Shown: positions 1 through 64,000, counted from the first letter of the stretch. The stretch is DNA of 64,000 nt from Anthoceros angustus (GCA_010909165.1 VJWM01000126.1:186001-250000), one strand, 5' to 3'. Made by a program: numbers and translations. Notes: generated by a model not told the origin, from the letters alone.

Positions 1-464
1 AAAACCTGCGGAAGCTTCTAAAACCGGGATCCCGCAGCTGAGCTTATCCGCAAAGCCGAGGGGATGGATCCGCCTCTCTGAGAGTTTTCCCCGCTTCTCT
101 CAACCAGCTGCTTCAAGATCGGGAGCAAAGCCGTGCATCCTCCTCCCAAATTAGCATCATATCCCCGGGTTCCCTCACTTCCCCCGATCCGCAATTAGAC
201 ACCTGCAGGCGAGCGGCAGCGCAACTGTCTCCGTCTCTTGAATCACGCAGCGAAAGCAGAACCGGCAGTCGAGGAAGAGCGTGACAGCGCAGCGAGCGGC
301 AGGGCGCTCCGGACGCGGCGCGGGCAGGGGCGGAGGCGGCCTCGCGGGCAGGACAAGACACGACAAGGCCACAGTACACGGGTACAGCGCCCGGTCGTGA
401 AGCGCGAGTGGGAGAGAGAGCGCGCGGGCGCGGCGGTGGCAGGCGAGCGAGGCGAGGCAGCGGG

Positions 465-466
<2 letters not shown>

Positions 467-497
<31 letters not shown>

Positions 498-748
498 CTG
501 GCGGACTGGCAGGCAGGTTGCTCAAGGCGCTCAAGGTGAAGGCAAAGGCGAAGACAAGGAAGGCTCTGTGCAACAGTGTGCCAGTGAGTGCGCGAGTGTG
601 CGCTTCAGCGCGTGCGAGTGGTGGACGAGGAATGGCAAGAAGGGAAGGAAGGGAAGCCGGGGAGCAGGAAAGTGAGGAAGCAAGCGAAAGCTAGGAATGC
701 AGGAAGGAAGAAAGGCAGGAAGGCTGGCAGGAAGGAAGGAAGGAAGGA
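467..748. repeat. Low-complexity (AGGC)n microsatellite (467-498) followed by a GGAA/AGGA-rich tract
   Basis: About 8 consecutive AGGC units, then repeated GGAAGG/GCAGGAAGG words within a GC-rich stretch. Confidence 0.85.
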
Positions 749-1397
749 CACTAGCAATAGGAAACATTAATATATACTACATGTACAAGAATGCGCATCC
801 CCCAGCGTAGGCCTGTTGCTTAGTATCTAACAAAATGGTTTTGGCCTCTCCAGACTCAGACCAGGCCAGCCCTACGTCATCAGCTGTTAACTTTATCCTT
901 TATTTTGCTCGTGGCTGCATCACGTGGCTGCAGCCCTCGTCCTCGTCGCATCATGGTATGTATAACATAACGCCTCCCAGACTGGGCCACTGCCTGCCCT
1001 GACCTGCCGACCTGCCCTGCCCCCCAAACCGTGCCCGTATCATCACGACCGTCACTGATGCTGGTTGGTCACAGGCCTGGTTCGTGGTGGGGGCCGGTGC
1101 TGCCACCGCTTTCATACTACGGGGCTACTGTCCACTCGCCACGCGGCGCCCCAAGCTTCTCCTCTTTGCTCTTTTGTGCGCGAGACCACTTGTAAATCGA
1201 ATTGAATATTTTATGTATCTTCATATATCTCTCACTAATATGTTAGATTTATACTCATTATTTATATAAATTATTCGTAATCTAATTTATATATATTTTT
1301 AACTTTATTACTTTTTCATCAAAGTATTATCTACAAATCCATCCCTCATTTTCCATTTTCTTTTTTTGTACCACTTTATCCAATACCCTACGCACGT

Positions 1398-2071
1398 ATA
1401 CCTAGAGAATGCCTTACCTAGAGAACGTCTTACCTAGAGAACGCCTTACCTAGAGAACGCCTTACTTACTTACCTTACCGACTGCATGTATGTACATACT
1501 TGGATCAGTCTTGGATCGGTTCCTACATATTTGCCGTATCCTACGCTGCACCGTAGTATATATTAGAACACGTACAGCACTCTAAGTACCCCCTACAAAT
1601 TTTGTACTTGCTCGACAAAAGTACCCATCATTTTCCATATGCTTTCTTTATACCACTTAACCAAAGTTCGTATTTGTACGACGCCAGTAAGAATGGAGAA
1701 CGCCTTACCTAGAGAATGCCTTACATGGAGAATGCCTTACATGGAGAATGCCTTACCTGCATCGGTGAGTACATATGGAGAATCCCTTGTGTGGACCGTG
1801 TACGTGCATTTGCGTCTTCCGGAAAGGTTAGTACTTACCGGTGCAGGTACAAAGGCCAATGTAGACCTCCTCAACAAATTTGAAAAGAATGCATGGAGAA
1901 TGCCTTACATGCATCGGTGAGTACAAATGGAGAATCCCTTGCGTGGAGAACGCCTTACCTAAGCCTGCGAGTATGTACCGGTACGTGCATTTGCGTCTTT
2001 CGTAAAGGTTAGTACTTATCGCTGCAGGTACAATGGCCAATCCAGACCTCCTCAACAAATTTGAAAAGAAT
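1398..2071. repeat. 17-bp minisatellite (CCTAGAGAAYGCCTTAC) arrays plus a ~150-180 bp tandem duplication
   Basis: About 4 copies at 1398-1465 and about 4 at 1692-1757. The block ATGGAGAATGCCTTAC...CTCAACAAATTTGAAAAGAATG occurs twice (~1741-1890 and ~1893-2071). Confidence 0.85.
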
Positions 2072-2654
2072 GGTTGTTCAGGGCTGTGACAGGCCCTCGA
2101 CCTAACGACAAAGATTAGAGCAACTCTTGCTAGAATGCCTGCAGTGTCCTACACTCCTTGCAGAAGTGGGTCACGTTATTAAAGATGTGATTATCAAGCT
2201 CCTGCAAGGAGAATAGTATGGATCGGAGATGAATTTCCGTTATTTTTATGATCCCAACAACAAAGGCACTGGAATAGAGACTTCAAACGAGAAACGTGGG
2301 ACGTCATGAACAAACTTCAACTTGAAACTTGTAGCGGTATGCAATTCCTTGGGGATGGAAGCCACGTTGCGGACGCCACTTGTAACGTGCGCAAGCCGGT
2401 CACCGGTGCCAGGTGAGAGAGAAGCCGGTCTCCCTCCCGACGAGGTGGCGACAGCGTGGAACCGACGCGGGCTCGGGTCCTGCCAGCGAGGATAACGACG
2501 GCCGAGCATTCACAGGGCCGGGACGTCTACCTTCTCTTAAATCGTCCGCTCCCAAAGAAAAAGAGACAGGCCGACTACATCTGCTCCTGGGCTGCTGCAG
2601 TTGAGCTGCCACAGCAGGCGAGGTCAGGAAGAAGCTGGAACCTGAGAGTCCAAA

Positions 2655-5600
2655 GTCGGCTGCGCTCCCTTTTTGTTGTGGTCGGGGACAAGGGCCGACA
2701 TCAGGTGCAGTCTATCGGGCATTCTCTGCTTGCGTTTGGAATTTGCAGGTGGTGAATTCGCAGAATATGCTGTCGAAGTCTGTAGTGAAGGTCCCATCGG
2801 TGTTATGATGTTACGAGAAGGGACTTTTTCTGAGCAGGCTTTTGAGTGTGCTCTATCACCTGCTTTAGCTGTTCCGTTCAGCTGCCTCCTTTTCAAGTGA
2901 GGTATTGTGCCTGTTCTTACGTTCCTTGCTGGCCAATTTCAGTCACGAGCAATAACGGGTCAAGCAGGTGAAAAAATGAAGAAGACAGGACACTTGGTCG
3001 ATGCAGAGGATGAAGAATCCTCTGTTCTTTTCATGGCATGGGCAAGCATTCGGCACTGCTATTATGCTGAAAACCGCAATATCCTTGGCCGAACGTTCAG
3101 CATGTGCGTTCAGGTAAAAGTGGTCAGTTCTTGCTCTGTATGTCTAGCTAGCTGCTCATGAGCTGACACTTTTAGTATGTATAGTGATCAGTCTCATTTA
3201 GCAGAAAGCAAGCCCCTGTTAGCTCAAAGATCGGAATATGTAACGACTCACCAAGGTGCCTACTGGTTGTGACAGGCTACCGCAGTGATAACGTTTCTCG
3301 ATGCAGTCTCGGAGAAGACTTTGAGAAGAACGGTTGCATTAACTGCTGCAAGCGGCCGTGGCAAGTCTGCTGCACTAGGAGTTGCAGTGGCTGGGGCAGT
3401 TGCTCTCGGGTTTGGTTCTTTAATAGCTTATTTGGGCGTAGCTAGTAGGGAATGCAAACGTAAAAACACTCAGTTTCTATATCTAATCTTGTTTTCGCTG
3501 GAACAGATACAGAAATATATTTGTCACAGCTCCTGGCCCTGAGAATTTGAAGACACACTTTGAGTTTGTCGTCAAGAGCGTTGATGCCCTTGAGTATAAG
3601 GTGAGAGAACTATGGGTATTCAAACTTCCCAAGTTAGTGATTCTTGTGGTGGTAACCGGAGAGGATCAGAATGATTTATTGCTCTCCATGTAGCTTCTCA
3701 TACTCCTCCTCCCCATGTAGCTTCTCATACTCCTCCTCCCTTAGAATTTATAGAGGCGCACGTTGACTACGAGTTGGTGGAAAGTACAAATCCTGCGTTC
3801 AACAAGGCCATTGTCAAGGTTAATGTTTTTCGTCAACACCGCCTCCGCCAGACAATTCGAGTACGTGCTAGAGATAACTGTTTCCACTGCGGTGTTCATT
3901 AAGAGATGGATTCACTCCTTTGCTTTTAGCTCAGGCGTCTTAGGGCAGTGAACCTATGTTTCTGCAGTACATTCAGCCACAGGATCATGCAAAGCTATCT
4001 CAAGCTGAGTTGTTAGTAATAGATGAAGCTGCAGCTATCCCTTTTCCAATTGTACAGGCCTTGCTAGGGCCATATCTGGTATGGGTATTGCCAGTTTGCC
4101 TCATTCTGATCTATTTTTATTATACTAAATTTCTCAGATACCAAATTTGGTTGCCCGTACGACTGGCTCTTGTTGAAGATATGAGATTGCAGATACGAAG
4201 GAACTGGCTGGTCACTGTCGTCGAAGCTCATTCAGCAACTTCGGAAACAGGGACAGACACTTGCTGATGGTGAGGCCCTGTCTGGTCTGCTCTGAACCTC
4301 ACCAAACATATTCAGGATGGTCATGGCAGTCGTTCCTACAAAACCATTCTTATTGTCATTCTGCTTGCAGGAAGGGTATTTAAGGAGGCGCAGTTAGCTG
4401 AGCCTATCAGATATGCAGCTGGTGATCCAATTGAAGCATGGTTGCATGGAGTCCTCTGTTTGGATTCCTCCAACCGCATTTTTAATATTAAGGGCAGGTG
4501 GGAATTACTGCTCGCTCTTCTTGCTGCCTTGTGTTGGGAGAGGCGACTTGCAAGGCTTACACAGAGCTCACATGCCGACTGTTGGGTAGTATCTCATCAG
4601 AGAACTCTAACAAGTGGAATACTCTTTGAGTGCCCTCCAGATTGCCACACCCAAGGGAATGCCAACTGTACCACGTGAATCGTGATACACTTCTTTCGTA
4701 CAACAAGGCTAGTGAGGTTTTCCTCCAAGTTTGTGTTTGTGACAGCGACTGGTGGCACTCCTTGTCGCCTCGAACTACAAATATACGCCAGATGACTCGC
4801 AGTAGATGGCAGATGCCCCTACTCACCATCTTTTTGTTATTTTGGGCTTGTGTTCTTTCAAATTTATTGAATGGTGGCATGTAAATGTCTACTTGTTGCG
4901 AGCTTGCTCAAAGTTTCAAAAGCAGTTGACACTTGCTGGATATTTAGGTCCGGTGGATGAATCAAGAGGCCATCTCCCAGACATGTTGTGTACACTCCAG
5001 GTTCCTGTTGTGGTGGTTGGATGTTGGATTTCACACTTTCTTGAAAGCTGGTTGCCATGGTTTTGATACTTGATGGTCGGATCACTTGGACATTCAGGCT
5101 TTTCTAGAACAATCAGTCAGAACTTTGGAGATTGAGTTTCCGGGGCTTTCAGGTGCCCGGATTGTTTGGATTGCTGTTCATTTGAGGGTGAGTTGAAACT
5201 GAGGTTTATACTTGTTAGTATAACTTGTGGCAGAGTTCACTCATTGTTGCCTTCATTTGTGTGCAGGCTGGGTCTGGCTCCGTTGCTGTTGATCTTACGA
5301 GGTAAGATGGCCTAAAAGTATTGTCAACTGGAGGTGTTAACTTGCAGATGAAAAGGCTAACTGTGTGGCTTCATTTCACAGATACTTTGAGGGTGGGATG
5401 ACAGATCTGAAGAAGATGGAGGAAGATGTGGCTGAAGTCGTCATTGGTCCTGTAAAAGTGACAGAGGCGGCGGTCAAGGTCAGGCACTGTGTCTTGGTGT
5501 TTAGGCATATTGCTCGTTGAACTTCATACTGAACGTTGCGGTCTTGCAGTCGTGATATGTTGGCACTTCTGAGTTTGTGACAGTTGATGACGTATTCTGT

Positions 5601-5987
5601 GTCTTTACGCTGGATTATTCCAGGAATTACTGCGCAAAGAACGGATAAAGCAAGGAAAAACTTGCCTCCTTTGCTAGTTGGCTTGAATGAACGGAAACCT
5701 GGGAAACTCCACAACCTTGGTGCCTCATTTGGATTGACTCAGTCTGTTTAAGAGTTTTGGAGAAAACTCAAATGTGTTCCTCTTCCTATCTGCCAAATGG
5801 CTGTGAGTCTCTATCAAAATATTTGCAAATGCTTTTTGGGGTTGGGTCTCAAAGTAATGTGCCTTACAGAAGAAGTTGGATTTTCAGAGTGAAATTACAG
5901 GAGAACATAGATGTATTCTATTCAAAGCTTTGCAGAGCGATGACGTCGACACAAGCACAAACCCTGGTGGTTGGCTTCAGCCTTGCA
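2655..5987 (+). pseudogene. NAT10: RNA cytidine acetyltransferase (NAT10/Kre33 family) pseudogene, multi-exon, 5'- and 3'-truncated
   Basis: Exon peptides RSLFVVVGDKGRHQ, TAASGRGKSAALG (P-loop), LSQAELLVIDEAAAIP, YEGTGWSLSSKLIQQLR, ECQLYHVNRDTLLSYNKASE and MADAPTHHLF occur in correct order with GT-AG introns. In-frame stops at 2806 (TGA in place of W) and 4803 (TAG). Conserved Arg residues are lost and segments are missing. Confidence 0.9.
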
Positions 5988-6157
5988 CTCCTGGTTTGCT
6001 CTCTTGACAACCCATAAGACTTGGTCATCCAAGTTGTAGTCATGCATCGAAGTCTGTAAGTTATGCCTTCGTGTCTTGACGTGTCTGCAAGGCTGGACAC
6101 GCCTTCATGCCCCTGTTATAGATGGCTGTTGAATCCATACGTCCGGTGCAATCGATC

Positions 6158-6380
6158 TCCGCTTCCAACACATTGATGTTGGCTGGTTCATGCAGTGTGG
6201 AGTGAGGCTCTTCCTTCGGAGAGTAAAAGGTACCTCGCAGAGGATGTTGAAATCTGTACTGCCCCTGCCCCTGTCGCTGCCAGGTTCCATGGCGCTTAGG
6301 GACCTGTATTAAGTTAGGAGCATGAGCAATTCCTACCACATATTCAGAGATGTCATGGCACATCGCAAGAGGATTCTGTG
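6158..6380. repeat. Diverged ~220-bp direct repeat, copy 1 (copy 2 at ~11616-11853)
   Basis: TCCGCTTCCAACACATT...GAGGATGTTGAAA..TGTACTGCCC...TTCCTACCACATAT...CATG(G/A)CACATC is colinear in both places. Confidence 0.8.
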
Positions 6381-6538
6381 CGTGCTCCTGCACCTGTGAC
6401 CGTTACAGTGGCTTGCTGATGATCAAACCTTAGTAAAGCACGCGCACTGTCAAATGGCTTTGCTTGGTGGTTCCAAGCTTCTGTCCATCACGCCTCCTGC
6501 TGCTGGAGGTGTTCATCTTGTATCCTTAGGCTCGGGCC

Positions 6539-9500
6539 GTGCTCCTGCGAGCTATGACTGTCGGGAGCGGTGCAATCCAGTCAAGCAAATGGCAGAAGGG
6601 CCCGTGCTGGGGACAGTCTTCATGGCCTCAACAAAGTGGTGGGTTAGCGGGTATGGGAGATCCCGCTTGCTTGATTTCAAGGAACCTGCCGTTGACCCTC
6701 AACCAAGTCGAGACGTGCATCACCTTTGGAATGAAGGTTGCTGCTCTGGATATGGATGTGGATATGGAGATGGGTCCTTACAGGAGCTTGCCGGATGATC
6801 CTGGCCGTTCAGGTTATGATATGGGCGTGACGGCGGAGACCGTGACCAGGCTATGTCTTGAGGGCCGTCTCACTGAATCTGTGGCAGCTTTGGAAGTTCT
6901 GGTTAACACAAGTCGTTGTATTTCCAAATCTCTGTTTTACACGGTCCTGAAGAAATGTGTAGTGAAGAAAGATTTGGTTCTGGGTAGCCGCATCCATGCT
7001 TTCACGGTGAGGAAGGGGTACCAGTCAGACACGTTCCTGGGCTTCCACATCCTGCGGATGTATGCCTCTCATGGCAGGTTGCAAGACGCGATGGATGTCT
7101 TTGATGTAGTGGCCAACCCAGATGCCTTCACGTGGTCTGCCATCATCTATGCTCATGTGAAACACGGACAAGACAAGCAGGCCATAGAACTGTATCATCG
7201 GATGCGCGGCTCTGGTGTGAAGCCGGATGGCCATGTATTTGTGGCAGCCCTTCAGGCCTGTGCCAGGGGATCAGACTTAAAAACTGGGCAACAGGTGCAT
7301 GCCGATGTATTGGCCAGTGGCGTTGAGCCTGACCTGTTTATCTCTAACTGCTTGCTGACCATGTATGCAAAATGTGGAAGCTTGGATGACGCTCAGAGAG
7401 TGTTTGACGGCCTAGGTGAAAAAGATGTGGTGACTTGGACTGCGATGGTAGCAGGATATTCCCAACATGGCATGGGCCAGGAGGCCCTTCGTCTCTACAG
7501 TGGGATGGAAGAAGAGGGCATTGCTGTGCCCAACTCTGTGACATTTATGTGCCTCCTGCAGGCATGTGCAAGTGTAGGCAAGCCAGCTTTGGAGAAGGGG
7601 AGGGAGCTTCATGCGCAAATTAACGAACGTGGATATCAAACTGATGTGTTTGTCGCTAACAGTTTGGTGAACATGTATGCAAAGTGTGGGAGCTTGGAGG
7701 ACGCAAAGAGAGTGTTTGACGGTCTTGGTCAAAAAAATGTGGTCACCTGGACTGCCATGATAGCAGGATATTCCCAGCAGGGCATGGGCCAGGAGGCTCT
7801 ACTTGTCTTCTGTGGTATGGAAGAAGAAGGCATCATTGTACCCGATGCCGTGACATTTGTGTGCCTCCTGCAGGCATGTGCATCAGTGGGCTCCCTAGCT
7901 TTGGAGAAGGGAAAGCATCTTCATGCGCAGATAGTAGAACAAGGACATCATTGTGACGTGTTTGTAGCCAACAGTTTAGTGACCATGTATGCTAAGTGTG
8001 GCAGCTTAGGGGATGCTCAGAGTGTGTTTGACGGACTCGGGCAAAAAGATGTGGTGACGTGGTCTGCCATGATAGCAGGATACTCCCAGCAGGGCATGGG
8101 CCAGGAAGCACTACGTCTTTACAGTCGGATGCAAGAAGAAGGCATTGCTGTAACCGATTCTGTGACGTTTGTGTGCCTCCTGCAGGCATGTGCAAGTGTG
8201 GGCACAGTTGCTTTGGAGGCGGGGAAGCAGCTTCACAAGCATATTATAGGACACGGACACGGAGCTGATGTGTTTGTAGCCAGCAGCCTGGTGAACATGT
8301 ATGCAAAGTGCGGAAGCTTGGAAGACGCTCAGAGTGTATTTGATGGACTTGGTCACAAAAATGTGGTGACATGGACTGCCATGATAGCAGCATATTCCCA
8401 GCACGGCATGGGACAGGAAGCCCTACGTCTCCACACTGTGATGCAAGAAGATGGCTTGGCTGTACCCAATTCTGTGACTTTTGTGTGCCTCCTGCAGGCC
8501 TGTGCAAGTGTTGGCACCATGGCATTGGCAAAGGGTAAGCAGCTTCATATGCACATCAGAGAAAAAGGGCTTCAAGCTGATGTATTTGTAGCTAGTAGTC
8601 TGATCCACATGTATGCAAAGTGTGGCAGCTTGGAAGACGCTCAGAAACTGTTTGACGAACTTGTTGAAAAAAATGAGGTGACATGGACTGCCATGATAGC
8701 AGGATATTCCCAGCAGGGAATGGGCCAAGAAGCCCTCCGTCTCTATGGTGCTATGCACAAAGGAGGTATGACTGTTCCCAATTGTGTGACATTTGTGTGC
8801 CTCCTGCAGGCATGTGCCAATGTGGGCACCCCTGCGTTGGAGACAGGGAAGCATATTCATGCGCAAATTAGAGAACAAGGACATCAAGCTGATGTGTACG
8901 TGGCCAACAGTTTAGTGAACATGTATGCAAAGTGTGGCAGCTTGGAAGATGCACGAAATGTGTTTGATGGGCTTGGTCACAAAGATGTGGTGACGTGGAC
9001 TGCCATGATAGCAGGATATTCTCAGCAGGGCATGGGGCAGGAAGCCCTTCGTATCTACGGCGCTATGCAAGATGAAGGCCTGGCTGTACCCAACTCCGTA
9101 ACCTTTGTGTGCCTTCTTCAGGCATGTGCAACTGTGGCAGCTTTGAATGTGGGAAGGCAGCTACATGCTCAGATTGTGGAACAAGGGCTACAAGCTGATG
9201 TGTCTGTGGCCGGCAGTTTGATTAACATGTATGGAAAGTCCGGGAGCATGGTTGATGCACAGCAGGTGTTTGATGCGTTGCCCGAAAAAGACATTGTTGC
9301 CTGGAATGCACTGATTGCAAGCTACACCTGTCATGGAGACAGTGAATTGGTCTTTGAATCGGTATACAGAATGAGCGAGGACGGCATACCGCCAGACGGC
9401 ATAACATTCCTTAGTGTACTAACAGTCTGCAGTCATGCTGGTGTTGTGAACAAGGGGCGGCAGTATTTCAAGTCCATGAGCAAGCAATATGGCATCACTC

Positions 9501-9874
9501 CATCGGAGGACCACTACACGTGCATGATTGATCTCCTTGGTCGTGCAGGACAACTGGATGAAGCACTGGCGTTAGCAATGACAATGCCTTTACTGCCTAA
9601 TGCTGCAGTTTGGCACACTCTGTTGGGTTCCTGCCGAAAGTGGAGCAACGTGGAGGTGGGGCATCATGCTTTCCATGAAGCAGTGACGCTCGACAAGAAA
9701 GATGCTGCAGCATACGTGATGATGTCGAACATATACATCGGTGCCCACATGTGGGAGCAGGCACAAAAGATGCAGGGTAGGCGGAAACGAATCAGGGCAT
9801 GGAAGCAGCCAGGTCAGAGCTGGTGGACAGACAAGGACGGAATGGTGCATAGCTTTTTAGTTGGGGATGTATGA
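6539..9874 (+). CDS. PLS-class pentatricopeptide repeat protein with E1/E2 and a truncated WW-type DYW N-terminus (organellar RNA-editing factor)
   Basis: 1111-codon ORF of P-L-S triplets, P2-L2-S2 (HYTCMIDLLGRAG), E1 (VWHTLLGSCR), E2, then PGQSWWTD...VHSFLVGD and stop. The true start is probably ATG 6454 (transit-peptide-like MALLGGSKLLSITPP, different frame), joined by an unresolved intron or frameshift. Confidence 0.95.
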   Translation: MLLRAMTVGSGAIQSSKWQKGPCWGQSSWPQQSGGLAGMGDPACLISRNLPLTLNQVETCITFGMKVAALDMDVDMEMGPYRSLPDDPGRSGYDMGVTAETVTRLCLEGRLTESVAALEVLVNTSRCISKSLFYTVLKKCVVKKDLVLGSRIHAFTVRKGYQSDTFLGFHILRMYASHGRLQDAMDVFDVVANPDAFTWSAIIYAHVKHGQDKQAIELYHRMRGSGVKPDGHVFVAALQACARGSDLKTGQQVHADVLASGVEPDLFISNCLLTMYAKCGSLDDAQRVFDGLGEKDVVTWTAMVAGYSQHGMGQEALRLYSGMEEEGIAVPNSVTFMCLLQACASVGKPALEKGRELHAQINERGYQTDVFVANSLVNMYAKCGSLEDAKRVFDGLGQKNVVTWTAMIAGYSQQGMGQEALLVFCGMEEEGIIVPDAVTFVCLLQACASVGSLALEKGKHLHAQIVEQGHHCDVFVANSLVTMYAKCGSLGDAQSVFDGLGQKDVVTWSAMIAGYSQQGMGQEALRLYSRMQEEGIAVTDSVTFVCLLQACASVGTVALEAGKQLHKHIIGHGHGADVFVASSLVNMYAKCGSLEDAQSVFDGLGHKNVVTWTAMIAAYSQHGMGQEALRLHTVMQEDGLAVPNSVTFVCLLQACASVGTMALAKGKQLHMHIREKGLQADVFVASSLIHMYAKCGSLEDAQKLFDELVEKNEVTWTAMIAGYSQQGMGQEALRLYGAMHKGGMTVPNCVTFVCLLQACANVGTPALETGKHIHAQIREQGHQADVYVANSLVNMYAKCGSLEDARNVFDGLGHKDVVTWTAMIAGYSQQGMGQEALRIYGAMQDEGLAVPNSVTFVCLLQACATVAALNVGRQLHAQIVEQGLQADVSVAGSLINMYGKSGSMVDAQQVFDALPEKDIVAWNALIASYTCHGDSELVFESVYRMSEDGIPPDGITFLSVLTVCSHAGVVNKGRQYFKSMSKQYGITPSEDHYTCMIDLLGRAGQLDEALALAMTMPLLPNAAVWHTLLGSCRKWSNVEVGHHAFHEAVTLDKKDAAAYVMMSNIYIGAHMWEQAQKMQGRRKRIRAWKQPGQSWWTDKDGMVHSFLVGDV

Positions 9875-9886
9875 GAAGCACCACCA

Positions 9887-10351
9887 GATGCAGGTAGGTG
9901 GACCGATGTAGACGGGATTGAAACACAGAGAAGGGCAGCAGGAGCTAACAAGAAACCTGGGGTGATGACTGTTGAGGTGGACAAGCAGGTACATCGATTT
10001 CTGGTGGGAAAAAGGAGAGAGGATGTTGCGCTTAAGGAAGAGACCACGAATGCACGTGTGAAGCAGGAAGGAGGTCACGTACCTCACACAAAGTTGGTGA
10101 AGCCTGTGTGTGAGAAGGAAAAGGAAGATGTGCTTTGTGGGCATGCTGAGAAGCTAGCTCCAGCGATTGGTCTGTTGAACACTCCAAGCAGTATACCTCT
10201 GGTGGTAACGAAGAATCTACGCATGTGCAGTGACTGCCACAATTTCACAGAGATTATGTCAAGGCTTGAACAGAGAGACATTGTTGTACGGGATGGGTAC
10301 CGTGTGCATCGACTTGCAGATGGTTGTTGCAGTTTGAAGGGTCGACCATGA
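9887..10351 (+). CDS. Detached E2 tail plus DYW:KP (GRP-type) deaminase-like module, in frame with the upstream PPR ORF
   Basis: DAGRWTDVDGIETQRRAAGANKKPG..EVDKQVHRFLVG..KPVCEK..CGHAEKLA..KNLRMCSDCH..DGCCSLKGRP*. Same frame as 6539-9874 and separated from it by a single TGA (9872-9874). Confidence 0.85.
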   Translation, partial: DAGRWTDVDGIETQRRAAGANKKPGVMTVEVDKQVHRFLVGKRREDVALKEETTNARVKQEGGHVPHTKLVKPVCEKEKEDVLCGHAEKLAPAIGLLNTPSSIPLVVTKNLRMCSDCHNFTEIMSRLEQRDIVVRDGYRVHRLADGCCSLKGRP

Positions 10352-10699
10352 GAATCATGAAGAAGTACCTAGTGCTCGAGTGTGTACTGAGCATGGACGT
10401 GGATGGCTGTCTCTGATCCTGGTACCTCTCATCATAACAGAGAATCCGAATCAAGCGGCGGGAGGATGACGCGCGGCGTCTGCCTCGTGTGGACTCGCTT
10501 GCGATCTGGCTCGGTCACGGAGACCAGGCATCGGGGGTGCAGGCCTGGAATTTGGCTCAGATCCGGTGGAATCGGCGTGGCAATTGCCGGATTGAGCTTG
10601 TAGCAGGATGAGAGCGGAGTTGCAAGTGTTTGCAACTTCTCGTTTTGTGGCCGTGGAAGCAGCTGCTAACCTGCAGGGCAGCAGGACCCGAGGATCGAT

Positions 10700-10757
10700 G
10701 CTGGGCTCAACATCTCCAGCTGGGCTCAACATCTCCAGCTGGGCTCAACATCTCCAG
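10700..10757. repeat. 19-bp tandem repeat x3
   Basis: GCTGGGCTCAACATCTCCA, three perfect copies. Confidence 0.95.
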
Positions 10758-10992
10758 GTCATTCCGTGAGAGAGTGGATCAAGGGTGGTGCTGCCTGCTA
10801 GTAGCTGTGGATGCGCATGGTGTCTCCAGTCAAGACAACTCCGACATCCTTTATTAACTTGCAACTCTACTCGCAGAGATGGAGGGCAGTTGAACAAACA
10901 GGATTCTGCACACAAGGATTACGGGTCCAAGACGGTATACGACCTAGGATTACGGTTCCAAGTGCATGTTGTTGTGACAGTGGGGAGATGTT

Positions 10993-11270
10993 GAGGCCAC
11001 GTACCTCACACAAAACTGGTGGTGAAGCCACTGTCTGAGAAGCAAAAAGAAGATGCGCTTTGTGGGCATGCTGAGAAGCTAGCTCTGGCGTTTGGTCTGT
11101 TGAAGACTCCGAGTGGGACACCTCTTGTGGTAACGAAGGATCTACGCATGTGCAGCGACTGTCACAGTTCCACGGAGCTCATGTCAAAGCTTGAACACAG
11201 AGACACCGTGGGGATGGGTACCGCGTGCTTCGATTCGCAGATGGTTGTTGCAGTTGTAATGGTCGACCAA
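10993..11270 (+). pseudogene. Second DYW:KP (GRP-type) domain fragment, 5'-truncated and frameshifted
   Basis: GHVPHTKLVVKPLSEKQKEDALCGHAEKLALAFGLL..RMCSDCH, frameshift near 11210, then DGYRVLRFADGCCSCNGRP with no stop after GRP. Confidence 0.9.
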
Positions 11271-11615
11271 AAGATAAATGGAGGACTACTCAGCTCAAGT
11301 GTGTACCAGAGACACTTGCATTCTCTTTTTGGGCTTGGTTAACTCCATCCCTGTCCAGATGGACACATGAGCATACCGTATTAAACTGCTCCACCTCTCG
11401 TCATAACAGAGAGCAACAAAATCCAATAAATCTCTCCTGTGAAATGTCTTAGACCGGTTTAATACGGATCGTAGAGACAGTCTGAAACCTTTGACCATGA
11501 ACGCTTCACACACCAGTCTGTCCAAAACTTCGCAATATAGCTGTTTAATTTTCCCTGGGATTCAAAGAAAAAACCAACTGCACCATCATCAAGGCGGTGC
11601 AATTGACCCTAATAA

Positions 11616-11853
11616 TCCGCTTCCAACACATTAATTTGATGTTGGGTGGTTCATAGCAGTGTGGCTTTGAGCTTTTCCATTGGAAGAGTGGAAAGTACTT
11701 CGTGGAGGATGTTGAAACATGTACTGCCCTTGTTCCTGCCGCTGCATGTTCCCTTCAGGTTTCATAGTGCTTCGGGACCTGAATTACGTTAAACGCATGA
11801 GAACTTCCTACCACATATACAAAGATTCATGACACATCAAAAGGAGATCCTGT
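11616..11853. repeat. Diverged ~220-bp direct repeat, copy 2
   Basis: Colinear with 6158-6380. Confidence 0.8.
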
Positions 11854-11986
11854 CAGAGCAAGCACTAACCTGAAACCAGCTGCCATCCAGAGCAAGGCAG
11901 CACAAAACAGTCACATCTGGTAAGACGGCTTGGCTTCTACACTACTAGTTGCACACAGGGCTGCGGAAGAGATCACCAACTTGTTG

Positions 11987-14702
11987 TCAATTCCGGTCCC
12001 CACATGAGCAAAAGCCATCCACGAAATGATGCACTCGGTGTGCATCTCGCACAATTACATCTCGCCGTTCAATCCTCGACATGATCTTGGTGCCACTGTG
12101 ACAAGCATTGCACATCCGCAGATTCTTTGTTACCAGCAATGTTGTGCCATCTGGAGTGTTTAGGAGACCATAGGCCAACGCTAGTTTCTCAGCATGTCCA
12201 CACAACGCATCCTCCTCCCCTGCGTCAGGCACTGGCTTCAGCACTAAGCTTGACTGCGAAAACTGGTCTCCTTTCCTTGATAATTGATGATTCGCATTCC
12301 TCAACTTGGAATGGATGTCATCCCTTTCTTCCCCTACAACGAACATGTGAACCTTGTTGTCTACCTCGATCCAGGACCTTGCAGCTTTCTTACACGCGCC
12401 TGCAGACTTTCTCAGATTTTCTATCCTGTCCACATCCCTCCACCTACCGGCTTTAGCATAGATATTTGCCAAGAGTGCATAAGGAGCAGCATCCTGAGGC
12501 TCTACTTTGATGAGATGGTCAAAACATCGCCTTCCACGCTCCATATCACCATGGGTGTTGCAGGCGCTCAGCAAGGATTTCCATCCTGCAGTGTCTTTGT
12601 TGGATGGCAAAGTTCGCAGCATAATTTCTGCTTCTGCTAGACGGCCTGACCGCCCAAGAAGATCGGCCATGCAGTTATAATGATGTGTTCTTGGTGTTAT
12701 GGCATGGTCCTTCTCCATCATCTTAAAAAACTGCTCACCTTCAGTCACCAGGCCCTCGTGACTGCATGCTAACAGAAGACACAGAAAAGTTGCGTCATCC
12801 GGCACAACCATTTGGTGCAGCATCTCCTGGAAACACTGTATTGCCTTTCGTCCCTGATCATGCTGGGCATATCCATGCAGCAGGGCATTCCATGTGCACA
12901 CATTTCTTGTGGCCAGTCTGTCCAACACTGTGCGAGCGTCGTCAAGACTGCCACACTTTGCGTACATGTCTACTAGGCTGCAGCTAACAACAGGATCATC
13001 TTCTAACCCTCTTGCCTGTATTTGACAGTGAAGCAGCTTTCCCTGATGTAAGGCTCCAATGCTGGTACAAGCTTTCAGAAGACAAGCAAATGTGGCACGA
13101 TTAGCAGGAGTACTAGCCTCTTCTTGCATTCTAGCATAGAGACTAAGAGCCTCTTGACCGAGCCCACGCTGAGCGTATCCGGCCATCAAGGCAGTCCATG
13201 TCACGACATCTTTAGCAGGCAGTCTGTCAAATACTCTGCAGGCATCGTCCAAGCTCTCACACTTCACATACATGTCCACCAGACTGTTTCCTACAGCCAA
13301 ATCATTTTGCAGTCCTGTTTCCTGAATCAGAAGATGAAGCTTCCTGCCCTCGTGCAGAGCTCCAACACTGGCACATGCCTTGAGGAGGCTCGAAAACGTA
13401 AAATTGTCTGCATGACTAATGCCTTCCCGTTGCATACTTTTATAGAGCGAGAGGGCTTGCTGACCAAGCCCACGCTGAGAGTATCCTGTGATCATAGTAT
13501 TCCACGTCACCACATTTTTTCCCACTAATCTGTCAAAGACTCGGCGAGCAGCCTCTAAGCTACCACATTTTAAGTACATGTCCACCAGGCTGGTGCCAAC
13601 ATACGTATCAGTTTCAAGTCCTCTTCTGCAAATCTCAGAATGAAGCTGCTGCCCTTGATGCAAATCTTCAACAGTTGCACATGCATTGAGAAGAATCACA
13701 AAAGACGATTCATGAATCATGCCCCCTTTTTGCCCAGCTGCAAAAAGGGCAAGGGCCTCTTGGCCCAACCCATGTTGAGCATATCCTCCTAACATGGCAC
13801 TCCAAGTGACAGCATTTTTTGTTGTTAGCCCGTCAAACACTCTGCGGGCATCCTGTAAGCTGCCACATTTTGCATACATGTCCACAAGGCTGCTTCCAAC
13901 AAACACGTTAATCTCAGCACCACTCCTATGAATGTCAGCATGAACCTCCCTCCCAGCATCTACATCCGCTGTGCTAGCACAGGCCTTGAGTATCGTGACA
14001 TACATCACCTCGTTCGGCTTCACACCCATCTGCCGCATCTGCTCGTACAGCTTCAAAACCTCTGTGTGCTGCCCATGTTCAGCATGTGCAGCAATTATGA
14101 ATCCCCATAACGAGAGATTTGGTGCATGCACTCCCCTGAAGACCTGCATTGCTTCTTGCAGCATCCCAGTGCAAGCATACATTCGAATCAAGTGGCATGC
14201 TAGGAACGAATTTGACTCGTATCCAATTCTCCGCGTCAGGGCATGAACGCTTCTGCCAGAAGGCAGATCTTTGTGGGCAATGCATGTCTTCAAAACATAA
14301 TACAAGACAGACACGGGTAAGCAGAATTGCTGAGAGACCAGCTGCTCCAAAGCGTCCACGGCTTCACTGAGCCGTCCTTCATTACAAAGATGGTAACAGT
14401 TCTGAATCTCCAACTTGCTAGACCTGTTGTTGTCCCAGATGGCCTCCCGTGCCCATGGCTCCACTGCAAGCCAAGTAAACATGCGAGTTTGAGCTTCGCA
14501 GGTACAGGGCACACAAAGACAGGTCAAGGGCACGGCACTCACGAAATCTGCGTTGCTCTGCTGTAGTCTGCACCGATGAGCGATGTCTCCACCATTGCTC
14601 CACAGGCTCCAACTGACTTTCCAGAGAGGAAACTTGTCTGCGGAAGCTCCACTTGCTTGCCAGCAACACAAGCTGAGCACCCAAAGCTGAGCCTTTCCTC
14701 AT
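11987..14702 (-). CDS. PLS-class PPR protein with E1/E2 and a complete DYW:KP domain (DRH-like, ends CSCGDRN); candidate U-to-C editing factor
   Basis: Exon 1 14702-14543 (MRKGSALGAQLVLLASKWSFRRQ, targeting-peptide-like), intron 14542-14464 (GTGAGT...TTGCAG, phase 1, frame-restoring), exon 2 14463-11987 with PLS triplets, KKAARSWIEV, LKP, CGHAEKLA and CNACH. Confidence 0.95.
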
Positions 14703-14735
14703 ATGTTTCTGAAGCTCTGAGTCCCATACGTGACC

Positions 14736-16725
14736 ATGAACCTGCCAGAGGGTCGTATACGTATGCTGGCGGCTTACCGAGCAATGGAGCCTCCGCGCGT
14801 AATTGTTACCCTGGCCAGGTCCCCAATCAGCGGTTCTGTGTTCTGTTTCCTTGACTTGCGTACTTCTGCCTGAACTCGTGTTCTGAGGATTATGCTGGCC
14901 TGCGCAGAGAGCTCGGTGGTGGATCCCTGGACCATGTGGCCCAGACCTTTTTTCTAAACAACTGCTGCCTCGATCAAGTGGGTTAGCCTGAAAGTCAGTG
15001 ATGCTCGTTGCTGGTATTTCCTCAAGGATTTCTCCTCATAGGACAGTTTTCGTCATCTTGGTTTGAAGCTCTGCAGAACGTATCCTCCCAGCAAGGACTA
15101 CGTGAGACGTGTGCTGAAGGAGTTCATATTGGCTGCTGAGCAAGACGGGCATGAGGTTGAAGAAGGACTCTACGAGCAGCATGCAGCCCTCTTACATCTT
15201 CCCTCGGTAAGGCATGGCATGAGGCAAAACCGATTTCTGAGGCATACCGCCTAAGTTGAATGTCTTGAGGTCATACCGAGAACTGTATTGCATATCAGCA
15301 TCTGCAGATCTGCCTCTAAATTTTCTGCCTTCTTGTCAGTTCAGGAGGTCCTTGATATCGAAACAAAGTGCTACAGAACGTACTCCTATGCTGTACCTGA
15401 GGACTCAACCTCGTATCTGGCAGGGGTTCGGGGACTGGGCATGGTGCCAGCACCAGCTTACGGAGTGGTGACACTCAGGGTGTCCCAGAACATGCTGGAA
15501 GCAGATACTGGGTAAGGTCTTTAGTCCTGCAATCTCAGAATGTCCAGCAAGATTTTTTCTGAAGCTTTTTTTTGTCATTGTGCCTGCTTCAATACATGCT
15601 GTGTCTTCTCGTTCAGGTGCTGGTCGTGGACTGCGGGTCTTTATCTGACTGAGTTTTTGTTCACCTTCCCACAGCTGTTCAACCAGCAATCTTGCCTCGA
15701 GGTTCTCTTGCACATTTTTCTTCAGTACTGAGCATGTACGGTTATCTTTCTTTTGTGGTACATGCATCTGCGTGTGTTGTTTCTTCTCACTGTCAGAAAC
15801 TGCCGCCAAGCTCACAGCTTGGTTCAGGTGCTGGTCTGGCAGGAATCGCCCTTAGCCGACTATCACCCTCAAAGGTTCAGATCTCATTACAGAACTGTAA
15901 CCCAATGTCTTTGTCTACCCATTCCAGGGCTAAGTCACTCCTTACTAGGATAGTTCTTCTCTTCTCTTCTCTTCCCTCCGGTGCGAAAAGCTTGTTAGTA
16001 AACTGTTCTCATCTTCTGGTTACTGGCAGGTGGTATTGAGTGACGGTAGTTTACCTGCCTTGGCCAATTTGAAGCAGAACTTGGAGATCAATGGCATCAC
16101 ACATGCACAGGAAGGAAGGCCTCCATCCGCAAACAACACTAGCTGCTGCACTGATGTAAGTTCTCTACAAAGTCAGCGTTTGTACTAATCCACAAAATCA
16201 GAAGCCCTGAAATCTAACTTTTCTGTGGTCAGGTGTCTTGCCAAAACATTTCCTGGGAAACAGTAACAGAGGAAGAGCTGGAATCTCTTCACGCCGACAT
16301 CATGTAAGCACGACTCGTAACCCAGCTGATTGTCAGCGGATGGCTCACGGTGTGTCTACTCAAAGAAATGCCCTCACCATGACGCTGTGCTGTAACCTGG
16401 TTGCAGCTTAGCAGCAGATGTGGTATACGACCCAAAATGCATTCCACACCTTATCCGTGTTCTGCAAGGTCTGCTACGAAGACCAGGCTCAGCAGGCATG
16501 GCAGGAGTGCAGCAGGCAAATAAGAGTGGCAGCCCGTCCAGCCCTGTAGCGTTCATCGCATCTGTGGTGAGAAACGAGAGCACAATGGACATGTTCCTGA
16601 AGGGGTTAAAGTCTGCAAACCTGTGTGCTCTCGATGTCACAGAGATGATGCGGCCACAGAAGTGCCTCCTTGAGCTTAGCGCTTTGGATAGATCGCAGGT
16701 CACCTTACATCGAATTCATGCTTAA
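14736..16725 (+). CDS. EEF2KMT: Protein-lysine N-methyltransferase EEF2KMT/FAM86-like (FAM86 domain plus family-16 methyltransferase), about 9 exons
   Basis: Spliced peptides AAYRAMEPPRVIVTLAR/ELGGG, YPPSKDYVRRVLK, NMLEADTG/CWSWTAGLYL, CLE/LGSGAGLAG (SAM motif I), VVLSDG..LANLKQN and AADVVYDP. GT-AG junctions keep the frame. Confidence 0.88.
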
Positions 16726-16882
16726 TCCTGTTCAAGTCCCTCCATTCAATTCAATCGTTCAAAGCAATTCTGGAGAAGAGAAAATCCTGGTTTCCGCACA
16801 CGATAATGATGCAAGGCAGGGAAATGGGCACATAATGGATGCTTATTTTCTAGGCGTTACAATCCCCAGACAAACATTAATG

Positions 16883-18779
16883 TCAATGAGAGTGGGACGA
16901 CTTATCGCGCGCCTTCAGAAGCTTCAGCGATGGGTATCCCAATATGAGGGTTTGCAAGACCCAAGCTACCTGATTTTCGGGCTCTATCCTTCTTGCCACT
17001 GTGAATGCGTAGGCTGCTTGCACGCTATGGAAGAGTAGGGACATAAGGACTGTTAATTGCATAGCTTCATAGGACCTGAACACCGTGAGAGCGGCGGACT
17101 GCACAGGCTGCAGGGGACCGAGCGTCTCTGCTGACAAGAATCCCGATAAGGACAGCCAGATTAAGCTCGCCACAATGGATATCCAGATGGTAGCAGGCGG
17201 CGATTCCACTGGTCGCCTCGTGCGTCTCTTCCAGAATGCGAGTGTGCGCGTCATGCCTTCCTCTTTCCCCACAATCGGCACGTACTGAAGATCGCGTTCC
17301 GCCTTTGAGTTTGAGAAGAAGTGAGTGACACCCGCCTGCCATACCGTGATGTCGGGCATCAGCGATTAGAACAGCCATGGCCGAGGCCTGAATGCCTGAC
17401 ACAACAGATTTGAAAGCGAAGGGAGCTGCAGAAAAGAAAAGCGTACCTCGTGGACGTCTGCTGGAAGAATGAAGGGCTCGGGAAGCCAAGATGTTCCCAG
17501 CACTGAATTCAAAACTTGGTACAAGCCCAATGTGAGGGACCCCATGCGCATAGCGAAGTTCACACTCAGTTCACGATCCGGATACTTGTAACCCAGGCCT
17601 TCCACAAGAGGCCGCAGAAACTCGAAAGTGTTGACAGGAGCGCCTGTGCAGGACAAATCCAAGCGGTTTGGCAAGAACGTAACGGGGAAGTGTTAAAGTC
17701 ATCATTCACATTAAGGAGCGCGTTAGGCTCCTTACCGTCAGAGATGAAGTACACTTGGCCGCATGGCGGGGCATTAGAGTTCACAGCCTCCAGAAGGGCC
17801 CGGCTTGCGAGCAGCTGCGCGTGCACAAGGTTGTCAAGGTACACCCAGTCCGTCTGCACGTCGGTTCCTCCGACCCTGAACTTGAGAAGTCCCCATTCCG
17901 CATACTTCAGAAGGCGGGGAATGTGATGCCCTTCGCCGGGGCCGTACACAGCAGCGGGCCGGATCACACAAGTCCGCAACACTCCCTTGCTCTTCCTGCA
18001 ACAAATTCAGATTCCAGTCCATCGGAAACGGGCACAGCCAGACTCCGCAGTCCAGAATACCAGGCAAGTCTTGCAATCCCAAACAAGTGTGCAAAAAGGA
18101 AGAAGAGCTCAAAATCTCTGAATCGCACAGCCACATACCGGAGCGCAGTGTTGTTAGCCTTGCGGACAAGCTGCTCAGCAGCAGCCTTGCTGCGGCCAAA
18201 ATCATCTGCTGAAAAATAGGGCAAGCTCTCGTCTCCGGACTGGATCTCCTGGCCTCCAAACACAACGTTACTGGTACTGGTGTAAACCAATCTCGGGACG
18301 CCGTGCTCGATGCAGCTGTCCAGGACGAGCCGAGTGCCGTCCACATTCACTTCCTCCATCCGCCGCGCCTGCAGCATTTCCTTGCCCGTCCTCCCAAAGG
18401 ACGCCAGATGGAAGACGCAGCTGGCGCCTTTCATGGCCTTCTCCAAATCCTCCTTCCTCCTTACGTCGCCTGCACCATCCCATCCGGAGAACCGAGCTTT
18501 CAAATTCCGCTGTGATCAATCTCAATGATGCAATGCAGCACGCATCAAATCTTCCGCCATTGGATTCAAATCTTCCAGCAACCTACCAGTGACGCTGACC
18601 ACGCCCCGAGCTTGGAGCTCAGGCAGCCAGGGAGATGATGTAGCCACGTCCAGCGCTGTCACCTTGGAAGCCCCTTGCCGCAGCAGCTCCAGGCACAGGG
18701 CCGCTCCCACGAAGCCAGCCCCGCCAGTCACCACAAACGCCTTGTCCCGGATTCCCTCCATCACCTGTGGCTGTGCCAT
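16883..18779 (-). CDS. SDR42E1-like 3-beta-hydroxysteroid dehydrogenase/extended SDR with C-terminal membrane segments, multi-exon
   Basis: VVTGGAGFVG Rossmann motif, VFHLAS, LVYTSTSNVVFGG, TCVIRPAAVYGPGE, DWVYLDNLVHAQ, YFISDG, THFFSNSKAERDLQYVP and a hydrophobic C-terminus. Confidence 0.9.
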
Positions 18780-19939
18780 CTCGCCTGTCGCAATTCAGCT
18801 CGGATATGTGCAATAGCGCAATGGGAGCTGTGCTGTGGATTCCAGCCGCAGCGGCCGACATTTTGTATCTCTCGCTGGGACAGTTGAGCGGACTCGCGCC
18901 CTCCCGGAGTCAAAAACTGGTTGCCGACCGTCAAATCTTCCCCGCACCTTCGCGGAGGTGCGGAAACAACTTCTCGGAGACAACTTCTCGGCATGCTTTT
19001 AGTTTGAGCCAAACGCAAAATCGCCTAAACGCGTCTCTTGTTTACAACTTATTCAATCACGATTAAATGGGCTGGTCTCGAGCCGGAGAGCTTTCACACA
19101 ACTAGGCCTCCCAAAATTCTCATTTGGGAACATTCCTCTCCTTGTGAATCGCTTGAAAGGCCCCATTTGCCAACATTCCTCTCCTTGTGAGTTGCATTGT
19201 TGATTCTGTTTTTCTTCAGACATGACTCGACTCGCTGTTGGTAGCGATAATAGAAATTGGAGTTCCTCGAGGAAATCCAAGAAGTTCCTCAGCAGCTATG
19301 TAGTTTGCTGCTTCTCCTTCATTGCAGTGATCGAAATACTTCAGGATAACTGTAAAGATTTCGGTGGCGAGCAAGAACAGAGAGCAGTGGTTCACTCTGG
19401 CAGAAGCAACGCTGTGGGGTTAGAGACGAACTCTAGGGTTTGAATCCATAGGAATCGCTGTCGCAGTATTAGACACTCGACTTCATTTTGACGCAACTCA
19501 AACGAAGCCGAAAAGAATGCAATTCTGTCAATTCTTTCAAGGGGCGGCAAGAAAGAAAACCCTAGAGCTGCGCTCGAGATCCCGAACCTCCTGGTGTCGT
19601 GTCCCTGCACGCGTTGGGTGCGCGCCTAAGGCGTGTGTTGCTTGAGAATGGCTGGGCTTTCTGTAGAGAGGGCTGATCTACCTGCAAGCTTGGATCGCGT
19701 AAGGTATGTCGTCATGTGCTTTGCCGTGGCATGTTCATGTTCCAGCAGTGGGTGCACCTGCAAGGCCGGAGATGCTAAGCTACCTCCTGCCAACATCGTG
19801 CCCAGTATTATGATGTGTTCAGAAAGCGATGTTGGTATCCGGGTTTGCGAGGTGAGGCGGGAGGAGATGAGCAGCCTGTTTAGTCGGGGCAGCACTTACA
19901 GTCAAATCTGCTCGGACGGAGTCAGAGGCGGTGGTGAAG

Positions 19940-21722
19940 ATGTCCCCGAGTTGCTTCAAAGCGTGTTGGCAAGGGTGTCTATCTGCAGGGAATGCAGTCT
20001 TCGATGTGCAAGCATATGTGGAAGGGCTGAAGGACGCAGTGGGGACTTTGTTGGGCCCAGAGATCAAGGCGGTGCATGGGCAGGCCACATGCGTGCTGGT
20101 CCACAAGTCTCTGGTGCTGACGTCCTGGACCTTTCTTCCTGAAGCTACATGTGCGTTCGGTGCAGAGGTTATCTTCAGGTTCAAGGACAATGTTGTCAAA
20201 CGCAAATTGGAGCCCAGGAGGTGAGGATAGGTAGCCTTGTGTTCTTCTCTTCTGTTGGAGATGGGCATCTGGTGTATGTCTTGAGGTGTTGTAGGGTTGA
20301 TGTGCAGGTTCTTTGCAACCAGCTATGAACTGGACTTGGCACTGGTATGCTGCGAAGAGGTGACGGGAGATATCATTCCCATGAATATGGACACGAACAA
20401 AGCAACTGGTTCTTCCTATCATAAGGGGCACAAAGTGTACATTCTTGGTCATCCGAGAAGCGATCAGCAAGACGTACCTGTATCTGTTGGGCGAGGCCTG
20501 GTTACTGGAGCTTCTGATCAACACGTTATCAAGTTCGCTATGTCAGAGAAGATGTTCTGGGTGCCAGGTTCAGCTGGATTTGACTCGTGGGGCAATTTCG
20601 CGTTTCTGGTATGCACACCTCATGAATGGCTTCCCAAGGGTTCCAAGGCGAAGAAGAAAAGATTCTCTCTCATGCCGCTTCGTCGGAGGAGTAAGTTGAG
20701 GCAGACAGGACTTACCATCCACACTGTGAAGGAGTGGATGGAGAAACTTACTTTGTCAACTCTTCAGGATGAGGATGCAGCCAAAACTCTCACAGGTCTT
20801 CCTGAGGTGATGGCGCAGCCGGATTTGCAACCCCTCAAAGAACTCGTACAAGCCCACAAACTGGCAGCAGCTTTGAAGCAGCAACAGGCTACTCAGGCAG
20901 CCGGTGAGAGAGTCTTTAGCAGAGTTGCCAGCAGGGCAGCAAGTAAGGCACCAAGCAGAGCAGCGAGCAGGCCAGCAAGCCGACCTGCTAGCCGACCTGC
21001 CAGCCGACCTGCCAGCCGACCTTCAAGCAGACCGACCAGCAGGCCTGCCAGCCCAAGGCATGTAAGCACTAGAGTGATGACCCCTCCCACTCCGAAGAAG
21101 AAAGTGGTAGCTATTAGTACAAACAGCGGCGGCGGTTCAAAAAAGAGGATTAGTATTTCTCTCAAACATGGAGAGAAGGGTCCCAACGGTATGGCAATAT
21201 CTTATGACCAAGGCTTTCCCGGTAGAGGGGAAATCCGTGATCCTGTGAGTGTGGTATACATGCTTGATAAAGCCTTGGGCACCTCTTCTCCAACCGCCTC
21301 CAGACCTACGACAGGCACTTCCAGTTCGACAACACCTAAAGCTAAAACCAGGAAGAAGAAGGCCCAAAACTCGAGTAAAAATGTACGTACCCCTCATTCG
21401 CTTCCAGTACCTGCCTCACTCAATAGTCTGTCACTACGATTCTTACTCGTGTGGATTCAAATCGAAACAATTGTTGTTTGTTGCCAACAAACACCAAACA
21501 ACGTGTCAGCAGGCAAAGACCTCCTTAAAGAGAAAGAAGGACGACTCGCATCCTTCAACAGCCGAAAAGGAAAACGGGAAAGTGAAATCTTCTAGCAACA
21601 GGCTCTCGAAGGACGACTCAGCTCCTTCAACACCACAAAAGAAGAACAGGAAAGTGATATCGTCTAATAACAGGCTCTTGAAGCATACGTCTTCTAGCAA
21701 AAGGCGGTCTGTTACTGTGTAG
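19940..21722 (+). CDS. Plant trypsin-like-fold protein (probably non-catalytic) with a Ser/Arg/Pro/Lys-rich C-terminal tail, about 3 exons
   Basis: CVLVHKSLVLT..LEPRR/FFATSYELDLALV..VYILGHP..WVPGSAGFDSWGNFAFLVC resembles an uncharacterised plant trypsin-like family. Intron at 20221-20307, SRPA repeats at ~20926-21052, probable last intron ~21383-21512. Upstream exons are possible. Confidence 0.65.
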
Positions 21723-22451
21723 TGTCCCTGCAAGTGAGACGCAACCGACAGTTCCATAACGCCCTCACAAGCTGGTCGTCACTCCTCACCGTTCGGGCTA
21801 GAGGCTCCTAAGAATTTTGCGAATCGAAGACTTTCAATTCATTCTGACTGTGGGGCTCCTGGGCTACTCGGGTCGGATGGTATGGGTTTTACAGTGAGCA
21901 GATTCTCTACTGCCGTAGACACACATTTACAAGAACACCGTTATTAAGCATCCTGCGCTTAGATCGGTACGTAGATGGGGTGCCTAGAGGGAGTGGAGGT
22001 GCAAGTTGTGAAGTAGTAAGTCCAACGACAAGAAAATTTCCGTCCAAGTGGACTATAATAGACGACTTCTTCTTTCTCTGCTTAGATCAAAACTTTCATC
22101 GATTGTTGGAATTCAGAAGTTGCGATCCTAAGCCGAGAGCAGTACCTAATCGTCATCATCCAGCCGGTTTGGAGGGCCCCTTTTGTCGACCCCGAACGCC
22201 CGCATTGCAGGGCTGCGTGGGTGCTGCCTGCTACTCTAGAGAATTTGCCCAAACTCTACGGTTGATGATCCGTACTGGTTGCATCTGAATCCTTTGAGGG
22301 ATCGCTGCTCACATCCCAGTAAATACATACCTTGCAATAACAAGACAATCACGAGTCAGTCAAGGAAACAAGCCCAATCAGTCACCAGGACACAGCTGGT
22401 AGAATACTTAGAGTAAACCTCAAGACCTGTGTGCTGAACAGAGATTGGGAC

Positions 22452-23140
22452 TCACTTGTCTGGACTCGGAGGGGGACCAAAAGGCACCTCCCTAACATGC
22501 CTGAAGAAGATGGCCAGCATTGCATGAAATGATGGTCGCCTTGGTGGCTTGAAAGTACTGCAGAAACTCTCCAAAGTTATCTCGTTATCGCTCCTCAAAC
22601 AACTCCAACATACTGTGGTGGCTGTCTACGGGCTTTCATGACAGCTCGATGTATTTCATCCATGGTTGAGCCAGCCCATCTGTGGCACAAGGAATCCATG
22701 AAGTGAGAACAACAATCCTAGTAATTCTATAGGGAACAGCACACCTACAATCCTGGATGATTGGGGTGCGGGCACTTCCGGAATCTCCACCAGAGTAAGC
22801 CAAAAACTCCATGCATCCGATTCCACAGAAATCCCAACAGGATCCTCCCAAAAACGATTCAACGATGACTTCCGAAGAGGCGCCCAGGCTTCAGGCGCCA
22901 TGTGGTTGGGATTTTGCAAAGTACAATCTATACAAGAGTGCATCTGAGCTGTACCATCTTCACGGCTAGAACGAGATTTTTTGCACTGAGGTTTCTTGAG
23001 TATCTCCAGAAGGCCAAAGTCTGACACAACTGCTCGACCTTGTTTATCAAGCAAGAAAATGAAGGTTTCAAATTCATGCACACAACCCCTGCAGCGTGCA
23101 GTTCAGCAAATCCACGAGAAATGTCCGCTGCATATCTGCA
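22452..23140 (-). pseudogene. KEG: Fragment of the KEEP ON GOING (KEG) kinase domain, frameshifted
   Basis: RYAADISRGFAELHAAGVVCMNLKPS / LLDKQGRAVVSDFGL..MAPEAW..FWEDPVGISVESDAWSF / ..KARRQPPQY.. RPSFHAML, with several frameshifts and stops. No RING, ankyrin or HERC-like parts nearby. Confidence 0.85.
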
Positions 23141-23978
23141 CATTAATTAAAGGTTTAGACATGCCGCAAGCCATAGCCGTGTTGGAATGTGGCCTGTTGT
23201 GACTGCGCAGGAAGGGCGGTGGAATGCTGGAAGCTGCGCGCGCGGGGCTGGGCTTGGTCAAGGTTGGAAAAGGTGGCAACGAACCTGAGTGAGAGTCTGA
23301 CTACCCCGTCCAAAAGCCCATCATATTCTCTTCTACGCATGTAGATGCTGAGTTTAACCCTTGCGTGCACATAACCCAATCTTACCTGTCGCTTATGGAA
23401 AAAACGGGGGAGACTTTATGTAGAAAGAAAAGAGATGGGAAAAACACAATCTACACGAAAAATAAGGGTCAACCCAACCAAGGGCACCATATAAGTGGAA
23501 CTAACTCCTGCGATCCCTTTTTTCAAAACCATCTATCGCCTTAAAAATCTCATGAATCTCGCCCTGTCGATTGTGTACATAAGAAGATAGATAATGATAC
23601 TACAAGTTATGTTGATGAAATGATGGGAAGAACTTGTCCCACGGAGGACAACAAAATCTTGAGGGTCATGATAAAAAATAGTAATTAAATTCCCTATCTA
23701 AAATCAATAACGATAAGTGAAAAAGGGTAGGTAAACTCCTTATCTAAAGTCATTTACTTCTCCAACAATGTCACATGCAAAGGAATTGCCTCCATACTAC
23801 ATAGGAAGAGGGGAATTTATCATCTACCATTGTTGCTCTTTACCCTCCATCATTTCTAGTACATATGTCTTGGACAGGTAGTTCAGTTTCTTCACTAGTC
23901 CTAGAAAGAAAAACTTGAACCCATGCACAAAACATGCGGTCCTAGATAGGAAAAGTATCAGTAGTGAAACCTCACTAT

Positions 23979-24263
23979 TCTGAGAAAACAAAGACGGTTG
24001 TAAAGCATACTAGTTCCAGTTGCAACAATGAGCCCTCCGAGAAACCAAAGACGGTTGTGAAGCATACCAGTTCCAGTTGCAACAAGGAGCCCTCCGAGAA
24101 AACAAAGACGGCTGTAAAGCATACCAATTCCAGTTGCAACAAGGAGCCCTCCAAGGAAACAAAGACGGTTGTAAAGCATACCAGTTCCAATTGCAACAAG
24201 GAGCCCTCCGAGAAAGCAAAAACGATTGTAAAGCATACCAGTTCCAGTTGCAACAACGAGCCT
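23979..24263. repeat. 57-bp minisatellite, about 5 copies
   Basis: Unit GAGAAAACAAAGACGGTTGTAAAGCATACCAGTTCCAGTTGCAACAAGGAGCCCTCC. Confidence 0.95.
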
Positions 24264-25974
24264 TTCGGCTCACATTTCCACTCAGGGTTGAAGCAATTGA
24301 AGCTGATGCTCTTGCCAACAAGCCAACTGTTACAATTAAGTCAAAAAAGCATGCATGGATGCTTAACCAACAAGAAGTCAAAAAAGCATCAATGGTTTAG
24401 CATCGATGAATGCAATATGGACATGCCTACATGATATACAGGCCATATAGTTCCATTGATACAACTCAGTGCATATGAGGTTTACAATGCTTTGCATTGT
24501 AAATTGCCACTTAAAGAGTTGTATAAACCATATTTACAACTTTTAGTGTTGTAGTGCTCAAATACAAGCACCCAGCTAGCAAACATGGCTCAGCAAAAGC
24601 AAAGAACACTTGGCACCTTGACTTGATATCTGGGGCACAAAATATTCGAAAAACCTCTCTGCCTCCTCGACTTCCTTCTGTTGCAGTGCTTTCATCACTA
24701 TCACATGACACAACCTTAACTTGCTTAGAACGTGAGAACAAAGAGAAAACGAAGAACCAGTAGATAGACAAGCCACTTAGCATCCGTATCTGCCTCTCTA
24801 TTTTTAGTACCTCTAGGGTCATCCCAAAGTTGTGCGGCCAAAATAACGAGCGTATGGTGTTGCTGGGGCTCCAACGAGTGAGGAAGGAACCTCTGAACTT
24901 CCTAGCAACAACCGGCTTATTCATGAGGACCTTGGTGTGCACATGCAGCTCTAAGAACCTTGGCTCTGTGGCTTGCACATCACTTGCTCCCCTTAGTGGC
25001 GTCGGCATCGCTTGCTCTCGTGGTACCTACGCCATTGAGCCAAGGTCCTTGAAGCAAGCTACATACGCCACTCAGCTAAGGTTCTGAAACAGCTACCTTC
25101 GCCACTGAGGCAAGGTTTTTTAGGAGCAAATGCGGACAAGGCCTTGGAAAAGTGCCTCAGGTTTATGGATTAGGGAGTATATTAATGGAGGAAAGGGTTT
25201 AGGGTTCTCTCTAAATCCGTTCCCCTATTAAAATAGTTTTATTGGTGATCAATCTTCTTGACTAAGCTTGCTCGATTACCTGAAAAAACTCTGGGTCAAG
25301 AAGAAAGTTAGAATTCCATCAAACAGAAATATGAATATTATACAAATATATCTAATACAATAAATAATTTATAAATATATATAATATAATCTATCGTGTA
25401 TTTATGTGACTAAGTGGCGGACATGAGGCACCTAAGCCGAACTGCAGACGTGACCACTGCGGGGATCTGATTTACCTTGAAATACAAGAGCGGTTTTAGA
25501 AAGACAAATTTCATTAATAGAAGCAAAACGTTAGATTATATGCACAGTCACTGGTCTAGGCGCTTGCAAATCTCGCAGATTAGTATCGTAAAGATTATTT
25601 TTTGTATGCCAAACAGTCCGTGATTCTGTCGCGCAAATTACCAAATCTATGTACATCGCCTCTCACTGCTGGTTACTTTGTGGCGCCAGAAGCATGCGTT
25701 GATTGGTAACCAAAAGGACTGACACCGAGACCAAGCACAGCATCTTGCATAGATTGCTGGAATGATCTGGCTCAGCTCTTGCAGTTAACTGCCTTCGTTT
25801 TCCGTCGTAAGCTTGCTGAAGAGCTACACATATCGGAGAAAACTTGAAGCAAATTGTTCGAGATATCTCAAGGGTTTCCAAGATGAGTACTCAGATGCGA
25901 AGCCACTAGGTGTTGGACATCAAACTTCTCCTCACTAGCGGACCGTACACCTGTATTCAGAGGATCTTTCTTGA

Positions 25975-26892
25975 TTATCCCCACTCGAGCTCATCCACTG
26001 CACACATGAACTCCTTGGCCACAACCTTCAGCATTTTACAAGCTGCCTGAAGTCGCTCACAATGCTGTCTGGAGGCATAGAGGTCAGCCTCTGCATGGTG
26101 CAATCTGTCCTTCAAATCCAGGATCTGCTTCTGGAGGTCAGCATTGACCAAGTCCATCAGCAGTTTCTCTGACGCTTTCCTCTCGTCAGACTCATGCGTT
26201 GCATCAGGCAGCACCTCAAACCTTGAACGATCTTCTTGCAGAAAATCATCTCCATCCCGGAGCTCCTCAACACCAGACTTATCTCTCGGATCAGCCAGAA
26301 GCGCCGCAGTCACGTGCGTAAGCCGTCTTGAAAGTAATTCTTGCAGCGGAACATGTGCATCCGGACATCCCATGCGGCACCGGTTGCACAGACACAAACC
26401 AGCCAAGAGATTGTTTCTTGTCAGTGGGAGTCTGCAATACAAGCACCTTCTCTGCCGCATTTCAGGCAAGTCATGCTTGACAAGGCTGCAATATAACTCC
26501 ACCAGCAGCTGGTCATCATAAGGATCCGGAAGCGCCTCGGATCTTGAGCCATCCCCTGGCACCAAATCATCGCCTCCCCTCCACCAGTAGACACGCAGTC
26601 CGTCCAGATTTCCCAGGAAGAGATAAGCGCACATATTAGTCAAGAGATTCACGATTATGCCTGAGAGTCTGCAAAAGAAGCGCCACCCCTCGCACATTCC
26701 ATCTTCCAAGGTATGCTGGATAAGGCTCCAACCGAAGTCCATCTTCCTTCCCGCAGACGCTTCGCTTGAGCCAGACTCATCTGTTAGCTTCTTGGTGTCG
26801 TTACTTGTGCAGTCTTTTTCAAAATGATCTCGGGGGCACCGGTGAACCAGCAGTCCTACCACACTTCCCATTAAGGCTATGAAATGGTTCAT
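25975..26892 (-). CDS. Orphan protein (~305 aa) with an internal repeat, Cys motifs and a C-terminal coiled coil
   Basis: Uninterrupted ORF (first ATG 26892), CLYC..CLCNRC, duplicated GDDxxxxDxSRxExLPD motif and heptad-like LQKQILDLKDRLHHAEADL. A paralog exists at 28820-35152. Confidence 0.55.
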   Translation of the reverse strand: MNHFIALMGSVVGLLVHRCPRDHFEKDCTSNDTKKLTDESGSSEASAGRKMDFGWSLIQHTLEDGMCEGWRFFCRLSGIIVNLLTNMCAYLFLGNLDGLRVYWWRGGDDLVPGDGSRSEALPDPYDDQLLVELYCSLVKHDLPEMRQRRCLYCRLPLTRNNLLAGLCLCNRCRMGCPDAHVPLQELLSRRLTHVTAALLADPRDKSGVEELRDGDDFLQEDRSRFEVLPDATHESDERKASEKLLMDLVNADLQKQILDLKDRLHHAEADLYASRQHCERLQAACKMLKVVAKEFMCAVDELEWG

Positions 26893-28456
26893 CACGCTTC
26901 TGCGTTCCACCGATAGCTCAAGGATGCCAATCAGGAGATTTAGGGCGAGTCAGGGATACAATGGAAGTGCCCCGCAACTTGAAATACCTATAATCTCGTT
27001 TGAAATCGTGGCAGATCAACATCGTCCACAGGCTCTCCACGCTCCACACTCCACAGTTCAATGCAGTACCTAAATAATTGATGTTAAACAGGACAGTGTA
27101 ATGGTTGTCGAACTTGCAAGTTGCCACACGGTATTTGTGTCGTGGTTGGAGACTTGGAGTCCCATGGGCAAAACATGGAGACCAACGCCAGGTCCTCTGG
27201 GATGAGATGGCGTTAAAAGCACCTCTGCTAACTGATGCTTGTGATCTGACAATGGCATTGGCGAGTTTCTTGTGTCGTAGAAGGCAAAGAAGAAGTCTAT
27301 TACAGTCCACTTGGACGGAATTTTTCCTGTGCTGCTCGGCGTCTCCTCCAAGTTGTAAAGTACCGAGTCCCATGAGGGATTGGACGGAGTTTGCCTTGCC
27401 CTGTGCAGCTCGGCGTCTCCTTTTGGTTCGGGAGGAAGCTGAGGCCAAGCGGAGTCCCGTGATCGGCTTCCGTGCCACCGGAGCCGTGTGCTGCGATATG
27501 TATGAAGGCCTGGCTGCACTTGGTGCCACTTCTCACACCTGAGGGTTTCTTCACCCACTCCAATAGCCTATCTACCGTGGCATCCTCATCCAACAGCTTC
27601 ACAATCTATGATGAGGGTTTTGTTTCTAGCGGTAAATGTACAAGCTTTATAGATGGAATATCACCATGTCATGCGAGACGGGGGTATCGCCGGACCAGAA
27701 CAAAGTCTGGGGAGAACTAGAAACAACACCAGGCAGGCAGAGCCTGCTGCAGGGAGACACCCAAAACACCCAGCAGCCAGCACCTACATAAAGAAAATCG
27801 CAAGGACCTGGAGCTGGAAACGGCAGCCAAGGATACAACAGTGTGCAGGGAGCATAAAAGGAAACTAGGCCAACTCCTTCAGCCCGTATGTGAGAAAGTG
27901 CAGGTAAGAAGGGATAGGGGCCCTAGCCCACTCCTCCTACTTGGAAAGGAGAATACATTGCTGAAGAAGAATCTTGAAGAGGTCCATTTGCGGAGGCAAC
28001 AAAGAACCATGTTGGCCTCCCTCATGGATATGAGCCCCCAGCCCATGTAGTCCTTGCATCCACTGCCAGAAAGGGGGCAGGGAATTCGTGGTCTCCTTGA
28101 AATCCAGCAGGCCTGCTTCAGAGAAACAGTGCAAAAAAAACAACCACCAACTGCTACCTGCACCAGAGCTGAAACGTTAGGAAGCCAAGGTTCATGCCAA
28201 GTTGAGCCATGGTCTCCCATCAGACCTGATTCAAACTTGGAGATTTCGTCGGCACACCAGGATTAAACTCGTTTAGGGCCAGCCAATCAGCCCTCCGGAA
28301 GGCGTAGAGCAGTGTCTCCCCACCGCCCGAATTAGGACGCTGGGTGAGTCCCGCTCAACCAGGCAGCACACCACTGTAAGCCCCGTGCAGGAAACTGAGC
28401 TGCAACGTTAGGAAGCCAAGGTCCATGCCAAGTCGAGCCACGGTCTCGAAGGACCT

Positions 28457-28565
28457 ATGATCAGGGTAACAAAAATCGGAGCGTGGACGCCATATGCGAG
28501 CTATTCCATTTTTTGTCACCCCGATCATGACAAAAAAAATCGAATAGCTCGGATATGGCGTCCAC
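28457..28565. repeat. Two interleaved inverted-repeat pairs (A-B-A'-B')
   Basis: A 28457-28476 / A' 28509-28528; B 28483-28506 / B' 28542-28565 (23/24 match). Confidence 0.85.
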
Positions 28566-28915
28566 TCCTTCCGACTTCCCCCAACGGGCATTCTTTGGTA
28601 AGGGAAAGAATGGAGGATTCTTCACCTGGAGTGACTCATACCCGGACTGAACCCTAAACCCTAAACCCTTGCTGGCTTTAGGGTTTAATTTAGAGATGAA
28701 TCCAGTTCCTATCCGCTGTTGACAATGGTCCACGCGCTTCTCCTGTAGATGCAGCGGACGCAGGAAAAGGCCACACGAGGATCAAGAAATACATGGCCCA
28801 CCGGCTCGTTCGTGTGTGAATCAGAGGATCTTTCTTGATCATCGCCACTCGAGCTTATCCACTGCGCATATGAAGTTTATGAACTACTCCTTGGCCACAA
28901 CCTTCAGCATTTTAC

Positions 28916-29124
28916 TGTTAACACATATAGCATACTAGCCCTTAGGGCACGCTTCAGAATTTTAAGTTAAGTAGAACTGAACGGGCATACCTAGTATGAA
29001 CTGACACGGACAGTTACGAGATAGAAACGCTTGGGCAAAGCCCATAATGTAACACGCACATTTGCTCAAGCTTAATGCAATCCACGATGCAGCAATCTCA
29101 TGATTGTCTCCATCCACATTTACA
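28916..29124 (+). repeat. Copia 5' LTR
   Basis: TGTTAACAC...CATTTACA; one substitution seen against the 3' LTR. Confidence 0.97.
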
Positions 29125-32100
29125 TGGTATCAGAGCAGGCGCCCTATTACCCTGAATACCTGCACCCCAAAATGGCAGGACATAAAAATACATGATCATG
29201 CCAGGCTCTCGTAAGAAAGAATGCCTGAGCCGACGAACCAACAGCTCGCTGTGATCTAGAATCACAAAGGTTCCACAGAGAACAAAGTTACCTAAAAGAG
29301 GCACAAGAGAATCTATGGCACTACGCCTGGATCAGGACATGCTCAATGCTCCTTGTAATCGCTGAAGAATTGCACCTCCGAGGCTTCGTCGACCCAAGCG
29401 ACTACGATCGGGCATACGAGATTTCTCCTTCCTATTCATGATTAAGAAATACAAAACAATCCACAATGGTCGGGCACTTCACAACCATAGTTAGTGTGCA
29501 TGCCCATTCAACCCAATGTAATTGAAAGAATCCATCATCCGCCTACATAATCTCCGCATGTAATCGCCTCCCGATAGTACCGGTTCACGGACAACCTATA
29601 TGTGCTGCCCTCAAAGAATCGAAATTGAGGAGTCCCTCAACAACATTATCCAACAATTAGAGAGTCTAGCAGCCAACACACCTAACAGCAACACCCTCTA
29701 CAAGATTCTCATCACCCTTCAAGTACAAACAACTTGCCTCCTCAGGCACACAATCCTCACTTCCTAAACAATTAACCCACAGCGCTTACCAGCATGGCCC
29801 CCTCTTCCATCAATCTGTCAAAGGAAGATCGTTTTGACGGCCAGCAACACAACTTCGCAGTATGGAAGTTTCGCATCACCGAAATTCTGAAGGAACGCAA
29901 ACTCTAGACTTTTGTGGGAGGCGTCGGCAACCCTCCTGTCGTCACCCCACGACCAGGAGCCAACGCCACTGCAGCAGAGAAAGAGGATTGGGAAGATCAG
30001 AATCAACAAGCTAAAAACATTCTCATGCAATCCATGAGATCAGGCCATGTCCAACAAATCGCAGGAGCAGAGACTGCAGCCGAAGCCTGGCAGCAGCTAC
30101 ATGACATTTATGCCTCAACAGACATCATGCACACTGTGCACACCATTACAAATTTCTTCGGACTTAGAATGTCTGAAACTGACCAGGTGGATCAACACAC
30201 CATTAATTTTAGAAGCTGGATGACGAAGTTCACAGCCACTGGCTTCGCCCTCCAAGAGGACCTCTCTGCAGCTCTCCTCTTATCCACCTTACCGGAGTCC
30301 TGGGTAAGCATGGTGCAATCCCCGCAAGGCGTCCAACCGCTCACCCTTAACAAGGTCATCAGCGCAATGCTGACTGAAGAGGCTAGAAGGAAACTACACG
30401 CCTACTCATTTACAGGAGAATCTTCCTCACGAGCCTTCTTCACAGGACGCGGCAGATCCAGGGGACGAGGTCGTGGAAATTTCAGAGGCAGCAACAGAGG
30501 CAGAGGCACTTACCCCAACAGAGGACGTGGTAATTATAATCCCTCATGGAAACCAGTATGTGGATACTGCAAAATCCCCGGCCATACCTACGAAGAATGT
30601 AGGAAATGGTTAGCCGTAGGCAACCCAAGGCACCAACAATCAGGGCAACTTGCCCTCACCATGAAGAGACACTCAAGGGCTTTTCTCACACAAGTGAGTC
30701 ACCTACCTGGTCCAACCAGCCCTTTAGCCCTCGTAGCCTCTTATCTCTCAGCCCATGACGGCCAACACACCTGGTACATAGATTCTGGAGCCTCCCAGCA
30801 TATGACCCCACACCACGAATATTTTAGCCACGTCAATACCAGCACACCCCCACTCTTTGTCACCTTGGGACGACACCAAGCACCCTATCTCGTGTCACGA
30901 CTGCCGACCCACACGCTGCCCCAATTCAACCTTACAAATCTGGGAGCAGCTAGTACCGCCTAACGAAGAACCTCTTCTCGATCCGGAAAGTGGATCCCCG
31001 TTATGTCCGCTTTGAGGAGGCCATTGCATAATCGAGACCCCACAAGGGGACCTCCGGCCATGGGGACCTGCAGGACGATGATCTCTATCACCTCAACGTT
31101 ACTACCTCCCTGCCGCCCACCCTCCTCCTTATCTCGCAGCAACCAACACAGCATCTTATTTATGGCACGACGCCTTGGACACATGCACACTCAGGATGAA
31201 GGACATGTTAAAACTCGTGCCGCAGTATACCACTCACCGTGGTTGAAGACTTTGGTATATGTGATGCTCGCTCACTAGGCAAAAGCCATCGCCTCCCCAT
31301 TTCCAAAAGGACCCTCGACGAGCGAATAAGACTCCAACTTGTACACACCGACTTATGTGGCCCTTTCCAACGATCACTCTTTGGATACCTTTATTTTATG
31401 CCCTGATAGACGACTACTCTCGCTTCGGGTTTCTACCCATCAAACACAAGGCACCACTCACTTGCCTCGGGACTACAAAACTGGGCCGAAAAGCAAACGG
31501 AGAACACCTACTTACCATTCGCATGACGGAGGTGGTGAATTAACTCCAACCAGCCTCGCACTGCAGATCACGGATCGCAGTGTCACTACTCCACACACCT
31601 CTCGCAGAACGGGTAGCCGAACGGATGAGAACCATACAGATCGCGGTCTATCCATGCCGATTCATGCAGCCTTCCCAAAAGCTACCGGCTCAAGCCATGT
31701 CTCACGCAGCATGTACATTCAACCGAGCCTTACCTCCTCCCCGCCTAACTTACCTTTTGAAGCTCGGATGTGGTCAAAGCCCGACCTCGACACTCGTAAT
31801 ATTCCAATCAGATATGTTCATACACCCAAGGCTACCGGACAAAGCTCGACAATCGAGCATGTATACATTTTCATCGGATTTTCCGACGGCGTGAAGGATA
31901 CAAGCTTATCCATCCACGGACCCACGGATCACTCACTCACGAGATGTCCTGCTCATGGAAGACATGCCTTCTTGATGGGAGCATCGAACCCCGTTCTAAT
32001 CGACACACGGAGGAGCGATGAGGACGACATCGACCTCTCCCCCCACCCCACGGCACTCCTCCACCGTCCCTCACCAACCGCCTCCTCCACCCCCGCCTGC

Positions 32101-34421
32101 GGCGCCTCCCCCACACCCCTACCTGACACCGCCTCGGCCACCACAATCGACATCCTCTTTGGGGACTTGACATTCCAATTGGGCGCCCCAGGCTCACCGC
32201 ATCAACGCCTCGGACTCCAGCGCGCCATCGCCCCTGAGCGACGGGACCAGCAGTTCGGCCCACAGTGGCTCAGATCATCACGCCTCCGCAGCGCGCTCCC
32301 ACGCGCCAACGTGATGAGGCGGACCCATGGCCGGCCCGACGCAGCTCCATGGCGGCGGTGCACCGCGCCCCTCCCGGCGCGACACCTCGCAGCCCCCACC
32401 GTGGCGCTCACCCACCGACTCGGATCGCCGCCACCATGGCGCACTCAGGCGCCAGGCCACGATCGCGACCAGCGCCTCACGATCCTCCACCGAACTCGCC
32501 TCGGCTCTCCTTCTCGACCCGACGCGGGTTCTTCACCGTATAATACTTCAAACGAATTTCGCATTATCCCAGACTCCAAAAGGCAAGTAGAAATATTTAT
32601 GACGCTTATCCTATTTCGGATATTCCAAATATACGATAATGCGGATCCAAGACCTCGACTGATGACACCATGGACGATATGCCACAACAACTGATAGCAC
32701 TAACGACACTAGGGAAGACGCCTCTGACCAATGCGGTAAAATACGGAGGTACTCCCTACTAACCGGAGAGACCCTAAAAACACTTTAGCTTATTGCCTTA
32801 CCGCAGCTATAGATCGGTTTGTTCCTATCGGATGCCATCACTTGCCCAGAAAAGGAGAACTGGAAGAAGGCCATCAGGTCAGAATTAGATTAATTAAGAG
32901 CTAATAAAACTTGGAAACTAACCACATTACCTAAGGGTAGGAAGTTAGTTGGCTCTAAGTGGACCTTTAAGATTAAACTAAACGCAGATAGCAGGATAGA
33001 GAGATACAAAGCCAGATTAGTCGCCAAAGGGTACTCGCAGAAACACGGTTTCGACTACGACGAGACTTTTAGCCCGGTACTCAAAATTACCTCCTTAAGG
33101 ATCCTAATGGCCTTAGCTGCTCACCATGATTATGAGTTGATGCAGCTAGATATTAAAACAGCATTTCTCTACGGCGATCTCAAACACAAGATCTTCATGG
33201 AAATGAAGGTATACAAGTTAATAACAATGAGTTTAATGCCTGTGAATTATTAAAGGCACTTTACGGACTCAGACAAAGTGCTCTTGAATGGTATGACAAA
33301 TTAGACACTACGCTTCAGGACCTAGGCTTCACCAGTTAAGCTCAGATAGTAATATCTATATCAATAGGCAAAATGGTCACTTCATTGTTCTAGGAGTCTA
33401 CGCCATCGTCCTAATGTCTAACTCAAAGCAAGTCCTAGAAAACACTGCAAGATGCTCACGAGGTTCTCAATGACCACATGCCGTGAGCTTTCCTTTTGTC
33501 TAGGGATTCAAATTGTTAGAGATAGAAAGGCTAGAAGTCTATTTATTCATCAATCTAAATATATACAAGAGATTTTAGTTAAGTACAAAATGATAGATTG
33601 TAAGCCTATAGCCACTCCTATGGAGACTAACCAAAAGCTAACTGAGGATGATGATGATGATCAACATGAGGCAAATGACTACAGCACCGACGAGGTGCCC
33701 TACTCTTCCGCTCTCGGAAGCGTGATGTATTTGATGATCCGCACCAGACCAGACCTTGCATTTTCAGTGGGAGCTTTATCTAAGTTCTTATCTGCTCCTA
33801 CTCAAGCTCATTGGAAGGCACTAAAGAGGATCTTTAGGTACTTAAGAGCAACCTCAGATACGGGACTGCTCTACCACTCTCAGATCCAAGAGGACCAACA
33901 TCTACAACTCGAGGCGTTCAGCGATGCCGATTGGGCCGGCAACAGAGACAACAGAAAGAGCATAAGCAGCTATGTTTTCTTACTTGGCGGAACGGCAACA
34001 AGCTGGAGCAGCAAACGACAACAAACAGTTGCACTCAGCTCAACGGAGGCCGAGTATTGCTCTTTAACCCACGCGTGCAAGGAAGGACTTTGGCAGCTTT
34101 ATGAGCTAGCCGAACTAGGAGAAATTCAACAAATACCAAGACCTTTGTACTGCGACAACCAGGGTGCCATCTCGCTAACATACAGCTCCAAGTTCCATGC
34201 TCGAACTAAGCATGTGGAGGTACAATTTCACTTTATAAGACAAGTAGTTAGCGATGGCAAATTCTCCGTGCTTTACTGCCCAACCGAGCAGATGACGGCG
34301 GACGTGCTCACCAAGGCACTCAGCAAAGTGAAGCACCAGGAACACTCCTTTAACATGGGGCTAAGAAGCCTGTCGTATATTCAATAGCTATAGCACCTAA
34401 GAGCTAGACGCTAAGTGGGAG

Positions 34422-34630
34422 TGTTAACACATATAGCATACTAGCCCTTAGGGCACGCTTCAGAATTTTAAGTTAAGTAGAACTGAACGGGCATACCTAG
34501 TATGAACCGACACGGACAGTTACGAGATAGAAACGCTTGGGCAAAGCCCATAATGTAACACGCACATTTGCTCAAGCTTAATGCAATCCACGATGCAGCA
34601 ATCTCATGATTGTCTCCATCCACATTTACA
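34422..34630 (+). repeat. Copia 3' LTR
   Basis: Same 209-bp sequence as the 5' LTR. Confidence 0.97.
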
Positions 34631-35441
34631 TTTACAAGCTGCCTGAAGTCGCTCACGATACTGTCTGGGCATATGGGGCGGCCTCTGCATGGTGCAATAG
34701 GTCGTCCAATTCCAGGATTGTTTCTTGTCAGTGGGAGTCTGCAAAACAAGCACCGTCTCCCACATTCCAGGCAAGACATACTTGATAAGGCTGCAATATG
34801 ACTCCATCAGCAGCTGGTCATCAGAAGGATCCGGAAAGGGCACGGATCGTGAACCATCCTCTGGCACCAAATCATCTCCTCCCCTGCACCAGTAGACACG
34901 CAGTCTACCCGGATTTCCCAGGAAACGATACCTGCACAAATTAGTCAAGTGATTCATGATTATGCCTGAGAGTCTGCACATGTACACCTCTCATATTCCA
35001 ACTGCCAAGGTATGCTGGATGAGAGGCTGCGACCGAGGTCCATTTTCCTTTAACGCAGACGCTTCGCTTGCGCCAGACTCATGTGTTCCGCTAAGACGCT
35101 TCTTGGAGTCGTCATTTGTGCGATCTTATTCAAAATGATCTCTTGGGCACCGGTCCCCTCGAAGGAAGGCGACGAGACAGTTCTTGACAGTCCGGTGGTC
35201 TACCGGTCGCGCGCTCGAGGTAATCGTAATCGTATGTTTTGAAAGCTATTAGTGAGTAATACTACATAGTTACCGGACAAACGCATGTTTAGAATGCATA
35301 ATGGGTCCAGGCATGAGACTCAGTCTTGACAAGCATAATTAGCCTCTATCTTCTAACTAGGTATGCCCCTCGTCTTCTAGCTACGTTTCCTAGCCAAGTG
35401 TCAACATGCATAATCATCTGGTGTGCTCCCAGAACAGCTTT

Positions 35442-37078
35442 TCAGTGAGACGGTGCTTTTTCATTGATGATCCTTTCCGAGAAGTCCCAGAGCTGCTCGG
35501 CCAGAGAAGTGTCCAGAGCCAAGTAGCCAGGGACTTTTTTTCTGCAGTCGGAATAATACTTCCCGCTCACTCCATTGAGACTCGGGTGAAGAGCAACATA
35601 CAAACTCGTGGATGCCCCCTGCACAGAGTGACCAAGATCTTGTCAGCAGCCTGGTATACAAATTCTACGTTTGCGTGAGAAGGAAAAACGCCAACCCGTT
35701 ACGAACCTGCGGAACGCTCTTCCATACGAAGTATGCAATCCAACTGAAAGCGTCTGCATTTATCAATAGCGTCAGTGTTAGCAATAATCTCCATCTGTAT
35801 ATGAGAGAAAATTCTTCGAGTCCAGGACAGAAGCGTACTTGTTCCATTTTCGTTCTTGTAATATCTTTTATGGTTTGCTTTGACAAATCCAGGGTGAACA
35901 GAATTGGCCGTCACGTTGGCTCCTTCTTCCTGCCATCACAGCTTCGCTTTTAGACACATGCTGGGGAATACGATATCTTATTTTCAACGGAAAAATGCTA
36001 ATCAGTTGGACCTTGAGACGTCTGCCCAGCTCCTTGGCATGGAGCAGGGTAGCAAGTTTCGATTGCCCGTAAGCACCAGCAGGATCATATCTGCAGAAAA
36101 ATAGAGGAAACGGTCAAGCGGAAAGTGCAGGGCAAAGAGAAGCACAATTGCTGCTCGCACGATAATCCATACCCGTATTTATCATTGAGCCTGTCAAATC
36201 TGATACCCCTTTTGTATGCAAGAACGTGAGCGATAGAGGTCAAGTTCACAATTCGCCCCTCTATACCAGTAGCCTTTGCAGTCGACTTCAGCTTCTCCAA
36301 GAGAAGTTTTGTAAGATAGAAATGCCCTGGCCAGTAAAACACGTGTGAGAACATCCTAGCATGGAGAACCAGACCCCTTTTCTAGGTCTCCTGCGGCGGA
36401 TTCAGAAACAGACTTACCAAGATAATTGGTCGCAAATTGCATCTCGATCCCGTCCACTGAACGCTGGAACGGGCACATCACAACACCCGCATTGTTTCTG
36501 CAAGAAAATTGCCGAGACATCAGCAATTCTGTCAACAGCTCTCCATATACTATCCTAGTATCCCGTGTCCACATCACTGAGTACTCACATCAATACATTT
36601 AACGGATATCCTGTGGCCAGGAATGCATCCGCGAACTTCTTGACGGACGCCAAGGAGCTGAGATCAAGCTCCATGCACTCCACAACTCCATCTGGAATGC
36701 TCTTTTTGATTTCCTTCCTCGTGCTCTCAGCCGCACTCACATTCCTCGTTGCAAGGATCACTCGAGCTCCGCGCAGGGCAAGAACCCGCGCGGTTTCAGC
36801 TCCAATTCCACTCGTTCCGCCTGAAACAAAACAGTTTAAAGCTTACTCGATTTCTCTCCTCCGCCAACACTCGTACCGAATCCAATTGAAGACATATGTC
36901 CACGCCTCTAGCTTAGGAGAACAATCTCTTTAACAAGCCTCCTCTTAGCAAACAAACCTGTAATTATTGCAGTCCGGCCTCTAAGATTAATGCCGTCCGA
37001 CACCTCCTCTGCTGTGGACGCACTTCCGAACTTCTTCCCCTGCTTGCCCGTCACCACGGCATGAAATTTGTCATTCAT
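35442..37078 (-). CDS. Short-chain dehydrogenase, TIC32/retinol-dehydrogenase-like, about 8 exons
   Basis: STAEEVSDGINLRGRTAIITG/GTSGIGAETARVLA, LDLSSLASV, NNAG, QFATNYL/GHF, AYGQSKLA (YxxxK), ANSVHPG, GASTSLYVA..GKYYSDC. Start codon is tentative. Confidence 0.92.
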
Positions 37079-37712
37079 AAACTTTTATCACTTTTTTGGA
37101 ACTCTAAAGACCTCCCAATGTGATTTTTTAAGAATAATGGGAAAATAATCATCTTTTTTACTCTTTTTAACAGTACCAAGTCATCATCTTACATGCAGCT
37201 CTTAAAATAATATAAATCCTAATTAAAATTCACATATTAGAAATGCTGGGAAAGTGTACCATGCATACGAATTGCCTCATAAAATTCATGATTGCCTGCA
37301 AAGAAATGCCCCAAAAATACTTTGAATCAGGTTCACAAACTAAGCTCTTAAGTGAATAGAAAAGCTAATCACTCATTGATATGAGCTAATTAAGTATATG
37401 TATATGTTATGCGTAGGAGTACTACATATATGAGAATTACAATCCTACTCTTGATATGTGTGGTATCTTATATATTGAGATAAATAACATAGGCTTCTAT
37501 CTCTAGCATAAGAGTTCGGCAAAACTTCTTAAATAAACCCCAAAAAAAAAACTTACTGAATTATGTTTGTCGCTAAAGCGTCCGACCTGAGATGTGTTAT
37601 AAAATGCAATAACAATAGAAGATAGGTATCTTGGAAGATAAGAGAATGTCTATGATACTCCCACTATCTTCATGGGCAACAAAAAGTACTTTCGTTAATC
37701 TACCAAGATATT

Positions 37713-37877
37713 AAAAATAAAACAAAACAACCTTAGTCAAATAACCTACTAAGTTACCAAAAATGAACCAAACCAACCTCAGTCAAATAATGTACTAAGG
37801 TATCAAAAATGAAACAAACCAACCTCAGTCAAATAATCTACTAAGATTTAAGCTATGAAACAAACCAACCTTAGTCC
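37713..37877. repeat. 46-bp tandem repeat (~3.5 copies) in an AT-rich block
   Basis: AAAAATGAAACAAACCAACCTCAGTCAAATAATCTACTAAG... starting at 37713, 37759, 37805 and 37851. Confidence 0.9.
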
Positions 37878-38017
37878 GTAACAATTACAAATAAATTCAA
37901 AAAAAAAAAAAGCAAATGTAGCTTCGATCAATTATCCGCTATGATCTCGAAAAATAGAACAAATTAATCTCAGTCATCATGTTTACGATTTTTTTATGGG
38001 GATGAACGTTTACGAGG

Positions 38018-38378
38018 GAGATCTTTATATAGGGAATGAGTTACCCCATTTAAGAATCTATCCTAGTATAGGACTACCCAGAGTCTATATCCTAGAATAG
38101 TATTACACAGAAATCTTTGTATAGGGAGTGAGTTGTCCTATCTAAGAATATATCCTAGTACAGAAGCTATTTAGAGCCTATATCTTATAATAGTATTATG
38201 CATTTATGTACAAAAGAATCTATCCTAGTATGCGAGCTACCTAGAGTCTATATCCTAGAATATTATTGCATAGAGATCTTTGTATAGGCAGTGAGTTGTC
38301 CTATCTAAGAATCTATCCTAGTACAGAAGCTACCCGAGCCTATATCTTGTAATAGTATTATGTATTTATGTACGAAAG
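38018..38378. repeat. Higher-order degenerate tandem repeat (~160-bp period built from TATCCTAG subunits)
   Basis: Recurring AAGAATCTATCCTAGTA / GAGTCTATATCCTAGAATA / GTGAGTTGTCCTATCTAAG words. Confidence 0.8.
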
Positions 38379-39976
38379 TGCACCTTGTGTACCTTCTAAC
38401 TTTCCAATTTCTTTTGTTCATATGGACGATATCAGAAGGTTATGTCCGAGTCACCGAGGTAAAGCGTAAAACGCATCTCAGAAAGTTAAAGAGAAACACA
38501 TCATCTAGACTTCTTCCTAGTCATCGAGGTAAAATGCATTTTAGGAAGTTAAAGAGAAACACGTCATCTTGACTTCCTTGCCTTTTTTTGCTTAATTATA
38601 CTATTGTATTCATGGTAGGTGAAGCTAGGTTCTCTTGCACGTGAAGCTAGTAAAATGCCTGGGGACGTAATTCTTGTATTCAATGGCCAGAATGTCAGCA
38701 CTAAATTTTCGGTTTGTACCTTTGCTCTTAGGTTTTTTCATTCTTTGTTTCTCGTGCTGGTGCTTGTTTTCTGATAACAGGTTTAGCACTTCACACGTTC
38801 CGGATGATAATGGGTCCATGTCGTGCTGCAAAGCAGTAGAGCTGCCATGCCCAGATGCCATGGTCAGCAAGCGGGCTCTTGGTATCATAAGTCAAAAATG
38901 AAAGGTCAGACCACTTACTGTGGGCCTGGCAAAGACTACTGCCTACAATAGGCTTAGAGCCCGCGAACAGAAAAACAAGCTTGAAGTTTGTGACCTCTTA
39001 CCCCGGAATGCGACCCCAAGATGTTGCAAAAGAAGACAAGAATCAGTGTCGCGAGGAAGTATGGCTGCCTCTTTACTAGACAAACATCAACAATATTAAT
39101 CCACTTAGCTTGGAGTGTTGAGCTACATATATAGCCTTTGGTGTCTGCCATCTCTCGCTACCGCATGCTCCTCATCTGCATGAAGAATAGTAGAAAAGAG
39201 TATGCGCTAGGTAATATAACTATTTAGTCCTTGGCCTTTGGCAATAATGTCTGCTTGGAAATAATCCCTTATTTTCTTGGCCCTTGGCAGTGATGCCACT
39301 AATTACATATTTCCTTGGACTTCGACCAACGTTTATATTGTTTATGGCTATAAATAATGAATCCGAATCCTCGTGCATCATTCCATCATTCCTCACACAC
39401 ATCATAAGAACATACATGGCTTATGCATGTCATGGAACATGCTCTCTCTACAGACTATCTCACATGCCATCCATCCTCATACATGCACATACATATATGC
39501 ATCATATGCCCTCATGGGCTCATTTACCACTTCATGACATATGGCTTATCCCATGTGTTAGCGTTATTTTTGCTGTCACTTTATTTCCATGTGTCCAGTC
39601 AATCAGTCAGTCAATCTAACTTACAGTTTATGGCATGACATCCACTTATATGCGCTTGGACAGATCCGCAAAATTGTAGGCACTAGAATTGAAATTGGCA
39701 TCGGGGCCATCATCTGCCACCCAAACAACACACTTGCGAAATACATCATTGTGCTAGTTGAAAACCCATACACTAGGTATTATTGCAACAAACAGGTAAT
39801 TGAGCTCAAATTCGCTTAATCGCGGCGTTCGCTTGATTGCAAGGGTTGCATGTATGCGAAAGAGCTAAATTATCGATGTTGGTTGCCTTGGTTTCGATGT
39901 TGGTTGTTTTGGTTATTTATTGGTTACCTTGGTTGCTTTCACGACATAAGCGTGGTTGTTCCATTATATGGGATGG

Positions 39977-42110
39977 TGTGGACTGCGGGCTTCCCCCCTT
40001 AGGAAGGTAATGAGCTTGTTTTTGTTTTTTTTGTTAGTGTGGAGTGGAAAATAAGGGGAAAAAGGGGAAATAAGGACGAGAACAGGTGAAAGAGGAATGG
40101 ATGACTGAAAGTGTGGGCTACGGACTCCCCTTGGGGTTAGGAAATGAGTTGGGTTTTGTTTTTTTCGTAGGTCCGAAGTAGAAAATAAGGCGTAAAGGAA
40201 GGAATAGGTCCGGAATACTCCGGACTACACTCCGGAGTGGGTCCCAAGACTCCGGAGTACACTCCGGAGGAGCCACGGACTGCACACCGAAGGGGCGGCT
40301 GGATCGCACACAGAAATGACAGGGTAAGTCCGGACCACACTGCGGAGCAGGATAGGATAAATACGCCAAGTAAAGTAACTTAGGAGTTGGAGCGTGTTTT
40401 GACACCAGCCAATGGACGTGACCGAGAGGAGGACGGCATGCATGACTGTAGACCGTAGGGGTGCCATACGTTATAAGGTATTCCAAGTCGCGCGGCCAGG
40501 TATCGAGTACGGCGAAGGCGCTGCAGTAAGCCGGCGGGTGAGAGTAAGCCATGCACCTCCTGGGCCACGGACAGGAACGGCACCCTCCCGCCGACTACTC
40601 CCGACGACGCCGCCGCCTGGGAGGGTCATTTCGCGACCGAGACACCGCAGCCTCGCCCGCAACCCCGCCTCGGCGCTATCTCCGAGGCCAGCACCGGCGC
40701 TCACCTTCGTGGTTGGAGCAACAACGCGCAAGAGGGAGCATCGTGCCGGCGACAATCGCCACACGGGAGCAAGAAGAAGGCGGCGATGGGACCCAAGAAG
40801 GCTGGAGGTGGAGCTCGGCGCTTGGTGGAGCGCAGATTGTCACCGTGAGATATCCGACTTCTGATTGCGGGGAGGCAAGACCTGGGAGAAGTGGCACCGA
40901 CATCTTTAGGGAGGTTTGGACGCTTGATGCCCACGCCGCTGTGGAATACGCTTAGGAAGATGCCGCACCGCCAATAAGGAGGTGCGTCAAGAGCCTAAGG
41001 GAGGACCCTGTGAGGTGTGGAGGTCCCGAGGGCGGTTTATAACCGCCAGAAGAAATTGGGGCGAGTCCCCCCTCAAGGCAAGGGGAAAGATAGAGGCGGC
41101 AAAGGCGTACGGCCGGACGCAACGAACAACCAACGGCCGATGTCGATTTGTTGGATGAGGGTGAGAGCAAAGGGCCGTGATCATTGTCCATCGGAACCCC
41201 GCCACCAAGGTAGATCACCTTGGTGACAATTTATTGGTGTTCCTGCATGCTCTGCAGCGGGGCAAGAGGGCCGACTGGGGAAGGATCATCTTCGCCCGGT
41301 TCAACCAGGAGGCTCATAAGCTGAGGTGCGAGAAGCCACCTCCATCAGGACTATCACCATATCTGATCCATGTGTGGGGACACGCGAACCTCCTGAAGGA
41401 GGGCGAGGAGGAACGAGCACTCCGGAAGGGACTAGCCGCTCTACCGGAGGCAGAAGGAAAAGTGCAGGAAGCGGAGGCCCGGCCAGTCCGGAGCAAGAGG
41501 GCCCGGGAGGAAGACGACTGGGAGGTGATTCCGGACTCCATATGTCTGGAGCGAACCCCCTCGCCGCCTAGGGAAGTGTGAGAGGACATCCCGCCTTCTC
41601 CCTGGGATGAGGAGAGGGGAGGGGAGGGAAAAATCCGGACACAGCCGCCTGTAGGATGGTTACCCACCGTGGCCGAGGAAATCGTCAGTGTGCTGCCGCC
41701 CGACGGTTGGAGGATTGCTCCATGCAGCCGGGAAGCTGGTAGGGGAGGGGTAGAGGAGGCAAGACAGGGCTGGAGAGGGGAGGGAATGGAAGCTCCTGAT
41801 CCTCCCACATGAGCTTCACTCCCAACGCTCCGGAGTTCCTCCCCCTACCTGCAATCCAAGTCCAAATCCAAAAGGGAGAAGCGGGGAGGGGGGGGATTGA
41901 GAAGGAAGGGAGGAAGAAGAGGAAGAGAGGGGGAGGGAAAGGAGAGAATGGAATGGAGGAAGGGAGAAGGGAAGAGAGGAAGTGAGGGGATAGGGAGGCG
42001 GCTGCAACCCTTGCCTCTAGCTCTAGCTAGGGCACGGCCTCCATATCCGTTGAGGCCAGCCACGCTAGACTCTGACACACCCTACCCCACATATTCCCAT
42101 TCCTAGGTCC
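39977..42110 (+). mobile_element. Probable gypsy-related relic (LTR-like start, broken accessory ORF, GA-rich tail)
   Basis: Begins TGTGG..CCCC..GGAAGG..T-rich like the LTR at 54404 and carries ACTCCGGA repeats. Peptide ADWGRIIFARF..KPPPSGLSPYLIHVW..LLKEGEE (41177-41581) recalls TE-associated ORFs of bryophytes. No TSD found. Confidence 0.45.
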
Positions 42111-42448
42111 CTCTTATTATTTTATATTATTTTATTATTTTATATTATTCTATATTATTTAATCATTTACTAATAATATTAAACTAATCACCAGACCTAA
42201 GGTCAAACCTTCCCAACCCTATGGTCTGGTACCGGACCTAAACTTCCCAGGTCTGGGACCAAACCTATACCCACTCTTACAACCAAACCAACTATTTTCT
42301 GGTCAATTAACCTAATTAGCACAAAGAAAAATAGGAAAAATGACCAAAAAAATAAAGAAAAATTAGGGAACAGAAGTAGAAAAAGAAAACCAAACCATAC
42401 CCATATTAACCCTTTTTCAACCAAAACAAACTACTACCCCAAACTTTG

Positions 42449-42766
42449 GAGGTTCACAATGCGGATGCACCATGTGGCAATCTTTTCTTCCTCTTCCATG
42501 CTAAAAACAGTGCCTCCTTTTTTGTTGCTCTTCACTTTGCCATGCTTCCAATTCCACAATGTGCTTTTGCTTATGTTGAAAGCTACCTCAGCCTCTCTAA
42601 GAGTCATACCATCCTCTATGGCAATGAGGGCATGCTGCAAACGCTGTTTCCAATCTTGGGGGATACTCCTTGCTGTCCTTGGGAGCCTCACTTTCCAGTT
42701 TGGCAACCCTGCTTGGAGAGCTGCTGTGCTCACTCGCTGTTTTGCTGACACTTTTACTCTGGCCAT
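42449..42766 (-). pseudogene. N-terminal pipsqueak-type HTH of a pogo/Tc5-like transposase, truncated
   Basis: LQHALIAIEDGMTLREAEVAFNISKSTLWNWKHG..KG..VFSMEEEEKIATWC matches the HTH_psq-linker-CENPB/Tc5 helix-1 pattern. No DDE domain follows. Confidence 0.75.
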
Positions 42767-44249
42767 GGTTTTTGACTGGGAGCAGAACGAAAGCAAGGAG
42801 CAAGAGCTTTTAGTTCATAAAGGAGCTTTTAGTTCATAAAAGAGCAGTCTGAATGACAACATGCAGGTGAAACTGTGCTTACTGAGCAATGCCTCTCTCT
42901 TGGAGTGTTCTTCACGTGCACGTGTCCTCCTTCTCAACACTGTGTCAAGCCTTGGAGGAGGTTGTGGATCTTCATTCACTGCTAATCGTGTTCCTTGCTG
43001 CCCACGTTTGGAAAATTGCTGATGTAAACAGCAATCTGCAGGATAGAGAAAAGGACGAGGGCAAGAAGTGCAACTTGCTGCGGTGGCAGCACAAGCTTCT
43101 GCAAACAATTGAGAGTCCTCTATGAATTTATGCTGACAGCAACAGTGAAAAGATGAGAAGAATGGCCCGTGCTCCTTCTTTGTGCAAGTGATGCAACCAC
43201 AGTGGTGACAACCACGTTTTCTTTTGTGCATCGTTTGCTTGCACATGAAGAATGAGCACTGAAGTGCAGGGCTTTGCAGGAGATCTGGCTTTGGATGACT
43301 TTGGCTAGGGCTGTATGGTTTTGGAGGTCTGGAAGCCACTTTGGCGGGATTGTTAGGCGGTAATTGAGGCTGGAACTTGAATTTGAGCATGGAACATTGA
43401 TTATGATATAAATCCAGAACTGCAGGTCACGGTGTCACACCAGAGCCACATTCTGTAAAGAAGAAGCCATAATTCAGTGGCTTAAATCTCACTTTTCTAT
43501 CAATCTTGGATTCTGTGAGAAGATTTTCAGCAGAAGCTTAAATGTTCTGGCAGAATTCTATGCATACTCTATCTGCAGAATCCAGATCTACTTTAAAATA
43601 CTCTGATCCATAATGGGAAGACCTAGAAAATGCGAAAGAAACGCTTCATTTTTTATCAAGACGTTTCGTCTGTCCCATTACACCGCCACCAGGCAGAAAT
43701 TCTGTCCCAGGCTTGTCCCAAATCGGGTCTCGTACTCTATGTCATGCTTACTGGGCTCCTAATTTCTGGGCTCTATACAACATGACGGATAAAGTGCTGG
43801 GTATTGCATTTCGTAAACTGGGATTTCATGTGCACAGCGCAACGGCAGGCTTGACAGGCGGTTTGGTTGGCGATTTCTCAGCTTATGCTCTACTACCACA
43901 GGTTCTCTTCATCCTTGGTTCTACATGTCGATTCATAACTTGTCTGTAGCAACCTGCTTCAGGCTACGCAGCTAAGGTGCCAACATTCTGTGCAAGTCAC
44001 TCCAGCCATGACCATGAGCCTGGTTCTTCTGGCAATGCTGCCTTGCCTAAACAGGATTTGGAGGGATCCTGTCGAAACAGAAGTTGGTAGGTGGATAACC
44101 TATGCTATAGCTGTGGATTCATACTCAGCTGGCATGTGCATGAAAAGGCGTCCATTCACATAGTTATACCTCACAGCCATCAGGTCCGCCAGACATTACA
44201 TAAACTTCTACAGAGCATCGTACCTCTTCAAAAAAACTCCTCTACAGTA

Positions 44250-44458
44250 GAGAGCCCGCAGTCACTTAACACAGTCAGATTACATAGCAGAATGAGTTCT
44301 ACTGAAGAGCCCGCAATCACTTACACAGTCAGATTACATAGCAGGATGAGTTCTACTGAAGAGCCCGCAATCACTTACACAGTCAGATTACATAGCAGGA
44401 TGAGTTCTACTGAAGAGCCCGCAATCACTTACACAGTCAGATTACATAGCAGGATGAG
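44250..44458. repeat. 54-bp tandem repeat (~4 copies) overlapping the stop codon of the minus-strand gene
   Basis: CAGATTACATAGCAGGATGAGTTCTACTGAAGAGCCCGCAATCACTTACACAGT repeated. Confidence 0.95.
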
Positions 44459-45920
44459 ATGTAAAACTCATCCTGGTTCCATCCATGTCCAGTTTTCCCA
44501 GAGCAAGAAGGGTGCGTCCAATGAGGACATACTTCCCTTTGTAAAAGTTTGCACTCTGGTGGACAGAGAACCCTTGAAATTCGATGTCTAGTTTAGCTTT
44601 CCATATCTTGGTTTTACCTTCTTCTTCTCCATCTCCCTCACCAGTGCAATACATCAAACGAGGAGTTGCACCTAGTCCTAAGGGATCATTCTTCAGGGTC
44701 TCGAGAAGGTCATTGAACAAGCCTACGGGCAAACTCAAGCAGCTCGCTCCGGAGTCTACGACTCCATCCTCCACGCTAAACCACAGGCATAGATCTTCCT
44801 TCCGTCCGAACTGAACAGGAAGTCTACCTACAGAACTCGACTTCTCAAGGTCTACAAGCACAAAACCTTCATCTGTTACCTCACTCTCCTTGCCATAACA
44901 GAAGTACAATCCATGTGGACCCATTTGAGGAATGTCGTCCCAGTTGTTTGTACCCGTAGGTACTATCTTTCCATCATTACCTTTCGAAGCAAAACAAAGC
45001 AAATCAGGAACATCATAAGAAGCAAAACAAAGCAAATCAGGAACATCATAAGAGTAAGAAAAGTAAATAAAACAAACTGAATCTTATATACCTGAGAAGA
45101 TATATTGTCCCACATACGACTGAGGAAGGGCCTGTCGTTTACTAATGTAGTTGGTGATGCCAGGGAGAAGCGGTAACCCAGTTTCTTCGGCATCTTTTCT
45201 AACTTCCTCCAGAAACTTAAGATTCGCATACTCCAGTTGTTCGGGTGTCACAGTTTTTGGGGCGTGGAAAACATAGTTTAGAGGCCTCCACTCAGTTTCT
45301 TTCAGTACCGACTTCCCATCTTCATCAGTAACGTGAAGTTCAAAATAATGGATCAAACCAGCATCTATCTCGTGCAGTTTGGTGCTGAATGAAAGCAAAC
45401 AGATGTTAGTATCATAAAAGCCCGTATCCTAGTAATCATGTACAAGAAATACAAAACATAAGTTACCTTGTTACTGTCTTATCTGCGGTTTGAAAAAGCT
45501 TGAACTTCTGTCGGAGCTTGGTATAACAGAACACTTGCAGGTCCTTCATGTGTGAAAATGGAGTCCACTCGATGGTCAAAGTATTTCTTATTCCAGAAAC
45601 CTGTAAGCAAGTATCAAGATACCTTTCAGACCTTCATCCACCTGAAACCATCATAACCTGAAGAAGACCATAATCTCACTCACCTTAAAAACTTGTTCTG
45701 AGGATTCCATCCCACCTGTCCTCCTCACTCTACGAGGAAGTGGACGAGCAAGGGCTTGAGTGCTCTTCACTGACCTCTGCAACATATCCAGAAGATCAGA
45801 GCATTTCATGTTTTCACGTATGTGCTCTACAAGCTTCGTCTCTGAGGGGAATAACCGCCTACAGTCTTTGTGAGGGCAAGTAAATCGGTGCCGCTGCACA
45901 TGACTACTACTGGACGCCAT
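44442..45920 (-). CDS. Uncharacterised 400-aa protein: N-terminal C2HC-type zinc finger, possible ubiquitin-like domain, C-terminal retropepsin-like aspartic protease
   Basis: Exons 45920-45684, 45600-45467, 45384-45092 and 44980-44442 with GT-AG introns of 83, 82 and 111 nt give 1203 nt in one open frame. Motifs FTCPHKDCRRLFPSETKLVEHIRENMKC, VVDSGASCLSLP and VLIGRTLL. Confidence 0.78.
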
Positions 45921-46543
45921 CCCGACTAGCAATGAAAGGCATAAACCAAAACAGCTCCAGCAGAAAGCAATCAACAGCAACAGCCAGGAGATGGGCAATC
46001 AGCAATAGCCGAGAGAGAGGGCAGCCAATAACAGCCTGCAGAGCCAAGAGGATTGACCACCGCAGATACAGAGTAACAACAGCCCGCAGAAACACAAGAG
46101 AAGAAGAGAAGAAGAGACAACACAGGAGAGAACGTAAAGACGAAAGAAGAGCACCAAGCAGCGGGCAATAGCCGCTGGCATCAACAAACAGAATCCTGGA
46201 AGGAAGAGATTAGAGGAAACAAAGAGCACATACCTCTTCTTCCAGGTTCTTCCAAGTACGTTGTGGAGCTGAAATTGCAGACACGATTCTTTCTCCTGAC
46301 AGCCTTCGAAGGGAGACGAGAGCCTTCTGATGGAGCGTGAAGATGTGAAGCCACAGCTAGGAGCGTGAACTTGTTCCGCTTGTTAGGCACCTGTACCGCG
46401 TACTCGACGTGATGAAAGATCGAATCTTCGATGCAGTACACCGACTCGGGTTTTATGGTGTAGAGTACGAGACCCGATTCGGGACAGGGAAATTAGAATA
46501 TTTGTATAATATTGAATTCTTCGTAAAATAATATCAGGTTTTA

Positions 46544-47107
46544 AGTAACAAAGCTGGCTTGAGTGCTTTGCAAGAAAGCTCCATGCAGAGGCATGTTTAG
46601 AAGAGCAGCTTACTAAGAGCATGTTAAGCATGCAGCCCTAGGAAGTGTATGGTAGTAAATAATAGCTTAAAGCTTAAGTAAGTAGTTACTAAGATTGTAG
46701 CTAGGGCTTGAGTATAAAGGAGACCTCTAGGCTAAAGACAGTTCTCAACCTTGAGAGCACTTGTTGCTTGGGTTGCGCCTTGAGAGCACTTGATGCTTGG
46801 GCTATGCCTTGAGAGCACTTGTTGCTTGGGCGTAAAGGGAGGCCGTGAAGGAGCTTTGTGGAGGAGGTCAAGTGAGAGAGAGCTAAGCTCCTAGCTTAGG
46901 CAAAGATGGGGAGTTCTCTCTAGCCCTCCACTGTATGTTCTTGTTGACTCGTGATCTAAGAATAAAGAGCGGTGCAAGAGTCTTTGTCTGCGAGTCCTCC
47001 TAGAAGAGGAGGGCGGCTACTTGGAGGCCTAGTCGTGTCCGTGTTGATTTATTACCCTAGTTTGCTTCTAATCAGTGGTTTTCCCACCCCGCTGAGAGGG
47101 TGTTACT
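46544..47107 (+). repeat. Chromovirus 5' LTR
   Basis: AGTAACA...TGTTACT; contains three CCTTGAGAGCACTTG..GCTTGGG units. Confidence 0.93.
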
Positions 47108-50100
47108 TGTGGTCAGCATAGGTTGAAGCATCTTTGACTAGTACGCTAGTGGAGATGGCGAGATCTGCGAGCCGAGAGTGGAAAGGATGCCCGGAAGATA
47201 AGGCCCGCTTACTGTGGAAGAGCCTGAGTCCGCAAGTTGTGAGAATGGAGGAAGGAACTTGGGCAGGACCCGGCACCATAGAGGACCAGCTCAAAAGATC
47301 ATGAGGAGACTTGATGCCATGGATCGAGATTAAAGGCGGAAGCTCGTTGAAGAAGAGCCAAGAAGTGGAGCTGAGCAGAGGCATCCAAAAGTCTAAGAAG
47401 TTGAGGTGAGCATACAGCCCCAAAGACTTATAAAGGCGAGCGTGACGAGAAAATCAGCCTTGGTTTTCTCTTTGGGCGTACCTCGAATCATGCAGTGCAA
47501 GATGAGTACGTGACGTCACGAATTTCTTAGAGGATTATGCTCTTACTTGGTGGAGGACTTACGTTGAGAACGTAAGGCAAGGCAATCGCAGAGCCACAAT
47601 CTTCACATGGGCAGACTTCAAGCAAGCGCTGCAACTCCGTTTCCAACCCGCTAATGCAGCGAGTTTGGCGCGAAGGATGCTCGACAATGTCAAGCATACT
47701 GGAACTTTGCAGGAGTATGTGAGTGAGTTTAGCTCTATTGTCTTGCAATGTCCAGAGATGCATGAGCAGGACAAACTCCACAAGTTTATCACTGGCCTTA
47801 AGAGATGGGCTCAAAATAGGATAGCTTTGACTAATCCTCAAACACTGCAAGAGGCCATGGCGGCAGATGCTATACCGGATATGTTTATTCAAGAGGCACC
47901 GGTATCAAGAGGAAGATATCCTAGGTCTCGGGGTAGATCTAGAGGAGAGGACGAGCTACCACCACCGTGAATAGTGGAACCAATGAGACTCGGAGGCCGA
48001 GCTAGAGGAGATAACAGGGTCGTGGAAGGCGGCGAAGTGCCTAGCTCGGTGTGTGTGTATGAGAAGGAGGACACTTTGCTAGAATTGTCCACATGTTGGA
48101 GCTCCCAACTTGAATTTGCTGCCAATCCACTGCTCCAAGAGCCGGATTCAAGAACTTCCCGAGGAGCCAGTGGCCGGGCCACATGTTGTGAAGACATGTG
48201 GTGAGTCATCTAGTGTCAAGGATGACACTATAATGAGGAAAGGTGGAGATCTCATGTATATATGTGGGAAGATGAATGGCTTAGATGTAGAGTTGTTGTT
48301 GGATTGCAACCACCCACAATTTTATAACTCCTAGTAAGGCAAGAGAGCTTGGTCTTGAATGGAAAACTTCCACGCCATATGGAATCAAGCAAGCTAAAGG
48401 GACTCGCAATTTGGCGAATTGCATGGAGTAAAGTCAAGTCGAAGCATGGCAAGGAAATGTGAGTTTCACACTCGAGATGGATGACCATGATATCATCTTA
48501 GGCTGGAGTGGATGAGATCCAATGAAGTGTATATGGATGTTAAGTCTCGCACTATTGAGATATCCAAGAAGCACAAGGTGAGTTGTGCTAGTGTTAGCCG
48601 AGCTTGAGACTCCATCAAGACATTTTCAAAAAGAGAGCTTAAGAAGGATCTCGGAAAAGAAGGAGCTATACTTAGTTGTACTCCAAGGACTAGAGGATGG
48701 TCTAGAAGAAGATTCCACAGAGGTGAAAGACATCCCAAAAGAAGTACAAGCTATCTTGGATGAGTTCAAGGATTTGATGCCGATGAGTTGCCACCATTCT
48801 CTCGCAGTAGTAGATCATGAGATTGACTTGAAGCTGGGACGCCTCCTTCAAGAGCACCGTATAGATTGTCAGGATGAGTTGCAAGAACTCAGCGACAACT
48901 ATCCAACTGTTGGCAAAGGGATATGTCGAGTTTCTAAGTCTCCTTTTGTGCTTTGTTCACGCAAAAGAATGGAGGACTCGATTGTGTGGATTACGAGCTC
49001 AATCGATTACAATCAAGAATGCATATCCTTTGCCTAGAATGGATGATATGTTGACAGTTGAAGGGTGCCAAGTATTTCCAATGGATCGAGATTAAAGGCG
49101 GAAGCTCGTTGAAGAAGAGCCAAGAAGTGGAGCGAGCTCGAGAGCGATCGCCAAAAGTCTAAGAAGTTGAGGTGAGCATACAGCCCCAAAGACTTATAAA
49201 GGCGAGCGTGACGAGAAAATCAGTTCTTGGTTTTCTCTTTGGGCGTACCTCGAATCATGCTGAGTGCCGAAGATGAGTACGTGAAGCTCACGAATTTCTT
49301 AGAGGATTATGCTCTTACTTGGTGGAGGACTTACGTTGAGAACGTAAGGCAAGGCAATCGCAGAGCCACAATCTTCACATGGGCGACTTCAAGCAAGCGC
49401 AACTCCGTTTCCAACCCGCTAATGCATGAGTTTGTAAGGATGCTCGACAATGTCAAGCATACCGGAACTTTGCGGAGTATGTGAGTGAGTTTAGCTCTAT
49501 TGTCTTGCAATGTCCAGAGATGCATGAGCGGGACAAACTCCACAAGTTTATCAACGGCCTTAAGAGATGGGCTCAAAATAGGATAGCTTTGACTAATCCT
49601 CAAACACCGCAAGAGGCCATGGCCGGATATGTTTATTCAAGAGGCACCGGTATCAAGAGGAAGATATCCTAGGTCTCAGGGTAGATCTAGAGGGAGAGGA
49701 CGAGCTACCACCACTGTGAATAGTGGAACCAATGAGACTACTGGCAGAGGCCGAGCTAGAGGAGATAACAGGGTCGTGGAAGGCAAGCGTTCCTAGCTCG
49801 GTGTGTGTGATGGAGACAGGACACTTTGCTAGAATTGTCCACATGTTGGAGCTCCCAACTTGAATTTGGTTGCTGCCAATCCACTGCTCCAAGAGCCGGA
49901 TTCAAGAACTTCCCGAGGAGCCAGTGGCCTGGGGCCACATGTTGTGAAGACATGTGGTGAGTCATCTAGTGTCAAGGATGACACTATAATGAGGAAAGGT
50001 GGAGATCTCATGTATATATGTGGGAAGATGAATGGCTTAGATGTAGAGTTGTTGTTGGATTGCAACCACCCACAATTTTATAACTCCTAGTAAGGCAAGA

Positions 50101-53100
50101 GAGCTTGGTCTTGAATGGAAAACTTCCACGCCATATGGAATCAAGCAAGCTAAAGGGACTCGCAATTTGGTATTGCATGGAGTAAAGTCAAGTTGAAGCA
50201 TGGCAAGGAAATGAGTTTCACAGTCGTCGAGATGGACGACCATGATATCATCTTAGGCCTGGAGTGGATGAGATCCAATGAAGTGTACATGGATGTTAAG
50301 TCTCGCACTATTGAGATATCCAAGAAGCACAAGGTGAGTTGTGCTAGTGTTAGCCAGAAGCTTGAGACTCCATCAGTACAGCTGATTTCAAAAAGAGAGC
50401 TTAAGAAGGATCTCAGGAAAAAGAAGGAGCTATACTTAGTTGTACTCCAAGGACTAGAGGATGGTCTAGAAGAAGATTCCACAGGTGAAAGACATCCCAA
50501 AAGTACAAGCTATCTTGGATGAGTTCAAGGATTTGATGCCGGATGAGTTGCCACCATTGGTCTCGCAGTAGTAGATCATGAGATTGACTTGAAGCCGAGT
50601 ACGCCTCCTTCAAGAGCACCGTATAGATTGTCACGATGAGTTGCAAGAACTCAGCGACAACTATCCAACCTGCTGGCAAAGGGATATGTCGAGTTTCTAA
50701 GTCTCCTTTTTGCGCTGTTGTTCACGCAAAAGAATGGAGGACTCGGTTGTGTCCGGATTACGAGCTCAATCGATTACAATCAAGAATGCATATCCTTTGC
50801 CTAGAATGGATGATATGTTGACAGTTGAAGGGTGCCAAGTATTTCACCAAGCGGATCGATGGCGGGGTACTATCGGATCGTGATTGCGAGGGCATGAGTA
50901 CAAAAGCGACTTGTAGGACCGTGTATGGGGCTTTTGAATTTGGTCATGCCATTTGGACTTACTAATGCACTGCCACATTTCACACTTATGAATACTATAT
51001 TCATAGATCCGTGGACAAGTGTGTTGTAATCTATCCGGATGACATTTTGATCTTTAGCCATACCTTGAGGAACATCGAACACTTAAGAGAAGTGTTACAA
51101 AAGCTAAGAGAGAATTCTTTGTTCTTGGCAATCAAGAAGTGTGATTGTCAAGACAGATTCCATTCTTAGGTTTTATTGTCTCGCCGAGGGCATCGGATGG
51201 ATCCCGATAAAGTTAAAGCCATTCAAGATTGGCGCCTCGGAACATTCATGAGGTAAGCTTTATGGGTTTGGCTTACGTGTGAGGTTTGTACATATGTTTG
51301 CTAAGATAGCAATAACGACCTCTTGAAGACATCAAAAGCTTGGAAGTGGGATCTGATTGTCAGCGCCTTTGAATACTTGAAAGAGAAGTTGAGTACTACT
51401 CCTGTTGGGAATGTATGACCCCAAGAAAGATGTAGAAGTGTATTGTGATGCCTCGGACATGGCTATAGGTGGAGTTTTGATGCGGGACCAAAAGCCGTTA
51501 GCTTTTGAGTCAAGGAAGTTGCATCCTTATGAGATGAAGTATCCCACCTATGAGAAGGAAATGACCGCCATCCACTCTAAAGGCTTGGAGGCACTATCTC
51601 TTGGGTAGGTCTTTTGTCTTGTCATAATATCAAGATAACATACTTCTCCAACCAATTGAAGTTGAATGCGAGGCAAGCTAGATGGCGTGATTCCTAGCTA
51701 TGTATGATGTGACTCAAATACAAACCGGAAAGGAGAATAAGGTTGCGATGCGTTGAGTCGCAAATGAGTCAAGGATCAAGGCAATGGCAAGTGTGATTGA
51801 GCCTGTGGATACTCACAAAGAGATTAAGGAAGCTTATCGCAAGATCCAAGTGCGGGATCGGATGAATGGGGTGGCGAGAAGGAAGCAAGTTCAAACTCGA
51901 GATGGTTTGTTGATATACAAGCGAGAGAGTTGTGATTCCTAACTCAGGCTTGAAGAAGAAGTTACTTCAATGTCATGATGTGCCAAGTCACTGTAGGTGA
52001 TTCAACTTATGAGAAGTTGAAGAAGTCGTTTATCAGGAATGTATCAAGATACATTAGACTATGTCAAGGCATGTCTTTTGTTTGTCAGGATAAGGTAGAA
52101 GGCTAAACCAAGAGGTTTGTTCACTACCTATTCCAAGAGGGCCATGGAAAAGTATTTCTATGGACTTCATCATGCCTTTGCCTCCCGAATGGTTATACAC
52201 TATCATGACATGGTGGATAGGTTCACCAGCAAGCGCACTTCATCCCCACCAAGAAGCGGTGTGGCGCTTAGGGCAACTTGTTCAAGAAGTATGTGTACAA
52301 GTATCATGGCTTGCCCGCACATTGTGAGTGATAGAGATCCAAGATTCACGGAGAATTTTGGCAGCACTTGATGAGAAGTTTGAATGTGCGCTTATGCATG
52401 AGTACCGCATACCATCCAGAATCGATGGGCTAACAGGCGAGTCAACCGAATCCAAGAAGAATACTTGAGGCACTATGTGCGATTGATCGAGAGATTGGGT
52501 GATCATCTTGATGATGCGGAGTTTTGTTACAATAACCATACATAGCTCCTTGGGATATAGTCCCTTTGAGATGAGTGGAAACTTGGATGTTATCCATGCT
52601 AAATGCTGAAGTTTTCGATACTACCAGAGATCCACGCCAATTTGTTGAGCGTTGAAGGCTAGGCATGAGATTGCCAAAAGATATTAGCCAAGGCTCAAGC
52701 ACGTCAAGAGATATGATAAGCAGGAGAAACTCTTCAATGTTGGGGATAAGGTTTGGGTGAAATTGAAGCATTTCACACCGCCCAAGGTTTGTCTCTAAAG
52801 TTGAGGCCAAAGTATGGAGGTCCTTATGTTGTCCTGCGCATTGGAGAAGTCGCTTATAAGTTGGACTTACTGCTCGGATTTTTGCACACAATGTGTTTCA
52901 TGTATCAGCTGAAGCCATTTGTGCCAGGCAAGGAAAATGAGGACATGGACAGGAAGAAGTACTGTATCCTCGTGCAGCATGATCAAGGACTGCAGGAGAT
53001 TGAAGAATTCCTTGCAAAAGGTACCCTGGCCACGAGACGTGGAACTCTACCACAATGCATGGTGAAGTTGCGTGGGATCTCAATACCAGTTTGGGTAACA

Positions 53101-53178
53101 CTAGAGGATATCCGTAAAGGCTCGGATGATTGCTCGTTACGGTTATCACCGAGGCGTGATTCTTCCTAGTGGGGAGGA

Positions 53179-53734
53179 AGTAACAAAGGCTTGAGTGCTT
53201 TGCAGAAAGCTCCATGCGAGGCATGTTTAGAAGAGCAGCTTACTAAGAGCATGTTAAGCATGCAGCCCTAGGAAGTGTGGTAGTAAATAATAGCTTAAAG
53301 CTTAAGTAAGTAGTTACTAAGATTGTAGCTAGGGCTTGAGTATAAAGGAGACCTCTCAGGCTAAAGATTCAGTTCAACCTTGAGAGCACTTGCTTGGGTT
53401 GCGCCTTGAGAGCACTTGATGCTTGGGCTATGCCTTGAGAGCACTTGTTGCTTGGGCAGCACGGAAGGGAGTCTTGTGAAGGAGCTTTGTGGAGGAGGTC
53501 AAGTGAAGAGAGCTAAGCTCCTAGCTTAGGCAAAGATGGGGAGTTCTCTCTAGCCCTCCATCTGTATGTTCTTGTTGACTCGTGATCTAAGAATAAAGAA
53601 GCAAGAGTCTTGCGAGTCCTCCTAGAAGAGGAGGCGGGCTACTTGGAGGCCTAGTGCTGTGTCTGGTGTTGATTTATTACCCTAGTTTGCTTCTAACTGC
53701 GTGGTTTTCCCCACCCCGTTGAGAGGGTGTTACT
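53179..53734 (+). repeat. Chromovirus 3' LTR
   Basis: AGTAACA...TGTTACT, directly after the PPT. Confidence 0.93.
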
Positions 53735-54133
53735 TTTTAGATATAAGTAGATATGATAATAGATAATAGAAGTATAAAATTAGAACTTAAAATTCTAAAC
53801 TAATGATAAAGAAACGTTGAAAGAAGCGTTTGGACCCGATTCGGGACACGGCCGGCAAATGAACGGAACATCTGGTACTCTGGACAAGACAAACCGCTCT
53901 CATGCTGGTACATCAAGCTGCTCAAAGTGAACATCAAGCTGCTCAAAGTGAACACCCTCCTCCAAAAAATGTCCAGAGTAACATGCGGCTTGAACGCACC
54001 CTTGGCTATGGCGGGACACATGCTCATTACCTGAACATCGAGTTGCTGGAGAGCCACCCTCCTGTTGAGATGAACCAACAAGAATACAAAACCCTAGTGA
54101 AAACTCAACATCCTCTTCACTTCGAACCCGATT

Positions 54134-54403
54134 CTAAGAGTCAGACAACAGGACTTCTGCTTCCTTCTCTTGAGTGTGCCGGCAAGCTTCCATCTCAGCT
54201 ACAATCCCTTGCCGACAAGCTTCCATCTGAGCTACAATTCCTTGAGTGATGTCCGCTTGACGCCTTTGCCTACCTGCTTTGGCTGCCTCTTTTGCAGCCC
54301 TTTCTTGCACCTTTGCTGCCTGCTTCTCCTCATACTTGCGTTCACGGTCCATGCGTTTTTTCTCCAGGTCACTTGCTGCCCTTGCTGCTTTGGCCTTAGC
54401 CTC
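54134..54403 (-). other. Charged coiled-coil coding fragment cut by the downstream gypsy LTR (possibly a transposase C-terminal tail)
   Basis: EAKAKAARAASDLEKKRMDRERKYEEKQAAKVQERAAKEAAK reads open up to the LTR boundary at 54404. Confidence 0.35.
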
Positions 54404-56574
54404 TGTGGTGACCACATGGGTACTCAGACCCCCTCGGAAAGGAGTGTTTTTTTTTGTTTTGTGTTTAAGTGGGGTGAAGTTGGAGTGAAAGTATGAAGTT
54501 AGGAAATAAAGAAAAGTCTACTAGAGCCTAGTAGGAGGAAGAGAGTCTAGTCCCGATCCCGGACAGTAACCCCTGAGGGTTGGTCAGCCGACCTATTAAC
54601 GCTGCGGCCGCTTGCTATACTGTGGCCTCTGCTATGACCACAACCGACGGAGCCTGTTGCTATGGTAGCAACCAAGTTGGAGTTTCTTTTCGATGACTTC
54701 GAAAATCCAATCGATGGAATCACAAGGAATACCAAACGGGAAGTAACGGGGTCCTATTGGCAATTAAGTCCAAGCATGGAAGAGTATTTGACCAATCCGG
54801 GATCAAGACGCGCCGCCTGCCGAAGAGCGATCTGTGGGTGGAGGCCGGAGTAACGCTTGACGGATGCAAGGCGAGGTGTCGCAATGATCGTGAAGCCGCC
54901 AGCCGCGAACGAGCGCTGGCCAGCAGGAGACCAAACTGGCGGCAGGGATTGAGAGGGGCCGTGGAGGAAGAGAGTCTAGCGCAAACCGGAGGAGGCACTC
55001 AGGCTGTGGCGGCGGGGAATGAAGGTTCTGTGGAGCAACGCCCGGAAGGGGCGTGGGGGCAATGGAGGTGGGGAACATGGCCTGCGCGTCAGAATCGGAT
55101 CCCACCTATGGGCAGGGAGTACGACCCATCCAGGATTCAAGAGCTCACCGAGGAGAAGGCTAGGCGAGCACAAGAGAGGGAAGAGTCCAGCTGAGGAAGT
55201 GGAGATTTTGTGAGAGATTGCCCAACCAGCCAAGAGGAGAGAGCAAGAGGAGAACATGGCCTAGGCGGCCTAGGAGGCCTGTGAGGGATAATAGGGGTAA
55301 GTGGCCTCAAATAGATGAAGGCCCATGTGTTATAGATCGATCTTCCTCATAGTGGATAGAATTAAGAGATAGGCCTCTAGGACCGTAGGCTAAGACCGAT
55401 TGGTATTTTGGCAAGCAGCCAAGCTACTTTTGTGGGCTGATCTTGGGTATAAGAGGCAGCCCTCTTGATGAAATGCAAGCAATGTTGGCCTAAAGTCTGG
55501 TGTTTAATGAGCACGGGGTTTGGGGGTACCTGAAAAGGCCGTGAGTCTAGGCACGCTTCCGCTGTGAGGAGCCGAGAAGACTACCAAGTTGCCGATCCGT
55601 GTGACCGATCCGCAAGAGTGGTGGAAAGCAAGGGAGGGAACTGTGGTCTCCTTGGGGAGTTCCCAAGGATAAGAGGAAGGGGTTGTGAAGCCGGGAGGCT
55701 GTCCATTCCCTTACTCATTCCCTTCAGCTTGTCTAGTACTCACCTTGTGTTTGAGTTTTTCAGGGTGTCGGAGGTCATGTGGGAAAAGGAGACAAGGCGG
55801 GGAGTCTGTGTGGGTGGAAGAGAAGGCTGAAGTGAGACGGAACCTGTGGGTTTGTATGCTTGGAAAATGTGAGCGAAAAGTGAACTGTGAGAGGAGTGGG
55901 AAATGCTGGACATGGAGAGTTGCTGATTGGCTGTGGAGAGAAGTAAGAGGGATTGGAGAAGACTGTAAGTGATGTTTGCTGAGAAAGTGGAGATTGAATG
56001 AGGCCGTGAGGTGTGAGAACAAGGAGCGCGGAAGGGGGTTGCAGAGGAAACTTGGGGAGTATGGAGAGGCAAGAGGTACCTGGGGGGAGCCTGGGAGGAC
56101 TGGAGGAAGCTTGGGGAGGAAACAAAGGTTGAGGGAAGAAAGAGATCCGGGGAAGGCACAGAGTAAGGAGGTATGTGATCGAACGATTGGTGGATCCGAC
56201 TTTGTGGAAGGATAAGAGAGGGTGTCCAATCTTACCCACTTGGACCCCAAGTGGGCCCCCACCTTCTATTAATAGCCGCTGAACCCGAGATGGGCCCCCT
56301 GCTAAAATAGAGGGTGGTTGCTAAGATAGCAACTGGTCTGCTGCTAAGGTAGCAATAGGTCGCGTGGCTAAGATAGCTACAGTCCGAGTGTTGTTAGGAT
56401 AGTAGCGGTCTCAGAATCGCTAGATGTTTTGTATGTCCGTGTTTGGTTGGATTGGCTATGTTTTGGTTGTCTTGACACGAAATCACTCCCTTGGGTACGA
56501 ATCTCAAGTCTACAACGATAAAGAGGGTAAATGTGGCCTCTTTGTGACCACTTGGTTTAGAAAATCACTCCACA
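54404..56574 (+). repeat. Gypsy 5' LTR (2171 bp)
   Basis: Colinear with 62397-64000 and followed by the PBS. Confidence 0.92.
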
Positions 56575-59500
56575 TTTTGGCGCTGCTGTCGGGAGTGTCA
56601 TTGTTGTCAAGACCTTAGAGTAGACTAACCTTGTCTAGTAGTGTATTGGGAGTCTTGAGTGATACATGGATGCTACCCATTGAGTCTCGAAAGTTCCGAC
56701 TCCCCGTGAAGAGAAGACTCAAAGAAGAAGACAACGCTGCCGTGGAGCGAGGGCTAAGGGTCGCATCGAGAGCGAGGAGAGCACAAGAAGCAACGACGGA
56801 GGAGCCAAGAAGCAAGCAACAGTCGCTAGGACGAACCATCCTTGTCTTCGACCTCCGTCGAACTTGTGCGGCCTGTGAACTCGGAACTTTTGACAGGCGT
56901 TGCTACAGAGATCCCTTGCTAGACCAACAATCGGGTTGGATAGTGACGATCCATGGCGACTTCCCTTTTGCAATAACTACTGCCCATACCCATCGTATGG
57001 AGAGAGAAGAAGGGTATGAAGATCCGAGAGTTTGTTGAACGCTTTGAGCAACTAACCATTGCAAATCGTGAACTGGGATCTGCAGCATTCACTCTTCTAC
57101 GGAGTTCTTCGGAGGGCCAGCCAAGTGGTACAAGAGGGAGTACCAAGGCATCAAGACCCCAAAGAACCTTCAACGAATCAAGAAAGCCTTTTGTGAGAGG
57201 TTCAGGGAATAGATGTAGAAGGCTACGTGTTGTCAAAGTTGGAGTTTTGAGGAGAAGAAGGAAGGAGACCTTGCAAGCTTATGTTGAGAGGTTTCTTAAC
57301 TTGCGTGATCGTAGTGGTCCTCACTCGATTCTGTGCCATTCGGTTTGCTAAGGGGTTAGATCCCGAGATGGGCCGACATGTGAGGCGCAAGCGGAGAAAG
57401 ACGAGACAAGGCCATCAAGGCGGCACTCAACTACGAAGAATCCAACTCCTTGGACAAGAAGAAGCACAAGAAGGAAAAGAGCAAGAAGAAGAAGTCCAAG
57501 CGAGGGAAGAAGGACAAGGGATCTTCGTGGAGGAGGAAACTTGAGGAGAGTGACTCCTCTCAAGACTCACGGAGGACTCTTCCTGAGGATGGCAAGACGG
57601 AGGAAGAATCCTCAAGACGAGAGACGCAGGAAGAAGAAGAAGGCGTTGTAAGAAGAAACCAGAGGCTCGAGGATCAAGGGAGCTGGCTAGGCTAAACAAG
57701 AGGTCGCTAGTGCTAAGAAGGAAGTGGAACAAGTCAAGAGGAGGCTGAAGTCAAGTAAGAAGGTGCAAGAAGAAATGAAGATGGAGGAAATGATGAGAAG
57801 TTTCACCTCAACGCTGAAGGAGCATGAGAAGAGGAGAGCGCATCCAAAGGCTCGGGCTAACTGCTTTGTTCCACTTGTGGCCAGCCAGCCACACCAAGTC
57901 CAACCGCCATGGCTAAGGTGCACATGCTCGCCACGAGGAGGAGGAAGAGGGCCGGAGGATACCTACCGATCCGTGAGGTTTCCAGGACAACAAGATTCCC
58001 AAGACCGCCCATCCATCGATGCGAAATTCCATGCATTCGAATAACCAAGTGCCTGTGGTTGCTAACCAAGCAACGGTGTGGTTCTACAATCAGAGGCTTT
58101 GGTCATTATGCAATAGCGCTCATCGAACAAGAGCCAATGGTGACTACGAACTACTGCTAAGACCGCAAACAACAGGTCATGTGGCGGAGTGTCACTTGCC
58201 CAAATCAAGGAAGATTCAATTGCTCAACCACCGTGTGGGAGTTCAAGCGACCCTCGAGGGTGCACCATGCACGTGGAGGATGCCCTTATGGTCGCTTTGG
58301 GAGGATGCGGAAGCCATGGTGTTGCGGAGCTAGATGGACCGGGGGGGTGGAGGAGACTACTACGGAGAGGTGCAGCATATGGGCGCACTAGGAGTGAAAA
58401 GCTAGGAGGAAGTCATGAAGAAAGAGACGGAGGTGGAATCAGCCACAAAGTCTGAAGAGAGCACTCCAAGCCTGGAGGGAACGGATCTGGAGGAGACACT
58501 TGAGAAGGAGAACCCCGAGAAGGAAGAATCAAGGAGTGAATCGCCTGGGGACCATGCTGGAGAAGAAGAAGTTCCAGCAAAAGGGAGAGGAAACCCGAGT
58601 TTCCACCGGACGTGCGCCGGGAAGTCATGGAGATGATAGAGGAGGAATTGACCAAGACAACAAACGCCGAGCTCGTGATCCTCGAGACCGCAGAAGTCCT
58701 CCGGTTAGCAACCGCCACAGCAAGCAACCGCCGACGTTGCTAAGGGAGCAACCGCGATCGTTGGGAAGAAGGAGGGACCGATCGAGGACCATTTAACCTG
58801 AAGCCATCATGGATCAATTTGCCATCACGCTTTGGTCAACTATTGAAGGACAACCCCAAGTCTGTGCAACAAGTTCGAGGGCCTTGCAAGAAGCGCAACC
58901 CAAGAGGAAGAGGCGATTGCCCAAGCCAGACCAAGGGTGCCGACCCCTACCAACCTAGTGTCCATGATAGACCAAGGGCCGGAGTGCAAGTGGAGATCAC
59001 CATCCGGGTTCCCTTGGATACCGGATCCGGGGTGAACATCATGACGGAAGGGGAATAGCAGGAAGCTTGGACATTGAGCATACCCAAGGTCCGAGATTAC
59101 CGACATGTCAAAAATGCAGCACTGTGGGAGAATCAAGGAGTAACCACCATCATAGGGACCATTCCTATCTCATGGACTATGTGGTTATCCACAAGGCGTG
59201 TACATCCTATTGGGAAGGACCAGTATGGCTCAAGATGCAAGATGACTTGGGGAGGAAGGAAGTGGCTTTTAAGCCAATGGATTGGGACCCCAAGACGAAG
59301 GAGGGCGAATTTGTTTGAGTTGGAGCAGGATACCACGTGGGGAGACTCCTACAAAGAACGGAAGGATACACATCACCGGAGAAACATCAACGGAGGAAGA
59401 AGGGGGGAACTTTTTTGCACATATCGCATGGTCGAGGAGGAGGAAGAGTATAGGAGGGATATCCCTTACTCCCTCAATTTGGTGGACCGCTTTGGTTCAT

Positions 59501-62396
59501 GGAGGACCGCATCAGGAGGAGAGACAGAACCGCTGCTAACGAGGTTATGAAGCATGAGTTGCTAAGGAAGCGATCTCGAAGGAAAGGGAAGCAACGAGGA
59601 CCGAACAGTGAAAGGGTGAGCCGAGATCATTCGATTCACCTCCGAGGACCTATTTAGGGAGTGGGGATGAGGGAAGAGGACCTCGTGAACCGGAGGAAGG
59701 GTTTGGTGAGAGTTCACCGTGGAGCGAGAATGGGTACAAGCGACGAGATTAAGGATGTGGAGGTATTGCCCGAAGGTGGAAGTTTGCACGTTGGACCCTT
59801 GGAAGAAGGAATGAAACAGCCTCCGAGTTCATCGACGTGTTTGCCTTCGAGGTGAGATATGAAGGGATTCCCAAGAAGTGGGGAGCATAGGATCGATTTG
59901 GAGCCGTGAGCGACTCCGAATTCCCAATACAAGCTGAACCCAAAGTACTCAAGGTGAAGGAGCAATTTGAATTGTACTTGAAGGCGACGCCATCTATCCA
60001 ATCGTCAACACGGAGTGGTGGCTCCAATGTGGTTCAAGAAGCACCGGAAAGATTCGAGTATGTCAAGACTGGAGGAAGCTCAACAAAGCAACCAAGAAGG
60101 ACCATTTCCCTCTGCCATTCATCGACAACATCCTGGATTTGGTGGTCGGAAGATGTGTACGTTTGACCTGCACTGGGTACAATCACCGCACTTAAGGGAG
60201 AGTGACTGGCCTCTAACAGCCTTCACAACGGATTGGGGGACCTTCGCATACAAGAGGAGTGCGTCGGATTGACGGGCCTGTTCCTTCATGCGAGCATGGT
60301 TGAGATCTTCAAGGAGTATCTCCACAAGTTCATGGAGGTATTCCTAGATGATTTTGTGTGTTTGGGAGTGTGGAGGAGCACCGGATCACTTGCGGCTTGG
60401 CGAGGTGTCGTGAAACTCAACTTTGCCTACATCCCGAGAAATGCTACTTTGGCATGCGGAGGGATTTTGTTGGGGCAAAGACGAGGCATCAAGTTGATCC
60501 GCATAAGGTGAAGATGATTGTTGCCCCGAAGCCTCCAACAACTCTCAAGGAACTCCGGGGTTCCTTGGCATGGTGGGCTACAACGCTTTGTGCCTAACTT
60601 TGCTAGGGCTGCCTTTGACCAGCTTGTTGAGGAAGGACCAAGAGTGGACCGACGAGGAGAGGGAAAGATTTCAAGATTTGAGGACCACGTTGGTACCAAC
60701 CCTCAAGGGACCGGATCGAACAAGAAGTTCCATGTACGTGATGTTTCCGCCGCCATTGGTATGCCTCTTGAGCCGGATGACAAGAAGAGGGACTACCCAA
60801 TCTACTACGCAGGACGGCAACTCACCGATGCGGAGCGCAAGTACACAACAATCGAAAGGGAAGCCCTTGGGATGGTGTATTCAAGAAGAAGTTTCGCCAT
60901 TATCTCCTCTCCTATGAGTTTGTGTTCCATGTTGACCATTTTGCTCTCAAGCATCTTGTCAACAAGGCGGATCTTCGGTCGCATAGCTCGTTGGATCTTC
61001 TGTAAGAGTTCACATTCACGGTGGAGACACGTGAGGGGAAGAAGCATGTGAATGCGACTACTTGTCCCGCTTGAAGACGGAGAAGGTGGAGCGTGATCAA
61101 GAAGATCATTTTCCGGATGAAGCTTTGCCGGGAGGAAGAGGAGAGTGCTAGGCCCAATGCCAAGTTGATCGGAAACGGAGGTACAGACCAAATGAGAAGG
61201 GAGGGAGAAGTTCAGCGCCCTATGAGGAGGTCTTTCGCTTTTAGCAACAGTCGATACAGATCTACAACAAAGAATGAGGTTGTTCTATACTTCCGCACTG
61301 CTGTTAAGCGCGAGACAAGCCGCATGTAGGGCCGATGGAGTTGAGAGGTTGTGGGTCAAGGTCAAAAGGTCAAAAGGACCGGGTTCTCGCCCTTGCATGA
61401 GGAGGAGGCCGGAGGTCACTACCAACGTGACTGTAAGAAGATCGGAGGCGGTGGTATTGGTGGCCAACCTTGCATAGATGCTAGGGAGTTCATCAAGCTG
61501 CCAGGATGCATGTCAAAGGGTTGAAAGCCAACCAGACCACAAAGGCCATTGGTCCCTATCCTAGCCTTGGCGCCTTTGAGAAGTGGGGATTGACTGGGCC
61601 GATTCACCCAAGACCAAGGGGAAACCAATATATTCTCGTAGCAACGGACCACCGACCCGCATGGTGGAAGCTCAAGCCTTGCCCGTGGACACAGAATGTG
61701 GTGGCTGTGTTCTTGTTTGAGTACATCATTACAAGGTACGTGCTGAATTGGGGCTGTGGGTACCCATTTCATCAACGAGGTGATCTCACACATGGTGAAG
61801 TATTTCAACATCAGCCAGGAAGACCACCCCTACAACCCCAAGGCGAATGGACTCACGGAGAAAGCTAATGGATTGCTTTAGATCCTCAACAAGTTGACCT
61901 CACCTACACCTCACGATTGGGGACCGGAAGCTTCACTCCGCCAGGGCGCAGACAGCGGAGAAGGTGACCACGCAATGACCCCTACTACCTCACCTATGGG
62001 CACTCACCACCATGCCCATTGAGTTTGAAGTGCCAAAGAGTCCAAGAGCATAAGAGGATGACGTGGAGGAGAGCCGCTTGGAGAGGCTCATAGGCTTTGT
62101 TCAGACATGGAGGACAGGAACAAGCCTTGGCGCCCCCTGTAACGCCCAAGAGAAGAGGAAGGAATGGCATGACCTAAGTCGCAAAACAAGAGTACGTTGT
62201 TCCGGGACTTTGCTGTGATGACAGTACATGCACTTCGAAGCTGCATCTTAGATGGATGGGTCCCTACAGTGCCGTAAGTGTTCGACAATGGATCCATACA
62301 GCAACTTGATGGATTCTGCTACAACTGTGGTCAATGGTTGGCGTGAAGAAGTATTACCAATAAGTTGGCGGGACGCCAACAAATGAGAAGGGAGTA

Positions 62397-64000
62397 TGTG
62401 GTGACCACATGGGTACGACCCCCGAAAGGAGTGTTTTTTTGTTTTGTGTTTAAGTTGCGAGAATCGTGTGGAGTTGGAATGTGAAGTAGGTTAGGAAATA
62501 AAGAAAAGTCTACTAGAGCCTAGTAGGAGGAAGAGAGTCTAGTCCCGATCCCGATGTAACCTGAGGGTTGGTCGCCGTGTTAACGCGGTTGGGGCCGCTA
62601 CAGGTCTATATGACCACAACCGACGGAGCCTGCTATGGTAGCAACCAAGTTGGAGTTTCTTTTCGATGACTTCGGAAAATCCAATCGATGGAATCACAAG
62701 GAATACCCAAACGGAAGTAACGGGGTCCTATTGGCAATTAAGTCCAGTGGGAAGAGTATTTGCATCGAATCCAGCGGATCGAAGACGGCGCTACCGAATT
62801 CGAGCGAATGGGTGGAGGCCGGAGCGAACGCCGGACGGATGCAAGGCGAGGTGTCGCAGTCGATCGGGAAGCCGCCAGCAACGATCAGAGAGACCAAACC
62901 GGTTTGGCGGGATTGAGAGCCGTGGAGGAAGCGGAGCGCGCAAACCGGAGGCACACCTTCTGGTGAATGAAGGTCTCAGGAGAACTCAGTGCGGCCCAAT
63001 GGGAGGTAAGGTTCAAGAAATGCTCACCGAGTGGGGAGTAATCGTGCAACTCTGAGAAGGCTAGGCGGCAGCAGAAAGAGAGGAGGAGTCCAGCCGAGGA
63101 GGTGGAGATTTTGTGGAGAGATTGCCCAACCAGCCAAGAGGGGAAGCAAGAGGAGAACATGGGCTAAGGGCCTAGGAGGCCTGTGAGGGATAATAGGGTA
63201 AGTGGCTCAATAGATGAAGGCCCATGTGTTATAGACTTATCTTCCTCATAGTGGATAGAATTAAGAGATAGGCCTCTAGGACCGGTAGGCTAAGACCGAT
63301 TGGTATTTTGGCAAGCCAAGCTACTTTTGTGGGCTGATCTTGGGTATAAGAGGCAGCCCTCTTGATGAAATGTAAGCAATGTTGGTTTAAAGTCTCAGTT
63401 TGAGCACGGGGTTTGGGGGTACTGCATCCAAAGGTTGAGTCTAGAATCGCTCACATGTGAGGAGCCGAGAAGACTACTGTTGCCTAGATCTGTGACCGAT
63501 CCGCAAGAGTGGTGGAAAGCAAGGGAGGGAGCCTGAGGTCTCCTTGGAGGAGTTCCCAAGGATAAGAGGAAGGGGCTGTAGCCGGGAGGCTGTCCATTCC
63601 TCATCATCTCTTCAACTAGTCTAGTACTCACCTTGTGTTTGAGTTTTTCAGGTGTCGGAGGTCATGTGGGAAAAGGAGAAGGCGGGAGCCCGTGTGGGTG
63701 GAAGAGAAGTCAAGTGAGACGGAACCGTGGGGTTTGTATGCTTGGAAAATGTGGAGGAAGAACTGTGAGAGGAGTGGGGAATGTCGATGGAGAGTTGCCG
63801 GATTACGTGGGGAGAGAAGTAAGAGGGATTGAGAAGACGGTGATGTTTCGAAAAAGTGAGATTGAATGAGGCCGTGAGGTGTGAGAACAAGGAGAGGAAG
63901 GTGTGAGGAAACTTGGGGAGTATGGAGAGAGAGGCAAGAGGTACCTGTGGAGCCGTGAGAGCCTGACCAGATGAAGCTTGGGAGGAAAGTCAAAGGTTGG
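62397..64000 (+). repeat. Gypsy 3' LTR (partial)
   Basis: Starts TGTGGTGACCACATGGGTAC like 54404. Confidence 0.92.

What the first reader, a model, noticed from the sequence alone, without database searches (positions are those of the whole stretch)
44442..45920. Intact intron-containing gene encoding zinc finger + ubiquitin-like(?) + single-domain retropepsin protease, hidden in a TE nest
Seen: four exons that the ORF track shows only as fragments splice through canonical GT-AG introns into a stop-free 400-aa frame, while every neighbouring TE is full of frameshifts. Exon 1 has C-x4-C-x12-H-x6-C. Exon 4 has hydrophobic-DSGAS plus a downstream LIGRTLL. Established: those two motifs are the hallmarks of homodimeric clan AA retropepsins. 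Inference: the exon 2-3 segment (TLTIEWTPFSHMKDLQVFCYTKL...KLHEIDAGLIHYFELHV) has the strand-helix-strand spacing of a beta-grasp fold. That would parallel Ddi1 (UBL + retroviral protease), yet the sequence does not resemble Ddi1 (no FVDSGAQ/LLGLDML) and there is no gag or RT context. It is a candidate for an undescribed domesticated or captured protease family.
Basis: partly seen in the sequence, partly recalled or inferred. Interest (0 to 1): 0.78.

Follow-up and report, generated by a model that had tools for sequence, protein, structure and literature searches.

The report
Orphan hornwort single-lobe aspartic protease gene

Summary
The gene is real. The four minus-strand exons give a stop-free 400-aa frame, and contigs of one public run show all three introns as exact GT-AG joints. 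That mRNA's first AUG is 45710, giving 330 aa; it is likely the main form. Residues 262-400 are likely one clan-AA (retropepsin-type) lobe: a profile of 111 prokaryotic lobes aligns colinearly at 11.6 bits, reached by 0 of 2000 shuffles and 1 of 300 shuffles that keep both motifs. Activity is untested. No homolog was found among 1.84 billion representatives, but this organism's proteins seem missing from the collection. Ubiquitin likeness scored no better than shuffles (weak test). The 'intact among broken TEs' argument is weak, because the neighbouring TE frameshifts look like assembly error. A 26-bp inverted repeat brackets the gene together with an ALG6/8 gene fragment. Verdict: a likely new eukaryotic single-domain clan-AA protease of unresolved origin, not a Ddi1. 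Interest 0.5.

The parts
46234..46426 (-). The 5' end is where a contig stops, not a mapped start site
   Evidence: contig piece 46234-46426, 0 differences, depth 149.5; ATG scan
45777..46233 (-).
   Evidence: joint 45776 to 46234, ends GT..AG, short side 28 letters
45801..45884 (-). C2H2-like zinc-finger coding stretch (F13 to C40; last His replaced); usable only in a minor or ancestral 400-aa form
   Evidence: Pfam zf-C2H2 E 0.024, under cut-off; strict core in 1 of 200 shuffles; contig 45749-46084 at depth 5.5
45684..45776 (-). Spliced part of exon 1; holds the first AUG of the spliced mRNA at 45710 (G at -3 and +4), start of the 330-aa product
45601..45683 (-). 83-nt GT-AG intron, phase 0
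45467..45600 (-). Exon 2; part of an N-terminal region of unknown fold (beta-grasp proposed, not supported)
45385..45466 (-). 82-nt GT-AG intron, phase 2
45092..45384 (-). Exon 3; N-terminal/middle region of unknown fold
   Evidence: no family; Atlas lead only, HUH-relaxase-like features 0.86-0.89 at low recognition
44981..45091 (-). 111-nt GT-AG intron, phase 1, with a 33-bp duplication
44442..44980 (-). Exon 4 coding part, to the TAA stop
44445..44861 (-). Likely single clan-AA aspartic protease lobe (aa 262-400); catalytic Asp codon 44756-44754, Gly of L-I-G-R at 44519-44517
   Evidence: seeded model
44251..44458 (.). 54-bp tandem repeat, 3.8 copies, repeating the last codons, the stop and the start of the 3' UTR
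   Evidence: covered by contigs
43737..44178 (+). Fragment of an ALG6/ALG8 glucosyltransferase gene, tail to tail with the protease gene, about 92% alike to an expressed relative
   Evidence: Pfam PF03155 E 1.3e-12 and 1.2e-5; contig with 25 differences in 347 letters
43714..43739 (+). Left arm of a 26-bp inverted repeat (1 mismatch) that brackets the ALG fragment and the protease gene
   Evidence: 0 of 100 shuffles
46461..46486 (-). Right arm of the 26-bp inverted repeat, 35 bp upstream of the furthest 5' contig end

Best explanation
A transcribed, spliced nuclear gene of what is likely a hornwort, whose likely main mRNA encodes a 330-aa protein, predicted to be soluble, with about 190 N-terminal residues of unknown fold and one C-terminal lobe that is likely a clan-AA (retropepsin-type) aspartic protease. 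Mechanism (inferred from the family, untested): two chains pair, each gives its one D-S-G-A aspartate to a shared active site, the Ser makes the 'fireman's grip', and the strands after the G-R helix form a Ddi1/ASPRV1-like C-terminal sheet. The enzyme would cut proteins in the cytosol or nucleus. The N-terminal part would act as a recruiting or pro-domain and may be cut off by self-processing, as in ASPRV1. A non-coding upstream exon splices into the middle of the old first coding exon and so removes a C2H2-like finger; a minor 400-aa form with the finger may exist. The gene is likely lineage-restricted. Whether the lobe came from a retroelement or from a prokaryote is unresolved.
For: Shown: splicing of all introns, with no differing letters listed over the gene. 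The run behaves as RNA: four GT-AG joints, and zero cover over the Ty3 interior 47213-49217. The first AUG of the spliced mRNA gives 330 aa. There is one D[ST]G only and no hydrophobic leader or membrane stretch (Kyte-Doolittle 19-residue maximum 1.03; 0.25 at the N-terminus). Protease lobe: a profile of 111 prokaryotic clan-AA lobes aligns from the Asp to the end at 11.6 bits; 0 of 2000 full shuffles and 3 of 2000 DSG-kept shuffles reach it; hhalign 75%. With both motifs kept, 1 of 300 reach it, and 8 of 8 random half-profiles beat all 300 full shuffles. Among 1,636 six-frame pieces of the window this frame ranks second (10.0 bits), after a Ty3 protease (17.8); the third scores 3.7. Atlas: the ten best hits with a family share an aspartic-protease family or clan, top score 0.85, a lead only. 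Motifs match D-T/S-G-A and the G-R-N/D helix described in PMC7072860 (passages). An AlphaFold model seeded with 85 prokaryotic lobes reaches pLDDT 68, pTM 0.62 and matches Ddi1 and retroviral proteases (Z 8.3, rmsd 3.3, 104 aligned); this shows compatibility only. Hornwort: a PPR-DYW tail in the window ends in GRP, a hornwort variant per PMC9478123 (passages).
Against: Profile support is remote. A first, narrower profile of 30 lobes gave nothing (-1.5 bits), and the 46-sequence subset gave 1.6 bits with 97 of 300 motif-kept shuffles reaching it. Pfam, NCBIfam, PHROGs and PDB sequence searches found no protease family. The unseeded model failed (pLDDT 34) and matched nothing; the seeded one is circular. 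Expression rests on contigs of one run of one study. Contig depth cannot rank isoforms, and the 457-nt joint has a 28-letter short side. No ortholog was found, so there is no evidence of selection. No activity data.
Confidence: 0.62

Rival explanations
1. One reading: a Ddi1 analogue in which one or two beta-grasp (ubiquitin-like or PB1-like) domains, with an N-terminal zinc finger in the long form, bring the protease to ubiquitin-pathway substrates.
For: By eye the strand-strand-helix-strand hydrophobic pattern of aa 71-145 fits a beta-grasp, and aa 200-255 has a second loose likeness (inference from recalled fold patterns, no call). The finger core is unlikely by chance. Ddi1 structures top the seeded fold search, tied with retroviral proteases.
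Against: Against five ubiquitin-like domains, aa 71-150 and aa 155-258 scored no better than shuffles (1656 and 1065 of 2000 shuffles at least as high; best pairwise z 0.72 and 1.18). No ubiquitin-clan hit for exon 2 or 3 in Pfam, PDB or the Atlas. The finger is absent from the likely main mRNA. The helix is G-R-T-L-L, not Ddi's G-L-D-M-L, and no UBA follows. These tests are weak for remote folds, and the N-terminal part could not be folded whole.
Confidence: 0.3
2. The gene is cargo of a non-autonomous, Pack-type DNA transposon of 2.77 kb (43714-46486) that also captured an ALG6/8 fragment. Transcription starts just inside the right terminal repeat, and this new start with its new splice is what removed the zinc finger. 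It need not serve the host. This can hold together with the best explanation as to the fold.
For: 26-bp inverted repeat with 1 mismatch. The ALG fragment begins at 43737, at the inner end of the left arm. The furthest 5' contig end is 35 bp inside the right arm. The same 16-bp terminus recurs at 53848 and, diverged, at 54565, each with a different outer flank, so it is a repeated element end.
Against: No target-site duplication at these ends; only a 5-bp match with shifted ends. The repeat is far shorter than GingerRoot's 100-150 bp. No second expressed copy at 80% or more in run X1 (depth over exon 4 unchanged). Four spliced introns and an intact frame are more than a fragment. With several such ends nearby, two independent insertions could face each other. 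No genome was held to count copies.
Confidence: 0.3
3. A transcribed but functionless or catalytically dead chimera: exon-shuffled pieces (finger, unknown segments, a protease relic) that happen to stay in frame.
For: No homolog anywhere searched. TE-rich setting, a truncated ALG gene beside it, a tandem repeat across the stop codon and an orphaned finger. The intact-versus-broken argument is weak.
Against: 330 codons open across three coding introns, all spliced; an AUG-free leader with a good start context; every catalytic-motif residue present. The lack of homologs is expected if hornwort proteomes are missing from the collection (0 of 10 window ORFs found).
Confidence: 0.2
4. Exon 4 is not an aspartic protease at all; the two motifs are chance.
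For: No curated family hit; unseeded fold failed; the first profile failed.
Against: The profile score survives shuffles that keep both motifs (1 of 300), and all 8 half-profiles beat all 300 full shuffles. The Atlas points to the same clan independently. The frame ranks next to a real Ty3 protease among 1,636 pieces.
Confidence: 0.1

Closest known systems
Ddi1/Ddi2 (eukaryotic single-domain non-viral clan-AA peptidase; PMC2642776 and PMC7072860, passages read)
   Same: Host gene of similar length (about 350 aa for Ddi1), D-S-G-A motif, one lobe, C-terminal strands after the consensus helix in the seeded model; best seeded structural hits.
   Different: Helix motif G-R-T-L-L rather than G-L-D-M-L; no Pfam or PDB sequence hit; the lobe is C-terminal with no UBA after it; UBL unsupported; no detectable relatives, whereas Ddi1 is spread over plants, fungi and animals.
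ASPRV1/SASPase (PMC11402058, passages read)
   Same: Lineage-restricted host gene with one D-S-G-A lobe near the C-terminus behind an N-terminal extension; the model for self-processing.
   Different: ASPRV1 is mammalian with a Gag-like region; here the N-terminal region shows no Gag hit, the coding sequence has three introns, and no sequence similarity was detected.
Prokaryotic single-domain clan-AA proteases (TIGR03698 clan_AA_DTGF, PF13650; APRc of Rickettsia, 5c9b)
   Same: They are the source of the only sequence-level support; the 24-sequence TIGR03698-derived subset scored best (12.1 bits, 0 of 300 motif-kept shuffles).
   Different: Identity only 9-21%; no NCBIfam hit; eukaryotic spliced gene with a 190-aa N-terminal part. 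No matching set of eukaryotic retroelement proteases was compared, so this shows no donor.
Retroviral and LTR-retrotransposon proteases (family A2 and kin)
   Same: D-T/S-G-A and a G-R helix motif (G-R-N/D in retroviral enzymes); seeded fold matches XMRV, RSV and EIAV proteases at Z 7.7-8.0.
   Different: No gag, RT or integrase in frame; outside the neighbouring LTR pair; introns; no similarity to the window's own Ty3 or Ty1 proteases.
Pack-TYPE transposons and GingerRoot (PMC6839031, passages read; PMC6379663, search listing only)
   Same: TG...CA-ended inverted repeat around a captured host-gene fragment.
   Different: 26-bp rather than 100-150-bp repeats, no 6-bp target duplication, and an intact multi-exon expressed gene inside.

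Membership tests
Clan AA single-lobe (retropepsin-type) aspartic protease | D-T/S-G-A active-site motif after hydrophobic residues | tested here: met
   V-V-D297-S-G-A; feature from PMC7072860
Clan AA single-lobe (retropepsin-type) aspartic protease | One catalytic motif per chain (not bilobed like pepsin) | tested here: met
   one D[ST]G in 400 aa
Clan AA single-lobe (retropepsin-type) aspartic protease | Hydrophobic-hydrophobic-Gly followed by the consensus helix (ILG; G-R-N/D) | tested here: met
   L-I-G376-R-T, 79 residues after the Asp; Gly aligns with the near-invariant column; Thr stands where retroviral enzymes have N/D
Clan AA single-lobe (retropepsin-type) aspartic protease | Colinear similarity over the lobe, beyond the two motifs | tested here: met
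   11.6 bits; 0 of 2000 full shuffles, 1 of 300 both-motifs-kept shuffles; one narrower profile failed
Clan AA single-lobe (retropepsin-type) aspartic protease | Retropepsin fold in an unbiased model | tested here: inconclusive
   unseeded pLDDT 34; seeded model fits but is circular
Clan AA single-lobe (retropepsin-type) aspartic protease | Obligate homodimer | tested here: inconclusive
   see Tried and rejected
Clan AA single-lobe (retropepsin-type) aspartic protease | Asp-dependent proteolysis | not testable with these tools
   needs an assay
Ddi1/Ddi2 | G-L-D-M-L-K/R consensus helix | tested here: not met
   G-R-T-L-L against PMC7072860
Ddi1/Ddi2 | N-terminal ubiquitin-like domain | tested here: inconclusive
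   no better than shuffles against 5 close ubiquitin-like domains; the domain is split over three exons and was not folded
Ddi1/Ddi2 | Central protease domain followed by a UBA domain (as described in PMC2642776) | tested here: not met
   the protein ends with the lobe
LTR-retroelement pol protease | In a gag-pol frame between LTRs, without introns | tested here: not met
   stop follows the lobe; four spliced introns; lies outside the LTR pair 46543-47108/53178-53735
Classical C2H2 zinc finger | F-x-C-x2,4-C-x3-F-x5-L-x2-H core (consensus recalled) | tested here: met
   1 hit in the window, 1 of 200 shuffles; Pfam E 0.024, below cut-off
Classical C2H2 zinc finger | Second His 3-5 residues after the first | tested here: not met
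   no His there; Cys at +7
GingerRoot | 100-150-bp terminal inverted repeats and a 6-bp target duplication | tested here: not met
   26-bp repeat, no duplication at its ends
Pack-TYPE transposon | Terminal inverted repeats around captured host-gene fragments | tested here: met
Pack-TYPE transposon | Target-site duplication and further copies in the genome | tested here: inconclusive
   only a 5-bp match with shifted ends; no genome held

The most novel reading that the evidence does not exclude
A new family of eukaryotic single-lobe aspartic proteases, taken up by hornworts from a prokaryote rather than from a retrotransposon, fused to one or two highly diverged beta-grasp domains into an independently evolved Ddi1 analogue. 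A promoter brought by a transposon end and a 457-nt leader intron switch it between a zinc-finger form and a finger-less form.
Probability: 0.15. Interest if true: 0.78.

Novelty: new variant of a known kind. Interest (0 to 1): 0.5.

Why it matters
Few host-encoded single-domain clan-AA families are described in eukaryotes: PMC2642776 (2009, passages) lists Ddi1, NIX-1 and SASPase, with Ddi1 the one it places in plants. An intron-bearing, expressed gene with such a lobe and no detectable relative would add a plant family and a directly testable enzyme (wild type against Asp-to-Asn). The leader intron that cuts off a real finger-coding stretch is a clear case of a gene's architecture being rewritten beside a transposon end. 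The limits are real: one gene, one RNA run, no ortholog, no activity, and hornwort proteins seem missing from the searched collection, so it may be annotated as a hypothetical protein in a hornwort genome. Literature searches hornwort+retropepsin, Marchantia+retropepsin and Anthoceros+aspartic protease+horizontal gene transfer gave 0 papers. Searches listed 2, 9, 1 and 4 papers, none by title or abstract start about such a gene. The library lacks most subscription papers, and no supplements were read.

Tried and rejected
Homolog searches, all empty: exon 4 against longer proteins (1,386 candidates) and near lengths (115); exon 3 against longer proteins (211); phmmer over 1,835,955,588 representatives (0); metagenome, genome and viral contigs (150, 70 and 12 pattern hits, none confirmed); plasmids and phages (one hit each at E 9 and E 2, chance); Pfam, NCBIfam, PHROGs and PDB sequences. 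The 26-bp repeat had 0 matches in metagenome contigs. Exact look-up: 0 of 10 window ORFs are in the protein collection (start codons guessed), so these blanks say little about hornworts.

Run search: no holder is on record as RNA (X1 is 'RNA?'); X2 laid 0 contigs. The stretch 46096-46199 has no contig cover, which proves nothing alone.

Structure: single-sequence AlphaFold of exon 4 gave pLDDT 34, and its Foldseek and VIA searches were meaningless. The homodimer job for aa 262-400 returned 'no answer' (0.27 and 0.20 against a mark of 0.32; controls not folded) and is no evidence either way. only shows that alignment A1 is a general clan-AA profile (it finds HIV, Ddi1, ASPRV1 and APRc proteases); it says nothing about the query itself.

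Profiles: the first clan-AA profile of 30 lobes failed. The Atlas lead for exon 3 (TrwC/Mob HUH relaxases, 0.86-0.89, recognition 1702) was rejected: under the tool's marks, and no H-hydrophobic-H motif is present.

Rejected: Ddi1 ortholog; protease of the neighbouring Ty3 or Ty1; GingerRoot; secreted or membrane protein. The sigma-70 promoter scan does not apply to a plant. Earlier-findings look-ups by place near, by sequence and by words found nothing on this gene. My first splice test used a start two bases off and was corrected. Not possible: a whole-genome copy count, dN/dS, a tree, and a fold of the spliced N-terminal region.

Full report
Observation. On the minus strand, exons 45920-45684, 45600-45467, 45384-45092 and 44980-44442 join through GT-AG introns of 83, 82 and 111 nt into 400 codons and a stop. 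The introns are AT-richer than the exons (GC 0.30-0.41 against 0.41-0.49). An open frame alone is weak, since 105 of 14,858 GT-AG combinations tried are also stop-free. One public run, X1, holds 0.71 of the sampled words, and its contigs skip all three introns exactly, with no differing letters listed over the gene. The run is only guessed to be RNA, but four GT-AG joints and zero cover over the Ty3 interior at 47213-49217 show spliced transcript. It is one run of one study.

The same run has a fourth joint, 45776 to 46234, skipping 457 nt with GT..AG ends. The short side of the joint is 28 letters, under the tool's 31-letter mark, and contig depth is a poor measure of level. The canonical ends, the donor GTATGT and the step in cover at 45776 support it, and 28 plus 2 ambiguous letters is the overlap expected where a 31-mer assembly graph branches (inference). 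The spliced leader has no ATG and an in-frame stop; the first AUG is 45710, with G at -3 and +4, giving 330 aa that start at residue 71. If the intron were kept, three upstream ATGs would precede the finger's start, one overlapping it out of frame. So the likely main product has no zinc finger. The finger-coding stretch is still likely genuine: the strict C2H2 core occurs once in the window and in 1 of 200 shuffles, whereas the loose spacing occurs 7 times and in 150 of 200 shuffles; Pfam gives zf-C2H2 E 0.024, under cut-off. It is an ancestral or minor first exon.

The protease lobe. No curated library names exon 4. The ESM Atlas returns aspartic-protease clusters at 0.82-0.85, a lead only. 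I built profiles from natural prokaryotic clan-AA lobes. A first profile of 30 gave nothing. A broader one of 111 aligns aa 295-392 colinearly at 11.6 bits; 0 of 2000 full shuffles and 3 of 2000 shuffles that keep the DSG motif reach it, and hhalign gives 75%. With both motifs kept, 1 of 300 reach it. Eight of 8 random half-profiles score 6.8-15.1 bits, above all 300 full shuffles, with 0-6 of 300 motif-kept shuffles reaching them. Of three subsets, the TIGR03698-derived one scores 12.1, the archaeal one 5.3 and the PF13650 one only 1.6. Among 1,636 six-frame pieces of the window this frame ranks second, behind a Ty3 protease and well above the third. The chain has one D[ST]G, and its helix reads G-R-T-L-L, like the retroviral G-R-N/D and unlike Ddi's G-L-D-M-L (PMC7072860, passages). 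AlphaFold without an alignment failed (pLDDT 34). Seeded with 85 prokaryotic lobes it gives pLDDT 68, with two strands after the helix, and matches Ddi1 and retroviral proteases at Z 8.3-7.7; that shows compatibility, not proof. I put the clan-AA fold at about 0.88.

The N-terminal region. By eye aa 71-145, and more loosely aa 200-255, resemble beta-grasp patterns. Against five ubiquitin-like domains neither scored better than shuffles, and Pfam, PDB and the Atlas gave no ubiquitin-clan hit for exon 2 or 3. These are weak tests, and the region spans three exons and could not be folded whole. The Ddi1 parallel is therefore open at about 0.3, not supported.

Relatives and host. No homolog was found in any collection. 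However, 0 of 10 ORFs of this window are in the protein collection by exact look-up, so this organism's proteome seems missing, and the blank mostly excludes recognisable relatives in well-sampled lineages. Run X1 shows no second expressed copy at 80% or more. The window's PPR-DYW tail ending in GRP points to a hornwort (PMC9478123, passages); an earlier AI note on this genome said the same, which is no independent support.

Setting. The gene lies outside the Ty3 element that starts at 46543 and is unlike the window's own Ty3 and Ty1 proteases. A 26-bp inverted repeat (43714-43739, 46461-46486) brackets the gene and an ALG6/8 fragment that starts at the inner end of the left arm and is about 92% alike to an expressed relative. 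The same terminus recurs twice nearby. There is no target duplication at the ends, and GingerRoot's criteria are not met (PMC6839031, passages). A Pack-type unit whose right end supplies the promoter is a live rival (0.3) and would explain the new leader exon.

How it most likely works. Shown: transcription, splicing, the 330-aa frame, the motifs, no leader or membrane stretch. Inferred from the family (PMC7072860, PMC11402058; passages): two chains supply one Asp each, the Ser gives the fireman's grip, C-terminal strands form the dimer sheet, and the N-terminal part recruits substrates or is removed by self-processing as in ASPRV1. Substrate, activity, dimer state and origin are untested.

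Verdict. It works like a retropepsin-type homodimeric protease and meets the sequence features of clan AA; it is not a Ddi1 and not a pol protease. It is a likely new variant among eukaryotic single-domain clan-AA proteins, of which PMC2642776 (passages) lists Ddi1, NIX-1 and SASPase. Searches of the paper library found nothing on such a gene; genome-paper supplements were not seen and may list it as hypothetical. Interest 0.5: real, expressed and testable, but a single orphan whose most striking proposed features (finger and UBL on one chain, domestication) are not supported.

Noticed in passing
window 46543-47108 and 53178-53735: LTR pair of a Ty3/gypsy element whose ends read AAGTAAC...GTTACTT rather than TG...CA, with a purine tract before the 3' copy; 92% alike, mostly by short gaps; an internal block of about 1.76 kb is duplicated (47330-50900).
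   Followed up: partly
window 43714 (+), 46486 (-), 53848 (-), 54565 (-): Four copies of an element end starting TGTCC with different outer flanks; the core holds a short palindrome. Family not identified.
   Followed up: partly
window 9875-10351 (+) and 11987-14698 (-): Two PLS-type PPR genes with DYW-type tails ending in GRP and DRN; GRP and DRH are hornwort variants linked to U-to-C editing (PMC9478123). The first is separated from its PPR tract (6530-9874) by a stop.
   Followed up: partly
window 42434-42992 (-): HTH_psq (pogo-like) coding stretch (Pfam E 1.3e-5) with a spliced 107-nt GT-AG intron in run X1 at low depth; a Cys/His-rich frame lies at 42815-43426.
   Followed up: no
window 43662-43708: A contig of run X1 matches these 47 letters and then runs on with a diverged version of the inverted-repeat arm, so the left arm may belong to a longer repeat found elsewhere.
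   Followed up: no
window 51690-53108: A 4,656-nt contig of a related Ty3 element (depth 526) aligns with 40 substitutions and 34 gaps in 308 letters: an expressed relative exists, and the window copy is indel-rich.
   Followed up: no
window 20285-21595 (+): 436-aa frame with a weak trypsin-like hit (Pfam Trypsin_2 E 0.0099) and RPAS-type repeats.
   Followed up: no
   Followed up: no
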